IMG/VR virus record: IMGVR_UViG_3300023171_000008
Location: 1-64,000 of that record
Reading direction: 5' to 3' (one strand)
DNA length: 64,000 nt
Source of the DNA: a virus
A program made the translations under genes and the position numbers. Positions 1-64,000 of the stretch are shown here, piece after piece. How positions within the stretch are numbered: position 1 is the stretch's first letter; each line of letters opens with the position of its first letter. Below the pieces are notes generated by a model that worked only from the letters and a program-made list of their open reading frames with translations, was not told where the DNA came from and did not search any database.

Positions 1-1
1 A

Positions 2-433
2 GGATTTGGTGAATATAAAAAACCAACTGCTTACAATAGTATGTTAAAGACTGTTGAAGGATTAATTAATCAAATGCCTATTAGTGAAAGAAATGAGGAA
101 TTCGATTATACATTAAGTAGTTGGTGTGAACAAGGTGTCCTAATGTTAAATACATCGTTATTTGTAGATTGGAATAAACAAATTCATAAAGAAATGACTT
201 TAATGTTTAAAAACTTTATACGAAATATTGTTAAAGCAATTTCAAATAATAATACCAATGTGTTATTTGTATTTACTAGTGATGAACAAATAGATAATTT
301 CTATAAATATATAGATCAAAGTTATCATTATGTATTGGAATGTACAGACGGATTTATAGCAGGAAGTGATATACTCGAGCAGATTAATGATACTATATTT
401 AATGAGTTAGGAGAGAATCCAATTAAATGGTAG
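2..433 (+). CDS. Uracil-DNA glycosylase family-1-like protein, 5'-truncated by window edge, probably catalytically degenerate
   Basis: Frame is open from position 2 (GFGEYKKPTAYNSM...). LSSWCEQGVLMLNTSL matches the UNG WAxQGVLLLN motif and the protein ends in PIKW like UNG 'IDW'. The HPSP motif is absent. Confidence 0.65.
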   Translation, partial: GFGEYKKPTAYNSMLKTVEGLINQMPISERNEEFDYTLSSWCEQGVLMLNTSLFVDWNKQIHKEMTLMFKNFIRNIVKAISNNNTNVLFVFTSDEQIDNFYKYIDQSYHYVLECTDGFIAGSDILEQINDTIFNELGENPIKW

Positions 434-437
434 AATA

Positions 438-469
438 TTAGGAATTGTCATGTATTTTTATTATATTTG
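438..469 (+). promoter_or_regulatory. Bacteroidota sigma70-type promoter (TTAGGAA-N17-TATATTTG)
   Basis: -7 element TAnnTTTG at 462-469 in the intergenic gap; same upstream box and spacing as five other copies. Confidence 0.7.
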
Positions 470-486
470 TATAAAATATTTTAATT

Positions 487-930
487 ATGCATGACAATCT
501 TATATGGATTGATGGAAGTGTTCCGTCTCTTAAAAACAGTAAAGTTAAAACTAGTAAAGGAATATTTAGTTCTAAAACTGTAAAAAAGTATTTAGCTAAT
601 TTAGGAATACAGAGATATTCTAGTAGTAGAAAAGAAGTTGTAGGTTATAAAACTAGACCTAATTTATTTGAAAAAGATATTGTTCCACAAATATTAAAGT
701 TATTAGAAGGTAAAGAAGCTCCTTATGAATTTGGATTTCATTTTGTAAGAGCAACTAAACATTCATTTGATTTTAATAATGCAAATCAATTATTAGCTGA
801 TTTGATGGTGGCTCATGACTGTTTTGAAGATGATAACATGGATTATTTTATACCTTATGCTTTAAAGATTGATAACAAATTCTACAGCTACAATAAAGAA
901 AAAAGTGGTGTATGGATAACAATAAAATAA
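487..930 (+). CDS. RusA-like Holliday junction resolvase
   Basis: N-terminal GSVPSLKNSK, DFNNANQLLADLM and EDDN motifs, and a final beta strand GVWITIK, as in phage RusA-like endonucleases. Confidence 0.6.
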   Translation: MHDNLIWIDGSVPSLKNSKVKTSKGIFSSKTVKKYLANLGIQRYSSSRKEVVGYKTRPNLFEKDIVPQILKLLEGKEAPYEFGFHFVRATKHSFDFNNANQLLADLMVAHDCFEDDNMDYFIPYALKIDNKFYSYNKEKSGVWITIK

Positions 931-933
931 TAG

Positions 934-1224
934 ATGAATAAACAAACGTTACAAAAAATAAATAATTTAGCAAAATTTATATTCGAAGAAAGTGAATATC
1001 ATAAATTCATGAAACTTATAGTTGATAATGAATTTAAAGCTAGATTATTTTTAGATGATTATTTGGAAGGATTAGAATTAGAACTAAGAATTACAGATAA
1101 TGAAGATATACTTTCTCAGTATAAAAAATGTCATGAATTAATAGATATTGTAATGAATGATATTATAAATAAGATAGACAATGCTTATGGGGAAGGAAAA
1201 CAAGTTAAACAAGTTATTAGATGA
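934..1224 (+). CDS. Hypothetical protein
   Basis: 96-aa ORF tightly packed in the operon. Confidence 0.6.
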   Translation: MNKQTLQKINNLAKFIFEESEYHKFMKLIVDNEFKARLFLDDYLEGLELELRITDNEDILSQYKKCHELIDIVMNDIINKIDNAYGEGKQVKQVIR

Positions 1225-2197
1225 TAATGAAGAAATAGATTTAACTCTATCATACTCAAGAATTTCTGACTATGATAGAAATGGTCCAAAAGCTTTATTA
1301 AATAGAAGCTTTTTAGCTAACCAAGGTGTAAAAATGGGTTCAGTAATTGATGATTTATTATTTAGTCCAAATGAATTTAAGGACAAGTACTATATATCTT
1401 CTTTTACTGAACCCATTGCTACATTAGGTAATTTATGTAAAATTATATTAGATAATTATAATGAAAAACCTAATATAAATACAATACTTGAGATTATTGA
1501 ATTAAATAGTTTATGGAAAACTACTAAAAATAAAGATTTACTAATTGCTAATTTTAATAATGATAACTTTTGGGGATACCTTAATGAACAATATAGTTCT
1601 ATAGGTAAAACTATTATTACATTATCAGAGAAATTAGTAGCTGAGGAAATAGTAGACATATTGTTAAACCATGAATATTCAAGAGATATATTTAGTACAG
1701 AATTAGAGCATTTATATCAATATAAATTTGAATATGAATTACAAGGATTTACATTACGTGGTATAATAGATATATTATCTATTGACCATAAGAATAAAAA
1801 GATTTATTTTAAAGATTTAAAAACAGGTAGTGGATATAATTCAGAATTCCTAACTAGTTATATTAAATATAGATATTATATTCAAGAAGCAGTTTATAGT
1901 TTAGCTTTTGATAAGATATGTAATGAACTAGGGTTAGTAGATTATGAATTACAACCATTTAGTATATTATTTATTAGTTTAAAAGAGAAAATACCTCTTA
2001 ACTTTATAGTTACAGAGAAATGGCATGAAGCCGCTTTAAAAGGGTTTAAATCGTCAGGATATTATCATAAAGGACTTTATCAATTATTAGATGAAATATA
2101 TTTTCATTGGAAAAATAAAGTTTATGATTTACCTAAATATATTTATGAGAGCAAGGGAATAGTTAACTTACAAGATAATTTTATAGAAATAATTTGA
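1181..2197 (+). CDS. PD-(D/E)XK exonuclease (RecB/exonuclease VIII-like)
   Basis: LSYSRI N-terminus; LRGIIDIL...YFKDLKTG; YYIQEAVY motif. Confidence 0.8.
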   Translation: MLMGKENKLNKLLDDNEEIDLTLSYSRISDYDRNGPKALLNRSFLANQGVKMGSVIDDLLFSPNEFKDKYYISSFTEPIATLGNLCKIILDNYNEKPNINTILEIIELNSLWKTTKNKDLLIANFNNDNFWGYLNEQYSSIGKTIITLSEKLVAEEIVDILLNHEYSRDIFSTELEHLYQYKFEYELQGFTLRGIIDILSIDHKNKKIYFKDLKTGSGYNSEFLTSYIKYRYYIQEAVYSLAFDKICNELGLVDYELQPFSILFISLKEKIPLNFIVTEKWHEAALKGFKSSGYYHKGLYQLLDEIYFHWKNKVYDLPKYIYESKGIVNLQDNFIEII

Positions 2198-2736
2198 TAC
2201 TAAATCGTAGTAAAACTTACGTTCTTCCGTTATTAAGTGAATTTATAAGTTTTGAGAATAAATTTATGAAGTATTTACTTAATACGTATATGAATGTAGA
2301 AGGAGAAGAAGAAGGATGTTTTTCAATATTACATGAGTTTTCATTCAGAGATCCTGAATTTACAGCTTATGAACACAGATTAACAGATAATAAGTTATTT
2401 GTTAAATGTATAGATATTGAAAATAAAGTTTTGTATATATTTAGATTTCCAAAAGAATATATGGATGAATATGAACTATTTAAAGAAGGTAAATATTCAC
2501 ATTTTGGAGAAGATACAAAACAATTAATATTGAAATTCTGGGCTGATGTTTACAAAGGTAATCCAGATTCAGTAAAATTCCTCATTAGCTTAAAGCAAAT
2601 TCTTTACAAAGATGTCAAATTAAAAGAAAATATAGAAAAACAATTGGGAGTTCAACTTAATAATGAACAGGAATTAGGAGAAATTATAGATATGAATAAC
2701 GAAACATTTAAAATAAATGAATTTAATGAACAGTAA
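2194..2736 (+). CDS. Hypothetical protein
   Basis: 180-aa ORF with a TTG start overlapping the upstream stop (TTGA). Confidence 0.65.
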   Translation: MILNRSKTYVLPLLSEFISFENKFMKYLLNTYMNVEGEEEGCFSILHEFSFRDPEFTAYEHRLTDNKLFVKCIDIENKVLYIFRFPKEYMDEYELFKEGKYSHFGEDTKQLILKFWADVYKGNPDSVKFLISLKQILYKDVKLKENIEKQLGVQLNNEQELGEIIDMNNETFKINEFNEQ

Positions 2737-2926
2737 ATCAGAAAGAAGTAATACAGGATATAAAGGAATTACTTATAGAGAACGTAAAAATCGTATTCCT
2801 AAATATGAAGTACATGTTAGATTAGAAGCTAAAACTAATAATAATATTAAAGTTTGGATTGGTCAATATGAAAAACTAGATGAAGCATTAACTGCAAGAG
2901 AAGAATTTATTAAATCATTATTTTAA
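2717..2926 (+). CDS. Stand-alone AP2-domain DNA-binding protein
   Basis: SNTGYKGITY...YEVHV...WIGQYEKLDEALTARE fits the AP2 pattern found in HNH-AP2 endonucleases. Confidence 0.65.
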   Translation: MNLMNSKSERSNTGYKGITYRERKNRIPKYEVHVRLEAKTNNNIKVWIGQYEKLDEALTAREEFIKSLF

Positions 2927-2929
2927 TCT

Positions 2930-3283
2930 ATGGAAATACAGACATATCAAAATAAAGCAATAAGAACTCTAGCAAGTTGTGGTTCAATACAGAATGATAA
3001 TCTTCATATGACTTTAGGTTTATTAACTGAAGTTGGTGAAATAGCTGATGTATTTAAAAAGAATTTAGCTTATGGTAAAGAAATAGACTGGATTAATATT
3101 AAAGAAGAAGTTGGAGATACAATGTGGTATATTGCTAATTTATGTAATATTAATAATTGGAATTTAACTGAAATTTTAGATACTAATATTAAGAAATTAG
3201 AAGTTCGTTATCCTGATAAATTTAGTTCAGATAAAGCAATTAATCGTAATTTAGAAGTAGAACGTAAAATACTTGAAGCTTAG
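2930..3283 (+). CDS. MazG-like NTP pyrophosphohydrolase
   Basis: GLLTEVGEIADVFKK...KEEVGDTMWY...NIKKLEVRYP. Confidence 0.85.
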   Translation: MEIQTYQNKAIRTLASCGSIQNDNLHMTLGLLTEVGEIADVFKKNLAYGKEIDWINIKEEVGDTMWYIANLCNINNWNLTEILDTNIKKLEVRYPDKFSSDKAINRNLEVERKILEA

Positions 3284-4257
3284 TGAGTATATTTGACAAA
3301 AGAGTTAATATTTTACCATATGAATATCCTGCATTATTAGGTTATAAAGACGCAATCAGACATAGTTATTGGATACATACAGAGTATAATTTTACTACTG
3401 ATATAGATGATTTTAAAACTAAAATATCTCATGTAGAAAGAGAATCTATTAAACGTACAATGCTTGCTATAGCTCAAATAGAGGTTAATGTAAAAGGATT
3501 TTGGGGTGATATATACAAAAGATTACCTAAGACTGAAATTCAATCTGTAGGAGCTACTTTTGCTGAAAGTGAAGTTAGACATTTTGATGGTTATAAAGAA
3601 TTACTTACTATTTTAAACTTACAAGGAGATTTTGAGACTTTATTAGAAGTGCCTGAAATACAAAATAGGATTAATTATCTTACTAAATATTTAGATGGAA
3701 CTAGAAGTAAGGATGATAAAATGTATACTAAAGCAATACTTCTATTTTCATTATTTATAGAATATGTTTCATTATTTAGTCAATTCTTAATTATGTTATC
3801 TTTTAATAAAGAAAAGAATTTATTTAAAGGTATTAGTAATGTAGTTGAGTCAACATGTGTTGAAGAACTAATTCATGGTAACTTTGGTGCTGAAATAGTA
3901 AATATAATTAAATCTGAATTCCCTGAATGGTTCGATAAAGAATTTATAGATTTAATATATTCAGCTTGTAATAAAGCATATGAAGCTGAATCTAAATTAC
4001 TAGATTGGATATTTAAAGACGGTGAATTAGAATTTTTACCTAAAAAAGTAGTAGATGAATTTATTAAAGGACGATTTAATCAGGCTTTAAATATGATAGG
4101 TTTAAAAGACTTATTTAAACTAGATTTGGAACTATTAGAACCTACATTATGGTTCGATGTAGAAATTAAATCTACAAAAGAAGGTGACTTTTTTTACAAA
4201 AAACCCTCTGATTATAATAAAAAAGCAAAATCTATTACTGAAGATGATTTATTTTAA
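3283..4257 (+). CDS. nrdB: Ribonucleotide reductase beta subunit, class Id-type
   Basis: Ferritin-like ligands E67, E97, H100 plus FIEYV and EELIH; Y104 and K71; C-terminal DFFYKK..Y. Confidence 0.92.
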   Translation: MSIFDKRVNILPYEYPALLGYKDAIRHSYWIHTEYNFTTDIDDFKTKISHVERESIKRTMLAIAQIEVNVKGFWGDIYKRLPKTEIQSVGATFAESEVRHFDGYKELLTILNLQGDFETLLEVPEIQNRINYLTKYLDGTRSKDDKMYTKAILLFSLFIEYVSLFSQFLIMLSFNKEKNLFKGISNVVESTCVEELIHGNFGAEIVNIIKSEFPEWFDKEFIDLIYSACNKAYEAESKLLDWIFKDGELEFLPKKVVDEFIKGRFNQALNMIGLKDLFKLDLELLEPTLWFDVEIKSTKEGDFFYKKPSDYNKKAKSITEDDLF

Positions 4258-4266
4258 ATAACATTT

Positions 4267-4321
4267 AGAGATTTAATGATAAATTACTAAATGAATAAAT
4301 AAATAAAATATTTAAATCTCT
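4267..4321. repeat. Inverted repeat between nrdB and nrdA
   Basis: AGAGATTTAA (4267-4276) / TTAAATCTCT (4312-4321) with a 35-nt AT-rich loop. Confidence 0.45.
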
Positions 4322-4335
4322 TATTAAAACAATTA

Positions 4336-5970
4336 ATGAGAGAATATAAGAAATATTATTGGTTAAATGACGAAAGTAGAACCTTTTTATCAAGAGGTTA
4401 TTTAAGTAAAGGAGTTAGTCCTGAACAACGAATTAAGGATATTGCAATTTATGCAGAAACTATTCTTAATATAAAAGGATTTGCAGAAAAGTTTGAAGAT
4501 TACATGGGTAAAGGATATTATTCATTATCTACTCCTGTATGGGTTAACTTTGGTAAAGAAAAAGCACTTCCAATTTCCTGCTATGGATCATCGGTAGATG
4601 ATACTATGGATAGTATTTTAAATGCTGGTAGAGAGATTGGCATGATGTCTAAATATGGTGGTGGTACTTCTATATATTTAGGTAATATACGTCCAAGAGG
4701 AAGCTCTATTTCGATTGGTGGAACTGCAGATGGACCTGTACATTATGCTAAAATATATGATGCTATTATAGATACCTGTAAACAATCTGAATCACGTAGA
4801 GGTAGTTGTGCTATTTGGCTTCCAATTGAACATAACGATATAGAGGATTTCTTAAATATTGGTACAGAAGGTAATCCTATACAAAACCTTCAATATGGTA
4901 TTTCCATTACAGATGATTGGATGAAATCTATGATTGATGGCGATAATGATAAACGTAAGATATGGGCAAAAGTAATTCAAAGACGTAGTGAATTTGGATT
5001 TCCATATTTAATGTTTAAAGATAATGCTAATAGAAATAGTCCTTATAAAGATTTAGGATTAGATATAGTGGCTAGTAACTTATGTTCAGAAATTATGCTT
5101 CCACAAGATACATATCATTCATTTGTATGTTGTTTAGGTTCTATAAATTTATTACATTGGGATGAATTAGTCCATACAGATGCTATAGAAACTTATATAT
5201 TATTCTTAAATGCTGTAATAGAAGATTTTGTTAAGAAATCTGAAACTATGCCAGGAATGAAACGAGCATGGAGATTTGCTAAGGAACATCGTGCTATTGG
5301 ATTAGGTGTATTAGGTTATTCATCCTATTTACAGTCTAAATTAATAGATTTTGAATCTTTAGAAGCTAAACAAAGTAATTACAAAATATTTAAGATATTA
5401 GAAGAACGTTCTCAGGAAGCATCTAAATGGTGTCATGATTATTTAGGTTATAAATCAATACGTGAAGGTTATGCAAATACTACATGTCTTGCTATTGCTC
5501 CTACTAAATCATCATCTTTTATATTAGGTCAAGTATCTATGGGTATTGAACCTATTAAATCTAATTATTTTATTAAAGATTTAGCTAAGTCTAAAACTAT
5601 ATATAAAAATCCTTATCTTGAAGAAGAATTAAATAAATATGGTATTAATACATCTGAAACTTGGACATCTATATTAAATAATGACGGATCAGTTCAACAT
5701 TTAGATTTCCCAACTAAAGAAGTATTTAAATCATTTATTGAAATTAGTCCTAAAGAGATTATATTACAAGCTGCACAAAGACAACAATTTATTGATCAAT
5801 CACAATCTGTTAATTTAACTATACATCCATCTATTTCAGCTAAAGAGATAAATAAACTTTATATTTATGCATGGGAAGAAGGTGTTAAAACATTGTATTA
5901 TCAGTTTAGTCAAAATGCTGCAGCATCATTTGCAAGAGAAATTAATTCATGCGTTGCATGTGAAGCTTAA
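4336..5970 (+). CDS. nrdA: Ribonucleotide reductase alpha subunit (compact, no ATP cone)
   Basis: ISC, SNLCSEI, AIAPTKSSS, GVKTLYY and C-terminal CVACEA. Confidence 0.95.
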   Translation: MREYKKYYWLNDESRTFLSRGYLSKGVSPEQRIKDIAIYAETILNIKGFAEKFEDYMGKGYYSLSTPVWVNFGKEKALPISCYGSSVDDTMDSILNAGREIGMMSKYGGGTSIYLGNIRPRGSSISIGGTADGPVHYAKIYDAIIDTCKQSESRRGSCAIWLPIEHNDIEDFLNIGTEGNPIQNLQYGISITDDWMKSMIDGDNDKRKIWAKVIQRRSEFGFPYLMFKDNANRNSPYKDLGLDIVASNLCSEIMLPQDTYHSFVCCLGSINLLHWDELVHTDAIETYILFLNAVIEDFVKKSETMPGMKRAWRFAKEHRAIGLGVLGYSSYLQSKLIDFESLEAKQSNYKIFKILEERSQEASKWCHDYLGYKSIREGYANTTCLAIAPTKSSSFILGQVSMGIEPIKSNYFIKDLAKSKTIYKNPYLEEELNKYGINTSETWTSILNNDGSVQHLDFPTKEVFKSFIEISPKEIILQAAQRQQFIDQSQSVNLTIHPSISAKEINKLYIYAWEEGVKTLYYQFSQNAAASFAREINSCVACEA

Positions 5971-5982
5971 TAAATAATTAAT

Positions 5983-6075
5983 AAGAGGAGACAAAACATA
6001 TGCTATCGGAGAAAATAGTGGGTATAAGTAATCTATCGACTTATAATGTGATCTTACCACCGTCTCTCCTCTTTT
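5983..6075 (+). other. Multi-stem structured intergenic element (terminator/attenuator or ncRNA candidate)
   Basis: Closing stem AAGAGGAGA/TCTCCTCTT followed by a T-run and enclosing 2-3 hairpins. Confidence 0.4.
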
Positions 6076-6088
6076 ATATATAAATATA

Positions 6089-6307
6089 TTGAATAAATAT
6101 AAACTAAAATATTGGTATTTAGCAACAGGTATGGAAGGTATTGCACAAGAATATCCTGAAAAAATAATTGAAGCTGATAGTGAGGAAGAAGCTTATTATA
6201 AATATCATAAATCAAACGGTATTGATTTTGGTACATTTGAAGAATTTCAAAAAAAACCTGAATATGTTCAAAAATGGGCTACAAGTTTAAAGTTAATAGA
6301 TGGATAA
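6089..6307 (+). CDS. Hypothetical protein
   Basis: 72-aa ORF on the operon strand. Confidence 0.6.
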   Translation: MNKYKLKYWYLATGMEGIAQEYPEKIIEADSEEEAYYKYHKSNGIDFGTFEEFQKKPEYVQKWATSLKLIDG

Positions 6308-6524
6308 AAAACAAACTTTAGAAGAAGTTATTAAATGTTTTGAAAACTTAATAAGCACAATTGGAGAAATAACTACAGAATATCATTGGAGAGAATTCTG
6401 TGGATTAATTGAAAATATAAAGAATTCTTTTCCTGAATATGATTTAGATAAATTTCAAAATTCTTTATTTACAACTAAGATTAATAATATACCTTATAGT
6501 TCAGATAATATACATTGGGATTAA
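6300..6524 (+). CDS. Hypothetical protein
   Basis: 74-aa ORF overlapping its neighbours. Confidence 0.6.
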   Translation: MDKKQTLEEVIKCFENLISTIGEITTEYHWREFCGLIENIKNSFPEYDLDKFQNSLFTTKINNIPYSSDNIHWD

Positions 6525-7729
6525 ATAACTTATTACAAGATAAAATACAAAGAGAAGCTGTTCAAGCATGGATAGATAGTGGTAAATATGCAAGTATTGT
6601 AATGGCTACAGGTACAGGTAAAACTTTTGTTTTCTTACATGCTTTACATTCAATGAAAAAGAATGATGATGTACATGTTTTTATTGCTGAAGTTGTAGAC
6701 AGAGAAAAAGATCTAGATAATGATATTATTAAATATGATAAATTATTTGGAACTAACACATATAAAGATTATGATTTAAAATTTAGTACATATCAATCTA
6801 TGTATAAAGTTAAAGATTATAAATTTGGATTAGTTTGCTGTGATGAAGCTCATTTCCATTTAAGTCCTGAATATTATAAATTTCATATTAATAATGAATA
6901 TAAAGCTTTATTATGTATAACTGCTACTACTGAATCACATATTGAATATGAAATAGATGGTAAAATTATTAATAAAGGTCAATTATTAGATAAAATTGCA
7001 CCTATATGTTTTACTTATACTATAGCTCAAGCTAAGAAAGACGGTATTGGTAGATTATTAAATATATATGTAATAGAAACTGAATTAGATTCTGTTAATA
7101 AAACTATTAAAGCAGGGAATGCTAAGAAACCATTTTATCAAACTGAAAAAGCAGCTTATGAATATTGGGATAAAGAACATAAAAGAAGTTGGTTTATTGA
7201 AGATAAAGAGTTAAAAGAATTTAAAATTAGAACTACAGCTACTAAACGTAGTCAGATATTATATAATCTTCCATCTAAAATAACTAATACTAAAATATTA
7301 TTAAATAATATTAATGGTAAATCTATAATATTTGGAAATAGTTTAGATTCATTAATCCAAGTAACACCTAATGTTATATCTTCCCGTAATTCTGACGATA
7401 AAAATAATTTAGTTAGAAAAGCTTTTGAAAATGATGAAATAAATGACATTGGGAGCTTTAAAAAACTTTTACAAGGTATTAATTTACCCAGATTAGATAA
7501 TTGTATACTAATGAGTTATTATACATCTGAAGGACAAGCAGTACAAAGACTGGGAAGATTACGGAAAAATGGAGATAAAGTAGGTAGTGTATTTATATTT
7601 TTAACAAAAGATACACAAGAAGTTAAATGGTATAATTCTATGATTCAAGAATTATCTGAATTTAATTTTATTAAATGTGAAGGAATAGATGATTGTATAA
7701 AACAATATAAATTAAATGAAACAAATTAA
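6515..7729 (+). CDS. Superfamily 2 (DEAH) helicase
   Basis: Walker A MATGTGKT, DEAH, TAT (motif III), QGINLP, QRLGRLRK (motif VI). Confidence 0.9.
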   Translation: MGLNNLLQDKIQREAVQAWIDSGKYASIVMATGTGKTFVFLHALHSMKKNDDVHVFIAEVVDREKDLDNDIIKYDKLFGTNTYKDYDLKFSTYQSMYKVKDYKFGLVCCDEAHFHLSPEYYKFHINNEYKALLCITATTESHIEYEIDGKIINKGQLLDKIAPICFTYTIAQAKKDGIGRLLNIYVIETELDSVNKTIKAGNAKKPFYQTEKAAYEYWDKEHKRSWFIEDKELKEFKIRTTATKRSQILYNLPSKITNTKILLNNINGKSIIFGNSLDSLIQVTPNVISSRNSDDKNNLVRKAFENDEINDIGSFKKLLQGINLPRLDNCILMSYYTSEGQAVQRLGRLRKNGDKVGSVFIFLTKDTQEVKWYNSMIQELSEFNFIKCEGIDDCIKQYKLNETN

Positions 7730-8417
7730 AGAATTACAAAAACGAAGTGATTTAGGTGAAGGTAGAGATTATGGTATTGGATTTACTATATTAAATAAAA
7801 TATCTAAAGATAATTATGAAACTTATTTACCATTTACAGCATGTAGAGATTATCTAAATGACTTTAGTTATGTAGAATATACAAAAACTGAAATAGGTAC
7901 TATACATGGTTATAATCATAAGTTATTAAACTGTTTTGATAAGAAAAGATTATTTTATTTAGGAGTTAACTCTTTAGATTATAACAATATTGGTGATTGG
8001 AAACTTAAAGATGATGCAACTAAGACATTAATTGATAATAAAGATAATTTATTAAACTTAGTTAATACAATTGAAGATAAATTAGGATTAAAAACTAAAT
8101 CTACTATTACTGTAGATGAAGATGTTTTAATATTTAGATCACCAATTTATTGGACTAAAACAACAGCTTTAATATCTGCATTTACATTAATTATTAGATG
8201 TTATTTTAACTTTGATAAAGAATATAGTATAGAGAACTTAACTAGTCATAAATGTATTATAAACGCTGATAATTATATGATACAATCTGTTATAGAATTT
8301 ATTAATAATATTGGTAAATATGAGTATCATAAAATTGATTATGATAAAATAGAGATTAAAAGTGCTAGTAATGTACATAACTTTGGAATACAAGGTTATT
8401 TAAGTAAAATGAAATAA
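7716..8417 (+). CDS. Hypothetical protein
   Basis: 233-aa ORF with conserved-looking CRDYLND and HNFGI segments; function not recognised. Confidence 0.6.
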   Translation: MKQIKELQKRSDLGEGRDYGIGFTILNKISKDNYETYLPFTACRDYLNDFSYVEYTKTEIGTIHGYNHKLLNCFDKKRLFYLGVNSLDYNNIGDWKLKDDATKTLIDNKDNLLNLVNTIEDKLGLKTKSTITVDEDVLIFRSPIYWTKTTALISAFTLIIRCYFNFDKEYSIENLTSHKCIINADNYMIQSVIEFINNIGKYEYHKIDYDKIEIKSASNVHNFGIQGYLSKMK

Positions 8418-8441
8418 TGAATAACTTAAAATCTAGAAATT

Positions 8442-8930
8442 ATTAGTCTCGTTAGATATTATTCAGATCCGCATTTTGGGCATAGAAATATGGCTATTAG
8501 AAGAGGTTTTAATGATGAATTTGAAATGAATGAACATATTATTAAACAATGGAATTCTATTGTTAATAAAAAAGATGTTACTTATATATTAGGTGATATT
8601 ACTATGGAAAAATCATTTGATTATTACTTATTAGATCAGTTAAATGGTTTAAAGAAAGTTATACTCGGAAATCATGACCAGCCTCAACATGTACCTGAAT
8701 TATTAAAATATGTAAATAATGTAGCGTCTATGAAATATTATAAAGATAAAGAATTAGGTAATATTATATTTACACATGCACCAATACATCCCTGTGAATT
8801 AAATTATAAATATACTTATAATATTCACGGTCATGTTCATGAAAACACTTTAGAAGATAAACGTTATATAAATGTATCTGCTGAAGTAATAGATTATAAA
8901 CCTAAATTATTAAAAGAATTAATTAATTGA
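8442..8930 (+). CDS. Calcineurin-like metallophosphoesterase (start probably ATT at 8442, upstream of the called ATG 8490)
   Basis: YYSDPHFGH lies in frame upstream of 8490; LGD, GNHD, THAP and HGHVH follow. Confidence 0.85.
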   Translation: MSLVRYYSDPHFGHRNMAIRRGFNDEFEMNEHIIKQWNSIVNKKDVTYILGDITMEKSFDYYLLDQLNGLKKVILGNHDQPQHVPELLKYVNNVASMKYYKDKELGNIIFTHAPIHPCELNYKYTYNIHGHVHENTLEDKRYINVSAEVIDYKPKLLKELIN

Positions 8931-9202
8931 GTACAGTAAAATTATTAGCAGAAACAAATAATCCTGAATATAATATTTTAAAGGCTATTGAAGAAATGAG
9001 TGAATTATCTGTTAGATTGTCACAATCATTAACTAAAGGAGCTAGTAAAGAAGATATTATTGAAGAATTAGGAGATACTGTATTTAGAATTAAAGTATTA
9101 ACTCATATGTATGGTAAAGATGAAGTTAATAAAAGAGTTGAATATAAACTATCTACTTGTGAAGAATGGTTGAAAGAAGGTAAATATTTAAATGGTGTAT
9201 AA
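8927..9202 (+). CDS. MazG-like NTP pyrophosphohydrolase
   Basis: KAIEEMSEL...IIEELGD. Confidence 0.7.
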   Translation: MSTVKLLAETNNPEYNILKAIEEMSELSVRLSQSLTKGASKEDIIEELGDTVFRIKVLTHMYGKDEVNKRVEYKLSTCEEWLKEGKYLNGV

Positions 9203-9651
9203 TGAGAAATATTAATAGAATTCCTATAATATTACAATTCTTTTTAAGAAACTTTGAAGCTTATAATAAATTTATAAATGATGATAACTATTTAATTCAT
9301 GGTGCTTTTAGATTAAATATTGTTAAAATTACTCATGAATGGACTAAATATCCAGAATATAGATTAGGTCAATTATTATACAATATGGATTTATTAACTA
9401 ATGATTCAAGTTATCATATTGAAGAAGATAATTGGTTAATCAACAATAATTATTTTGATTATGAAGATATTAAATTTTGGGGAATAAATTTTGATATTAA
9501 TAATAATCAATTACCTCAAACAGAATATAAACTATTAAAAGATTTAACTACAGATCATATTAAGAATATTATTAAATTTTCTAAAGATAATAATAGTAAA
9601 ATAAATGATAATTATTTAAAATATTTTAACAAGAGAATTAATGAAGGATAA
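9202..9651 (+). CDS. Hypothetical protein
   Basis: 149-aa ORF; WTKYPEYRLGQL and LLKDLTTDHIKNI segments. Confidence 0.6.
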   Translation: MRNINRIPIILQFFLRNFEAYNKFINDDNYLIHGAFRLNIVKITHEWTKYPEYRLGQLLYNMDLLTNDSSYHIEEDNWLINNNYFDYEDIKFWGINFDINNNQLPQTEYKLLKDLTTDHIKNIIKFSKDNNSKINDNYLKYFNKRINEG

Positions 9652-9934
9652 AATAGTAGAATCTGTAATACAACAATTTCAACAACGATCTGAACTAGGT
9701 ATTAAGAAATATGGTACTACACTGGAAGATAATAATTCTGATGATTTCTTACAACATGCAATTGAAGAAGCTATGGATTTTATATTATATTTAACTAAAA
9801 TTAAATTTATATTGAGAGAAAAAGGTTTAGATAAATTGCAAGATATTGAAAGTAATTATAATCCAATAGGAAAATCAGATTATAAGAAATTTAAAATGGA
9901 ATTATTTAATCGAGAAGATAGACGAAGAATTTGA
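9641..9934 (+). CDS. All-alpha (MazG/dUTPase-like) nucleotide pyrophosphatase-like protein
   Basis: RSELGIKKYG...LQHAIEEAMDFILY. Confidence 0.55.
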   Translation: MKDKIVESVIQQFQQRSELGIKKYGTTLEDNNSDDFLQHAIEEAMDFILYLTKIKFILREKGLDKLQDIESNYNPIGKSDYKKFKMELFNREDRRRI

Positions 9935-11022
9935 GTAAAATAGATAAAAGTTATCATAATCTTCTGGACGAAATACTTCAGAAGGGTTATTGGTATGATG
10001 ATCCAAAACGTAAAGATGTTAATCGACTAGAAATTGGTAGTTATACATTTAAACATGATTTTAAAGATGGATTTCCTATACTTACAACTAAGAAAATTAA
10101 TTATAATAATATTATTACTGAATTATTATGGTTCTTAAAAGGTAATACTAATATTAAATATTTATTAGATAACGGTTGTAATATATGGAATAAAGATGCT
10201 TATAGTTACTTTTGGAAATTTAGAAAAACAGATAAGTTATCTTTTGGAGAATTTAAAGATGAAATTGTAATTGGTAACTTAGAGTATAAAGGAAATATTT
10301 GGACTAATAATGAAAATTATATTCTCGGTGATTTAGGACCTATATATGGACATCAATGGAGAAATTTTAATGGTATAGATCAAATATCTAATCTTATTAC
10401 TAATCTTAAGAATCAACCTTTAGCTACAGATCACATAGTTAATAGTTGGAATGTTTCAGATTTAGATAAAATGGCTTTACCACCGTGTCATTATGGATTT
10501 CAGATAATTGTAAAACCTTTAGGAGATGCTGAAAAATATTTTTATAATAATTTAAATTATATGAAATCTCTAGATTATGATGAAGATTATAAACATGATT
10601 ATTCACGTTTTAAAAAGTATGTAAATAAAAATAGTATTATTAAATATGGATTTGAATTACATTGGCAACAACGTTCAGTAGATACATTTCTTGGATTGCC
10701 TTATAATATAGCAAGTTATGCAACGTTAGCTTTAATAATTGAGAAATTAACTGGTTATAAAGCTTTAGGTATTCAAGGAGATTTAAAGAAAGTTCATTTA
10801 TATGACAATAGTATTAATGCTGTTAAAGAACAGTTAACTAGAGATACTGATAAATACAATAAATGTGAATTAAAATTTGATAATCCAAGTTATAAATCTT
10901 CAGTAGATTGGATTAAGTTGGATATTGATGCTTTTTTAGATGAATTATATCCTGAATATTTTGAATTAAAAGATTATGAATCATATCCACATATTAAAGT
11001 AGAAATGTTAGAAAGACAATGA
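9931..11022 (+). CDS. thyA: Thymidylate synthase
   Basis: ELLWFLKG, GPIYGHQWR, MALPPCH, QRSVD, PYNIASY, HLY. Confidence 0.95.
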   Translation: MSKIDKSYHNLLDEILQKGYWYDDPKRKDVNRLEIGSYTFKHDFKDGFPILTTKKINYNNIITELLWFLKGNTNIKYLLDNGCNIWNKDAYSYFWKFRKTDKLSFGEFKDEIVIGNLEYKGNIWTNNENYILGDLGPIYGHQWRNFNGIDQISNLITNLKNQPLATDHIVNSWNVSDLDKMALPPCHYGFQIIVKPLGDAEKYFYNNLNYMKSLDYDEDYKHDYSRFKKYVNKNSIIKYGFELHWQQRSVDTFLGLPYNIASYATLALIIEKLTGYKALGIQGDLKKVHLYDNSINAVKEQLTRDTDKYNKCELKFDNPSYKSSVDWIKLDIDAFLDELYPEYFELKDYESYPHIKVEMLERQ

Positions 11023-11186
11023 ATAAAAAATATATAGATATTAAAGGTGTTGTAGAATTACCTGATAAATATTCATTTAATCAAGCTATTGATGATTTTT
11101 TAAAATATTTGAGAAATAGAGATTGTACATTTGGTGGAGGATTTGTAGAAATTGATGAAAATGGTAATGAAATAGATAATCTATGA
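11019..11186 (+). CDS. Small hypothetical protein (55 aa, not in ORF track)
   Basis: ATGA overlap with the thyA stop; MNKKYIDIKGVVELPDK...IDNL*. Confidence 0.55.
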   Translation: MNKKYIDIKGVVELPDKYSFNQAIDDFLKYLRNRDCTFGGGFVEIDENGNEIDNL

Positions 11187-11341
11187 AGACAGTAGTAATG
11201 AAATTTCATAATGAAGAATTATATTATGAATTAATAGAACAGATTAAAATATCATTAGGTAAAGAGAAGGCTGTTGGTAAAATGAATATTGAATATGAAA
11301 ATGATGAAGAATTAGTTGTTAATATAATTGATAGAATATGA
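11183..11341 (+). CDS. Small hypothetical protein (52 aa, not in ORF track)
   Basis: ATGA overlaps at both ends; MKTVVMKFHNEEL...IDRI*. Confidence 0.55.
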   Translation: MKTVVMKFHNEELYYELIEQIKISLGKEKAVGKMNIEYENDEELVVNIIDRI

Positions 11342-11652
11342 ATAGAGAATCAGTAGAATTATCTGAACATTATTTAAGATCTTTACTTGATGAAGATTAT
11401 GAAGGATATATTGAAGATGAAGAATTTGAATATGATTTTGTTTCTGATGAAATAGATAATTACGATTTGGATAAATCATATGAAGACCATGAAGTAATTA
11501 TTAAAAGAAATCTAGATAATAAATATTTTAAATTTGATTATTCAAGTTCCTCTTATCATGATTTATTTTCAGATGGAATGGGATGGGAAGGATTTCCTAA
11601 AAAAGTATATGAAGTATTTCCTAAAACAATAACAAAAGTAATATATGAATAA
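11338..11652 (+). CDS. Acidic hypothetical protein
   Basis: 104-aa D/E-rich ORF ending EVFPKTITKVIYE. Confidence 0.6.
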   Translation: MNRESVELSEHYLRSLLDEDYEGYIEDEEFEYDFVSDEIDNYDLDKSYEDHEVIIKRNLDNKYFKFDYSSSSYHDLFSDGMGWEGFPKKVYEVFPKTITKVIYE

Positions 11653-11917
11653 ATATACAATTAACAAAGTTGATTTTGGTGATATATTTAATTATGCTAA
11701 AGAAAAATTTGGTATTGAATGGAATCCTGCTAACGATATGTTTTTTCATGGTAGTTTAGAATATAAATCATACAATGAATATGATTTAGGAGAACCTTTA
11801 GAATATATAGAAGATAAACCTTATGAAGAATTATCTATTACAGATAAAGGGTATTATATAATTAATCAATTTATGATTGATAATAATGTAGATAGTATAT
11901 TTATAGATAATAATTAA
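11645..11917 (+). CDS. Hypothetical protein
   Basis: 90-aa ORF. Confidence 0.6.
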   Translation: MNKYTINKVDFGDIFNYAKEKFGIEWNPANDMFFHGSLEYKSYNEYDLGEPLEYIEDKPYEELSITDKGYYIINQFMIDNNVDSIFIDNN

Positions 11918-11926
11918 AAATAATAT

Positions 11927-12148
11927 ATGAAAAATATAAATATTAAAAGTACTGTAATTAAAAATATACAGTATGATGAAGTTCGTAAAGATCTTAAAGT
12001 TAATTTTAATTCAGGTAAAGAATATATTTATACACCTGTATCTAATGAATTCTTTAATAAATTAAATAAATCTACAAGTAAAGGTAAATTCTTTAATGAA
12101 AATATTAGAGATAATCAAGCATTAACTTGTTTAAAATTGATTAAATAA
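11927..12148 (+). CDS. KTSC domain protein
   Basis: STVIKNIQYD...LKVNFNSGKEYIY..V....F......SKGKFFNENIR. Confidence 0.85.
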   Translation: MKNINIKSTVIKNIQYDEVRKDLKVNFNSGKEYIYTPVSNEFFNKLNKSTSKGKFFNENIRDNQALTCLKLIK

Positions 12149-12504
12149 TGTTAGGAGAAATAAAAAAACTAAATGAACAAAAAGAAGAATTAAAATCCAA
12201 ACTTAGATTGTATGTTAAGGATAAAACAATTTCTTTAGACAATCGTTGGAACTGTTTTATAGAATCTAAATTAGGAATTAATAGTCCTTACATTGAAAGA
12301 TTTGATTGTAAAGTAGGTAAAGAATACTTAAATACAAGAGAACAACGATATGAAACTCATGATGTTCAAGATATTATGGATTGGTTAGAAGATTTAGAGT
12401 TAGATGAAGAATTATCTACTTATAATATAAATAAAGAAGATATTATAGAATTTCAAGAAAAAGTATTAGATAAATTTATTTTCTCTTATAAATTTGACTG
12501 GTAA
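12148..12504 (+). CDS. Hypothetical protein
   Basis: 118-aa ORF, last gene of the + arm. Confidence 0.6.
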   Translation: MLGEIKKLNEQKEELKSKLRLYVKDKTISLDNRWNCFIESKLGINSPYIERFDCKVGKEYLNTREQRYETHDVQDIMDWLEDLELDEELSTYNINKEDIIEFQEKVLDKFIFSYKFDW

Positions 12505-12522
12505 TGAATATTAATTAAATGC

Positions 12523-12571
12523 AAAAAGCCACATACGACCAATTAAGGTTATATGTGGCTTTAATTTTTTT
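12523..12571. terminator. Bidirectional intrinsic terminator between convergent arms
   Basis: AAAGCCACATAcGACC-aattaa-GGTTaTATGTGGCTTT flanked by A- and T-tracts. Confidence 0.8.
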
Positions 12572-12583
12572 AAGACCCTAAAG

Positions 12584-15500
12584 TTACTTCCCGAACGAAC
12601 TATTAAGTCCATTATATAACTCTTGTGAAGTTACATCTAATTTACTTACTATTGGAAATAATTTTTCATATGCTCTGACTATTTTTAAATCACCTTTACG
12701 TTTACCAGATTCATATTCATCATTCCAATTCCAAGGTGTAACTGTTTGACTAATTACATCCATAGATTGTTCTATAATTCTTAATGACGGTATTGGAGAT
12801 TTAGTAATTTTAGTTGCTTCACGTGGATCTCTAAACTGTGCTAATTCTGATTCTAATCGTCTTGATAAGAATGCAACTGACCATAGATAACTATCATCAT
12901 CGTCTCCAGCAGCTCCTGCAGCAAGTAATCCTATCAGAGGTAATATTGCTCCAGTAATAGATAATTCTACAACAGAACGTCTTATATTACCTTTCTGAGT
13001 ATCTGTAAGTTCATTCCAGTTCTGTCTTAGTATATCATACTTAAGTTGTTTTAATGCAGGATAAACTCCATTACGTAAAAATCGTATAGCTGATACATAA
13101 TAACCTTCCTCATAGTCTTGTAATGATGCTGAGTAGAATTTATCATCTTCATCTAATTGATCATACGATTTAAATGCTTTAGATATACCTCTATATCTTG
13201 CATAAGCTTGCGGTATTAAATATCTTCTAAACATTAACATCATTTTACCCCACCAATGACGATATGCTTCAGGTTGAAGATTACTATCATAGTTACCCAT
13301 TGTATCAAATAACTTTTTCTTTACAAATAATAATATTTGAGATTTACCACCTTCATTTATTTTTGTAGTATAATTCTTATCTGAATAAACAACTTTTTTA
13401 TCTAATTCTAAATAGCCTTGATCATTCTTAGATAACATATCTAATATAGAAGCAGCTTTATCTTGACTAGTTACATTACCATTTTTATCAATATAGTTAT
13501 TAGATTTATCCATTACTTTAATAGAATCTAATGTAGCCATTACCATTACAGATTGTAAATAATGTTCACCACCTTCATGCATAAATTGTAATGAACCAAA
13601 ATCAGCACTAGTCTTAGCAACAGTATTTCTAATAAACTCTTGTTGCTTAACTGTAAATCCACCAAAAGTATCAAACATTTGATTAACTTGATTTACAAAT
13701 GATTCTTTAATAGGTTTACCATAATCAGACATTATATTAGGTATATCTGAATTATACTTTTTATGAGCTTTAAGTATAGCTCCTTTGGTTAAATGATTAC
13801 CTGCTACTTTTTCTAAGAATATTTGTGCTTGACCATTTAGTAAGTTAGCTGCTGCAGAAAATTTATTTAATGATAATCCTACAGAAGCAGTCCATCCATT
13901 AGCAGTTGAAATAAGTTTATTAACATCTACTCCAGCAATAGTACCATAATTAATATGAAATATATCATAAAGATTCTTATCTATCATATTAGTAATCATC
14001 TTATATTCATTAGATTGAATACCCCTTTGAGTAGCATATTTCTCTCTAGTAGTAAATATGTTTAATATTGGAATACCTGAACCTTTTTGAGTTAAATAAT
14101 ATTCTTTATTTTTAGCAATATTTTTAATAGCTTCAACTTTTAATTGAATAGATTGTTTTTCACTAAAATTAATACCATTAATACGTTCTAATCTCATTAT
14201 AGTAAACAAATCTAATGATTGTTGAGAAGGACTTAAATCACCTCTATAATGTACTTTTAAGAAATTAACTGGATCACCTTTACTATCTAATCTCTTTTCT
14301 TCATAACCAATATCATCAGGTCTAATAGTAAATAAATCATCTTTAATATCTTTAAATATTTCACTACTATTACCTTCTAATATCCTTTCTAAATAACTAT
14401 TAGTTACAGATGGTAGATTATAAAATGTTATTCCTCTAAATGACTCTAATAAACTATTTCTACCTAATGTTTCAGTATTAACTGTAGTAATAATATCTTT
14501 AAACTTAGTTAATATAGATTGTTCAGTAGCAGATAATGTACCTTTATTCTTCCATTTATCTATAGGAATATAACCATTTAAAGTTTTAGTAGTGTTAGCT
14601 CTTAACCATTTAGTTAAAGCATCTTTAGATTTCTTAAATTCTTCAGAGTTTTTACCATGTTTGGCTAAATTATCATTCTTAGTGTTATTTAATTTACGAT
14701 ATTCTTCTCTAAATTTAATTGAATAGTCACCTTTTAAATAAGCTTTACCAGTACTATCATAGTCTAATATATTTTTATACAATTCAGATGGTTTTTTATT
14801 ACCTTTTTCCTTAATTAATTTATTAAACAATTCTTTTAATTCAAAATCAGACTGTCTAGTACGTTCAATAGTTCGTTCTCTAGCTTCTGTAAACATTTGC
14901 ATAGTTATTTGAACTAACCTACTATTATTATTAATACCATCTAAGAATGTAACTGCTGCAGAAGATATATCTGTACCAATACCGTCTAGTAAATTATTCA
15001 CATATGCGTTAACATCATCTGTAATAGTATCTTTATATGTAGTATTCATTTCATTAGATACCCATTCAGATTGTGATTTATTAGTAATAGCTCTATCTTT
15101 ATACTCCTTATTAAGTTTATTTCTCCAATCAGTAGCTACTTGAGGTGTATATTTAATATCAGATAATTCTTTACGAAGTATTTGTGATAGTTTAGCGTTA
15201 AAATCTTCTTCTAATACAGAATGTTTACCAGATGCTTCAGTTATATCATCCTTAATAATCTTAATATCTTCTATACCTATTTCAGCTATTTTATCATCTT
15301 CTAATGAAGATATAAGTTTACGTACATCATCTATTAAATCATATGATGATAAATAACTTTTATACAATTCAATAGTTTCTAAACCATCTCCTTTAGTTAA
15401 ATCTGTAGTAGCTAATCTGTTAGATAAATCTGTAACTGTTTTAACCATTGATTTAACATATATTGAAATACCTTTCCATTGATTAATCTTATCAACTTTA

Positions 15501-16600
15501 GCAATTTCACCAATTAATTCTTGTATATGTTTCTCAAATGCTTCACCTTTAGATTGATTATTCTTTTTAAAAGTTTTACTACGTTTAAGTAATTGATCTA
15601 AATTATCTTTAGCTTTATTTAATGTATAAGTTAATCTATCTTCAACAGATTCTATTTTAGGCTTAAGTGGTTTCTCTTTACTAAATATGTTAGATTGACC
15701 TTTAACACCTTTAAATGAAATTTGATCTGATTCTACAACTTTAACTATTTCATTAATTAATTTAGTATATTCATTATTTTTAGCTAAACCAAATAATCTA
15801 CGTACAGCATCTATTAATTTATTCCAAAATGATTTATCTATTAATTCTACTTCTCTTTGAAAATCTACATTAGAATATAATTCTGCTACAAATTCCATTG
15901 GATTAGTAAAACCATATGATAAATTACCAAAACTATCAGGAGATGCTAATTGAACAAACTTATCGAAGTTATCATTAATTAATTTATTAAATTCAACTTC
16001 TTCAAATGTAGTAGGATTAATTAAAGCTTTACCTGATTGACTATGTGCTACTTCATGTAGAAATACACTAATCATAGTTTCAGGAGTTTCTGTAGATAAT
16101 ATATTTCTATCAATCTGGATACTATTGTTAGTATCAGTCCATTGCATTAAAGCAGTAGAACTATCTAATTTATTAACAAATTGAATACTTACTCCAGATT
16201 TACCAACTAAATTTCTAGCTTTAGATATTAATTGTTTAGTATTATCACTTAAAGCATCATAATTATTAACTATATTATTTAATATTTCATCAGTGGTAAT
16301 TTTACCTTGCTTATTACCAAATAATACAAAACTATTAATTGCTCTATAATCTACTTCTTTAACTACATCTTGGTTATCTTCTTCAAACCATTCTAATTGT
16401 TCAGATTTATTAGAAGTTAATCTATTAAAATCAATAGAAGTGTTAGTATCTTGATTAACATCTTCAACTGTAGGAAATTTATCTAAACCATTAATATCTT
16501 GATATTTACTAATTCGCATTTCTAATAAGAGTGAAGGAAGCTTAGTAGCTTCCAACAACTCTATGAATTCATTACTCGCTGTATTGATACAGTTCTTCAT
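12584..16600 (-). CDS. Large virion cargo/ejection protein with N-terminal zincin-like metallopeptidase domain
   Basis: FLHEVAH and downstream EFVAE; hydrophobic segment near the C-terminus; position after the vRNAP gene as in crAss-like phages. Confidence 0.75.
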   Translation of the reverse strand: MKNCINTASNEFIELLEATKLPSLLLEMRISKYQDINGLDKFPTVEDVNQDTNTSIDFNRLTSNKSEQLEWFEEDNQDVVKEVDYRAINSFVLFGNKQGKITTDEILNNIVNNYDALSDNTKQLISKARNLVGKSGVSIQFVNKLDSSTALMQWTDTNNSIQIDRNILSTETPETMISVFLHEVAHSQSGKALINPTTFEEVEFNKLINDNFDKFVQLASPDSFGNLSYGFTNPMEFVAELYSNVDFQREVELIDKSFWNKLIDAVRRLFGLAKNNEYTKLINEIVKVVESDQISFKGVKGQSNIFSKEKPLKPKIESVEDRLTYTLNKAKDNLDQLLKRSKTFKKNNQSKGEAFEKHIQELIGEIAKVDKINQWKGISIYVKSMVKTVTDLSNRLATTDLTKGDGLETIELYKSYLSSYDLIDDVRKLISSLEDDKIAEIGIEDIKIIKDDITEASGKHSVLEEDFNAKLSQILRKELSDIKYTPQVATDWRNKLNKEYKDRAITNKSQSEWVSNEMNTTYKDTITDDVNAYVNNLLDGIGTDISSAAVTFLDGINNNSRLVQITMQMFTEARERTIERTRQSDFELKELFNKLIKEKGNKKPSELYKNILDYDSTGKAYLKGDYSIKFREEYRKLNNTKNDNLAKHGKNSEEFKKSKDALTKWLRANTTKTLNGYIPIDKWKNKGTLSATEQSILTKFKDIITTVNTETLGRNSLLESFRGITFYNLPSVTNSYLERILEGNSSEIFKDIKDDLFTIRPDDIGYEEKRLDSKGDPVNFLKVHYRGDLSPSQQSLDLFTIMRLERINGINFSEKQSIQLKVEAIKNIAKNKEYYLTQKGSGIPILNIFTTREKYATQRGIQSNEYKMITNMIDKNLYDIFHINYGTIAGVDVNKLISTANGWTASVGLSLNKFSAAANLLNGQAQIFLEKVAGNHLTKGAILKAHKKYNSDIPNIMSDYGKPIKESFVNQVNQMFDTFGGFTVKQQEFIRNTVAKTSADFGSLQFMHEGGEHYLQSVMVMATLDSIKVMDKSNNYIDKNGNVTSQDKAASILDMLSKNDQGYLELDKKVVYSDKNYTTKINEGGKSQILLFVKKKLFDTMGNYDSNLQPEAYRHWWGKMMLMFRRYLIPQAYARYRGISKAFKSYDQLDEDDKFYSASLQDYEEGYYVSAIRFLRNGVYPALKQLKYDILRQNWNELTDTQKGNIRRSVVELSITGAILPLIGLLAAGAAGDDDDSYLWSVAFLSRRLESELAQFRDPREATKITKSPIPSLRIIEQSMDVISQTVTPWNWNDEYESGKRKGDLKIVRAYEKLFPIVSKLDVTSQELYNGLNSSFGK

Positions 16601-19600
16601 TTATTTACATTTTTTAATATAGTCTTCGATATATTCTTGACCAAATTCATTTAACATACTATTATATAGTTCTTCAGTAATACCATTAGATTCAAAAAGT
16701 TCTTTATTTTGTTCAAATAAACTAAACTCTTCAGTTACATCATTATTATAATCTTGTCTATAGAAATGATCTCTAGGATATACTACAGTATTATTTAACT
16801 CATTATAGTAGTTAGTATCAATTAAATTAGTTATATCGTTAGAAGCTTTTAAAATAAGTCCTTCAGTATTGTAATTAACTATTTTATTACCTTTTCTATC
16901 TCTAATATTAAGAGGTTTAATATCAACTAATTCACCATTAATATTAGGAGTAAATCTACTATAAATTGCTTTTAACTGATTATCATAACCTAATAATTTA
17001 TAATAAACATCTGTAGTTAAACCACTACTAGGATCTTCTAATTGTCTAACAGTAAAATATCCAGCTTTACCTTTATCATTTAATTTAAATCCTTTGTTAA
17101 GATTATTAAATGAAGATTTAGTATCTATCTTATAAGGTAAAGTAATTTTAACTAATCGTTTATTAAATATTTCAGACATAAATATTTGATCTATAAAATT
17201 ATCAACATTACTATTCTGATTAGTATATTCATTAGATTGATCAATTATAAATCTATTAATCTTATTCTGTTGAAACCATTGATAAGGTATATAAGTATAA
17301 AATTGACTTATATTCATTGCAAATCCTGAAGTAAAATAACTATACTTAATAAGATCATTTGCAAACTCTGGTTCATCAATTAATAAATCAGACCATGAAT
17401 TAGTTAAATTCTCTTCAAATTCTATAGATTTCTTTCTATTACTTAATCCTACATATTCTAACTTACCTTCTCCAGGTCTAACAGATAGTTCATCTATTAT
17501 ACTGTACAAACCTTTATTAGACTCTTTAAAAGTTTTAAATTGTTTAGGAAATTGATTTAATAGAGTTCTACGTTCTTCAATAGATATTTGAAATGGTTGA
17601 AATCCTGACATTGTATAACTATAGAAATGTTTTTCTAATGTGGTACCAAGATTTGGATCAATTAATATATCACCATTAATACTATGAGATATTTCGTTAA
17701 ATGTACTTTGAACTACTGGATTAGCAGATAAGAATAATTTAGGATTAGCTTGTACTATATCTAAAGTCTTTAATATAACATTATTATAGTATTTACTAAA
17801 CATACTTTCAGTACCATTAGGATTACTAAACTTAGATTTAAATCCTGTTATAATATTACCTTTAAAATCTTCATCATAAGCAGATTGATCTTCTTTAAAC
17901 ATTATACTGTCAACTAAGTTTTTAGCAATTTGTAACTGTGTTACATCTTTACCCATACCATTAACCATAAACTTAGATGCGTCAATGTTAGTTTTAATAG
18001 CTTTAGAGGCATTTTGATACCTTAAGAAGTCATTAAATACTTTAGCTTGAAATTCTACATTAGGATTAACTATATTCTTACGTATAGTCTCTAAACTATT
18101 ATTCTCTATAATGTTATATAAAGATGGAAAGAATATTTGTGAATGTGTGTTAGTTAATAATTCAGTAACTTGTCTAATTTGATTAACTTCTGCAGGAGAT
18201 AATGTTATACCACCTAAACCTAAAGTATTAAGAATATTAGATTGTGTAAAATTGTTATTACCTTTTTTAACATCTTTAGCTCTATCTTGTTTAATATCTT
18301 TAGTAGTGAATAGTTTATCGTATAATACATTTAAATCAATGTATTTATCTCTTAAACTTAAACTACTAGTTAATTGTTCTTTTACATACTCTTTTCTAAA
18401 CTGATCTCTAGTATCTAATGACTGTAAAGATGATTGTTCATATTGTTCAGTAAAAGTAATATATTTAGATATGATAGGTTGAGCTAAGAATGCGTTAACA
18501 TAAAATGGATGTACACCTTTACGTAATAATAAATTACCTGTATTAGTAGTCATACTTACCCAGTTACCTTCAGTAATATAAGGATCTTTAGCTATATCAA
18601 CAAACGCATTTAGAATTGCTGATAATGAATGAGATATTTTAATTTTTTTTAGATCCTGAACTTCATCGTCACTTATATTAAGTTGTTTTTGATAATATTT
18701 TAAATCTTTATCATCTAATGATTCAGAATATTCTTCATCTAAATTAATATTACCTTTATCAATATTAAAGTTAGTGATACCTAAATCTCCTAATGTACCT
18801 AATACATAATCAATTAAAGCATTAGCTTCTTGACCAACACCCGCTTTACCAGCTAAGAAACTATATTTAACATCTATATCTGCTAATGGATCAAATAAAC
18901 TTAAGTTAGATATAGGTTTCTGTTTGAATATACTTCTAATATCATTCTTAATATGATCAAAGTCAATAGGAGTCATTACTTCCTTAATAACTTGTTCATT
19001 AGTAAGAACTGCTTTATATAATTCAATTAATCTATTTTGTAAAGCACCAATACTTTGTTCACTATCAGATACTTCATTATTGTAACTATCGTATACAAGT
19101 TTACCATCTTCTAAATGATAGGTTGGAAACATCATATACATTTTATCAATATCGAAGTCACTACCTGTCTTAGTAGTAATACCTGTATAGGCTACAACTG
19201 TATCTCCATTTTCTTCTGGAAGTATACCTACTATTTCTAAAGCATCATTAGACGAAAGTCCTTGATTAGGAATACGATAACCTATTATATTCTCTTGTAT
19301 TTTCCTATCAATTATTTCATCAAACAATTGTTGTGGTGTATATTTTCTATAATCTGGAATATATTTAGCTATAAATGATCCTGATAACAATATACCACCT
19401 GGTCTAACTATTCTTTTACCGTTTTCAGATAATATAAATTCACCATTGTCATCTTTAAGAAATTGTGGTTCATGTGTAGTAGATAATGCTCTAGGACTCC
19501 ATATAACACCTTGTGATTCAGCATTATCTTTAGTAAGACCAAAGTTACTCATTTGAATAAATGATCCACCATTAGTCTTAATTTTAAGTACACGTTTATT

Positions 19601-22600
19601 AACTATAGATGCAAATATATTCTGAAGTTTAGATTGAGCTTGTGGTATTCCATAAATAGAAGTTTCAGATTCTAAAGCATTAATTACATTAGTTGAACCA
19701 CCTCGTTCTCTTAATTCATCAGCAATAGTTGAATAAAATCTTTCTACATTAGTAATAATATTATTATTATCAACTCCAAATTCTTTATTAAGTTTAGATA
19801 AACCTCTATTAGATAATTCTCCAACAGTATTAGCTATTTGTTCAAGTACTTGATCTCCAGTAATTTCATTATTATCTAAATTAAATAATTCATTACGATG
19901 AAATGCTAATCCTTGAAATATATTCTTTTGTATTTGACTACCTACTTCAGTTTCTTTAAATGTTTTAACTGGTAAATCTTGTTGTAACTTCCAACCATTA
20001 GAAGGAATATTCATTACATTAAATTTAACATTATCTAAAACATTACCATTATCATCATGAACTTTACTAGGTTGTACAGATCCAACTTTAATAGCATCAA
20101 ATGTAACTAATTCATCTATAGACTGATTAATCATTTGATTATAAATCTTTTCAAGACCATTACCTTTACGTAATCTTGGAGATAATACTGCTTGAGAATA
20201 CTTAAGAAATACTGGTTTACCATTAACTAATTGAAAATACACACCTTTAACTGGTGGTGCAACTTTCTTAAGTTCTTCAACAGTAAATGGTTCTGTATTA
20301 TTACCTAATAGCTTCTGATAAGATGATTCATAAATATTGTTCCATTTACCTAATGATTGAAATATATTTTTCCATCGTTGTGGAGTTATCCAAGCTTGAG
20401 CATCTGCAGAATTAATCTTCTTATAACTGTCAGCTACATCTTTACCAACTAATTCAGTTAATTCATCTAAAAATGGTGTAGCTATTTCAATACTTTCAGT
20501 TACAGCAATATTATAATCTTTATTAATATCGTTAAGTCGTAGTTGTAAACCATCTGTATATGTAGCAGGAACACGTTTTTTATAATCAACTCCGTTCTTA
20601 TAGTAAGCAATATCACCACTAAACATTTTAGAATATTCAACATGAGATATAATAGAATTAATATAAAAGTCAGAAGCTGCTTTTAATGCATTATCTGTTT
20701 GATAATTATTCCATATTTTACTATCTAATGTTTTATTAATGTATTCACCATTAATCAATTCAAAAACTCCTTGATTAACTAAATTATCTAAAGTACCTTT
20801 AATATTATTAGACAGTTGATTATTAATATACTTTAATAAAGCATTCTTAATCTTAGGATTGTTTAAATCACTATAAGAAGTTTCATTAGTTAAATTACCA
20901 TTATTATCTCTATTATATATAGAAGTAATTAAAGTCTTTTCTTCAATAGTTAAATCCTTTAATGAGTTATCTATTTGATCGAATGATAATGATGGAAATA
21001 TTTGAGATTTAAATGCATGACCTTGACCTAAATGATAATAAACTGATAATTTATCTTCATTGGTAGGGTCGTTCATAAACTCTCTTTCAAACTTCATTCG
21101 TTTATATTCTGAATTAAAGTATTCAAATATAACTTCTGATGCAGATTGATTAATAATTATATTATTATTTTCATCACGTCTAGCATTAGTTAAGTGATTT
21201 CTAGCAATATATAATTCATATTGTGTACCTTTATCTGCAGGAGTAGTAGTTCTATAATATGATTTACTATTTTTTATAAAACCTAATACTTTATTAACTG
21301 TATCAGATATATAGGTAGCTTTATCTACAGATTTATTATCTAAACCTTCATTAGCATTTTCATCTTCTTGTACAACATTAAATGAAGCTAATTCTAATTC
21401 ATTAATACGACGTTTAGATTCTTCAATACGTTCTTGTTCAGCTAGTGTTAGATCTATGTATTCATTAATTTGATAAGTATCTCCTAATGCTAATAAATAC
21501 TTCATCCAGTCAGAACCTTGATTATATTTAGAAATCTCATAATGATTTAATAATAAATTTCTATTCTTCTGCCATGATTTAATTTTACTAGATAAATATG
21601 ATGGATATGAATATACCCACTTTTGCTTACCTGCTGTAAATACTGATGAATCTGAACCTTCAGATATATAAAATGCTTCAGCTCTAGCTATATCTCTAAA
21701 TATAGATTGATCATTTAATATGTTATCATAATTAGTATTCTTATTATTAATAACATTATCAATGAAATAACCTAAATCTGTAATTGTATTATTTAATATT
21801 TTATTAGATAGTTCATTATCTTGATTAATTAATTCTAAGTTATCTAAGTAATGTTCAAATCCTTTAGAAGTAGTTTCAATACCTAGTTTTCTAAGTAAAG
21901 TTACTAATGCAGGAATATCTTTATTAAGTTTAATTTTAGTTAAATCATTTTTAAATCCTTTAATAATATCTCTATTACTAGGATTAATAATAATATTACC
22001 GTCAACTAATTCAGTATATCTAACTTTAAAATTATTATTCCATTGATTAAATACTTCAGTTTCTCTAGAACCTACATTAGCTACATTTAATACGTCATGA
22101 TTAACATTATTAACTGTTTCTTTACGTGTAATAATACTACCATCTGGTAACGTTTCTGCAGGTAATGTATTAACTTTAATTACATTCTTAGTAATTGAAG
22201 TATTAAATACATTTTTATCTAAATTAAATGCTTGTACAAATTCAGCTTTAATATTATTAGATAAATCTGGATTAGATAATAATCTATATAATTCTTTAAA
22301 ATAAGGTTTCTTATTAATTAATTTACTTACTTCTTCTTTATAAATATTAAATAAATCTTCTTGACCATCAATATCTAAAGCAATTTTACTATTTAAATTA
22401 TTTAATAAAGTTACATATATTTCATCAAAGTCTACATATACAACATCATTTAAAAATCTATCTTTTTCAGAAGTATCTTCAATTAATGACAATCTAAGTT
22501 TTACATTAGCAGATATATTATCTTTACTACTTCTTTCAAATGACGAATTCCCAAATCCAGGATCTTTCTCATTCTCAGATATTTCAATATTCTCTAATTC

Positions 22601-23239
22601 AGTATCTTCTAAATTATCATTCTTAAATTCATTAGTAGATATTTTAGATTGTTGTAAATAGTTTTTAACATTAGTTACTAATTCATCTAAGTTATTATTT
22701 AAAGCTTCTTGTAATAATTCAGCCTTATCTTCCCATAAATAATCATCAGTAGCATTAAAAGTATTTATTCTTTCATTAACTTTATCTATAACAGATTGTT
22801 TAATAGATCCAGTAGTATTACTTAAATCTATATTTTCAAAATCTATGTTAAGATTATTTTTAATAAAACTATTTGCTAATACTTTAGTTAATAACTTTAT
22901 TTCTGAAAACTTAAATAATGAATTTAAACTTTTACTATTAAATATTAGATACTCTTTATTCTTATATTTATCTATATAATAGTAATCACCTTTATTATCT
23001 TTAAATAATTTAGGTTCACCATTATCTTCAATACGAGAAGTATCTTTATTATAACTATAATCAGATTCTTTAATATCAGAATTATAATCTTCTTGCCAAT
23101 TACCAAAATATTTAATAAATTCTTGTGAATTAAAATGAGAATGAAGAGCTGTTGCTAACTCTTCATCTCCATTATAAGCTTCTAATATAGTATTAAATAA
23201 ATTAGATTGACTTCCATTAACTATTACTTTACATGCCAT
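16601..23239 (-). CDS. Virion DNA-dependent RNA polymerase (phi14:2 gp66-like)
   Basis: GYRIPNQG...GSDFDIDK catalytic motif (about 19145-19159); ADAQAW, KYS, VDIAKDP; 2212 aa. Confidence 0.92.
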   Translation of the reverse strand: MACKVIVNGSQSNLFNTILEAYNGDEELATALHSHFNSQEFIKYFGNWQEDYNSDIKESDYSYNKDTSRIEDNGEPKLFKDNKGDYYYIDKYKNKEYLIFNSKSLNSLFKFSEIKLLTKVLANSFIKNNLNIDFENIDLSNTTGSIKQSVIDKVNERINTFNATDDYLWEDKAELLQEALNNNLDELVTNVKNYLQQSKISTNEFKNDNLEDTELENIEISENEKDPGFGNSSFERSSKDNISANVKLRLSLIEDTSEKDRFLNDVVYVDFDEIYVTLLNNLNSKIALDIDGQEDLFNIYKEEVSKLINKKPYFKELYRLLSNPDLSNNIKAEFVQAFNLDKNVFNTSITKNVIKVNTLPAETLPDGSIITRKETVNNVNHDVLNVANVGSRETEVFNQWNNNFKVRYTELVDGNIIINPSNRDIIKGFKNDLTKIKLNKDIPALVTLLRKLGIETTSKGFEHYLDNLELINQDNELSNKILNNTITDLGYFIDNVINNKNTNYDNILNDQSIFRDIARAEAFYISEGSDSSVFTAGKQKWVYSYPSYLSSKIKSWQKNRNLLLNHYEISKYNQGSDWMKYLLALGDTYQINEYIDLTLAEQERIEESKRRINELELASFNVVQEDENANEGLDNKSVDKATYISDTVNKVLGFIKNSKSYYRTTTPADKGTQYELYIARNHLTNARRDENNNIIINQSASEVIFEYFNSEYKRMKFEREFMNDPTNEDKLSVYYHLGQGHAFKSQIFPSLSFDQIDNSLKDLTIEEKTLITSIYNRDNNGNLTNETSYSDLNNPKIKNALLKYINNQLSNNIKGTLDNLVNQGVFELINGEYINKTLDSKIWNNYQTDNALKAASDFYINSIISHVEYSKMFSGDIAYYKNGVDYKKRVPATYTDGLQLRLNDINKDYNIAVTESIEIATPFLDELTELVGKDVADSYKKINSADAQAWITPQRWKNIFQSLGKWNNIYESSYQKLLGNNTEPFTVEELKKVAPPVKGVYFQLVNGKPVFLKYSQAVLSPRLRKGNGLEKIYNQMINQSIDELVTFDAIKVGSVQPSKVHDDNGNVLDNVKFNVMNIPSNGWKLQQDLPVKTFKETEVGSQIQKNIFQGLAFHRNELFNLDNNEITGDQVLEQIANTVGELSNRGLSKLNKEFGVDNNNIITNVERFYSTIADELRERGGSTNVINALESETSIYGIPQAQSKLQNIFASIVNKRVLKIKTNGGSFIQMSNFGLTKDNAESQGVIWSPRALSTTHEPQFLKDDNGEFILSENGKRIVRPGGILLSGSFIAKYIPDYRKYTPQQLFDEIIDRKIQENIIGYRIPNQGLSSNDALEIVGILPEENGDTVVAYTGITTKTGSDFDIDKMYMMFPTYHLEDGKLVYDSYNNEVSDSEQSIGALQNRLIELYKAVLTNEQVIKEVMTPIDFDHIKNDIRSIFKQKPISNLSLFDPLADIDVKYSFLAGKAGVGQEANALIDYVLGTLGDLGITNFNIDKGNINLDEEYSESLDDKDLKYYQKQLNISDDEVQDLKKIKISHSLSAILNAFVDIAKDPYITEGNWVSMTTNTGNLLLRKGVHPFYVNAFLAQPIISKYITFTEQYEQSSLQSLDTRDQFRKEYVKEQLTSSLSLRDKYIDLNVLYDKLFTTKDIKQDRAKDVKKGNNNFTQSNILNTLGLGGITLSPAEVNQIRQVTELLTNTHSQIFFPSLYNIIENNSLETIRKNIVNPNVEFQAKVFNDFLRYQNASKAIKTNIDASKFMVNGMGKDVTQLQIAKNLVDSIMFKEDQSAYDEDFKGNIITGFKSKFSNPNGTESMFSKYYNNVILKTLDIVQANPKLFLSANPVVQSTFNEISHSINGDILIDPNLGTTLEKHFYSYTMSGFQPFQISIEERRTLLNQFPKQFKTFKESNKGLYSIIDELSVRPGEGKLEYVGLSNRKKSIEFEENLTNSWSDLLIDEPEFANDLIKYSYFTSGFAMNISQFYTYIPYQWFQQNKINRFIIDQSNEYTNQNSNVDNFIDQIFMSEIFNKRLVKITLPYKIDTKSSFNNLNKGFKLNDKGKAGYFTVRQLEDPSSGLTTDVYYKLLGYDNQLKAIYSRFTPNINGELVDIKPLNIRDRKGNKIVNYNTEGLILKASNDITNLIDTNYYNELNNTVVYPRDHFYRQDYNNDVTEEFSLFEQNKELFESNGITEELYNSMLNEFGQEYIEDYIKKCK

Positions 23240-26200
23240 TATTTACATCGTTTTTCATATTCTGACGGATATGCATTTTTAAATTTATTATAATCACTAA
23301 CTTCATTAGCTTTAAGTTCTTTACCAGACTGCATTCTTTTAATCAATGAAGCTAATCTATCAATATCTTGTTTACGATCTCTAGCATCAGTAGGTACTTC
23401 ATAAACTTCAGATTGAACTTCTTTAACTTGAGTATTTTCCATAGTTCCTTCTATTTCAGACAAAGATACAAAATTATTTTCATTATTCCTATTATTATCA
23501 TTTAAAAATTGAATACCTGTAGATAATGGAATTTCTTCAGTAGTATTAAAATCTAATCCTGTAAAGTTATTTGCAGCTATTTCAGCACCTTGTTCAGATA
23601 TATTTACATTAGCATTAACTCCAGTTTTAATAGCATTTTTTCTATTACTAAACTCTTGTTTATATAATGACTGTTGTTCAGGAGATAAACTATTATATGA
23701 TTCAGTTAAATCATCTATAGTTTTAATCTTAGACAACTTATCTTTAATATTAGAAATAGGTTTAACATTTGATTCTAACGATACTGTAGGATTAAGATAT
23801 ATATTAGTATAACCTTGAAATGTAGGCTCATTAACTACAGCATTAGTGGATAATATTTTATTGTTAACTAAGTATTTTAAATAATCTGCTGAATTAGATT
23901 GAATATTAGTTTTAGTATTATCAGTTTCAGATTTAGGAGATATTTTAACTTGATGTCTTTTTACATTAGTTAAGAAATTAATTATATTATCTTTTTGTAA
24001 ATCTATATTATCTAAATTAGCTACTTGATTACCAAATAATAAACTATTATTTTCAATTCTAATCTGTGATTTAATATTAGTAGTATTACTATAAAGTATT
24101 AAATCTATTATATCAAATAGTTTAACATCTTCTTTAATACCACCAATTATTTCAAGTTCAGAATTAAAATTATCTAATATATTATTACGTAAACTATCGT
24201 TAACTTCTCCAACTGTAGTATTAAATGATTTATTATTAGTTAAAATTTCTTTATGTATATTATAAATTATATCAGCTTCTAAATTATTAATCTTTTTAAT
24301 ATTAAGTTTTAATGGAAATGGTGTACCATTAGCTTGAGGTATCATTAAATATATTTCACCTTTAGCATTCTCCTTACTTCTATCCATATTATTAGTAAAT
24401 GGATTTTTAAATAATTGAGTTTCACCAGTAATAATATTCTGTAATTGACCAAATGCATTAATAACGTAAAGATTTTGTCTAATATAATTTAAATCTTTGA
24501 TTCCGTCTAAATCCATTATGTTATTTTCAGCAGTAGATGATTCTACTTTTAATAAACCTTTATATTGACCTTGTACAGAACCTTTAATATTATCTATAGG
24601 TTGACCTTGTATTAATCTAGATATAATTTCAGTTCTAAGTATTTCAGTGGATGGATCTATTGCGTCATTAACACGTCGAGTTTCAATAGGTGCTTTAACT
24701 TCATCTGTAAACTTAACATTAATAGGTAAGTAATCAAATAATAGTTTTCTATCATTAAAATCATTTCTTTTAAATAATTCTAAAGCTTTATTAACATTAA
24801 TATTATTTCCAGGATTTAAATTAACTTCAAAACCAACTTGTTTACCTGTTTTATCTATAGGAGTTCTTTCATAAGCAACATAATTAGGAAACTGTTCGAT
24901 TATAAAAGATAATGGTTCACCAGTATTCTTATTAGTAGAAATCACTTTAACACCTTTACCATTATCTACATCACCTGTATTGATTGAATTAAGTTCTTCT
25001 ACTGCATTATTAATACCTTCGGTAGGTGTAAGTTCATCTGTAACTTCAGAACCCTCTGTAGAGTCTATATTAGTATAAGTTTTAACTACTTTAGGTTTGT
25101 TTAATTCAGCTTCTTTAGTTAAATTTCTAAAATTATGCCATCTTTCATTAAAGTTTTTCCAATCTTTTTCACCTTCAAATAACACTCCTATTTTAGATAC
25201 AGCTTTTACAGTAACTTCTTTATCTTTTTCCCAGTCTTGTCTTAGACCTTTAAAGTTAGTAAAGTAAATTCCTTTATCACCTTTTCTAGCAGTTTCTAAA
25301 CCTAATACTTCTTGAGCTTCATTAACTACAGGTTGTACTTGAACAGGTTGTTCTTCAAATAAACTATCAAAATTAGATTGTGTTTCAGGATTAATTTGTA
25401 CACCTAATTCTTCATTAATAATCTCTTGACGTTGTGTATCTTCTAAAGCGATTTCTTGTTGTTTAAACTCTTCTTTCTTAGCTTGAACTTGTTGTTTAAC
25501 TACAGGATTAGTTGGTTTAACTTCATTTAATTCTTCAATAGTAGTAGCTTCATTAACTTTAGTTGTTTCATCAGTTACTTTAGTTATATTTTCTGGACTA
25601 TTATCTTCTCTAGTTTTATTATTAACATTGACATAATTCTTAAAAGCTTTATTAATTTCAGTATTATCCCATATTAAATTATTAACTAAATCGTCAGTTT
25701 CTTTTAAATCACTTTTAGATTGATTAATTTGACTATTTATAAGTTTAATACGAGGATCTTGTTCATATCTATATTTAAATATATCTTCTGTAGCATTAGA
25801 ATCAACTATATCTTCTGTACGAACGTTTTCATTATTTCTTAATTCTTTTAATAAATTATCTTTAGTACTATTTAATTCCTGAAGTTTATTACGTTGAGTA
25901 TATTCATCACCTTTTAAATTAATATAAGTGTCAGCTAATCTATTATAAAATGAAGTTTTATCATCTTCAGTACCAATATTATCTAATTTAATTAACGAAT
26001 TACTAAAGTCTTTATAACTTTCATATTGTTTCTGCATATAAGATGCTTTATCCACAATATCTTTAACTAAAGTTTTAGAATCTTCATCAGTAGCTAATTC
26101 TTCAGTTTGTCTAGATTGTTCTAAATATTGTTTTAAAGCGTCAATTCCCATTTCACCTTGAGTAATAAATGGAGTAATTAATTGATTAATAGCTTGATCT

Positions 26201-27735
26201 TTAAATTGATTTACAGTTTCAGTATCACCATTAGCTACAGCTTCATCAAATAATTGACTTTGTCTTTCAGTAAATTCTAATGCTTCAGCTACTTGTTTAA
26301 CTTTAACTGGGTCATAAGTTGGTTTACCTTCATCATCTAATATAATAGAACCTTGTTCGTTTCTAATATAAGGATCAGTTTCATATATATTATTAAAAGT
26401 ATTTACTTTACCTTGAGTAAAACTAATTAAGTTATTAGTAGAATTTCGATTAGTTATATCAGATTTAGCACCTTGATAAGCAGACATTCCACCACCTAAT
26501 ATTCCACCCAAGAATATAGCTTTCTGACCTTCAGTTGAACTAACCATATCTAAATAAGAATTTGCTAATTCACCAACATTAAAATCATCAGTTATATTAT
26601 CAGTTAATTCATTTTGTTTAGCACCTTTACTAAACATAGTTTCAACTGTAGATTGTAAACCTTCTTCAAAGAAACCTTCAGAACCAGTTGCTAAAGCTAC
26701 ATTAGAAGCTCTGTTAAGAACTTTCTTACCTATTGAAGGTGTAAGTTCAGTCACTAATGATTTAGCTCCTGCTTTACCCCACAACATCTTAGACTGTATT
26801 GCATTTGGACCAAGTAGTATAGCAACGTTAGATAGAAATATATCTCTACCAAGTTTACCTTTCTGTTGTATTAAAGTATCATATTGTTCTGTATCAATAG
26901 TCCCAGCTTTCAATTGTTCATCTAAATCTTTCTGAAAGTTATCCATAGCTGAACCTGCTTCTGAACCTGATTCAAATAAGGTATTAGCTAACGTTGTAGC
27001 TGTTAAATCAATTCCTTCAGCAGTTATACCTAATTCAGTTAAAGCTTGTGTAGCACCTGCTAATTTAGCTTCTCCATTAATCATAGATAAACCTTTAGCT
27101 GTAGTACCTAATATTTTATTACCTAATCCTAATGATTTTAATGCTGCACCTGGAGCTAACATTGAAGCTATAAATCCAATACCGTCAGCACCTTCTGTAG
27201 CCCAGAAATCTACAGAACTTATATTGTCCCATAGATTTCCTTCGCTTACAGCTTTCTTAACATATACTGGTAATAATTCAGTATTAACATCTTCATTTAA
27301 TTTATTAACAGCTTTAACCCAAGGATTATTGAATGCTGTTTCAAAACCTTGACCGTCTTCAGCAAATGGTGCTGCAATACTACCAACTACAACTCCCGGA
27401 AGTTTAGCTATTTCTGATGTTGCTTTAGTTAATATTCTACCTACTCCAGATAATGATTTACTTTGCCAAGATTGGTTATTAGCTCTAATCTCATTAAATG
27501 GATCACTAGCATTAATATCAGCAAATTGATTTAAATATGGATTAACTCCCTCATTCAAATTATCTTGATTAGAAGTATTAATATCAGCAGTATGTCTTTC
27601 AGTATCAAAAGCATTAGTTGTGGCTAATTTAGTATTAGTAGGAGTTGACCATTGTTTAAATGAATCACTTTCTGCAATGTGATCTAAAAAAGCATCATCA
27701 TAACTTTTAGCTTTATCTTTATTTGGTTGTAACAT
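23239..27735 (-). CDS. Large virion cargo/ejection protein
   Basis: Gly/Ala-rich amphipathic N-terminal region (SEG..EEGLQ, FLGGILGGG); directly upstream of the vRNAP gene. Confidence 0.7.
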   Translation of the reverse strand: MLQPNKDKAKSYDDAFLDHIAESDSFKQWSTPTNTKLATTNAFDTERHTADINTSNQDNLNEGVNPYLNQFADINASDPFNEIRANNQSWQSKSLSGVGRILTKATSEIAKLPGVVVGSIAAPFAEDGQGFETAFNNPWVKAVNKLNEDVNTELLPVYVKKAVSEGNLWDNISSVDFWATEGADGIGFIASMLAPGAALKSLGLGNKILGTTAKGLSMINGEAKLAGATQALTELGITAEGIDLTATTLANTLFESGSEAGSAMDNFQKDLDEQLKAGTIDTEQYDTLIQQKGKLGRDIFLSNVAILLGPNAIQSKMLWGKAGAKSLVTELTPSIGKKVLNRASNVALATGSEGFFEEGLQSTVETMFSKGAKQNELTDNITDDFNVGELANSYLDMVSSTEGQKAIFLGGILGGGMSAYQGAKSDITNRNSTNNLISFTQGKVNTFNNIYETDPYIRNEQGSIILDDEGKPTYDPVKVKQVAEALEFTERQSQLFDEAVANGDTETVNQFKDQAINQLITPFITQGEMGIDALKQYLEQSRQTEELATDEDSKTLVKDIVDKASYMQKQYESYKDFSNSLIKLDNIGTEDDKTSFYNRLADTYINLKGDEYTQRNKLQELNSTKDNLLKELRNNENVRTEDIVDSNATEDIFKYRYEQDPRIKLINSQINQSKSDLKETDDLVNNLIWDNTEINKAFKNYVNVNNKTREDNSPENITKVTDETTKVNEATTIEELNEVKPTNPVVKQQVQAKKEEFKQQEIALEDTQRQEIINEELGVQINPETQSNFDSLFEEQPVQVQPVVNEAQEVLGLETARKGDKGIYFTNFKGLRQDWEKDKEVTVKAVSKIGVLFEGEKDWKNFNERWHNFRNLTKEAELNKPKVVKTYTNIDSTEGSEVTDELTPTEGINNAVEELNSINTGDVDNGKGVKVISTNKNTGEPLSFIIEQFPNYVAYERTPIDKTGKQVGFEVNLNPGNNINVNKALELFKRNDFNDRKLLFDYLPINVKFTDEVKAPIETRRVNDAIDPSTEILRTEIISRLIQGQPIDNIKGSVQGQYKGLLKVESSTAENNIMDLDGIKDLNYIRQNLYVINAFGQLQNIITGETQLFKNPFTNNMDRSKENAKGEIYLMIPQANGTPFPLKLNIKKINNLEADIIYNIHKEILTNNKSFNTTVGEVNDSLRNNILDNFNSELEIIGGIKEDVKLFDIIDLILYSNTTNIKSQIRIENNSLLFGNQVANLDNIDLQKDNIINFLTNVKRHQVKISPKSETDNTKTNIQSNSADYLKYLVNNKILSTNAVVNEPTFQGYTNIYLNPTVSLESNVKPISNIKDKLSKIKTIDDLTESYNSLSPEQQSLYKQEFSNRKNAIKTGVNANVNISEQGAEIAANNFTGLDFNTTEEIPLSTGIQFLNDNNRNNENNFVSLSEIEGTMENTQVKEVQSEVYEVPTDARDRKQDIDRLASLIKRMQSGKELKANEVSDYNKFKNAYPSEYEKRCK
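23461..23492 (-). promoter_or_regulatory. Intragenic Bacteroidota-type promoter upstream of the vRNAP gene
   Basis: ATAGGAA-N17-TATCTTTG on the - strand, about 220 nt before the vRNAP start. Confidence 0.5.
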
Positions 27736-27738
27736 CTA

Positions 27739-29628
27739 TTATTTTTTTTGTCGTTTAGCAACTCTAATCATTAATGCTTCTCTTGCATCACTATCAGTTT
27801 GTGCTCTAGCATATAATTCTTCATTAGAAACATCTCTATAAGCATTTTCAATTAATGATGTATAAACTTCACTACCTTGATGATTACCAGTTATTTCATT
27901 TTTACCGCCTTTATCTTTATAGAATCCTGCTATAGCACCAGTTAAGTTCTTAAATCCTGCAGCAGAACCTGTGTCAGGTGCATTAGATAATCTCTTAAGT
28001 TTAAATGTAACTGTGACAGGTTTTTCTTCACCACCATATTCATCACTCCAAGCTACTCCTTTAGTATCATATTCTTTAGCACCTTTTAAAGTATTAAATG
28101 TCATGGTTATTTCAGGAGTTTTATTATCACCATAAGTTTTAATATTATTAATTTTAAATGATTTAGGATCACCATTCTTTAATAAATCTTGAACATTAGT
28201 AACATCATTAGGAGTTAAATCTTTTTTACTACCACCAGTTGTATGAATGCTAGTTAAATCTAATACATTACCTAAATCTCCAACACCTCTTAAAGTATTA
28301 AATACATTTTCATTATGTAAATTCCAAACCGATTCTTCTTTAGGTGTAGATGGTAAATAAGAATAATTATGTCTCATAGATGAAGACTGTTTCCAATAGT
28401 TATCTTGAATTTCATTTAATTTAGATTCAGCTCTTTTAACTCTATTAAAACCTTCAGCTTGTTTAGGATCATATCTGTACATACTAGAATCATCTTTTTT
28501 AGGTACAGACTTTTTAGCTTCATTATATTCTTTTAAAGCTTTATTATATTCAGGATCTTTTAACATTTTAACTTCAGCAGCAGCTTTAAGCTCTTGTAAA
28601 TCATCTAATTTAGCTCTATCTGCAGGATTTAATGATGGTGAATTATTCAATTTATTAATAGATTCTCTAACTCCGTTAAATGTAGGAACTCCTATAGCAT
28701 CACTTCTTAATGTACTATCATTACTAATAATCATTCCTGAAGGATCATTTTCATCAGGCTTACTCCAATCTACAGAACCAACTGAATAACCAGATTCTCT
28801 AGATGTTTTATCTGTTCTATATATACCTAATTGTGATTGAATATCTTGTAATACAGTATTAGGGTTTCTACCACTAAAATCTACAGAACGTCTTGTTTCA
28901 GAACTTGGATCTGATAACTCTCTAGTCATTAAGTTAGCTAAAGCTTGCAATTGATTTATATTACTAGAAGTAGCATTCTTAGAATCTTTATTAACAACAT
29001 ATCTATTACCTGTTTGATCAAACTGTAAAGCTCCTGATGCATTAGCAAATTCTTCAGTAGTTAAACCTACTTGTTTAGCATAATCTTGAACTCTTGCAGA
29101 TACATCTACATATTTAGGTGCTCCATAAGAACCTACATTAGTTATATTACCGTTGTTATCAAATCCTGTATAAGGTTTTTGTACGTTATTTTGCCAATTA
29201 GCTAAAGCAACTTCTCTAGACCAACCTTTATTCTTAGTAGCATCTTCAACATAATCTTCTAATTGTTTATTATAAACTTGTTTCGCTGCATTTATTTGAC
29301 CTAACTTACCAGTAGGAGATATTAAATCATTATACTTTCTATTAAGTTGTATAAATTGAGATGTACTATTAGGATTAAAACCTTCTTTAGCTAGTAATTC
29401 AGCTTGATTATTAATTTGATTATTAATATCATTCTTATACTTTAAAGCTTCGTTATAATGCACATCTAATGGATCTACTTTAGCTAATCCTTGTCTCAAA
29501 GCTTCTTGTTGAGCAGCTAATTGATCATGTCTACCACGCATCATTGCAGCAGGTGCCATTATCTCTTGATATGACATTGGATCAAACTTACTTACACTTA
29601 TATTATCGTATCTGTTAAACTCTGCCAT
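27739..29628 (-). CDS. Virion cargo protein
   Basis: 629 aa, cysteine-free, located in the cargo cluster. Confidence 0.6.
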   Translation of the reverse strand: MAEFNRYDNISVSKFDPMSYQEIMAPAAMMRGRHDQLAAQQEALRQGLAKVDPLDVHYNEALKYKNDINNQINNQAELLAKEGFNPNSTSQFIQLNRKYNDLISPTGKLGQINAAKQVYNKQLEDYVEDATKNKGWSREVALANWQNNVQKPYTGFDNNGNITNVGSYGAPKYVDVSARVQDYAKQVGLTTEEFANASGALQFDQTGNRYVVNKDSKNATSSNINQLQALANLMTRELSDPSSETRRSVDFSGRNPNTVLQDIQSQLGIYRTDKTSRESGYSVGSVDWSKPDENDPSGMIISNDSTLRSDAIGVPTFNGVRESINKLNNSPSLNPADRAKLDDLQELKAAAEVKMLKDPEYNKALKEYNEAKKSVPKKDDSSMYRYDPKQAEGFNRVKRAESKLNEIQDNYWKQSSSMRHNYSYLPSTPKEESVWNLHNENVFNTLRGVGDLGNVLDLTSIHTTGGSKKDLTPNDVTNVQDLLKNGDPKSFKINNIKTYGDNKTPEITMTFNTLKGAKEYDTKGVAWSDEYGGEEKPVTVTFKLKRLSNAPDTGSAAGFKNLTGAIAGFYKDKGGKNEITGNHQGSEVYTSLIENAYRDVSNEELYARAQTDSDAREALMIRVAKRQKK

Positions 29629-31205
29629 TACTTATTTTTATTTAATAACATTCCACCTAACTTTTTACTATTAGGATTATTCTCTGCTTCAACTTCTTTT
29701 TTAAACTCGTCTTTACTAATTTTAGTTCCATCAGGTTTAATAAAATAACTACCGTCACTTCTATAACCGTACATTGTAGTAGCAATTTTTTTAAGTACTT
29801 GTTCTTTACCTATTTCACCTATATCTGAACCTAATTGAGCTATTAATTTAGATTTAGCATTTCTATATGAAGCTTGATTTCTATCATTAATATCTAGTTC
29901 TTGATTAGATTGTTGAAGGTTAGTTTGATCTACATTTAAATTAAATTGTTGAGCAACTTGATTTTGTTGTCTATTCTGAGCATTAGCATTTAAATAGGAA
30001 TCTGATAAAGTTTTACCTCTATTTAAACTCGCACCTAATAAATTACTTCTTAATGCTCCAGATGAACCATTAGTTACTCCTGCTAAACTATTAGAAACAT
30101 TATCTAATTCATTACCTGCAATATTTTGTAATGAACGTTCATCTACATATTGTTGTTGATAATGATTATTTAATCTATTTAAATTCTCATACCCAGGTTT
30201 TTTAAGATTAGCTAATTGTAAAGCATTAGCTGCTACAGGAGCATATCTCATTATATCACCATAATTATTACCTAACCAATCAACTGCTGGTTTTAAACTA
30301 CCTTTAGGATATTGTATATTATTACTAAAAGTATCTGTAGGAGTTTGTACATCATAAGTAGGTAATGTATTCTCAGTAGATAATAAATTTTGTTGATTAA
30401 TATAATTATTATCTAAAGGTAATTGTCTACCATTTAAATTAGGTATATAATTAGGATCTGGTATACTAGATGGTTGTAAAGGTCCACCTACAGCATAATT
30501 ATTCATTTTACCTCCATATTTAAAATCACTAGTATATACACTATTACTTGCAATAGCATTATCTCTACTTAATTGTTCAGCTTCTCTTTGCATTCTACGT
30601 TTACCTACAAAACTACCTGCAAAATCACCAACCATTCCACCAATAGCTCCTCCTATAGGACCACCAATAGCTGTACCTCCAATAGTACCTGCTGCTTTAA
30701 TGCCTGATCTTAAAGCTTGATCTTTATCACCTGAAGCTAATGAAGAAATTCCTTGAAGTCCGTCACTAACTCCAGGCATTCCCATCATTGAACTCATATC
30801 CCCTCCTGCTATATCTCCTCCTAAAAACATTTGATTTTGATCTACTTGTTGTTTATTAGGTTGTGATTCAGCTTTAATAGATTCTTGTGCTTGACCAATT
30901 AAATCTAACATTCCAGTCTTAGTAGATATTGATATTTTATCATTACGATCTTTAAATTTATTATCAATAACTTTACTTACTTCAGCAATTGTTTTACCTT
31001 CCCATGATTTAGGTAAGTTAAATTGTTTTAAAGTATTTTTATTAAGTTTAACTGTATCACTATAAACAAAACCAGACTTCATTGTCTCACCTTGTTCTAC
31101 AGTATTAGGTTGACCATTTTGTCCTTGACCCATTAATATACCACCGTTTTCGTTTTCAGAATGTTTACCACCTGTATTAAAACTATTTAAATCTGTTCTT
31201 TTCAT
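29628..31205 (-). CDS. Cargo protein 1-like (channel-forming ejection protein)
   Basis: GGKHSEN..GGI...VEQGET...VYSD N-terminus, glycine-zipper hydrophobic segment and Q/N-rich coiled coil; follows the muzzle gene. Confidence 0.7.
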   Translation of the reverse strand: MKRTDLNSFNTGGKHSENENGGILMGQGQNGQPNTVEQGETMKSGFVYSDTVKLNKNTLKQFNLPKSWEGKTIAEVSKVIDNKFKDRNDKISISTKTGMLDLIGQAQESIKAESQPNKQQVDQNQMFLGGDIAGGDMSSMMGMPGVSDGLQGISSLASGDKDQALRSGIKAAGTIGGTAIGGPIGGAIGGMVGDFAGSFVGKRRMQREAEQLSRDNAIASNSVYTSDFKYGGKMNNYAVGGPLQPSSIPDPNYIPNLNGRQLPLDNNYINQQNLLSTENTLPTYDVQTPTDTFSNNIQYPKGSLKPAVDWLGNNYGDIMRYAPVAANALQLANLKKPGYENLNRLNNHYQQQYVDERSLQNIAGNELDNVSNSLAGVTNGSSGALRSNLLGASLNRGKTLSDSYLNANAQNRQQNQVAQQFNLNVDQTNLQQSNQELDINDRNQASYRNAKSKLIAQLGSDIGEIGKEQVLKKIATTMYGYRSDGSYFIKPDGTKISKDEFKKEVEAENNPNSKKLGGMLLNKNK

Positions 31206-31236
31206 TTAATTTATATATTAACATATATTTGTTTTA

Positions 31237-31268
31237 CAAATATAATACATTGTAATTTTAATTCCAAA
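31237..31268 (-). promoter_or_regulatory. Bacteroidota-type promoter for the cargo operon
   Basis: TTTGGAA-N17-TATATTTG on the - strand. Confidence 0.75.
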
Positions 31269-31269
31269 T

Positions 31270-31319
31270 AAAAAGCTAGATAAAATATATCTTATATTGA
31301 TGATACTCTATCTAGCTTT
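31270..31319 (-). terminator. Putative intrinsic terminator after the muzzle gene
   Basis: 11-bp stem AAAGCTAGATA/TATCTAGCTTT with a 26-nt loop and short T-tract. Confidence 0.55.
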
Positions 31320-31324
31320 ATTAA

Positions 31325-34300
31325 TTAAACACTATAAGATACAATAATTGAATGTAAAATTAACTTATAATTATTTTCATTATCAAATTGTACTTTTAAA
31401 TACACCCAAGGATTTCTTATCCTATTACGAGTATTTTCTTCTCTTGGTAACATTACATTCCAATCTCTAAATCTACGTCTTGCATTAGATTGTCTACCTG
31501 GAACTATAGGTACTAAACCAGAGTTTTGATATTCGCTATATAGTTGAACTTTAGATAATGTTATATTAGGTTGATCTACATTATCTAAATATACTTCAGT
31601 TTTATACTCAATATTATCAAATACTGTATCATTATCAGGTTGTGGATTAACAAGTAATGTAATATTAGATGGATAATATGTATCATAAAATTGATTATAA
31701 TTACCTTGATATTGTTTATAAAGTTTAGTATTAGTAGGATCTGTAGTAATTAAATTATTACCTCTACTTATATACATGCTAGGTTTATAATCATAAAATG
31801 AAGTAAATGATTCTGTACCTTCATTATAAGATACTGTAAACGATTTATCAAATTGTAAAAAAGTGAATAATACATCATTATTAATATAATCAAATGAAGA
31901 CGATATTCCTGTTTTAATAAACGGATTATCTGTTATTAAGTTTTCAGTTATATTATTATTAAGATAAGTATGTAAACCTTTAGAATCAGTTAAACCTCCT
32001 ATACCACCTTTATATATATTAATAGAATTATTAAGACTATCGTAATAATAAACACTTGTAGGTGAATTAACAATACTCCATTTATTCTTAGTACCTGAAT
32101 TAGTACTAATATAATTATATTCTTGAAGTACTGAACCATTACCTAATTCAATAGATATACCATCATTTCCTGGAATTTGTACTCGTGGAAGTATTGATAT
32201 TGCTGCTAAAGCTGAATCTTGAAATGTAAATAATTCACCTCTAAACTCATGTAAAGAATTAATTGGTCCATATTTACCATTTAAAGTCATTGTATTATTA
32301 ACTTGTAAATCAGTCCAACTATCAATTATTTCACCAGCAACTTTAACTTTACTCGCAATTATATTAGTATCAAATGAATTAACAGTTTTAAATTTATAAT
32401 CTAAATCCTTACGTATAATTAAATTATTATCTTGTGAATAAACAGTATTATATTTTTGATATTCATCATATCTTGGTTGAAATCTATTATCCCATTCAGT
32501 CAGACTTAAATCACTTCTATTTTTTAAATCAATAGTCGTTTCAACTTTAAATTCAACTATTTCAGTAACTTGTTGAGCTCTATCAGAATATACTTCAGTT
32601 TCAGTTTTAACTAACTTAGTAAATCTAAAATTAGATACGAATGTATCACCTAAATGTAAACAATTATAAATATTATTATCAATAGGATTATAATTACCTA
32701 CTTCTATATAGTTACTACGTTTTTTAGATTCATAAGTATTACCACCATATATATTACCTAAATATATTAGATTATTATCTATAACTAATTCACCTAACAT
32801 TCCAACAGACGTATCATTTATATTAGATTCTGTATATAAATCTTCTAATCCTTTTCTATTTTGTGTTAGTAAATTGTCATTACCTAACGCTAAAGTAATT
32901 GTTTTAGCTCCATATGTGTTTACAGTATCTAATCCAGTATTAGGATTATCAGCACTTCCTTCTCCAGTATCAGTTGCAAGTTGTTGTAATGAATTGTAAT
33001 AAATTAGTTCATTATCATCATTATAAGGAGTTCTACCTTGTCCTAAATTAGTTATTTCAGGAGATCCATATATATCATATTCATTATAAGCAGATAAATA
33101 CGTTCCTGTATATTTACGATAAGTTTGTGAAAATTCCATTACAGTATCAGCTCTTGGACCAAACCATCCAAATCTAGATAATTCTCCACCAACACCTGCA
33201 ATATTAATTAAATTACCTGAAAGTCTTGATTTAACATCATGTATACTTATAGCATTAAATACTTTTGCTTCATCTATAATTTGTGTTCCAGTACTTCTAC
33301 GTTGTCCCCAATAAGCATTATAGTCATTTTTAACACCACCAATTACTCTTAATTTAGTTTGATTTAAAGTTTGAATTGTATTAAAAGTTATTTCAGGTGA
33401 AAACAATTGCATTAGTTTATTAAACTGGAATGTACCAAATGTCCATCCTGATGATGCTGGAGATTTATATACTTCATTACCTGCAGATGCACTATAACCA
33501 CCCGGAACTAATTGAGGATGTGTGTCTGAATCAAATCTATCTAATCTTGCATATGTTTCCATTGCACGTTGAGGACATAAATATTCATCAAATCTACGCA
33601 TCATAGATGGTATCTTATTAGCAGCATTAACTTTAGCTATTTGATCTGGTGTAACATTATCTCCGCTACGATCTACTAATGTACCCATCATACCGTTAAG
33701 TATTCCCTGACACAATATAGTACGATCTAAGAGAGTTCTTTCAGCTCTAAGTAATCTATATCCAACGGGTTTTAAAAAGTCATCATATAGTCCATTTTCA
33801 TCTAAAAAATTATTATTATCATTTAACCATATATAAAATGATGGTTTAAGTGTAATTTCTATAGATGCATAATATCCATTTAAATTAGATTGATTATTTA
33901 ATATAATATTTTTAAAATCAGCTATCCATTTAGGTAAACTATTTTGACCGTATTTATTATAAAATTGAATAGCTAATCTATAAACTTCATTATCTTTTAA
34001 AAATTTACCTTTACTATCACTCTCACTAAATTCATTAATACCTATTTGATTTCTAACAATTCTATATTTAATATAAGCACCTTCACCACCTAATATATTA
34101 TTATTAAATTGAAAAGAATTAGTATCATAATTAATATTAATAGAAGAATGTTTATAAGGAACTTTCGTTATATTATCAATAACACTTTGATTAATAACTA
34201 TTGGTGGTTCAGATGATATGATAGTACCTGAATTATCTTCTTCTAAGTTATCGTAAATATTTGTAGTATTACTATTGATAGGAAAACTATAAGCTCTTAA

Positions 34301-35455
34301 ATCAATACTATTTTCTTTATCATAATTACTAACATCAAAGTTTTTTTCACTATAATTAGCTAAAAACATATAATTCTTTTTAGTATTGATATGTTTAGGT
34401 ATAACTATATCTGAACCTAAGAATAAAAATTCTTCTAATGATAAATCTTCAATTATATTACCATCATCATAATAAATTATATTATCAACTGTAGTTATAT
34501 CTCGATCTAATATTAAAGATACTTGTGGTACTTGATTATATGAAGTATATTTGATAGCATACAATTTTAAATTAGTGTAATCACTATCTAAATTATCTAT
34601 TTTAATAACTGGTATTGTACCTACTATTTCATTTAAATCTCCACCACCATTATTCTCTTCTTTATTTAATGGAATTAATTCAGTTAAAGGACTTATTTTA
34701 GTTTGACTACCATTAATTCTATATAAATTATAAGCATATTGTATCATACCTGAAGTATGAATACCACCACTTGCAATATCAATTATTTCTGGTTGATCTA
34801 ATTCAAAAGTACCAACCATTTGAATACTGTCGAAATTTAAATCAATTAAATTTTCTAAATCTTGGTTTTCAGTTGAATGATAAATATTAATAAAACACAT
34901 TTGATTTTTACCATTAACCCAATATATCTTATCAATAATCTTATTTTCATAGTTATTAATACATTGTATAGGATATTTTTCATTAAATCCCATATTACGC
35001 ATATACAATAGTTCTATATCATATGATTTATCACTTACTTTCCATATACAATCAAAACCATTATTATCAGTACTAAATACTATAAAAGCATCTCTAACTA
35101 AACCATGACCTATAATACGTTGTTCTCCTGAAGTTTTATATACATTATCAGATATATAATAACTAGATTCTATTTCATTACGTGGTTGTACATCTCCATT
35201 TATATCATAAGGTAATGACTTTAATACTTCAAATACTGAATAATCAATTGTATTAGTTTCAGAATTAATAATAGGTGTTGGAATAATAGTTACTAAAGTA
35301 TTACCTTTCTCATTAGTAACAGAACCTGTACTTTTACTATCTGTTGCAACAATTCTAATATTATTACCTTCAAAGTAGAATTCTGGATTATGTAATGATT
35401 TAGATATATCCATATTCATACCTCTATAAGAATATCTACTTTTTTTATTTATCAT
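31325..35455 (-). CDS. Tail muzzle / stabilisation protein (P22 gp10-like)
   Basis: 1376 aa beta-rich; GMNMDISK...NIRI N-terminus; EVYRLAIQFY; RIRNPWVYLK C-terminus typical of crAss muzzle proteins. Confidence 0.8.
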   Translation of the reverse strand: MINKKSRYSYRGMNMDISKSLHNPEFYFEGNNIRIVATDSKSTGSVTNEKGNTLVTIIPTPIINSETNTIDYSVFEVLKSLPYDINGDVQPRNEIESSYYISDNVYKTSGEQRIIGHGLVRDAFIVFSTDNNGFDCIWKVSDKSYDIELLYMRNMGFNEKYPIQCINNYENKIIDKIYWVNGKNQMCFINIYHSTENQDLENLIDLNFDSIQMVGTFELDQPEIIDIASGGIHTSGMIQYAYNLYRINGSQTKISPLTELIPLNKEENNGGGDLNEIVGTIPVIKIDNLDSDYTNLKLYAIKYTSYNQVPQVSLILDRDITTVDNIIYYDDGNIIEDLSLEEFLFLGSDIVIPKHINTKKNYMFLANYSEKNFDVSNYDKENSIDLRAYSFPINSNTTNIYDNLEEDNSGTIISSEPPIVINQSVIDNITKVPYKHSSININYDTNSFQFNNNILGGEGAYIKYRIVRNQIGINEFSESDSKGKFLKDNEVYRLAIQFYNKYGQNSLPKWIADFKNIILNNQSNLNGYYASIEITLKPSFYIWLNDNNNFLDENGLYDDFLKPVGYRLLRAERTLLDRTILCQGILNGMMGTLVDRSGDNVTPDQIAKVNAANKIPSMMRRFDEYLCPQRAMETYARLDRFDSDTHPQLVPGGYSASAGNEVYKSPASSGWTFGTFQFNKLMQLFSPEITFNTIQTLNQTKLRVIGGVKNDYNAYWGQRRSTGTQIIDEAKVFNAISIHDVKSRLSGNLINIAGVGGELSRFGWFGPRADTVMEFSQTYRKYTGTYLSAYNEYDIYGSPEITNLGQGRTPYNDDNELIYYNSLQQLATDTGEGSADNPNTGLDTVNTYGAKTITLALGNDNLLTQNRKGLEDLYTESNINDTSVGMLGELVIDNNLIYLGNIYGGNTYESKKRSNYIEVGNYNPIDNNIYNCLHLGDTFVSNFRFTKLVKTETEVYSDRAQQVTEIVEFKVETTIDLKNRSDLSLTEWDNRFQPRYDEYQKYNTVYSQDNNLIIRKDLDYKFKTVNSFDTNIIASKVKVAGEIIDSWTDLQVNNTMTLNGKYGPINSLHEFRGELFTFQDSALAAISILPRVQIPGNDGISIELGNGSVLQEYNYISTNSGTKNKWSIVNSPTSVYYYDSLNNSINIYKGGIGGLTDSKGLHTYLNNNITENLITDNPFIKTGISSSFDYINNDVLFTFLQFDKSFTVSYNEGTESFTSFYDYKPSMYISRGNNLITTDPTNTKLYKQYQGNYNQFYDTYYPSNITLLVNPQPDNDTVFDNIEYKTEVYLDNVDQPNITLSKVQLYSEYQNSGLVPIVPGRQSNARRRFRDWNVMLPREENTRNRIRNPWVYLKVQFDNENNYKLILHSIIVSYSV

Positions 35456-35458
35456 ATC

Positions 35459-36151
35459 TTAATATTTTATGAGACGTTCTTTATTTCCGTAATTTTTATA
35501 AAAGTTATCAAAAGCATTTGTATTAATAAGTACACGATTAATACCATTCATAATAGACTGTAAATGATCTGCATTAGCTACAACTAAACTACTTGATGCT
35601 TGACCTAAATACCAATCTCTTTGTTGTGATATATATTGAAATACTTTATCTGGTAATTTACCCATAATCCATAAAGGTTCTACATATCTATTTAATATAT
35701 AATACTCTAATCCCATTTTATAAGATTCATTATCTGGAATAAGTGGATAACCTATTTCATCTGTAGATATAGCTTTATAAGATACTTCTACACAACCTTC
35801 TCTAAATGATGTAGTAATTATACAATCTTGAATTATATAAGTATATTCTTGATGATAATCATGACCATTATTATCTATTGATTGGTGATATAAATCTGTA
35901 GCATATCTCAATGCTCTACCTTCAGATCTTATTCCTCTTATTTCTAATAAATTATCTGGAAGCAAACCTTTATAATTACTAATTTTAATTTCATCAACTT
36001 TATCTAAAAATGCTAATGGTGCTCCAATTAATCTTAAAAACTCTAATGCAAATTCACTAGCTTGATCTAAAGTTAAATCTTGACATATAGGATTACGAAG
36101 TACTCTCCATAATATTTCTGATACTGATGTTGTTTTACCGTTATAACTCAT
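35459..36151 (-). CDS. Tail ring / tubular protein (R1-like)
   Basis: 230 aa; YKAI.TDE.GYPLIPDN; directly upstream of the muzzle gene. Confidence 0.75.
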   Translation of the reverse strand: MSYNGKTTSVSEILWRVLRNPICQDLTLDQASEFALEFLRLIGAPLAFLDKVDEIKISNYKGLLPDNLLEIRGIRSEGRALRYATDLYHQSIDNNGHDYHQEYTYIIQDCIITTSFREGCVEVSYKAISTDEIGYPLIPDNESYKMGLEYYILNRYVEPLWIMGKLPDKVFQYISQQRDWYLGQASSSLVVANADHLQSIMNGINRVLINTNAFDNFYKNYGNKERLIKY

Positions 36152-36681
36152 AATTTATATAATAAATGTGCATTATATGGATCTTTATCTTCATCCATTA
36201 TTCTTTTAGCTAACAATCTTTGAAATGATCTACAAGCTTTAAATCTATATACTTTCTTATTTCTATACTTAGCACCTGATTTAGTAGCTTTAATTCTATA
36301 AACATATTTAGAAGTGTGATTGTTTAGAAATCTAAGTATAACTTTTTTATTCTTAGCTTCTTCACTTTCATCCCATAATTGTTTAGTTGACTTCCAATCA
36401 ATAGGTGAATTGTTAATTAACTTATTATTTTCATCTAAATGGGGAATATACTTAATCTTTCTAACACAAAAGTTAAAATGCAATACTGTAGGTTTATATT
36501 CTAATCCTTCTTCAATTATTAAATTAACAATCTTTTTATTAAATTCAGATATTACTTTATTAAACTTACCTTTATCTACTGGATTCTTAGAATTCGATTT
36601 ATAAAATTTATAATAATCATTCATACCGTAATCCGTGATAATCCTACCCTCTGTTCTTGGTGTGTTAATCATTAGCGTCAT
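36148..36681 (-). CDS. IHF/HU-like conserved crAss protein
   Basis: Basic protein; PIDWKSTK.LW and YRFKACR; conserved position between ring genes. Confidence 0.6.
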   Translation of the reverse strand: MTLMINTPRTEGRIITDYGMNDYYKFYKSNSKNPVDKGKFNKVISEFNKKIVNLIIEEGLEYKPTVLHFNFCVRKIKYIPHLDENNKLINNSPIDWKSTKQLWDESEEAKNKKVILRFLNNHTSKYVYRIKATKSGAKYRNKKVYRFKACRSFQRLLAKRIMDEDKDPYNAHLLYKL

Positions 36682-37345
36682 TAGTCTTATCTTCAGGTAT
36701 CTGAATAGTTCTTATATAATTTCGTATAATTTCTTCTCTAATAGAATCTATATGATGTGATTGTAATGGATAATCTGTAGTCATTATATCAAAACATATA
36801 TTACTATCATTACATCCACAGCAATCCTTATAATTCTTTAGTTCTAATGGATCTTCAAATATTCCAGTTATAGTTACACAGTCTAATAATTTAATTGCAT
36901 TAGATTGACTAATAAAGTAAACATATAAATCATTATCTATAAATGTATAAATAGATTTATTAAACTTACTATATTTACTATATATAGCTCTATCTTTACT
37001 AACAAAATTAAATGGTATTGCAATTCTATTAGATGGTTTAATACTGGTTATAGCACTTTTAAGATGCAATTCCAAAGGTTTAGGAATAGGTCTTACAGTT
37101 CTCATAATAGTTCCACATTCATAATCAAATCCACATTGAGCAATACTAACTTCTTCTACTTCTAAACATAGAGTTTGAAGTATTGAATTATCTATTGTAC
37201 GTGTAAGTTGATTTAAATCGTTTCTAAGATACTTTGATCTCTTTAAGCTATATAGATATAGAATATGTAAATCGCTTAATTCTGAGTCATCTGTGTACTG
37301 TTTAACGGCCTCTCGCACGTCATACGTAAGTTTTTCTACGAGCAT
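36665..37345 (-). CDS. Tail ring protein (R2-like); start corrected to 37345
   Basis: QTLCLEVEEV, GIFEDP, DYPL. The track start at 37375 lies inside a terminator hairpin. Confidence 0.7.
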   Translation of the reverse strand: MLVEKLTYDVREAVKQYTDDSELSDLHILYLYSLKRSKYLRNDLNQLTRTIDNSILQTLCLEVEEVSIAQCGFDYECGTIMRTVRPIPKPLELHLKSAITSIKPSNRIAIPFNFVSKDRAIYSKYSKFNKSIYTFIDNDLYVYFISQSNAIKLLDCVTITGIFEDPLELKNYKDCCGCNDSNICFDIMTTDYPLQSHHIDSIREEIIRNYIRTIQIPEDKTNDAND

Positions 37346-37359
37346 TGATTTTAAGGTAT

Positions 37360-37388
37360 AAAAAAAGGTACTCATTTCTGAATACCTT
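37360..37388 (-). terminator. Intrinsic terminator
   Basis: AAGGTATTC-agaaat-GAGTACCTT followed by a T-tract on the - strand. Confidence 0.7.
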
Positions 37389-37406
37389 GAGTTGTTATTA
37401 TTTATT

Positions 37407-38375
37407 TTATAATTCCATCATTATATTAATAGGAGTTTTACCTTGTAATACTACTCCACATGCAATAGCCGGTTTTTTATTTTCTTTAGCATAAGCCATA
37501 GCATATGATTTATGATCTATACCACAACCTACCTGCATTCCAAAGATTTTAAATTTAGAACCAACGTACCATTCAGTATAACATTGTGTATGTAAATGAC
37601 CCTGTACTATAGATTGTAAATCAGATTTAACTCTATTTCTAGCAGTACCACCTTCACCGTGTATATATAATACATCATCAATTTCAATTGATTCAGTAAA
37701 GTTCCAATTAGGAGTTCCTAATACTTCAGCATAATCTTTAATCCAACGTTTAGACAAACCACTTGAATGTGCTTTACGCATTATTATACGGTCGTGATTT
37801 CCGATTATAACCGTTGCTTTAGGAAATGCTTTGTACCATTTAGATACTTCATAAATAGCTCGTTCTAATTCTTGTCCTGCACTATGTCCATCTGGATCAG
37901 ATTCATGATAAGAAGACGCATGATTGTCTATTATATCACCTATAAATATTACTTCATCACAATTATATAACTTGTAAGTATTTAAACAATGTTCTAAATA
38001 ACCATCTAAACTAAATGGTAAATGTAAATCTCCAATTACTAAAACATTTTTACCAGTTATAGATTTATTAACAGTTGGTTCTTTTTGCCAAGCAATACCT
38101 TTAATGTTTTTAAAAGCCTCTCTAAATGAATTTGATTTATTATCTTTAATTAACTCTTTAGCAAATATTGCTCTTTCTGAAAAGTCTTTATCTAAATTTC
38201 TTTTAACTTCTTTAGTAGCATCATCAATAACTTTTACAAACTGTTTTATATCTCTTAATGCTTCAACTGCTAAATGGTAATCTATATTTAATCTTTGTGA
38301 TAATATATAAGGAGATTTTTTCAAATAACCTCTATGATTTAATAACCAACTTTTAATATCATTTAATTCTTCCAT
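37407..38375 (-). CDS. Calcineurin-like metallophosphoesterase with about 105-aa N-terminal extension
   Basis: GDLH, GDIID, GNHD, HG, GHLH motifs. Confidence 0.85.
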   Translation of the reverse strand: MEELNDIKSWLLNHRGYLKKSPYILSQRLNIDYHLAVEALRDIKQFVKVIDDATKEVKRNLDKDFSERAIFAKELIKDNKSNSFREAFKNIKGIAWQKEPTVNKSITGKNVLVIGDLHLPFSLDGYLEHCLNTYKLYNCDEVIFIGDIIDNHASSYHESDPDGHSAGQELERAIYEVSKWYKAFPKATVIIGNHDRIIMRKAHSSGLSKRWIKDYAEVLGTPNWNFTESIEIDDVLYIHGEGGTARNRVKSDLQSIVQGHLHTQCYTEWYVGSKFKIFGMQVGCGIDHKSYAMAYAKENKKPAIACGVVLQGKTPINIMMEL

Positions 38376-38397
38376 AAATTCTTTTAATATTTAAATA

Positions 38398-38429
38398 CAA
38401 AGGTAATACAAATATTTGATATTTCCAAA
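38398..38429 (-). promoter_or_regulatory. Bacteroidota-type promoter
   Basis: TTTGGAA-N17-TACCTTTG on the - strand. Confidence 0.75.
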
Positions 38430-38461
38430 TAAAATTGTATTTATTTTATATTTAAATCTAA

Positions 38462-39109
38462 TTATTTCTTAATAGAGAATAATGGAATAGTATATCCTAC
38501 TGAAATATAACCATCTTTTGAATACGATGCCGATAATATATTCTTCTTACCAATTAAATCTAATTTAACTGCTGGATCAAATTTAGTTAAATCTTTAGTA
38601 GATGATAATTGTAATCCTGCATTTAAACTAAATACTCTTTCTTTAGGTTTAGGTATATTTACTGGTACAATTAAAGTTTTAGATTTAATTGTATAATCAG
38701 GTTTAATATCTAATAGTTTACCTTGTGTTTTAGCTTTAATAACTATCTTAACATTGTCATCTTCAAATGGAGTTTCATAATCATTAATAGTAATAGCATC
38801 ACTATATAACTTTAATTGACTATTTTCTTTCTTAACTAAATCAGTTTCATTCTGTAAAGCTAAATACTTTTCCATTAATTCTTGATTAACTTGTGGAATA
38901 GTTATAACTGTATCTCTCCATTTAATAACTGTTTTTAAAGTAGTACTTTGAGGAGTTAATACTTGTGGTGAGTCAAAATGACCTTTGACTTCAGGAGTTG
39001 TTACTGTAACTGTAGTAGGAACTACTTCACATGTTTTAGTACATCTTCCTATACTAAATGAAGTTATTAATAATATAATTAGTCCTAATATATATAAATT
39101 TCTATTCAT
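38462..39109 (-). CDS. Membrane-anchored lysis accessory (spanin-like) protein
   Basis: N-terminal hydrophobic segment then GRC, short coiled coil and C-terminal beta strands; directly after the endolysin. Confidence 0.45.
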   Translation of the reverse strand: MNRNLYILGLIILLITSFSIGRCTKTCEVVPTTVTVTTPEVKGHFDSPQVLTPQSTTLKTVIKWRDTVITIPQVNQELMEKYLALQNETDLVKKENSQLKLYSDAITINDYETPFEDDNVKIVIKAKTQGKLLDIKPDYTIKSKTLIVPVNIPKPKERVFSLNAGLQLSSTKDLTKFDPAVKLDLIGKKNILSASYSKDGYISVGYTIPLFSIKK

Positions 39110-39111
39110 AA

Positions 39112-39534
39112 TTATAATTTTAATTCAAAATGTGGTTTGTCAATTATGCTTTTCCATGACCCACCCCACTCTACTTTTATTCCTAAACATTTAGCAGTTG
39201 CTAATATATGAGCAGCTATTACTTTAAGATTATCTCCTTTATCATTTAAATCTAAAGATCCATTTACAAAAGGATATAAATCTACTGCATATCCATAACC
39301 ATCTGCTTTAACTTGATGATTTGATTTATTTTTAATTCCATCAGCTTTTGTAACTATTGGACCTTTAGTAGTTCTACCTTTAGCATATAATTCCTGCTGT
39401 TCTTTAGTAGTACGTACTCCATTAGTTAATGTAAAGTCTACAGGTGTATTTTTAATAGCTTCAGTTAAAACTTTAACTAAACTAGGATGTATTCCTTTTA
39501 AAGTATCTAAACTTCTTTGACTAAATTTTGACAT
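39112..39534 (-). CDS. Endolysin, peptidase M15 (L-Ala-D-Glu peptidase-like)
   Basis: GVRT...QQELY..GR, SNH......AVD, WGG.W...DKPHFEL. Confidence 0.88.
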   Translation of the reverse strand: MSKFSQRSLDTLKGIHPSLVKVLTEAIKNTPVDFTLTNGVRTTKEQQELYAKGRTTKGPIVTKADGIKNKSNHQVKADGYGYAVDLYPFVNGSLDLNDKGDNLKVIAAHILATAKCLGIKVEWGGSWKSIIDKPHFELKL

Positions 39535-39541
39535 AATTTTA

Positions 39542-39757
39542 TTATCTAATTCCTAATTCTTTTTGAAGATTAATTAATTCCATTTTCTCACTTTCATAAT
39601 GATTAATCTTTTGAGATAATACTTGGTTTAAACTGTCAATCTTACAAGTATCTTCATAAGTTGCATTATATAATTGTAATTCTACTACTTTACTTCTTGG
39701 AGTAAAAGTAAATAAAGCAACTGTTACTATTGATATTATATATCCTATTGTCTTCAT
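39542..39757 (-). CDS. Small membrane-anchored coiled-coil protein
   Basis: N-terminal hydrophobic helix; in the lysis cluster. Confidence 0.55.
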   Translation of the reverse strand: MKTIGYIISIVTVALFTFTPRSKVVELQLYNATYEDTCKIDSLNQVLSQKINHYESEKMELINLQKELGIR

Positions 39758-40107
39758 TGTTTTACTTTTTTATACTTTTTAGTGTAAAATAAAATATCTC
39801 TAACTTGTTCTTCATTTTTTTCAACGTATTTAATATGTGCTTCTGTAGTTGCTCTGATGATAGAATCTTTGGAATTATTAAGATACTCAAGTCTGCTAAT
39901 ACGGCCATTATAAGATATGATAAGTTCATTCTTTTCTTTAGTAAATTCATTTTTTTGATCAATTAATTGATTTTCGTAACTTTTACGACCAAAAAATATT
40001 ATAAGTCCTGCTATTAATCCCAAAGCTCCAGTTATATAAGCTAACTTTTTTTTATCTGTTAAACTAATCCATTTATCTAATAAATCAGTAATCCATTTTA
40101 TTTCCAT
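39754..40107 (-). CDS. Single-TM coiled-coil protein (holin/spanin candidate)
   Basis: LAYITGALGLIAGLIIFFG followed by a coiled coil. Confidence 0.5.
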   Translation of the reverse strand: MEIKWITDLLDKWISLTDKKKLAYITGALGLIAGLIIFFGRKSYENQLIDQKNEFTKEKNELIISYNGRISRLEYLNNSKDSIIRATTEAHIKYVEKNEEQVRDILFYTKKYKKVKQ

Positions 40108-40472
40108 TTTTTAATAGTATATAATTTATAACTTACTTCAATAATAGCTGCGATAGTACTTGAATACAAAATTGCAACTAAAGGTGTTACATACCAGTGA
40201 TAATAAGCTACAGGATCTAATCCAAATAATTTAGAATATGTATTTAATAGTAATATAAATATTAAACCATATAATAATCTTTTACTAATCCAATACCAAG
40301 TATTACTATTAAGTAACATAAAAATTAATAACATTAGAAGAATTACATTATCTATAATGGGTTGCCAAAATAAATATAAATTCCAATTTTTACATGAAAA
40401 TTTAAATGAAAATATTAATATTAACGTTATTATATAAGGAAATAATTCTCCTAATGTTATTGTTTTATTCAT
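40098..40472 (-). CDS. Multi-TM membrane protein (holin candidate)
   Basis: About 4 hydrophobic segments in 124 aa. Confidence 0.5.
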   Translation of the reverse strand: MNKTITLGELFPYIITLILIFSFKFSCKNWNLYLFWQPIIDNVILLMLLIFMLLNSNTWYWISKRLLYGLIFILLLNTYSKLFGLDPVAYYHWYVTPLVAILYSSTIAAIIEVSYKLYTIKKWK

Positions 40473-40475
40473 ATA

Positions 40476-40694
40476 CTATTTCTTAGGAAACATTGGTTTG
40501 TTTGGATTAATTGGTGTTAAACCATCCATTTGCAAATTAGATAAACTAACTATATTAGGTAAATCTGTTGTAGTATATATTTCTTTAAATATATAATGTT
40601 GATCTAAATCATTACTATACGAAGAAGTATATACTTCATTGTTATCATTTGCAAAATAAAGTGCTGTATGTTCTGATACTTTTTTAAAATCCAT
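40476..40694 (-). CDS. Hypothetical protein
   Basis: 72-aa ORF in the operon. Confidence 0.55.
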   Translation of the reverse strand: MDFKKVSEHTALYFANDNNEVYTSSYSNDLDQHYIFKEIYTTTDLPNIVSLSNLQMDGLTPINPNKPMFPKK

Positions 40695-40697
40695 TAT

Positions 40698-41123
40698 TTA
40701 AATTTGTTTTTTAATTTTTTTAATTAATGATGGTAATCCCCAATATCCAAACGCTATTACGAATATAGCTAATCCAGATAATGATACAATACCATAAAGC
40801 TTTTCAGGTATTTTCACAAATATAGAAGATAACGAAAACAATCCACTTGTAATTATAGATGCAATAACTGCACCTTTAATTGTTCTTTCTTCTTCTTGAT
40901 TAGCTGAATCTCCTGATTGATGATTTTGTCCCTGTAATATATTTATACCTACAGAAGCACCATATCCAAGTCCTATAGCTACAGCAGAAATTACAAACCA
41001 TATTGTTATTTTATCTCCTGTAGAACCACCTATACCTATATAGCCTGCACCTGCAATAATAAAAATTGCTACCGATACACCTACTAAGTAGTTAACTAAA
41101 TCTGTTCTTTTAATTGTACTCAT
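40698..41123 (-). CDS. 4-TM membrane protein (holin candidate)
   Basis: Four hydrophobic segments and a basic C-terminus. Confidence 0.5.
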   Translation of the reverse strand: MSTIKRTDLVNYLVGVSVAIFIIAGAGYIGIGGSTGDKITIWFVISAVAIGLGYGASVGINILQGQNHQSGDSANQEEERTIKGAVIASIITSGLFSLSSIFVKIPEKLYGIVSLSGLAIFVIAFGYWGLPSLIKKIKKQI

Positions 41124-41132
41124 ATTATAATT

Positions 41133-41462
41133 TTAAGAAATTAAAGTAGGTAAATAAAATGGTGCTATACTTGTGTATGCTCCACCATAACCTACTGCTT
41201 CAAAAGTAATTTGTAAATAAACTGGTTGTAAACTTAAGAGATTTCCTACATTAAAAGTTGCTACATCTGTACCCACTAAAGTTAAAGTTTGAATTATTGT
41301 ATTATTTATATCTCTAATTATAAATCTTCGAGCATAGAAATCACTACGAGTAATTACTGGATCGCTTATATCATAGTTAGAGGTATCTGTAAGTGTTAAT
41401 ACACTTGATGTAAGAATGCTACCTGAGATAGCTTTTGAAAAAGAAGCATTGAATTGTGCCAT
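41133..41462 (-). CDS. Hypothetical beta-rich (structural?) protein
   Basis: 109 aa; LTLTDTSNY. Confidence 0.5.
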   Translation of the reverse strand: MAQFNASFSKAISGSILTSSVLTLTDTSNYDISDPVITRSDFYARRFIIRDINNTIIQTLTLVGTDVATFNVGNLLSLQPVYLQITFEAVGYGGAYTSIAPFYLPTLIS

Positions 41463-41483
41463 TTGTATAAAAAGAATTATTGG

Positions 41484-41942
41484 TTAACGTATTGCTGTGT
41501 AAAAATATGTGGCTAAACCTGCCAAAGGCAAACTTCTATAATTAACGGTAAATGTTGTAGCGTTTATATTACTTATCCATCTATCGCCTATTGCTCCTTG
41601 TTGTGATAATGCCTCTAATAATATTCCTGAAGGTATATAAGGTAATCCGTGAGAAACAGTATAAGTTAAAGTTAGTAAAGCTACAGTAATACTAAAAGTT
41701 CCAGTTGAGTAATTATTATTTCTCATTCTTGTCCATCTACCTACGCTCATACCAGATACTTGAATGTAGTTAATTCCATCTGCTGTATTGACAGCCGTAG
41801 AAGACCATCTATAATTTCCTCCACCTCTATCGTCTGGATTTACACCATACGCAACATAGACTACCACTCCTTCTGTACCTGCTTGTAAAGCTAAATCTGC
41901 AAGGCTATCAAAAGCCTGTCCTGTCATTGTAATATAAGCCAT
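41484..41942 (-). CDS. Small fibre/spike-associated protein
   Basis: DDRGGGNYRW...GRW.R tailspike-head-like motif; C-terminal SHGLPYIP domain. Confidence 0.55.
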   Translation of the reverse strand: MAYITMTGQAFDSLADLALQAGTEGVVVYVAYGVNPDDRGGGNYRWSSTAVNTADGINYIQVSGMSVGRWTRMRNNNYSTGTFSITVALLTLTYTVSHGLPYIPSGILLEALSQQGAIGDRWISNINATTFTVNYRSLPLAGLATYFYTAIR

Positions 41943-41945
41943 ATT

Positions 41946-44900
41946 TTATTTAAAAGCTATCCAACCCCAAGATAGATTATTAGTTCCAGATGCAGGGGCT
42001 ACGCTATAAGTTATTATAATGTTTGTTGCATCCCATGTTACAAATTGAATTCCTGCTGAAGCAGCATTTTTTGCATCTGCTCTTGCGTAAGTTGGTGTTA
42101 CTCCTAATCCATGAGGAATATTATATGTAATAGTACTTCCTCCAACTCCACTTTGAGTATTTGTTCCTTTTGTATTTAAACCATCTACATAACCTTTATT
42201 TGCAGCTTGTGTTGCTGTTGTAGGAGTTGGTACTATAGGACTAAAAGTAAATGTTCCTACACCTGTAGTCCTGTCAAAAGATAACCAAGTAGCTGAAAGG
42301 TCATAACTTTGTATAGCTAAATTACTTGTTGTATTAGAAGGCCTTAAGCTGTTAAAATAACCACTTGTAGCAAAAATACGCATTGCTCTGTTTGTTACTC
42401 CCCCTATACTTATTGTATTATCCCCACTAAATACTAAAGTACTACCAATTGTAAAACCACTACTAAAAGTGTTCATTGCAGTCCACGTATTAGTAGAAGC
42501 TAAAGTACCCTTTAAATTTAAAGCAGTTAGAATATTACCACTACTTAGTAAATTAGTGCTTGATGCAGTAGGTACACTATCCGTTAACACAGAAATTACA
42601 GAACCTGTTACATCTATAGGAGTAGTTCCTGTATAAGTAGTTCCTCCTCCACCTCCTGAAATTGTACCTAAATCCGCATAACCATCTACACCTGTATTAA
42701 ATGTAGAACCATTAACTTTAACTCCTATAGTTAAGTTACCTGGACTTGTAGGTATACTTAATGCAGGAGATGTACTATTTAAAACTGTTTGTAAAGTAGT
42801 GCTTTTATAATCATAATCGTAACGCCTGTCAGGAGAACCGCCTGAGTAATAATAACCCCCGTTACCTGTAGGTGTTACGGCTTGAAAATTAGTAAAATCA
42901 TTGTATTTAACAATATACAATTTACCATTAACCGAGTTTAATTCTTCATTTAAATAAATAAAACCCTCTTTAGAAATACTATTGTTGTCAGTAATTCTCG
43001 TTGTTGTTGAGCCTGAAAAATTACTAATAGGTACACTTTCTTTTACAGTTAAATCAGATGTATCTATGCGTATTAACAAATGATTTGTTGTCGTGCCTGC
43101 TGTTGCTGTATGTATAATTAATTGACCTTGAAACAAACCTATCCAGTGAGGGTAAATAGTCATTCCTGACGTTGCTCCGGTGCTTACCCTTGTACTTGGC
43201 ATGTTTCTAACTAACTTACCACTTATAGCGTTATAAACATCTAAACCTATAAAGTTATTTAATATATCAGTAGTCCCTGTGGTATATGTGGGGATATAAA
43301 TATCTCCTTTGTATAAACAAAACGGTACACTTGATAAAAGTCTTTTAGTTGATCCTGTGCTTAAAGTTGACGATAATATAGTTAAATTATCAAGATTTAA
43401 ATCAGTTCTAACTAATGAACCACCTGTAGTTGATGACGTAGATAAAACTGAAAATACACCATCATCTGAAACTTGTATATCTCCTGTACTTCCAGCAATT
43501 CCTGTTAACTCAATAACTTTAAAATCGTTTAAATTATAAGGATTTATTTTTATTAGTTGCGTTTTAGCTAATGCCGCATCTACTCCAAGTCTTGTATTCA
43601 TATACAAATACTCTTTGTAAAACCTGCAACCATGAACTGCATACATATTGTTGCCTGAATCTCTGTAAACTAAATCTGTATATTCTTTGTAGTCGAAATC
43701 AATAATTTTTATAACTCCATCCTGCATGTCTGCTTTTAAAATAAGCACATACAAATTAGCACCTGTAGTATAACTGGTAGTACCATGTATAATTATATCA
43801 TTACCATTTACATAAACCCAATTAGTTAATAGTCTTGGATATGTAGCGCGACTTGGAACGTAAGGGGTAATATCTAAATATCTTTCTACTCCATCGCTGC
43901 CAATATAATACATACTACGCCCATCAAATAAATTGTTAGGCACGTCATATTTAAATAAACTGTTTGCGATAAATAAATCATCTGATAACCCTGTGTGTCC
44001 TGTGATATCTTCAAGTAAAGCTATCTCTCCGTCTTTATCAGGTAAATAATAATCATGCGATTCAGTCATTAAAGATCTGCTTAAACCTACAGCAATTCCA
44101 GTTTTATCACCAAAAAGAAATCTTGTTCCGTTGTCAGATAAAGAAGATAAATAATCTGTGCCATCTGTAAAATTAATAGTAGCCCCTGAAGCTCCATAAT
44201 CAATATTTACATCCCCAGTAACAGGATTGTCTTCTGTAGTACCTGTAATTGGTATAAACTGACTGCCTAATTGAGTATCTAAATCAATATTACCGTTTAA
44301 ATCTGCTTCTACACCATTTACGGTTAAAGCATTATATTTCCCGTTTACCTTAAAATCAGGCTGTGATATATCTAAATTAAATTCGTCGTTGAAACTAAAA
44401 ATAGCCTGGTCAGCAGGATTGCCTCCTTTAAATATAGCAGCTCTTTCATTATCGAATATTATGTCATTATTATTACCTGTATGATTTCCGTTGCTTAAAA
44501 CGCTCTCAAGGTTTTGTGATACTCCACTCCCAGATATTGTTAAAGGTATTACACCATTAGTCCCTGCTCTTACAGCAATGGCACCATTTACAGAAATACC
44601 TAAAGCTAAAGTATTATTAACAATTTCTGAGTTAGGTAGTTCATAAAACTTAGCTGTTCCTGTTAAGTTGTTAGAACCTATTTTACCCTGTACTCCTGTA
44701 GGACTTGTTTTTAAAGTTAGTCCTGAAGTATCTAACGTACCTGAAACTGTATTTGCTCCTCCTGTATACGATACATTAACTGCTCCTGTAGTTATTATTG
44801 TTTTACCTGAAGGTGCAATTAGATTTATAGAATTATTAGCAGTATTACCTAAAGCAAGAACACTTGCTAAATCCTGCCCTGGACTAACTTCACTATTTGT

Positions 44901-45689
44901 ACTTGTTGCAAAATCTTCTGTAACTAATTGTTCTCCTGACCCTCCATATATACCATTTTCTCCTATAAACTGAACTAAATATAATACCCCTTCTTGTGTA
45001 TAGCTGAAGTAATATATTAATTCATCATTAGATAAATCTCTTGAAACACTATTTGCTGCTGTTACATAATCTCCATCAGCTAATTCTCCTAAAGATATAG
45101 TACGAGTATTAGGGTCATTCGTAACATCTTCTACAGTAGTTGCATTAGAACTAAGTAATTTAAACATTGATGCACTTGTAGCTGTTCCTGTAGGGTTTAT
45201 ACCTGTACTATTTCCCCATACCCCCGTACCACCTATAAACGCATATACTAAACGATTACTATTACCATTAGCTAAATTTTCAGTAACTTGTATATATACA
45301 GGTTTAGTAGTTTCTGTAACTGTAAATGAACCATTAGGTATTCTATTATTTTGATTTATAAAAGTTTGGATATTATTACCAACAGTAGTATTAAATTGAG
45401 CGGTATAATTTACAAATAAACCAGTATGATTAATAATAGGTTTTTTTGCTACTAAATTAATATCTTCTATTCCATTTTCAAACCAATATTCAACTACATG
45501 ACCCCCTATAAAATATAATCCAGAAGAATCATAAATAGGATTCTCTACAATAAGAACAGTTCTACCTACCTCTCTTAAATTAGCTGTTGCTGTTAATGCA
45601 TCTTGTATAGTTGCATAAGGACCTTTTTGTTTATCAGCACTTGCATTAGGATTTACTACTTTTAATTTTTCTGTTATTTCAAAAGCCAT
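41946..45689 (-). CDS. Tail fibre / receptor-binding protein
   Basis: 1247 aa T/G/S/N-rich; QxLxxVLxxGN repeats; AANKGYVD; C-terminal IPHGLGVTP domain. Confidence 0.7.
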   Translation of the reverse strand: MAFEITEKLKVVNPNASADKQKGPYATIQDALTATANLREVGRTVLIVENPIYDSSGLYFIGGHVVEYWFENGIEDINLVAKKPIINHTGLFVNYTAQFNTTVGNNIQTFINQNNRIPNGSFTVTETTKPVYIQVTENLANGNSNRLVYAFIGGTGVWGNSTGINPTGTATSASMFKLLSSNATTVEDVTNDPNTRTISLGELADGDYVTAANSVSRDLSNDELIYYFSYTQEGVLYLVQFIGENGIYGGSGEQLVTEDFATSTNSEVSPGQDLASVLALGNTANNSINLIAPSGKTIITTGAVNVSYTGGANTVSGTLDTSGLTLKTSPTGVQGKIGSNNLTGTAKFYELPNSEIVNNTLALGISVNGAIAVRAGTNGVIPLTISGSGVSQNLESVLSNGNHTGNNNDIIFDNERAAIFKGGNPADQAIFSFNDEFNLDISQPDFKVNGKYNALTVNGVEADLNGNIDLDTQLGSQFIPITGTTEDNPVTGDVNIDYGASGATINFTDGTDYLSSLSDNGTRFLFGDKTGIAVGLSRSLMTESHDYYLPDKDGEIALLEDITGHTGLSDDLFIANSLFKYDVPNNLFDGRSMYYIGSDGVERYLDITPYVPSRATYPRLLTNWVYVNGNDIIIHGTTSYTTGANLYVLILKADMQDGVIKIIDFDYKEYTDLVYRDSGNNMYAVHGCRFYKEYLYMNTRLGVDAALAKTQLIKINPYNLNDFKVIELTGIAGSTGDIQVSDDGVFSVLSTSSTTGGSLVRTDLNLDNLTILSSTLSTGSTKRLLSSVPFCLYKGDIYIPTYTTGTTDILNNFIGLDVYNAISGKLVRNMPSTRVSTGATSGMTIYPHWIGLFQGQLIIHTATAGTTTNHLLIRIDTSDLTVKESVPISNFSGSTTTRITDNNSISKEGFIYLNEELNSVNGKLYIVKYNDFTNFQAVTPTGNGGYYYSGGSPDRRYDYDYKSTTLQTVLNSTSPALSIPTSPGNLTIGVKVNGSTFNTGVDGYADLGTISGGGGGTTYTGTTPIDVTGSVISVLTDSVPTASSTNLLSSGNILTALNLKGTLASTNTWTAMNTFSSGFTIGSTLVFSGDNTISIGGVTNRAMRIFATSGYFNSLRPSNTTSNLAIQSYDLSATWLSFDRTTGVGTFTFSPIVPTPTTATQAANKGYVDGLNTKGTNTQSGVGGSTITYNIPHGLGVTPTYARADAKNAASAGIQFVTWDATNIIITYSVAPASGTNNLSWGWIAFK

Positions 45690-45690
45690 A

Positions 45691-47313
45691 TTAAGATATT
45701 GTTACATTGATTGTATAATTGTTACTAAACGGTACAGCATTCTGTAAAGTATAATATTTATATGATACTGAAGTGTTAGCAGCATCTGGTACAGTAGTAA
45801 CTGAATTATCTAATGTAAAAGTTAAAAATTCATTAGTACCTGTATTCTGAGCTGAAACTAGTGTTTTAGTAGAAGGTATTGCAATTACAAATCTTCTATT
45901 AGTTGTTCCTGTAGTAAAACTAAATGTATTACTTGAATTTACTACAGAAGAAGATAATAATGCAGTTCTTAAATTAGTTCCATTAGTAGGGAAAGCACTT
46001 ACGCTTCCACCATATTTTCTATATAATCCCATAATTGTTTGTTCTGGAGAATTAGTTGAACCTGAAGGTATTCTTCCTGTACAGTTTTGTTGACCTAAGT
46101 TATCATTTAAACAACTACCTTGTGCATAAAATACTTTACCTGAATATATAGTCGTTCCATTAGGAACTGTAAGTGTTTCAGTAAATGTACTTGCTGTAGA
46201 TACAGTATTAGCATTTTTATATATTATTTGGCTAGTTGGATTACCACCATTATTTTGAGTATAAAATTGACTAATATTAACTCCTACAGAAGTACCTACT
46301 TCATAACTATTAAATACATTAGGATTTGATTGAATATAAGATACTGGAGTTACATATGTAGGATTTTGTCTTAATAAATCATATATATTACCTATATCAT
46401 CGTTAGCTACTATATCTGTTAGATAAGTATGTTCTGCTTCTTGTAAATGCCATTGCCCTCCTAAAGGGTTTAATATTTGAGCATGAGTAGTAGCGTGTGG
46501 ATTTGCACCAGTTATTTGAGAATGAGTATATGCTGTTTGTGTATAATCTCCTCTACCTGCTGTAGAAGAAGTTGTACCTAATACTAAACCGCTTCCTATT
46601 TGTACATAAGTTGTACCACTCCATCTATAAGCTGTACTTGTATCTGCAGCTACATATATAATATCGGGTTGTCCTGTAGCAGGAAAGTTAGGTCTAGTAG
46701 GATATTCTTGAACTTGATCTATATAACTTGGTAATTGAGCTTCAGGAACTTTACCGTTAACTAAATCTGCTTTAGTTGATAGTTTTGCATCAAGATGTAT
46801 CTTTTGAACGTAATCTAAGCTCTGTATTCCACTGGAATGGTCTATAGTAGAACTAATACCTCTTGTAGTACTATCTATTGTTATAGCTCCTATATTAGCT
46901 TTACCAGCTCCTGTAATAGTTGATTTAGAAGTACCTGTTGCATCTTTTATATTAAGTGTCCAAATTCCAGATGTTTTAATTAATTCTAAAGATTGTGGTT
47001 CTGATCCAGCTTTAAATATTACATTTCCTGTTACTGGTTGTGATTGAGTAGTACCTGTTAAAGGAATATAATCTGCATTAATATCATTAACATCTATTGT
47101 TTTAAGAACTAAATCAGCATCTGCAATACCATCTTTAAACCAGTATTCTACAGCACTTCCATTTTCCATTATTACTACAGTTCTACCTTCTTTACGTAAG
47201 TTTGCTGTAGCTACTAAAGCTTCTGATATTGAGTTATAAGGACCTTTTAAAGCATCTACATCTGTAGAGGGATTTACTATTTTTACCTGTGTGGTTAAAT
47301 CAAATGTTGGCAT
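45691..47313 (-). CDS. Tail/head fibre protein
   Basis: KADLVNGKVPEAQLPSY..V.EY...FPATG...IY....YRWSG fibre motif. Confidence 0.7.
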   Translation of the reverse strand: MPTFDLTTQVKIVNPSTDVDALKGPYNSISEALVATANLRKEGRTVVIMENGSAVEYWFKDGIADADLVLKTIDVNDINADYIPLTGTTQSQPVTGNVIFKAGSEPQSLELIKTSGIWTLNIKDATGTSKSTITGAGKANIGAITIDSTTRGISSTIDHSSGIQSLDYVQKIHLDAKLSTKADLVNGKVPEAQLPSYIDQVQEYPTRPNFPATGQPDIIYVAADTSTAYRWSGTTYVQIGSGLVLGTTSSTAGRGDYTQTAYTHSQITGANPHATTHAQILNPLGGQWHLQEAEHTYLTDIVANDDIGNIYDLLRQNPTYVTPVSYIQSNPNVFNSYEVGTSVGVNISQFYTQNNGGNPTSQIIYKNANTVSTASTFTETLTVPNGTTIYSGKVFYAQGSCLNDNLGQQNCTGRIPSGSTNSPEQTIMGLYRKYGGSVSAFPTNGTNLRTALLSSSVVNSSNTFSFTTGTTNRRFVIAIPSTKTLVSAQNTGTNEFLTFTLDNSVTTVPDAANTSVSYKYYTLQNAVPFSNNYTINVTIS

Positions 47314-47314
47314 A

Positions 47315-48154
47315 TTATATTATTGTTACGTTTAAAGTATAGTTTGAACTGAATGGAACTGCATTTTCTAAAACATAAACTTTATAAGCCTGATTTGTAC
47401 CACTTGCATCTGGAATAAAGCTAATAGTATTATATGTTATAAAATTTAAAAATTCGTTTGTTCCTGTATTCTGTACTGATATTAATGTTTTATTACCAGG
47501 TATAGCTATTAAAAATCTTTTATTGGTAGTACCAGTATTAAATGTAAAATTATTAGCTGTATTTAAAACTGAACTCGATAATAATTTATTTCTTAATTCT
47601 GTTCCACTTATAGGAAAATTATCTATTGATCCACTATATCTTCTTAAGGCTCCTGATATTGTTTTAATTGGAGATATTACAGTTCCTGCTGGTATTTGAT
47701 TAGTACAATCTATATTACCTAGGTTATTAGTTTTATTACATAATCCCTGACTATAATTTACATAACCTCCATATACTACATTTGATGAAGTTATAAATAA
47801 ATTTTCTGTAAAGGTATTTGTGTTAGTTACAATTGTACCGTTTTTAGTTATAAATTCAGATGTTTTATTACCTGCATCATTTTTATTAAATGTCTGAGTT
47901 ATATTAATTACTTGAGTAGACCCTATTTCAAAAGTATTAGAATTAATATTTAAACTAGAACTTGGTTGTGTATATGAAGGATGTATGATGGAAGCTTGTA
48001 TTACAGCATCTAATAAATCATATTGACTTTTCTTTAAATGATAAAACTCGTCTGGCTGTAATCCACCTTGTAATCCTGACAGATCATTATGATCTGTTAT
48101 ACCACCTCCACTACCCGAACCACTATTGGGATATACTATTTTTACATAAGCCAT
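47315..48154 (-). CDS. Fibre-associated protein, paralog of the C-terminal half of the 540-aa protein
   Basis: DHNDLSGLQGG...YHL N-terminus; C-terminal domain closely similar to 45691..47313. Confidence 0.65.
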   Translation of the reverse strand: MAYVKIVYPNSGSGSGGGITDHNDLSGLQGGLQPDEFYHLKKSQYDLLDAVIQASIIHPSYTQPSSSLNINSNTFEIGSTQVINITQTFNKNDAGNKTSEFITKNGTIVTNTNTFTENLFITSSNVVYGGYVNYSQGLCNKTNNLGNIDCTNQIPAGTVISPIKTISGALRRYSGSIDNFPISGTELRNKLLSSSVLNTANNFTFNTGTTNKRFLIAIPGNKTLISVQNTGTNEFLNFITYNTISFIPDASGTNQAYKVYVLENAVPFSSNYTLNVTII

Positions 48155-48155
48155 A

Positions 48156-48548
48156 TTAAGTAGTTTGTATTATATAATTTACAAGAGCTTTACTTCCTAA
48201 AGGAACAATAAAGTCTAATTCAAATTGATTTAAATTGGTAAATTCAAGATTGATAGAAGCACCTTGAGGTATTTCTACATTATCATAAACAATATTACCT
48301 CTAACAGCTACTATAGTTATTGCATGAAAAGTATTGGCTGCATAATTAATATTTAAATCTTCAGTAATAGCATCATGTGATTCACTAACTAATGTATTAT
48401 AAGCAATTCCTCCATTATTACAGTTATTTACAGTAGCTATTAATTCTACTAATTTCTGCATATCTTCTGCTTTTAACTTAGTACAGTCTTGAAAAGCATT
48501 TAGTAAATAATTTACTGTATTTGATATTTGATTACATTCTATTGGCAT
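48156..48548 (-). CDS. Putative structural protein
   Basis: 130 aa in the tail cluster. Confidence 0.5.
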   Translation of the reverse strand: MPIECNQISNTVNYLLNAFQDCTKLKAEDMQKLVELIATVNNCNNGGIAYNTLVSESHDAITEDLNINYAANTFHAITIVAVRGNIVYDNVEIPQGASINLEFTNLNQFELDFIVPLGSKALVNYIIQTT

Positions 48549-48557
48549 AATTAATAT

Positions 48558-49082
48558 TTATTTAGGAATTATAGGTATTGTTGGTTGAGGACATATTATT
48601 CTTCTTAATTTCCAACCCGTTGATTCTCTTACACCAGTAATTACTACTGTAAAGGTAGCTGGAAAAGCTTCTGTTTTATTAAAATAAAGTATACCTCTTC
48701 CTGCAGTAGGTTCTTCTGGACTTCTATCAGCTACATCAGATTGAGTAACAATTACTCTTGCTGTTTCTCCAGTATTTTCAAAAACTGTATTATTATATTG
48801 ATATATAGGTATAGTTATATCTGTACCTACTAAACCAAAATAATCAGGAGGATTACCGCGTATACCATCTCCTACATATTTACTATCTTTTATTAATAAT
48901 CCATTATAATATATTTGAAATCTATCTGGTAAATCATTAGCATCATATTCTACACCTGTATAACCTGTTCCTGTTCCTATAGTGATGTCTACTTGATATA
49001 TACCTTTTGATCCATTAAAATCTAAAGATCCACCACAAGCTATTGTAGTGTCTTTTAATTTTGTTATTGTCATTGTCGCCAT
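48558..49082 (-). CDS. Putative structural (beta-sandwich) protein
   Basis: 174 aa; PDRFQIYYNG...DSKYVG. Confidence 0.5.
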   Translation of the reverse strand: MATMTITKLKDTTIACGGSLDFNGSKGIYQVDITIGTGTGYTGVEYDANDLPDRFQIYYNGLLIKDSKYVGDGIRGNPPDYFGLVGTDITIPIYQYNNTVFENTGETARVIVTQSDVADRSPEEPTAGRGILYFNKTEAFPATFTVVITGVRESTGWKLRRIICPQPTIPIIPK

Positions 49083-50065
49083 TATTCTGAGTATTGCATT
49101 GAACCTATATCTGATACTACATAATTAAATGTAACTATGTATTCATCTTTAATACTAGATAAAGGATAATATTTTAGTAATTGTGTTTCTAATGTAGCTA
49201 ATAATATTTCTTGACCTATGAATGCAGGAATATCATTATAAGTTAAATTACCTAATGCTGGTAAACTTAATATTTTTAAAGCATATGGTTCATCTAATTC
49301 AGGATCGTGATAAGTAGGATTAGTATTAATTGTAAAATCTTCTTTAACAAAAGTTATAATTTCATCATGTATAATAACTTTATTATTATCTCCAACTGAA
49401 TCAGGTGGTAAATTCAATATTTCATTATAAACTAAAGTTATATTTTTGTCAATACTAAATAAAGTATTAAAATTATTATCACTTATTTTAAATGTAATAA
49501 CTTCTGTAATAAGATCTTCAGTATTCCTTTGATAACTTAAATTAATTACATTAGTAATATTAAATATAAAATTTAAAGTTACAGGTTCATTATTATAATA
49601 TAAAGTTCCATATAAAGGTAATGCTGTAATCATTATGTCTTTAGCTAAATCACTTTCTTTATCAAAATAATCTTTAGTAAACATTGATCTTGTAAAATAA
49701 AATGATTGTCCTATTTCTAAATCAATATTTTCTACTATCACATTATCTACAACAGGTGGTGTATTTATAACTATTAAATTACTATTATTAGGATTACAAT
49801 CTTTACATCCAACTAAATTAGTATATATACTTCTCTGTTCTCTATATTTACAAATATCTTTATCAGTATTTTCAAAATAGATTAATAAATTTTTAAGTTT
49901 ATTTAAAGTTATATTATTATAACAAGATGGACAATCGTATATAAATTCATTAATTATATCTACTAATAATAAAGTTTTAAAATCTAATGTACCATAAGAA
50001 CTAGCTCTATTTAACTTTTTATATAAAGAACCTATTAATGTTTTAAAACTAGTTATCTCATTCAT
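49082..50065 (-). CDS. Tail hub-like protein with two cadherin/Ig-like repeats
   Basis: Helical CxxC N-terminus; repeats D.E.D....I..LP..G.L.YN. Confidence 0.55.
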   Translation of the reverse strand: MNEITSFKTLIGSLYKKLNRASSYGTLDFKTLLLVDIINEFIYDCPSCYNNITLNKLKNLLIYFENTDKDICKYREQRSIYTNLVGCKDCNPNNSNLIVINTPPVVDNVIVENIDLEIGQSFYFTRSMFTKDYFDKESDLAKDIMITALPLYGTLYYNNEPVTLNFIFNITNVINLSYQRNTEDLITEVITFKISDNNFNTLFSIDKNITLVYNEILNLPPDSVGDNNKVIIHDEIITFVKEDFTINTNPTYHDPELDEPYALKILSLPALGNLTYNDIPAFIGQEILLATLETQLLKYYPLSSIKDEYIVTFNYVVSDIGSMQYSE

Positions 50066-50667
50066 TATACTAAAATTAAATTATTATCTAATATTCCAAA
50101 ATTTAAATTACTATTATAAATTGGATCTCTAAGTTTTCTACAACTAATACAATCTACATTTGATATTAATTTCTTAAGTTTCTTATATAAATAAATAGCT
50201 TCTTCATAATATCCTAATTGCAAAGATGTACATATACCCTTATTAATTAAATATAAGTTAGTTATATTGTCAATATTGTCATGATTATTTCTACAACCAA
50301 CACAATCTTCTAATTCTAATATTCTATCTAATATATAAGATTTAACATTATTTAAATTAGCAGCAATTCCTATAACAGCATTTTGACATGATACACAGTC
50401 ACTATCTTCTACATAATTAGAAGTTATTTCTAAAAACCATATACCATTAAAAGAATTAATATTTATATCATTAGTTGTAATAATAAAAACTTCATTATTA
50501 CTAGTTTGTTCCAATTTAAAACTTACATCAATTGCAGTACTATAATCTTTAAATGTATTTTCATTCCATAATAACACTTTAGTAATTATAGAATTTACAT
50601 TTGTAGTAATGTCTACATTTATATTAGTAGCGTCATTATTTATTGATAAATTGTTAATATATATCAT
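50065..50667 (-). CDS. Tail hub-like protein
   Basis: Three CxxC motifs; follows the auxiliary capsid gene as in crAss synteny. Confidence 0.55.
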   Translation of the reverse strand: MIYINNLSINNDATNINVDITTNVNSIITKVLLWNENTFKDYSTAIDVSFKLEQTSNNEVFIITTNDININSFNGIWFLEITSNYVEDSDCVSCQNAVIGIAANLNNVKSYILDRILELEDCVGCRNNHDNIDNITNLYLINKGICTSLQLGYYEEAIYLYKKLKKLISNVDCISCRKLRDPIYNSNLNFGILDNNLILV

Positions 50668-50677
50668 ATGATTGCAT

Positions 50678-50714
50678 AAAAAAAGAGGAGCAAGTTAATT
50701 ACTCTACTCCTCTT
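50678..50714 (-). terminator. Intrinsic terminator
   Basis: AAGAGGAG/CTCCTCTT stem plus T-tract on the - strand. Confidence 0.75.
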
Positions 50715-50733
50715 ATTATTTTAAGATTAATTA

Positions 50734-51732
50734 TTAAACTACTGCAAGATTTGCAGGTACTTCAGCATATGTTCCAATTGCAGTACGAAGATCTGCAAGT
50801 ACTGCGTTAGTAGCAGCATTTTGTGCTAGCGTGTCAGCAGATTTTTGCACTAATATATGTAGTACTTTGTACTGACGTTCTACAATAGTAGATTTACGTG
50901 GCTCATAGTATTTAAGTGCAATTACATTATATATACCGTCTTTAGCGGTATAAAATGGAGCACGACTAAATAGATCTGCAGGAATACCCATACCATGATC
51001 TGCATCATAGTCAAATCCTTTAACAAACCATTCGTAATTAGTTGCCCATTTACCAGTACCATTTCCAACTACACCTTGAGTTGTAACTGTTGAAGTAAGT
51101 AGACCTAAGTTACTGTTATAACCAGCAAAAGCATTTTCATATACTTTACCAACTACTTCAAAACCTAGTTTACGACCATCGTCTCTACCTGGGTTGTTAA
51201 CTTGAATTACTTCAGCTACTTGAATGCCTGTACCATTAGCAGTTGCAACGAATTCACGATTACCTCTACGACCCAAATTTCCATTTAGTGAAGCAAGTAG
51301 TCCATCACGAATTACAGTTGCAGTAGGAGCTACAGCACCAGTTACATAATAACCTTGAATTACTTCAAAGTTTTCAGATGAAAGTTGGTCAAATAGACGT
51401 ACTTCAATTTCGTAAGTACGATTAGCAGCAGCTACTCCACCAGTTGCAAAACCATCTACTTTAACTACTTTAGCAACTTCAGCCTGATAAGGTCTAACTG
51501 TTACTTTATCAACATAACGAGGATTGATTTTATCACTAAATTCATAACCTCCTAATGCAGCAGAAGCTTTTTGTAAAACCTTGAATGGTTTACCTACTCC
51601 TACGTTCGTACCATCTGCCGATAGTACTTTAATTTCTTTATCTGTTGCAGATGCAACAAATGTATCAATAGTAGTTTCTGTTGCTACAGCGTTACCTACT
51701 ATAATTCGATTTACCTGGTCGGTGCTAAACAT
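50734..51732 (-). CDS. Auxiliary capsid protein
   Basis: MFSTDQV, SDKI, GNGTGK...YEWF; size and position match the crAss auxiliary capsid protein; followed by a terminator. Confidence 0.7.
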   Translation of the reverse strand: MFSTDQVNRIIVGNAVATETTIDTFVASATDKEIKVLSADGTNVGVGKPFKVLQKASAALGGYEFSDKINPRYVDKVTVRPYQAEVAKVVKVDGFATGGVAAANRTYEIEVRLFDQLSSENFEVIQGYYVTGAVAPTATVIRDGLLASLNGNLGRRGNREFVATANGTGIQVAEVIQVNNPGRDDGRKLGFEVVGKVYENAFAGYNSNLGLLTSTVTTQGVVGNGTGKWATNYEWFVKGFDYDADHGMGIPADLFSRAPFYTAKDGIYNVIALKYYEPRKSTIVERQYKVLHILVQKSADTLAQNAATNAVLADLRTAIGTYAEVPANLAVV

Positions 51733-51771
51733 TGATTAAAATGTATTTAATTAATAATATATAATTGATTT

Positions 51772-52518
51772 TTATTCATTACGAACATCTAATTGAACTT
51801 TGGACTGTAAGTCATTTACCTTATAGTCTCTAATTGCAAGTTCAATAGCTCTATCTAATATTTCTCGATGGATAGAATCATCTAATTCTGAAGTTAAAGG
51901 TAAAGATTCTCCATCTATAGTTAAACTTTCCAATGGATAAAGAATAGTTAAATCTCCTAATATAATAGGTTTAGGATTTTTTAAATATCTTAATCTATAT
52001 TCTAAACTTCCAGTTATATTAAATGGTGATATAATTTCAACAACTTGATTAGAGTTAACATTTGAAATATCTAATCTCCAAGCTTTACTTGTATCAGGAC
52101 GTTTAAAAGGATTATTTATTTGAGTATTATATTCATCATATGAAGTAGGTTTAACTTCTATAATTGAATTATTATGACAATCATTAGAAGTTATTTTAAC
52201 TTGCTCATTTACAATTAAAAATAAATCTGTAGGTAATACAAAGTATTTAGCTTGATTACTTATATTAGAAGAATCTGTAATTGAATTAGTTGTTTTATAA
52301 TCTTTAATTAATTGTCTTAAATCATTACGCCTTTTCTCAGAAGCTTCAAAACCTTTTCCTTTACGATTACTTAATGGATCATAATAATTTTTAACAAGTT
52401 GTTGTTGGGCAGTCGTGAGATAAACAGACTTCTCATATACATCTATAGGTGGAGCAGAAGCTCCTGCAATACTATTATATCCAATATCAAATTCTAATCC
52501 AAATTCTTCTACTGTCAT
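51772..52518 (-). CDS. Tail ring protein (R3-like)
   Basis: EF...FD..YN, YEKSVYLT.AQ, P.PIIL, HREILDRAIELA. Confidence 0.75.
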   Translation of the reverse strand: MTVEEFGLEFDIGYNSIAGASAPPIDVYEKSVYLTTAQQQLVKNYYDPLSNRKGKGFEASEKRRNDLRQLIKDYKTTNSITDSSNISNQAKYFVLPTDLFLIVNEQVKITSNDCHNNSIIEVKPTSYDEYNTQINNPFKRPDTSKAWRLDISNVNSNQVVEIISPFNITGSLEYRLRYLKNPKPIILGDLTILYPLESLTIDGESLPLTSELDDSIHREILDRAIELAIRDYKVNDLQSKVQLDVRNE

Positions 52519-53375
52519 TATTTATTAATTTTAGCTTCTAAAAGCATTCTAACTTCTTGATTCTTATTATTATCTAAATATAATACAGCATTTTCAAATG
52601 TAGATATTTGTCCAGATTCAGCTAAATCAAGTCCATCGGATGTTGAATATCTATTAGATTTTTTAACTATAACACCTTTATCTACACCTATATTAATTAA
52701 TAGTTTAGTATAAAAAGCTTTATCACTAACAACATTTACAAATGCAGTAGGATTAGTATCAATAAATTCTTCAACTTTATGCTGTAACCAATCTAGTTTA
52801 GAATCTGAAGATAAAGCTTTATTAGTAAGTAATTTAAGTACTCCTAATAGTTTTTCTCTATCATCCTCTATTTTACCATATAGTTTAAATGCTTCTTTCT
52901 TAGAATCGTATTTACCTTTAGTTTCAAGCATTTCTTCATTCTCCCTAGTAATAACAAATTGATAAGTAAGATTTTTATTACGATCTGCCCAAGATGGTGC
53001 AATTTCATATTTATCTAAACTTTCAAGTATTTTAATAGAGATATAACTCATTGGGTCACTTAGATCAAATCTATTTGCACCTTCTTCTTTATAAAGAGCT
53101 ACATTATATTTAGTCCAAAAGTCTCCATATACTGAAAGATTTAATCCAGTAACTTGTTCTAAATATTCTTTCTCTTCATCATTTAAAACATTCTTTATGC
53201 TGCCGTTACGTTGTAGTGGTGCATAAAACTTACGTACAGCTCCTGATAACATACCACCTGCAATTACGTGATCTTTAGCTACATTAGCAGCCATACCTTT
53301 ATTTCTATGAATGTATTTTACAATTACTATTTCATTTGGTAATGTAAAATTACTCTTAACTTCTTGTGTTTTCAT
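52518..53375 (-). CDS. Conserved crAss protein downstream of the major capsid gene
   Basis: 285 aa; FDLSDP..Y, IAPSW; conserved synteny. Confidence 0.6.
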   Translation of the reverse strand: MKTQEVKSNFTLPNEIVIVKYIHRNKGMAANVAKDHVIAGGMLSGAVRKFYAPLQRNGSIKNVLNDEEKEYLEQVTGLNLSVYGDFWTKYNVALYKEEGANRFDLSDPMSYISIKILESLDKYEIAPSWADRNKNLTYQFVITRENEEMLETKGKYDSKKEAFKLYGKIEDDREKLLGVLKLLTNKALSSDSKLDWLQHKVEEFIDTNPTAFVNVVSDKAFYTKLLINIGVDKGVIVKKSNRYSTSDGLDLAESGQISTFENAVLYLDNNKNQEVRMLLEAKINK

Positions 53376-53400
53376 CTTCTTCCTTAAGATTTAATATTAT

Positions 53401-53430
53401 AAAAAAGAGGTGTTTATAGGTACACCTCTT
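53401..53430 (-). terminator. Intrinsic terminator after the major capsid gene
   Basis: AAGAGGTGT/ACACCTCTT plus T-tract on the - strand. Confidence 0.8.
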
Positions 53431-53450
53431 AATAAAACCTTTAATATAAT

Positions 53451-54965
53451 TTAGTATAATATACTTGGTATAAGTGATAGTGTACGACCTGGATCTTTCA
53501 CTAATGCACCTGTACCTTCAATAAATGCAGTCATTGTAGCACTATCTTCCATTGTAGTCATTATACCACCACGTTGTCCTGTAAATGGATTACGGAAACC
53601 TGCTTGATAACCACGTATTTCTGGAGTGTTAGATACTTTAATTCTTTGAATATTAGGATCAGCTTGCGAACCTATATAAAGAATATCATAACGATATGAT
53701 TCAGCTACACCACCATCAGGGTGTATAATTTTATTACGAACCCTGTCATCATACATTGGATCTACTTCTAGTACAACATGAATGTTGTTAGGAGCGCGAT
53801 ATTCTGTAAATTGGAATCCTAAGCTAAATGCATTATCATGGAATTTAGATTGAACTTGTTTGATTGCATTTTGATTAGTATTATCAAAACCAATACCTGT
53901 CCAACCACTAGCTAATTGTGTAATAGCTCTGTGGAATTGAGCAGCTCCACGTTCACCTGTACGAAGGATAAATTTCCTTTCATCCCAATCTAGTTTACCT
54001 TCAGATAGTTCAGATAAGGCATCTTCTAGTAAAGCTAATGAAAATCTATTATAGAAGATTGTATTAGAAACTTCCATTTGTTCCCTAATACCTGAACCAG
54101 CTTTAATAGTAATACCTGAAGCAGCGATATTCAAATAACGACCAGCTTCATCACGATTGGTTTTACCAAACATCATTGTCCTAGACTTAAGTTTAGAAAT
54201 CTGACGTTCAAATTGCCACATTACTTCTTGCATCCAATATTCCGATGTATGTACTTTACCAGTTTTAGGATCTCTTGTTTCAAGACCAGTAGTATAAACT
54301 GGTTGAACTTTCATATCAATCATTGCACCAGATACTTTATGTTCTACCCTTATTGCAGTAACTGAATTACGCATTAAGAATGGGGAAGTAAATTGTATAC
54401 CAGCACCTTGGATTGAAAGTTCGTCTTCAACTGGAGCACCTTCAATACTAAATCTGTTTCCAGGCAAGAATTCATCTCCAGGAATACCTGCTAATGATTC
54501 TGAACCACCCCATACTTCACAAGTATAAACATAATTTTGTCCTTCTTCATAAGGATCTTCTAGAATACGCATTTGATAAACATCTGGTCTATGTCCTGCA
54601 ATCAAATGCATTTTAGTAAACCAACGTTCTGCAAATACTAGTTCAAAAGTAGTACGAGCTTGTCCTACATTAGTAGTACTTGACGTAACTACTGCACCTT
54701 CATAACGTGCTTCTACTAGTGGAATATTCCTTTCATCACTACCAATTACTTTCCATACAAAATCTGTAGCACCTGCTTCAAGAGTTTTTTCAGGGAACAT
54801 AGATAAAGTTGTATCTAGGTTTTTCATACCTGAATTTTGTAATAGAATTGTTGTAATAGGAGATATTAGTTCTGGTTTATGTCCAAATAAAGCACCTATG
54901 TGGTTTTTAAGCGTTAGACCCGACCATGAGGTCGATTTTGTCATTTGAAAGCGACTTGTAGCCAT
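53451..54965 (-). CDS. Major capsid protein (crAss-type HK97 fold)
   Basis: 504 aa; WSGLT..NH, G.GIREQM, TGERG...FH, LGFQFTEY, DPMYD, ESYRY. Confidence 0.88.
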   Translation of the reverse strand: MATSRFQMTKSTSWSGLTLKNHIGALFGHKPELISPITTILLQNSGMKNLDTTLSMFPEKTLEAGATDFVWKVIGSDERNIPLVEARYEGAVVTSSTTNVGQARTTFELVFAERWFTKMHLIAGHRPDVYQMRILEDPYEEGQNYVYTCEVWGGSESLAGIPGDEFLPGNRFSIEGAPVEDELSIQGAGIQFTSPFLMRNSVTAIRVEHKVSGAMIDMKVQPVYTTGLETRDPKTGKVHTSEYWMQEVMWQFERQISKLKSRTMMFGKTNRDEAGRYLNIAASGITIKAGSGIREQMEVSNTIFYNRFSLALLEDALSELSEGKLDWDERKFILRTGERGAAQFHRAITQLASGWTGIGFDNTNQNAIKQVQSKFHDNAFSLGFQFTEYRAPNNIHVVLEVDPMYDDRVRNKIIHPDGGVAESYRYDILYIGSQADPNIQRIKVSNTPEIRGYQAGFRNPFTGQRGGIMTTMEDSATMTAFIEGTGALVKDPGRTLSLIPSILY

Positions 54966-54988
54966 TATTTATTTAAGTTGTTAAAATT

Positions 54989-56047
54989 TTATAAGTCAAA
55001 TACGAAGTTACTTCCGTAACTATTGGGATCTTGTGACCAACTTGGTGATCCATTATCCTGTATTTTAGTTGTTCGTGCAATCTTTTCTAAATCTTTAACA
55101 GCATTAGACTTACCTGCTGTAGCTATTTTAGAATAATCTTTAAAACCATTAGTTAATTCATACATATAATACATTCTGGCTTCAAATTCAATAGGATTTT
55201 CTCTACGTTCCTTCATGAATTTATTTTCAAATGTACCATCTGGTGCTTTACCAACAATTTCAGTTATAGCTTTATATACTTTATCTTGAATAGGTTTAGT
55301 AGCTTTAAAACCTTTAAGAGGTTCCTTATTATCATATACTACTTTTTTAATATCTTCTTCAAGTTTAGCTTGAGCTATTTTATCAGCTTCAATTTGTTTA
55401 ATAGAATTGTCTCTTTCTAATTGTATTTGTCTAGATTGAAATTCTTTTAAACTTGTAAGTGATTCAGTAGCATCTTCTAATATAGCATCTTCACCTAAAT
55501 CAATTATGCGTTTAAGTAAATTAGATGCTCTCTTTTCACCAAGACCTTGATTTATATAATCTTCATAAATAAGTTTCTTAGCTAAATCTAAATCATCTTT
55601 TAATACATCTTCTGTAATTGAAGCAAGTGATTGTAGTTCTTGTTTACTTTGAGCAATCTTACTAACATCTAAATTAGCAATATAATCATCTAAGATTGCT
55701 TTAGCTTGAATATCCTGCTCTCTTTTAAACACTGTAACTAAATCATCTATAGATTCGATCTTTTCAGTTGTGATGTCAAATGAAGGTAGTAGACCTTGTT
55801 CGTGAACAACGCTAGCTAAAGAAGAATATAAGTTGGAAGAAGAATCGCTATCATCGTCATCATCTCCACCTTCATTTTGAGCATCTTCTTCAGCACCTAC
55901 TTCCTCTGAACTTTTATCGTCCTCAGTGCCATTAATATTTTCATCTACATCTTCTGTAGATTCATCATCTTCGTAATTAGGTATTTCATCAATATTTAAA
56001 TTAAATTCTTGATCAAATAAACCCATTTTTAATTCGTCTTCTTCCAT
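54989..56047 (-). CDS. Acidic scaffold-like protein
   Basis: Very acidic N-terminus plus coiled coil; located between portal and major capsid genes. Confidence 0.55.
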   Translation of the reverse strand: MEEDELKMGLFDQEFNLNIDEIPNYEDDESTEDVDENINGTEDDKSSEEVGAEEDAQNEGGDDDDDSDSSSNLYSSLASVVHEQGLLPSFDITTEKIESIDDLVTVFKREQDIQAKAILDDYIANLDVSKIAQSKQELQSLASITEDVLKDDLDLAKKLIYEDYINQGLGEKRASNLLKRIIDLGEDAILEDATESLTSLKEFQSRQIQLERDNSIKQIEADKIAQAKLEEDIKKVVYDNKEPLKGFKATKPIQDKVYKAITEIVGKAPDGTFENKFMKERRENPIEFEARMYYMYELTNGFKDYSKIATAGKSNAVKDLEKIARTTKIQDNGSPSWSQDPNSYGSNFVFDL

Positions 56048-56076
56048 GACAATTATTATGTTTTATTTAAAGTTTA

Positions 56077-56108
56077 CAAATATAATACAATTCATAAAAA
56101 AATCCAAG
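56077..56108 (-). promoter_or_regulatory. Bacteroidota-type promoter for the scaffold/capsid operon
   Basis: CTTGGAT-N17-TATATTTG on the - strand. Confidence 0.7.
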
Positions 56109-56137
56109 AGTTAAGTATAAAATTGTTAACTCTTGGA
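56096..56137 (-). terminator. Intrinsic terminator after the portal gene
   Basis: 12-bp stem TCCAAGAGTTAA/TTAACTCTTGGA plus T7 on the - strand. Confidence 0.75.
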
Positions 56138-56155
56138 CAAATTCCTAATAGCTTT

Positions 56156-58549
56156 TTATGCAGTTGTTTTCTTCTTAATACGAGCTATTTGATTAGACTC
56201 TTTCTTAAGTTCAACGTTATCTTTATGTTTTAACATATCCTGATCTAACGCTTTAATTTTAGTAACATAATCATTTCTAACTTTTTCAGCATCTAATTCA
56301 AGCTTTTGTTCTGCAGTAGGATCTACAATACCATCATTATTTTCATCTTCATCAGACATACTATGACTTAATTCAGCAACATAACGTTTAGTTTCATTAT
56401 CTCGTTGATTTTTCATATCTTCTAATTGAAGTTTTTGTTGTTCTAATTGAGATTGAGCTTGTATCTGTTCTCTAGCAATTTTATTCTGTTCTGAAGCTTG
56501 TTCAGACTGACGTTGTTGCATAGTTTCTTCAGCAGTTTCTAACTTACGTCTCATATCCATTAATGAAGGACTAAAGTAAATATCCATTATAGTAGATAGT
56601 GAACCACCATTTTGAATAAAAGCTTGAGCATATTGTTTAATAGCTTGCTCTAATTCAATAGATTTAGGTGTGCTAGATACTAATAATCCATAATCAGATT
56701 CTGCAAAATCTTCACCTTCCATATTAAGTACTTCTATAGTTTGATCATCAAGTATATATTGTACTTTCTTATTTTCAGTATCCTTTAATGCTATCTTAGC
56801 AGCTTCTAAAAATGCGGTTAAACATCTAATTTTAACAGATTCGTGTTTTTGAAACCACCATTCAGTAATATGTGAACTTTGATTTACAGCTCTTTCAACA
56901 CCACCTACAGTTTCTCTGTTAGATATTTGACCTTCACGTTGTTGAGATACACCACATATTTCACCCATCTCCATTTTAATGAATTCAAGTAATTGTATAT
57001 GTTGTTGAATATAATTACCAGTTTCCATATCAATAACACGTCCACCAATATTATTCATATTACCTGCTAATTTACCAGTTGATTGACCATGATTACCCTC
57101 TTTAAATGAATCTACTACAGCAATTTTATTTACTACAGCAAAGTGTAACCATTTATCCATTTCCCAGTTAGCAGGTACTTTAGCTAAATCCAGTTCCATT
57201 ATTCTACCATAATTAGTAGCAATAGCTTTATTTAACCTATCCCATATAGCATCATACATATATTGGTAATTCTTAGCTCTATCCATTAATGATACAGCCT
57301 TACCTTGATTAGTATTATATATTTGACCTATAATACCTAAATGTCCTTTAGATGGATTATTGGCTTTAATATATTGTACAGGTAAAGGACGCATCTTTAA
57401 GAATATATCTCTACCTAACATTGTACCTTCCCACCCTTCATTAATCCAAAATATAGTTTCTTCTTCTCCTAATGTTTCATTAGTTTTATATTCTTCAGAT
57501 TCAAATCTAAATTGAGTTTCACCATATTCATCATAGTACTTAATTTTCTTAACTTTACGTAAAGACTTCCAACGTACTTTTAGTTCTCTAACATTTCCAA
57601 ATTGATCTGTATAATTAGAACCAAATTTATGTCCATTGATTTCAGCTAATGTAAATACTGAATCATATAATCCAAGTAATTCTTTATTATTAGCAAATAA
57701 ACTACCTCTATTATGATCATCAGAATAACTACCTTTAGAATTAGAAGTTGCAAAGTCCATCATAAAATCAATGTCTTCAACTTTTAATTCATCGAAGTAA
57801 TCATCTATTAATTGAGCAGGTGATTTATAATCTTCTATAATTATAATAGAAGCATCTTCAAACCTATCTGAATTACCACTTCTTATTGCACTAACTTTTA
57901 AAGGATTTAACTTTTCAAACACAGGTTCATTATGAAGCACATCTATTAAATATACTTCTTCTGCCATTATTAAAGCATCTTTAAATCCGTTACTAAACTT
58001 TTCTTGAAATTCTAATTCTTGCCAATAATGTCTAAGTATTTGACTAGCCATTTTTTCACGTAGATCTTGCCAAGAATATTTCATATATTTATCAAGTTCA
58101 GCCATTTTAGCTTTTAATTCATCATCTTGATAATTAGCTTCTAATATTTCAGTTAACTTTTGAGTTAGATGTTTTTTCTTATCCTCTTCTTTACGTGTTA
58201 TAGCATCAGGATTAGTAACAATTACTGACCAATCAAATCTACGTTTTATTTCTTCACCAACCAGTAAATCAATTTTAGGTACAACAATAGGATGATGTGG
58301 TATATTTTCAGTTACAAAACTAGCATCTAAATGATGTGGATTAACTATACCTGTTAAATCCTCTATATCAACAATACCATTATAAAGATTTAAATTAGTG
58401 AATTTAGTTTTTAAACTCTTTCTAACTTCTTCATTATAGTAAAATGAATATTGATTAGCATGTTTTATATTGTCAATTCTCCAATCCTTATTCTTTTGAC
58501 TATAAGGTAATCGTTGACGAGGTAAAGGAATATTTGTAAAGTTCTCCAT
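56156..58549 (-). CDS. Portal protein
   Basis: 797 aa; P.Q.L....K...W, PKIDLLVGEE..R, GVSQQREGQI...ETVGGVERA..QS. Confidence 0.88.
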   Translation of the reverse strand: MENFTNIPLPRQRLPYSQKNKDWRIDNIKHANQYSFYYNEEVRKSLKTKFTNLNLYNGIVDIEDLTGIVNPHHLDASFVTENIPHHPIVVPKIDLLVGEEIKRRFDWSVIVTNPDAITRKEEDKKKHLTQKLTEILEANYQDDELKAKMAELDKYMKYSWQDLREKMASQILRHYWQELEFQEKFSNGFKDALIMAEEVYLIDVLHNEPVFEKLNPLKVSAIRSGNSDRFEDASIIIIEDYKSPAQLIDDYFDELKVEDIDFMMDFATSNSKGSYSDDHNRGSLFANNKELLGLYDSVFTLAEINGHKFGSNYTDQFGNVRELKVRWKSLRKVKKIKYYDEYGETQFRFESEEYKTNETLGEEETIFWINEGWEGTMLGRDIFLKMRPLPVQYIKANNPSKGHLGIIGQIYNTNQGKAVSLMDRAKNYQYMYDAIWDRLNKAIATNYGRIMELDLAKVPANWEMDKWLHFAVVNKIAVVDSFKEGNHGQSTGKLAGNMNNIGGRVIDMETGNYIQQHIQLLEFIKMEMGEICGVSQQREGQISNRETVGGVERAVNQSSHITEWWFQKHESVKIRCLTAFLEAAKIALKDTENKKVQYILDDQTIEVLNMEGEDFAESDYGLLVSSTPKSIELEQAIKQYAQAFIQNGGSLSTIMDIYFSPSLMDMRRKLETAEETMQQRQSEQASEQNKIAREQIQAQSQLEQQKLQLEDMKNQRDNETKRYVAELSHSMSDEDENNDGIVDPTAEQKLELDAEKVRNDYVTKIKALDQDMLKHKDNVELKKESNQIARIKKKTTA

Positions 58550-58568
58550 TTTTAATTAATTAAACTAC

Positions 58569-58600
58569 GCAATATACAAAATTAATATTCATATTCAAAA
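58569..58600 (-). promoter_or_regulatory. Bacteroidota-type promoter for the portal gene
   Basis: TTTTGAA-N17-TATATTGC on the - strand (variant -7 element). Confidence 0.6.
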
Positions 58601-58635
58601 TAAATATTTAGTTATTAATAATAATTTGATTTTCC

Positions 58636-60885
58636 TTAATAGCTTTTCCTATAGTTTCTTTCAAAGAATTTATCATTACTTAACAACTCAATTTGTTTAC
58701 CTTCATTTTCTTTAGCTGATTCTGTTCGTTTAAATCTATCTTCTCTTAATATAAATAACATACCTGCAGCAGATATTCTATCAAAGTTACCATCACTATT
58801 CCATTTAATAGCTTCTTCAATATGTGCAATACCTCTCATAGTATGTAAATTTAATTTACCAGTTTCCTCTTCTTCACCATATATAGGTGTATTCATCCAA
58901 TCTGCGTGAAGTTTTCTACCCCACTTATTAACTTCTTTATTAGCCAATGTACCTTTACTATTATTTCCATAACCAACACCTTTAGTTAATTCCATATCAC
59001 GAAGTATTTGAGGAGTATCACATAATCTATATAAAGCATTTTTCTTATCAAAATAACTAAATAAACCTTTTAAGTTTTTCTCATAATTAGCAACACCATT
59101 ATAAAATTCTAATACACGCAATGCTATTTCATATGCTTCTTCAGCTAATCTAGGTCTACCAGTATATTCACAAACTATTCTGTCTGTAAATGTATCTAAT
59201 CCAATTATACTAAATAATGAAGTACCTGCGTCTGCATCAATAGGGTCAATTCCAAATATATATCTACCACTAGCTATTGTATCATTAGCATTCTTTTTAG
59301 GCATTTCATATATCTCTAAAGCACCTTCTCTATTAGCAGTATCTTTATCATAGCTACGCAAAGGATATTTATCCCCATTTAACTTCCATATAACTTCACC
59401 ATCATTACTTCTTATCAATTCACCTACATAATGTTCAGCTAAGAATGATTCTCTTCTAGGTAATATAGATTCTAAATAATCTTTAAGATCTGCTACAGGA
59501 AATACTGTTCCTTCAGTACGCATAATAGCTTCTTGAGGAGTAATGGGTTCTTCAGCTTTTTTCTGAGTAATTGCAGATGGATCTGTTGAATTATATTTTA
59601 CTAAATATCTATCATTTAATATTTGTATTAATGCTTTAATTACATCTGGTTCACCATTTTCTAAATCAAAACATTCATTACGATTCATATATGCTCCCCA
59701 AAAGAATCCACATAAAGTATCTCCAGGAGTATTTTTATCAAATACATTTGGAATACCATATATGTTATAACCTTCAGGATAATAAAATAGTTTTTCAGAG
59801 CCTTCAAATGAACCACCTTCAACACCACCTGTACCCATTGCTATCATGAAACCAAATGTAGTATCACCATCTTCAACAGCTTTTCTATTTACATTCCAAG
59901 CTTTTTCAAGATTAGGAAATAAACCATCTTCTTCATAGTGAATTAAAGGTCCCCTAATACCCCTAGCTTTATCAGGATTATCTTTTAATGATATACCACT
60001 TACAGAAGATAATAATCCTTTACGTGAGCCGTATTCATCTTTAAATCCTAATTGTAACTCCATTGTAGTACCAGATCTATCAGTAAGTCTCATACGAGGT
60101 AATGGTGTATGTTCAGCTATCCAGTCTAAGTTATCTAATATTTTACCCCATATACCTTTATCTCCAGTAAGAAATGTTTTATCAGATGCCAAATGAAAGT
60201 TAGGGTTACCTGATCCAGGAAGTACATACATATTTCTAGGACTCCATGATGCGGCTTTAAAACTTGCACCAATACCACGAGTCTTAAGCATTTTACCATG
60301 ACTACCTTTACGTTTAGCTTGTTCTACGTAATGATGAAATAAATAATCTCCTAACCAAGGTTTACCAAATTTTCTTATACGTTCACCTTTAGATTTAGAT
60401 CCATTACCTTGTACACCTTCTTTTTCAACTAACCATATAGGACTATAGTTCCAATAGAAATATAATTCTCCAGGAATCCATTCACCATCAGAAGGTCTAA
60501 CTAAACCATGTTTCCATTTATATAATTCATCTTTCCAGAATTGAGCATATTCAGATTTAGGATTAGGATTAGGTGTTAAATGTGTATATACTCCATACTT
60601 ATCAAAGTATAATCCTTTCTCTCTAAAGAAATCCATATCTTCTAATATGTGAGGATTGGTAATATCTACTTCTATTCTACCGTCATTATAATCTGTAGAT
60701 TTAGGTCTATCTTTACTATAACCTCTAATATGTTCAGGAGCAATTAATCTTTTAATAAATTCAACTGAATTAATAAATTCTAATAAATCAGCATATACTT
60801 CTCGTGGTAAACTTTCTTTTAATTCATCTGTAATAGGTGTTTGATAATTGTTAAATTTATATATTTCATTTATTGATTCATCCAT
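58636..60885 (-). CDS. terL: Terminase large subunit
   Basis: LKTRGIGAS (Walker A), HYEEDG (Walker B), GTGG, GIDPID and GNFDRISA nuclease motifs. Confidence 0.92.
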   Translation of the reverse strand: MDESINEIYKFNNYQTPITDELKESLPREVYADLLEFINSVEFIKRLIAPEHIRGYSKDRPKSTDYNDGRIEVDITNPHILEDMDFFREKGLYFDKYGVYTHLTPNPNPKSEYAQFWKDELYKWKHGLVRPSDGEWIPGELYFYWNYSPIWLVEKEGVQGNGSKSKGERIRKFGKPWLGDYLFHHYVEQAKRKGSHGKMLKTRGIGASFKAASWSPRNMYVLPGSGNPNFHLASDKTFLTGDKGIWGKILDNLDWIAEHTPLPRMRLTDRSGTTMELQLGFKDEYGSRKGLLSSVSGISLKDNPDKARGIRGPLIHYEEDGLFPNLEKAWNVNRKAVEDGDTTFGFMIAMGTGGVEGGSFEGSEKLFYYPEGYNIYGIPNVFDKNTPGDTLCGFFWGAYMNRNECFDLENGEPDVIKALIQILNDRYLVKYNSTDPSAITQKKAEEPITPQEAIMRTEGTVFPVADLKDYLESILPRRESFLAEHYVGELIRSNDGEVIWKLNGDKYPLRSYDKDTANREGALEIYEMPKKNANDTIASGRYIFGIDPIDADAGTSLFSIIGLDTFTDRIVCEYTGRPRLAEEAYEIALRVLEFYNGVANYEKNLKGLFSYFDKKNALYRLCDTPQILRDMELTKGVGYGNNSKGTLANKEVNKWGRKLHADWMNTPIYGEEEETGKLNLHTMRGIAHIEEAIKWNSDGNFDRISAAGMLFILREDRFKRTESAKENEGKQIELLSNDKFFERNYRKSY

Positions 60886-62375
60886 GCTGTATAATTTAAT
60901 ACTATAGCTTCAGTACTAAGTATTGTTTTAGCTACAGATACTGCATTTTCCAATGCACATCTAATTGATTTAAGTGGATCTATTATATTTAAATCAAACA
61001 TATTTAATTCAATATCTAAATCACAACCATTTTCTTTAATTGTTTCATAAGGTTTAGTTAATGAAATGGCAATACACCCTTCTATACTATTTAAATCTAA
61101 ATAAGTTTTTTCTTCTTTTGGATGTAATTTATCATAAACTTTAAATACATTTATAATGATATATAATAATGCTTTTCCACCACCTTCTACTATACCCTCT
61201 TCTAATGCACAAGCTACTGCTAATACTGCATCATCATATCTATCCTTACGTTCTTTCATTTCAATCTCTGAACGTCCACCTACTTTAATAATAGATACTT
61301 TACCTGTAAGATTAGATATACGTTGTTCTAATAATTCCTTATCATAGTTTTCTAACTCTTTAGAGTATTCTTTCATATCATTAATCTTATTATCTAAATT
61401 AATAGATTCATCTTTTAATAATATACTTGTGTCTCTAGTAATTTTAGCAGATTTAAGTCTACCTAATATATTAGATGAATACTTTTTAGTTAAATCAATT
61501 ATAAGACTTCCTCCTGTAAATAAACTTATATCTTGAAGTAAATCCTGTCTATGTTTAGAAAAGCCAGGAGATTTGATTACACAGCATTTTAGAGCTTGTG
61601 ATAATACATTAGTTTCAACTAATCTTAACAGACTTTCATTTACATGTTCTGTAATAATAAGTAGTGATTCTTCTTTACCATGTATATCTTTAATTATATT
61701 TTCAAAAGCATTTAAGCTATCAAGCTTACCATCTATAATTATTACATAAGGTTTATCTAAATGTACTTCACCTTTCTTTGGATCTGTAATAAAGTTTTTA
61801 CTAAAATATGTAGTATTAAGTGACATACCGTCTACATATTCTAAAGTATCTTCATTATTATTACTTTCTTCAACTTTAATTATACTAGAAAAATCATAAG
61901 CTTGTTGGATAAAATCACCAACTTGTATATCATTATTAGCAGATATAGTTGCAACATATTTAATATCTTCATGTTTTAACTGTCGTGAATTAGCTTTTAA
62001 TTCTTCAATGACTTTAGGTATAATTTCATCAAATGCTTTATTAATATCTTTAGTATTAAAATTTTTAAGATTATTTATAAATGCTGTAGCTAATACTGTT
62101 GTAGTAGTTGTAGCATCACCAACTTCTTTTAATTGTTTATTAGCTGCTTGTTTAACTAACTCTGCACCTATATCTTCTACTGGATCTTTAAATCTAATAC
62201 TATTAGCTACAGATACACCGTCTTTAGTAACTTTATATTTATTAGGATTATCTTTATCAGGTATAATAACTGTAGTACCATTAGGACCTAATGTAGATGC
62301 TACTGCTTTATTAAGTTTATTAATACCATTTATTAACTTATCTTTTCCTTCTTGATTAAAATATACTTCTTCCAT
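60870..62375 (-). CDS. groEL: GroEL-like chaperonin
   Basis: TLGPNG, VTKDGVSVA, GDATTTTTVLA, TISANND, IKVGG.SEIEMKERKDRYDDA, EEGIVEGGG, IIDP. Confidence 0.92.
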   Translation of the reverse strand: MEEVYFNQEGKDKLINGINKLNKAVASTLGPNGTTVIIPDKDNPNKYKVTKDGVSVANSIRFKDPVEDIGAELVKQAANKQLKEVGDATTTTTVLATAFINNLKNFNTKDINKAFDEIIPKVIEELKANSRQLKHEDIKYVATISANNDIQVGDFIQQAYDFSSIIKVEESNNNEDTLEYVDGMSLNTTYFSKNFITDPKKGEVHLDKPYVIIIDGKLDSLNAFENIIKDIHGKEESLLIITEHVNESLLRLVETNVLSQALKCCVIKSPGFSKHRQDLLQDISLFTGGSLIIDLTKKYSSNILGRLKSAKITRDTSILLKDESINLDNKINDMKEYSKELENYDKELLEQRISNLTGKVSIIKVGGRSEIEMKERKDRYDDAVLAVACALEEGIVEGGGKALLYIIINVFKVYDKLHPKEEKTYLDLNSIEGCIAISLTKPYETIKENGCDLDIELNMFDLNIIDPLKSIRCALENAVSVAKTILSTEAIVLNYTAWMNQ

Positions 62376-62376
62376 A

Positions 62377-62940
62377 TTAATCTATTAACAGACCGTCTTC
62401 AAAAAGTCCCATTTTCTGAGAACCTTTCATACGATTATCTAATTCTATTTGTTCCTTTAATAATTCTTTTTCAGATGCTTTTAAATCTTTCATAATAATA
62501 GGAACTTTAGCTAAAGCATTAGTTATATCGGTTATCTTAGTTACTGTACCTCCATTAGCTGTACGTTCTCTAAGTAATATATCTGCCATCTCTAAATATT
62601 CCGAAGCATCGTTAGCAGCCTTTAAACCACTTTTATGTAATTTACCTATTACAGTTAAACTTTTAGATTCGTAAAAATCTATTGCAGTTTGCATTACATT
62701 ATCTATTTTCCAATCTTCAGGTAATCCAATATCTTTAACTATTTCAACAACTCTAGTTTTAGGTTCTATAATTAAGTAATCAGATTTAATATCCGTATAA
62801 TAATATATAAATAACATTTCTTTAAGAGCTGTGTCTTTATTACGAGACTTATCTCTCTTCAATATAGCTCGAAAGGGAAGTAGACCATAAGCCTCTTCCC
62901 TAACTGTTAATTGCCAATCTTTTAATTCAAATAATCTCAT
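62377..62940 (-). CDS. Conserved protein upstream of TerL (putative terminase small subunit)
   Basis: Helical 187 aa (RDKS..K..A.KE..FIY); assignment is by position only. Confidence 0.45.
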   Translation of the reverse strand: MRLFELKDWQLTVREEAYGLLPFRAILKRDKSRNKDTALKEMLFIYYYTDIKSDYLIIEPKTRVVEIVKDIGLPEDWKIDNVMQTAIDFYESKSLTVIGKLHKSGLKAANDASEYLEMADILLRERTANGGTVTKITDITNALAKVPIIMKDLKASEKELLKEQIELDNRMKGSQKMGLFEDGLLID

Positions 62941-63269
62941 ACCTTAGCTTTCCTTCCTCTTTTAGGTTTAACTACTTCAGATGCATCATCTATTGTAATT
63001 ACAGGTTCAATAATAATAGGAGTTTTAAATAAACTTAAATTATAAGTTAATTCATTAACTGTTTTTTGTGATAGTTCATATAACTTTAATCTGTTTTCTG
63101 ATCTAGAAATTTCTTTATAATGTAAATCAGAAATTTCTTTATTAAGTTTTTTTAGATCTTCATGTTCTAGTTTAAGTAAATCATATTTATCTTCTAGTTT
63201 ATTATACTCTCTAGTTTGATAAATACTATAACCAAATATTAATACTGCAACTATAATAACTATAATCAT
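62937..63269 (-). CDS. Membrane-anchored coiled-coil protein with C-terminal AT-hook-like motif
   Basis: N-terminal hydrophobic helix; ends KPKRGRKAKV. Confidence 0.55.
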   Translation of the reverse strand: MIIVIIVAVLIFGYSIYQTREYNKLEDKYDLLKLEHEDLKKLNKEISDLHYKEISRSENRLKLYELSQKTVNELTYNLSLFKTPIIIEPVITIDDASEVVKPKRGRKAKV

Positions 63270-63472
63270 TATTTAGTAAGTTTACTTATTAATTTATCAT
63301 ATACTTTCTCTACATCTTCAAAATCAATAGTAGTATTATTAGCATTATATTTTATCATATCTAAAGCAATTAATAATACTGATTTTTTAAAATTATAATC
63401 GTGTTGATATGTCCAATTGCTTCCTACTAATTTACCAGGAATATATGGTAAAGTTTTAATATTATCTTCCAT
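63269..63472 (-). CDS. Hypothetical protein
   Basis: 67-aa ORF with TAATG-type overlaps. Confidence 0.55.
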   Translation of the reverse strand: MEDNIKTLPYIPGKLVGSNWTYQHDYNFKKSVLLIALDMIKYNANNTTIDFEDVEKVYDKLISKLTK

Positions 63473-63822
63473 TATTCTCTATATTTAGCTTTAATTAATT
63501 GATCTGAAATCATTGCATAAGTTACTCCGTTATGTTCTATAGGGTCTATATTAATTACAGGATATGTTTCATGTGTATCATGTGGATTAACTTCATTCTT
63601 AACCATTTTCTTAATATCAATTAATACTTTATCATTAACTTTAATATCTCTAACATATGGTCCTACTGCAATTACATACTGTACTTCTGACATTGTACTT
63701 TGAGATAGTTGTAGTTCATCATCTTCCTCTACTGTATTTAAAGTAATTATAACTTTATTAAAAGTTGGCTCCCAAGGAAATACTTCTGCAATCTCATTAA
63801 AATCTTTAATCTGTCTTTTCAT
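63472..63822 (-). CDS. GroES-like co-chaperonin
   Basis: EPTFNKVII...VIAVGPYVRDIKVNDKVLI...YAMISDQLI resembles GroES PL.DRV...VVAVG.G...VKVGD.V....I.E.DI. Confidence 0.65.
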   Translation of the reverse strand: MKRQIKDFNEIAEVFPWEPTFNKVIITLNTVEEDDELQLSQSTMSEVQYVIAVGPYVRDIKVNDKVLIDIKKMVKNEVNPHDTHETYPVINIDPIEHNGVTYAMISDQLIKAKYRE

Positions 63823-64000
63823 TCTTCTCTATATATTTTTGTTTAACAATCTCGTCTCTTTTAAGACTTCTTTTAATTATTTCTGAATCTGTATATATTT
63901 TACCTATGTATTTAAAGTAAAAATTAGTTCTTAAATTATCTATTTCTTCATTTGTTAATCCTTCAAAGTTTAACTCTCTTATAGTTTTATAAGCAAATCT
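63806..64000 (-). CDS. Partial HU/IHF-like protein (5' end outside window)
   Basis: Open frame RFAYKTIRELNFEGL...TNFYFKYIGKIY...EKTD*. Confidence 0.4.
   Translation of the reverse strand, partial: RFAYKTIRELNFEGLTNEEIDNLRTNFYFKYIGKIYTDSEIIKRSLKRDEIVKQKYIEKNEKTD

Follow-up and report, generated by a model that had tools for sequence, protein, structure and literature searches.

A disulfide between the facing ends of ejection proteins is on record in a single case, the pre-ejectosome of cyanophage A4 (Anabaena phage A-4L). In its cryo-EM structure (PNAS 2025), Cys1715 of gp27 is bonded to Cys5 of gp26, and the C-terminal helix of gp27 docks on gp26 (PMC12002296). The authors regard this bond as a static staple, a stabilising detail of the pre-ejectosome, and neither as a threading link nor as a conserved rule (PMC12002296). 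Our check of both sequences found each to be a single-Cys protein, with the residue two positions from the end of gp27 (1717 aa) and at position 5 of gp26 (1114 aa). A second relevant system is the N4 type of the Schitoviridae, which ejects a giant virion RNA polymerase and whose ejected proteins are strongly depleted of Cys. The ejection operon (N4 gp50-gp52, DEV gp71-gp73) is Cys-free, and the N4 virion RNA polymerase likewise lacks Cys (PMC11445570). Each polymerase of this type is a single polypeptide, about 3400-3500 aa long, that is essentially devoid of Cys and has no terminal pairs. An earlier suggestion, as it is cited in PMC11445570, ties the Cys suppression to passage through the periplasm.

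Among crassviruses, gp66 of Cellulophaga phage phi14:2 is translocated into the host and transcribes early genes (10.1101/2020.03.07.982082), and the phi14:2 homologues of the proteins described below are virion proteins according to their MS/MS annotation. For crAss001, gp47, gp49 and gp50 were identified in virions by mass spectrometry; the cargo is not resolved in the cryo-EM maps, and inter-subunit disulfides elsewhere in the particle stabilise tail and portal-vertex proteins (PMC10172136). This structural atlas makes no mention of terminal Cys, cargo disulfides or links among cargo proteins, the words 'cysteine' and 'disulfide' do not occur in the gp66 preprint, and a literature search for a terminal-Cys or disulfide link in crassvirus cargo returned no description. 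The initial annotation of the DNA studied here had correctly given the N4 polymerase as Cys-free and had been aware of no description of an arrangement like the one reported below. The latter is borne out for crassviruses but not beyond them, given the A4 disulfide, and the suppression of Cys in ejected phage proteins was already known.

The window, i.e. the whole 64,000-nucleotide stretch analysed, is taken from a complete IMG/VR record of 102.6 kb (IMGVR_UViG_3300023171_000008, positions 1-64,000). Three consecutive genes for giant proteins lie directly after those for the muzzle protein, cargo protein 1 and cargo protein 2 (Pfam, ORFs 27739-35455; Table 1). Homology identifies them as the block of RNA-polymerase cargo genes (gp67/gp66/gp65 type) found in crAss-like phages, with an identity to the phi14:2 cargo proteins of only about 30%. 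The orthologous blocks phi14:2 gp67-gp66-gp65 and crAss001 gp47-gp50-gp49 likewise follow the muzzle and the two cargo protein genes and have the same terminal Cys pattern. The DFDID motif is likewise numbered 1361-1365 in phi14:2 gp66 (preprint 10.1101/2020.03.07.982082). The zincin-like motif region of the downstream protein gave a weak Pfam SprT-like match, and Foldseek likewise matched the protein only weakly with zincin peptidases (E about 0.1).

Table 1. Genes, motifs and Cys codons of the cargo block and its neighbours in the window
Feature	Position	Strand	Description
Muzzle protein	31325..35455	-	1376 aa; Pfam crAss_MUZ, E = 2.5e-212; 6 internal Cys; context marker of the crassvirus tail/cargo module
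Cargo protein 1 homologue	29628..31205	-	525 aa; Pfam crAss_CARG1; 0 Cys; outside the chain
Cargo protein 2 homologue	27739..29628	-	629 aa; Pfam crAss_CARGO2; 0 Cys; outside the chain
Upstream giant cargo protein	23239..27735	-	1498 aa; phi14:2 gp67 orthologue, BLASTP E = 1e-88; only Cys is 1497
Codon of Cys1497, upstream protein	23245..23247	-	C-terminus ...YEKRCK*
Virion RNA polymerase	16601..23239	-	2212 aa; phi14:2 gp66 orthologue; PDB 6VR4 match, E = 6.6e-229; Cys only at 3 and 2211
Codon of Cys3, polymerase	23231..23233	-	N-terminus MACK; invariant column in alignment A1
Polymerase catalytic DFDID motif	19145..19159	-	Residues 1361-1365; D1361, D1363 and D1365 invariant in polymerase alignment A1
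Codon of Cys2211, polymerase	16607..16609	-	C-terminus ...YIKKCK*
Downstream giant cargo protein	12584..16600	-	1338 aa; orthologue of phi14:2 gp65 (BLASTP E = 1e-142) and crAss001 gp49 (E = 1e-32); only Cys is 4
Codon of Cys4, downstream protein	16589..16591	-	N-terminus MKNC
HEVAH (HExxH) zincin-like motif, downstream protein	16043..16057	-	Residues 182-186; E183 nearly invariant in alignment A3

The three proteins (5048 aa) contain four Cys in total, one at each facing terminus (residues 1497, 3, 2211 and 4). The computed count reproduces exactly what the initial annotation had found by eye; its codon positions agree with the ORF coordinates and the sequence, and the two outer ends (MLQPNK..., ...NSSFGK) as well as the 629- and 525-aa cargo proteins are indeed free of Cys. 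The Cys frequency of the trio is 0.08%, compared to 0.76% for the remaining window ORFs with a length of 100 aa or more, a background from which about 38 Cys would be expected in 5048 aa and which gives a probability of 2e-12 for four or fewer. For four positions drawn at random, the probability that every facing end has one of them no more than 5 residues away is about 2e-11. The trio is purged of Cys like other ejected phage proteins, save for one Cys 1-4 residues from each facing end. In an AlphaFold2 model of the C-terminal 450 aa of the polymerase (pLDDT 91.5), Cys2211 closes the terminal helix (segment residues 439-449), which is preceded by a low-confidence linker (segment residues 402-410). 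Cys4, in a model of the first 500 aa of the downstream protein (pLDDT 85), is placed in a non-helical N-terminal segment before a helix at residues 10-19.

A4 gp27 and gp26 are also two consecutive large ejection proteins, and their Cys signature is that of both junctions in the window. The polymerase in the window is likewise predicted to end in a Cys-bearing helix. However, A4, which belongs to the family Saffermanviridae, has one such junction instead of two, in a chain without an RNA polymerase. Searches with gp26 and gp27 against all crAss ORFs with 400 aa or more gave a best E of 0.85 in BLASTP and no matches in phmmer, and the resemblance is one of mechanism, not of family. The ejected giant polymerase and the strong Cys suppression are shared with the N4 type, but the N4-type polymerase has a different fold, and the window has three polypeptides with four conserved terminal Cys rather than a complete absence of Cys.

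The terminal Cys, whose conservation across orthologous trios had been proposed as a check, are kept in phi14:2 gp65-67, crAss001 gp47/50/49, p-crAssphage and about 75 IMG/VR contigs, and also in eight more named human- or macaque-gut crassviruses (seven Suoliviridae, one Steigviridae). In phi14:2, the only Cys of gp67 is residue 1797 of 1797, while gp66 has Cys at 3 and 2179 of 2180 and gp65 at 3; their codons are TGC in one place and TGT elsewhere. The crAss001 proteins have Cys at 2339 of 2341 (gp47), at 5, 1334 and 2404 of 2412 (gp50) and at 5 (gp49). As gp47 is encoded on the opposite strand from gp50-gp49 and the pair is nonetheless kept, a stop/start nucleotide motif is excluded. Among the IMG/VR relatives, Cys lie within 8 residues of both facing ends at 51/54 unique upstream-to-polymerase junctions and at 60/60 polymerase-to-downstream junctions, so that both are present together in 111 of 114. 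They are mostly 0-5 residues off the C-terminus and at N-terminal positions 2-7 (about 110 junctions), with intergenic gaps ranging from -13 to 6169 nt. Outer ends were without Cys throughout these relatives (0/59 and 0/66). The exceptions are upstream Cys at 31 residues (L055) or 11 residues (L064 and L071) from the end, and an 871-aa polymerase fragment (L008) that starts with Cys3 and follows an ORF without a C-terminal Cys. The pattern is conserved order-wide and is independent of gene adjacency. Lysine flanks the Cys far above background; for instance, it occupies position -2 in 28 of 49 upstream C-termini, compared to a background of 10%. The protein following p-crAssphage gp47 (857 aa) offers no partner for the lone Cys that gp47 has at its C-terminus.

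Yutin et al., as cited in Drobysheva et al., noted that other crassviruses can encode the block as a fused polyprotein. Such forms resemble the window in domains and their order, but in one chain: a peptide bond provides the link and the junction Cys pair is absent, whereas the window has three genes with a Cys pair at each cut. Fusion removes exactly the pair of the fused junction and leaves that of the other junction untouched. The polymerase and the downstream protein are fused in two relatives (L045 and L056; 3525 aa), which retain only the N-terminal Cys, and all three proteins are fused in L081 (4726 aa), which has no Cys at all. In p-crAssphage gp44 (4070 aa), the seven Suoliviridae (upstream-plus-polymerase fusions of 4300-4950 aa) and cr108_1, the fused-away ends lack Cys and the pair is kept at the remaining junction. 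Polymerase ORFs broken by an apparent split at the DFDID motif (four unique loci) have no end Cys, and the gaps at three of the four match group I introns (RF00028), with 85 bits in L019; the matches of L002 and L079 are partial and fall short of the gathering score. Fused and split genes had been pointed out as informative cases, and the pairs are gone at the former and absent at the latter.

The location of the Cys at facing ends and their loss at fusions suggest that disulfides tie the three proteins end to end as one injection thread. The pattern itself is real and order-wide, and its explanation is probably an end-to-end disulfide tether, which may function in threading. In the packed cargo, the C-terminal Cys of one protein would adjoin the N-terminal Cys of the next. 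Once the virion is out of the reducing cytoplasm, each pair would oxidise to an inter-chain disulfide, and the result would be a nearly linear thread, about 5050 residues long, that runs from the 1498-aa protein through the polymerase to the 1338-aa protein. Since the bonds lie at the extreme ends, each joint would add few double-strand residues and could pass through the portal and the tail channel. Being covalent, they would outlast the partial unfolding that breaks non-covalent contacts, and the order and 1:1:1 stoichiometry would be kept during ejection. Reduction of the thioredoxin type in the host cytoplasm would then separate the proteins. In phages with a fused polypeptide, the peptide bond would give the same link, with no Cys needed there. 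On balance, we lean towards this full model of disulfides in the packed cargo, ejection as one thread and reductive release in the host.

End-to-end disulfides could also exist solely to keep the cargo assembled while it is packed in the capsid (pre-ejectosome), with no single thread and no role in the order of ejection. The sole structural precedent, A4 gp27-gp26, has been read in this way (PMC12002296), and crAss001 uses disulfides to stabilise other parts of its particle (PMC10172136). A staple could, however, sit anywhere on the protein surface, yet the Cys are found strictly at chain ends in about 110 junctions, and where genes are fused, a peptide bond takes exactly their place. Both observations are better explained if the chains have to be connected linearly, and we consider a purely static role unlikely. 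From the number of Cys alone, one per chain end, a disulfide would look the same as a bridging metal ion (Zn, Fe or Cu) or other thiol chemistry, such as a Cys-Lys bridge. The pairing data show only that both thiols belong together, and Lys is strongly enriched beside Cys. Gut crassviruses, moreover, live without oxygen, in a habitat where spontaneous oxidation is doubtful. Against these points, each chain end has just a single Cys, and the 12-residue terminal windows show neither a conserved His or Asp nor a second conserved Cys; a metal site with two ligands would be weak and lost on unfolding. The Lys flanks, together with the lack of a nearby conserved His or second Cys, agree better with a lone, reactive thiol than with a metal site, and in A4, cryo-EM has shown this signature to be a disulfide (PMC12002296). 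We therefore regard a metal or other thiol link as improbable.

Slightly less probable still is that each terminal Cys bonds elsewhere, to its counterpart in another copy of the protein (N-N or C-C dimers) or to an anchor in the capsid, portal or tail. Each protein is presumed to be packed in several copies (six each in the example of Bayfield et al., PMC10172136), and the Cys of p-crAssphage gp47 is unpartnered; but the joint presence of both Cys at nearly all junctions, their joint loss at fusions with the other junction untouched, and outer ends that never carry Cys all speak for facing partners. Regulatory or processing signals, e.g. an MMP-type cysteine switch holding the zincin-like domain latent or protease recognition sites, are very improbable. 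The HExxH of the downstream protein begins at residue 182, near Cys4, and cleavage of fused polyproteins is proposed in the preprint of Drobysheva et al. However, fused forms retain HExxH without any Cys at the junction (HEFAH at 2292 in L045, HEVGH at 3551 in L081), and at the upstream-to-polymerase junction of the window, where neither protein contains HExxH, the same Cys pair is present. The 10-nt string ATGTAAATAA, common to both junctions of the window, could point to a stop/start motif at the nucleotide level. Such a motif, a mis-called start codon or chance has a negligible probability, with P about 1e-11 in the window alone, and is ruled out by the comparative data: the pattern is kept at 20-30% identity, with TGC as well as TGT codons, across widely varying gaps and from opposite strands in crAss001.

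Extended to crassviruses of habitats ranging from sea water to the human gut, the tether model would make the polymerase the middle link of a pseudo-polyprotein of 5000-6000 residues, joined by post-assembly disulfides, threaded through the tail as one strand and released at a time set by the redox state of the host cytoplasm; the A4 case hints that linkage through end Cys is general among podophage ejectosomes. We offer this wider proposal tentatively, as possible but less likely than not. Scattered internal Cys, which would have spoken against the tether, are rare in the homologues, with 26 in about 350,000 aa of the IMG/VR relatives (0.005-0.01%). More are tolerated in gut crassviruses (20-27 in cr124_1 and cr131_1), where the terminal pair is kept.

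The window covers the first 64 kb of an IMG/VR virus record that is complete at 102,557 bp, and its minus strand carries a series of large ORFs. Three giant ORFs, referred to here as the upstream protein, the polymerase and the downstream protein, directly follow ORFs in which Pfam identified the crassvirus muzzle protein and cargo proteins 1 and 2. The polymerase matches the virion RNA polymerase gp66 of Cellulophaga phage phi14:2 (PDB 6VR4, E = 6.6e-229), with the DFDID motif at residues 1361–1365. The upstream protein is orthologous to phi14:2 gp67. The downstream protein, which carries HExxH at residue 182, is an orthologue of both phi14:2 gp65 and crAss001 gp49. The best protein match is to phi14:2 at 32% identity; the 15-kb block had no DNA-level match among GenBank phages by megablast, and PHROGs gave no family for any of the three giant proteins. 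Foldseek matches of the downstream N-terminal model in the PDB were of zincin type only and weak (E about 0.1). The gp65–67 proteins of phi14:2 are virion proteins, and gp66 enters the host and transcribes the early genes (preprint 10.1101/2020.03.07.982082). Virions of crAss001 contain the equivalent gp47, gp49 and gp50, probably in the capsid cargo zone, and these proteins must unfold in part for tail passage (PMC10172136).

The initial annotation held that the giant trio contains four cysteines, each at a terminus that faces the neighboring protein, and a script count bears this out in full (see table). The codon coordinates it gave for them also agree with the junction sequences, which read ...CGA TGT AAA TAA TGG CAT GTA AAG... 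between the upstream protein and the polymerase and ...AAA TGT AAA TAA ATG AAG AAC TGT... between the polymerase and the downstream protein. The Cys content of the other ORFs in the window is 0.76%, from which ~38 cysteines would be expected in 5048 residues; the probability of four or fewer is 2e-12 against this background, and that of four random positions hitting the four facing ends is ~2e-11. Both junctions (23236–23250 and 16598–16612) share the 10-nt string ATGTAAATAA, encoding Cys-Lys-stop, and at the first the stop overlaps the start of the next gene (TAATG).

Cargo ORFs of the window with cysteines by script count, and polymerase gaps at DFDID in marine relatives (L-numbered contigs)
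Feature	Positions	Strand	Cysteines
Upstream protein, 1498 aa	23239-27735	-	single, residue 1497
Polymerase, 2212 aa	16601-23239	-	residues 3 and 2211 only
Downstream protein, 1338 aa	12584-16600	-	single, residue 4
629-aa and 525-aa ORFs	upstream of the three giant ORFs	-	zero
Polymerase gap, L002	L002:14120-15049		
Polymerase gap, L019	L019:14007-14284		
Polymerase gap, L034	L034, about 11650-12596		
Polymerase gap, L079	L079:14258-15206		

The same pattern is present in phi14:2, where conservation had been raised as a check on the initial annotation: gp67 has one cysteine, its last residue, gp66 has Cys3 and Cys2179 of 2180 residues, and gp65 has Cys3. A wider sample came from two scans of IMG/VR, comprising about 75 distinct contigs at 27–67% identity; the second scan, with a 3067-aa polymerase as query, added almost no contigs. 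ORFs were called on the contigs and labeled by BLAST to the proteins of the window, and unique junctions were counted. A cysteine lies no more than 8 residues from each of the facing ends in 51 of 54 upstream-to-polymerase junctions and in all 60 polymerase-to-downstream junctions; cysteines are found at neither the free N-terminus of the upstream protein (0/59) nor the free C-terminus of the downstream protein (0/66). Internal cysteines number 26 in a total of about 350,000 residues in these relatives. The three exceptional upstream-to-polymerase junctions all retain the N-terminal cysteine; their upstream cysteine lies further in, 11 or 31 residues from the terminus, or the upstream ORF is apparently truncated. 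Among named crassviruses, crAss001 has Cys2339 of 2341 in gp47, Cys5 and Cys2404 of 2412 in gp50, and Cys5 in gp49, p-crAssphage has cysteines at C-1 of gp45 and N3 of gp44, and seven Suoliviridae and the Steigviridae phage cr108_1 follow the same rule. The downstream protein often begins with M-x-(x)-C-[IP]-N (MICPN, MYKCPN, MSHCIN), in marine contigs and in gut Suoliviridae alike, and its alignment is better conserved around this cysteine than in the remainder of the domain.

The comparison also rules out a nucleotide motif, as the shared ATGTAAATAA might have suggested. The terminal Cys codons of phi14:2 are TGC once and TGT otherwise. Intergenic distances at the IMG/VR junctions range from -13 to 6169 nt, in some cases with inserted Cys-rich ORFs (contigs L003 and L012), and the Cys pattern is therefore independent of gene spacing. 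In crAss001 (L095:6119-24723) the cargo block is not collinear, with the gp47 gene on the strand opposite to gp50-gp49, which rules out a stop/start or translational-coupling motif; the cysteines still yield the chain order gp47, gp50, gp49. Both chance and a nucleotide motif are excluded as the source of the pattern. The terminal Cys rule is real, order-wide and directly testable. The insert of L003 is a 265-aa ORF with 9 Cys (L003:16524-17321) and those of L012 are Cys-rich ORFs of 781, 500 and 440 aa (L012:16891-22070), all between the polymerase and downstream genes with the Cys pair intact; they are likely mobile elements.

Co-variation of the cysteines with gene fusion and splitting, as envisaged at the outset, is evident: the pair is gone at fused junctions and is absent at breaks of the polymerase ORF. 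Contigs L045 and L056 encode the polymerase and downstream protein in one 3525-aa ORF; both cysteines of that junction are gone, and the other junction retains its pair. L081 encodes all three proteins in one 4726-aa ORF with zero Cys. The same loss accompanies the fusions in p-crAssphage gp44, in the Suoliviridae upstream-plus-polymerase proteins and in cr108_1. The fused gut proteins hold no relic cysteine at the fusion point, as their first internal cysteines lie well off the inferred junction. The polymerase ORF is broken inside the catalytic DFDID motif in L002, L019, L034/L035 and L079, with no cysteine at either broken end. Three of the gaps were compared with group I introns (RF00028): that of L019 matches at 85 bits, and those of L002 and L079, which probably hold an inserted ORF, give split partial matches below the gathering score. 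If the gaps are group I introns, the protein is continuous across the broken ORFs. The fusion and intron cases therefore indicate that the Cys pair tracks breaks in the polypeptide and not in the gene. The gut phages cr131_1 and cr108_1 have the same broken-ORF pattern, the second exon beginning at FDID or YDID.

The pattern is read most simply as a bond between the two thiols at each junction. A direct precedent is found in cyanopodophage A4, in which cryo-EM revealed a disulfide between Cys1715 of gp27 and Cys5 of gp26 and showed gp27 docked on gp26 through its C-terminal helix (PMC12002296). As encoded in the A-4L genome, the 1717-aa and 1114-aa proteins have no other cysteines, so that the A4 junction resembles those of crassviruses in having lone cysteines at facing termini, with the bond itself visible in A4. 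No sequence similarity was found between the A4 ejection proteins and the crassvirus proteins, and the likeness is thus one of mechanism, not family. Other observations agree with a bond at the crassvirus junctions. Inter-subunit disulfides occur in the tail and portal vertex of crAss001 virions (PMC10172136). In AlphaFold2 models the polymerase cysteine sits at the tip of a terminal helix that follows a flexible linker (C-terminus, pLDDT 91.5), and that of the downstream protein lies within a short non-helical segment (N-terminus, pLDDT 85). Co-folding of the C-terminal 450 residues of the polymerase with the N-terminal 500 residues of the downstream protein, each with its own alignment, scored 0.29 (mark 0.32), which weighs neither for nor against binding. 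The extreme terminal position would keep the joined chains effectively linear for unfolded passage through a narrow channel, and cytoplasmic reductants would then separate the proteins. A caveat to a disulfide is that gut phages, which live without oxygen, keep the pair yet tolerate more internal cysteines.

A purely static staple, as the A4 bond has been interpreted, is possible, although it gives no reason for placing the bond at the chain ends. The terminal cysteines could instead be joined by a metal, which is less likely, as each chain would supply one ligand; lysine is strongly enriched beside the terminal cysteines and there is no conserved second metal ligand, which also agrees with a bond between the two thiols. 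A single four-Cys zinc site uniting all three proteins is ruled out, since the pairs are lost junction by junction. Bonding to third partners would leave unexplained why fusions remove one pair at a time. Fused forms retain HExxH with zero Cys, which rules out a cysteine switch for the zincin-like domain.

Suppression of cysteines in ejected phage proteins is already known (PMC11445570), as are fused polyproteins in crassviruses (Yutin et al., as cited in Drobysheva et al.). The initial annotation was not aware of any description of the arrangement; this stands for crassvirus cargo, for which our literature search found no paper on terminal cysteines or a tether, but one end-to-end disulfide has been reported, that in A4 (PMC12002296). 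The cargo was left unresolved in the structural atlas of crAss001 (PMC10172136). The tail of crassviruses is narrow, and each set of polymerase-associated cargo that passes it amounts to roughly 700 kDa. The Cys rule bears on how this passage is achieved, and the conserved single-residue signature makes the question experimentally simple. Among phages of the human gut, crassviruses are the most abundant. Should the rule hold, it would account for the free fusion and splitting of these genes in evolution and for the extreme purge of cysteines, offer a route for delivering several proteins in a fixed order and at a fixed ratio, and distinguish true protein ends from introns and frameshifts when crass-like genomes are annotated.

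Contig L008 (L008:7361-19355) has an unusual polymerase region. A 1943-aa ORF with an internal ...ENCKGG... at residue 1656 overlaps by 8 nt a 1161-aa ORF that belongs to no known family. Next comes an 871-aa C-terminal part of the polymerase with cysteines at N3 and the last residue. The N3 cysteine is an orphan in this one contig, as the ORF before it lacks a C-terminal cysteine to pair with; the architecture may stem from a frameshift, from an insertion or from a fusion of recent date. Another orphan is the single cysteine, at residue 856, of the 857-aa p-crAssphage gp47 (L094:2365-4938), which lies upstream of the polymerase block and is followed by gp46 with zero Cys. Thioredoxin-like genes are present in the neighboring early/replication module of p-crAssphage (L094:27755-29022) and cr108_1 (L103:27698-27967). 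Annotated cargo and polymerase genes among the late genes of six Suoliviridae (L096, L097, L099, L101, L102 and L104) carry 7–70 in-frame stops under translation table 11, which would fit recoding of stop codons in these gut crassviruses; the window itself has zero such stops.
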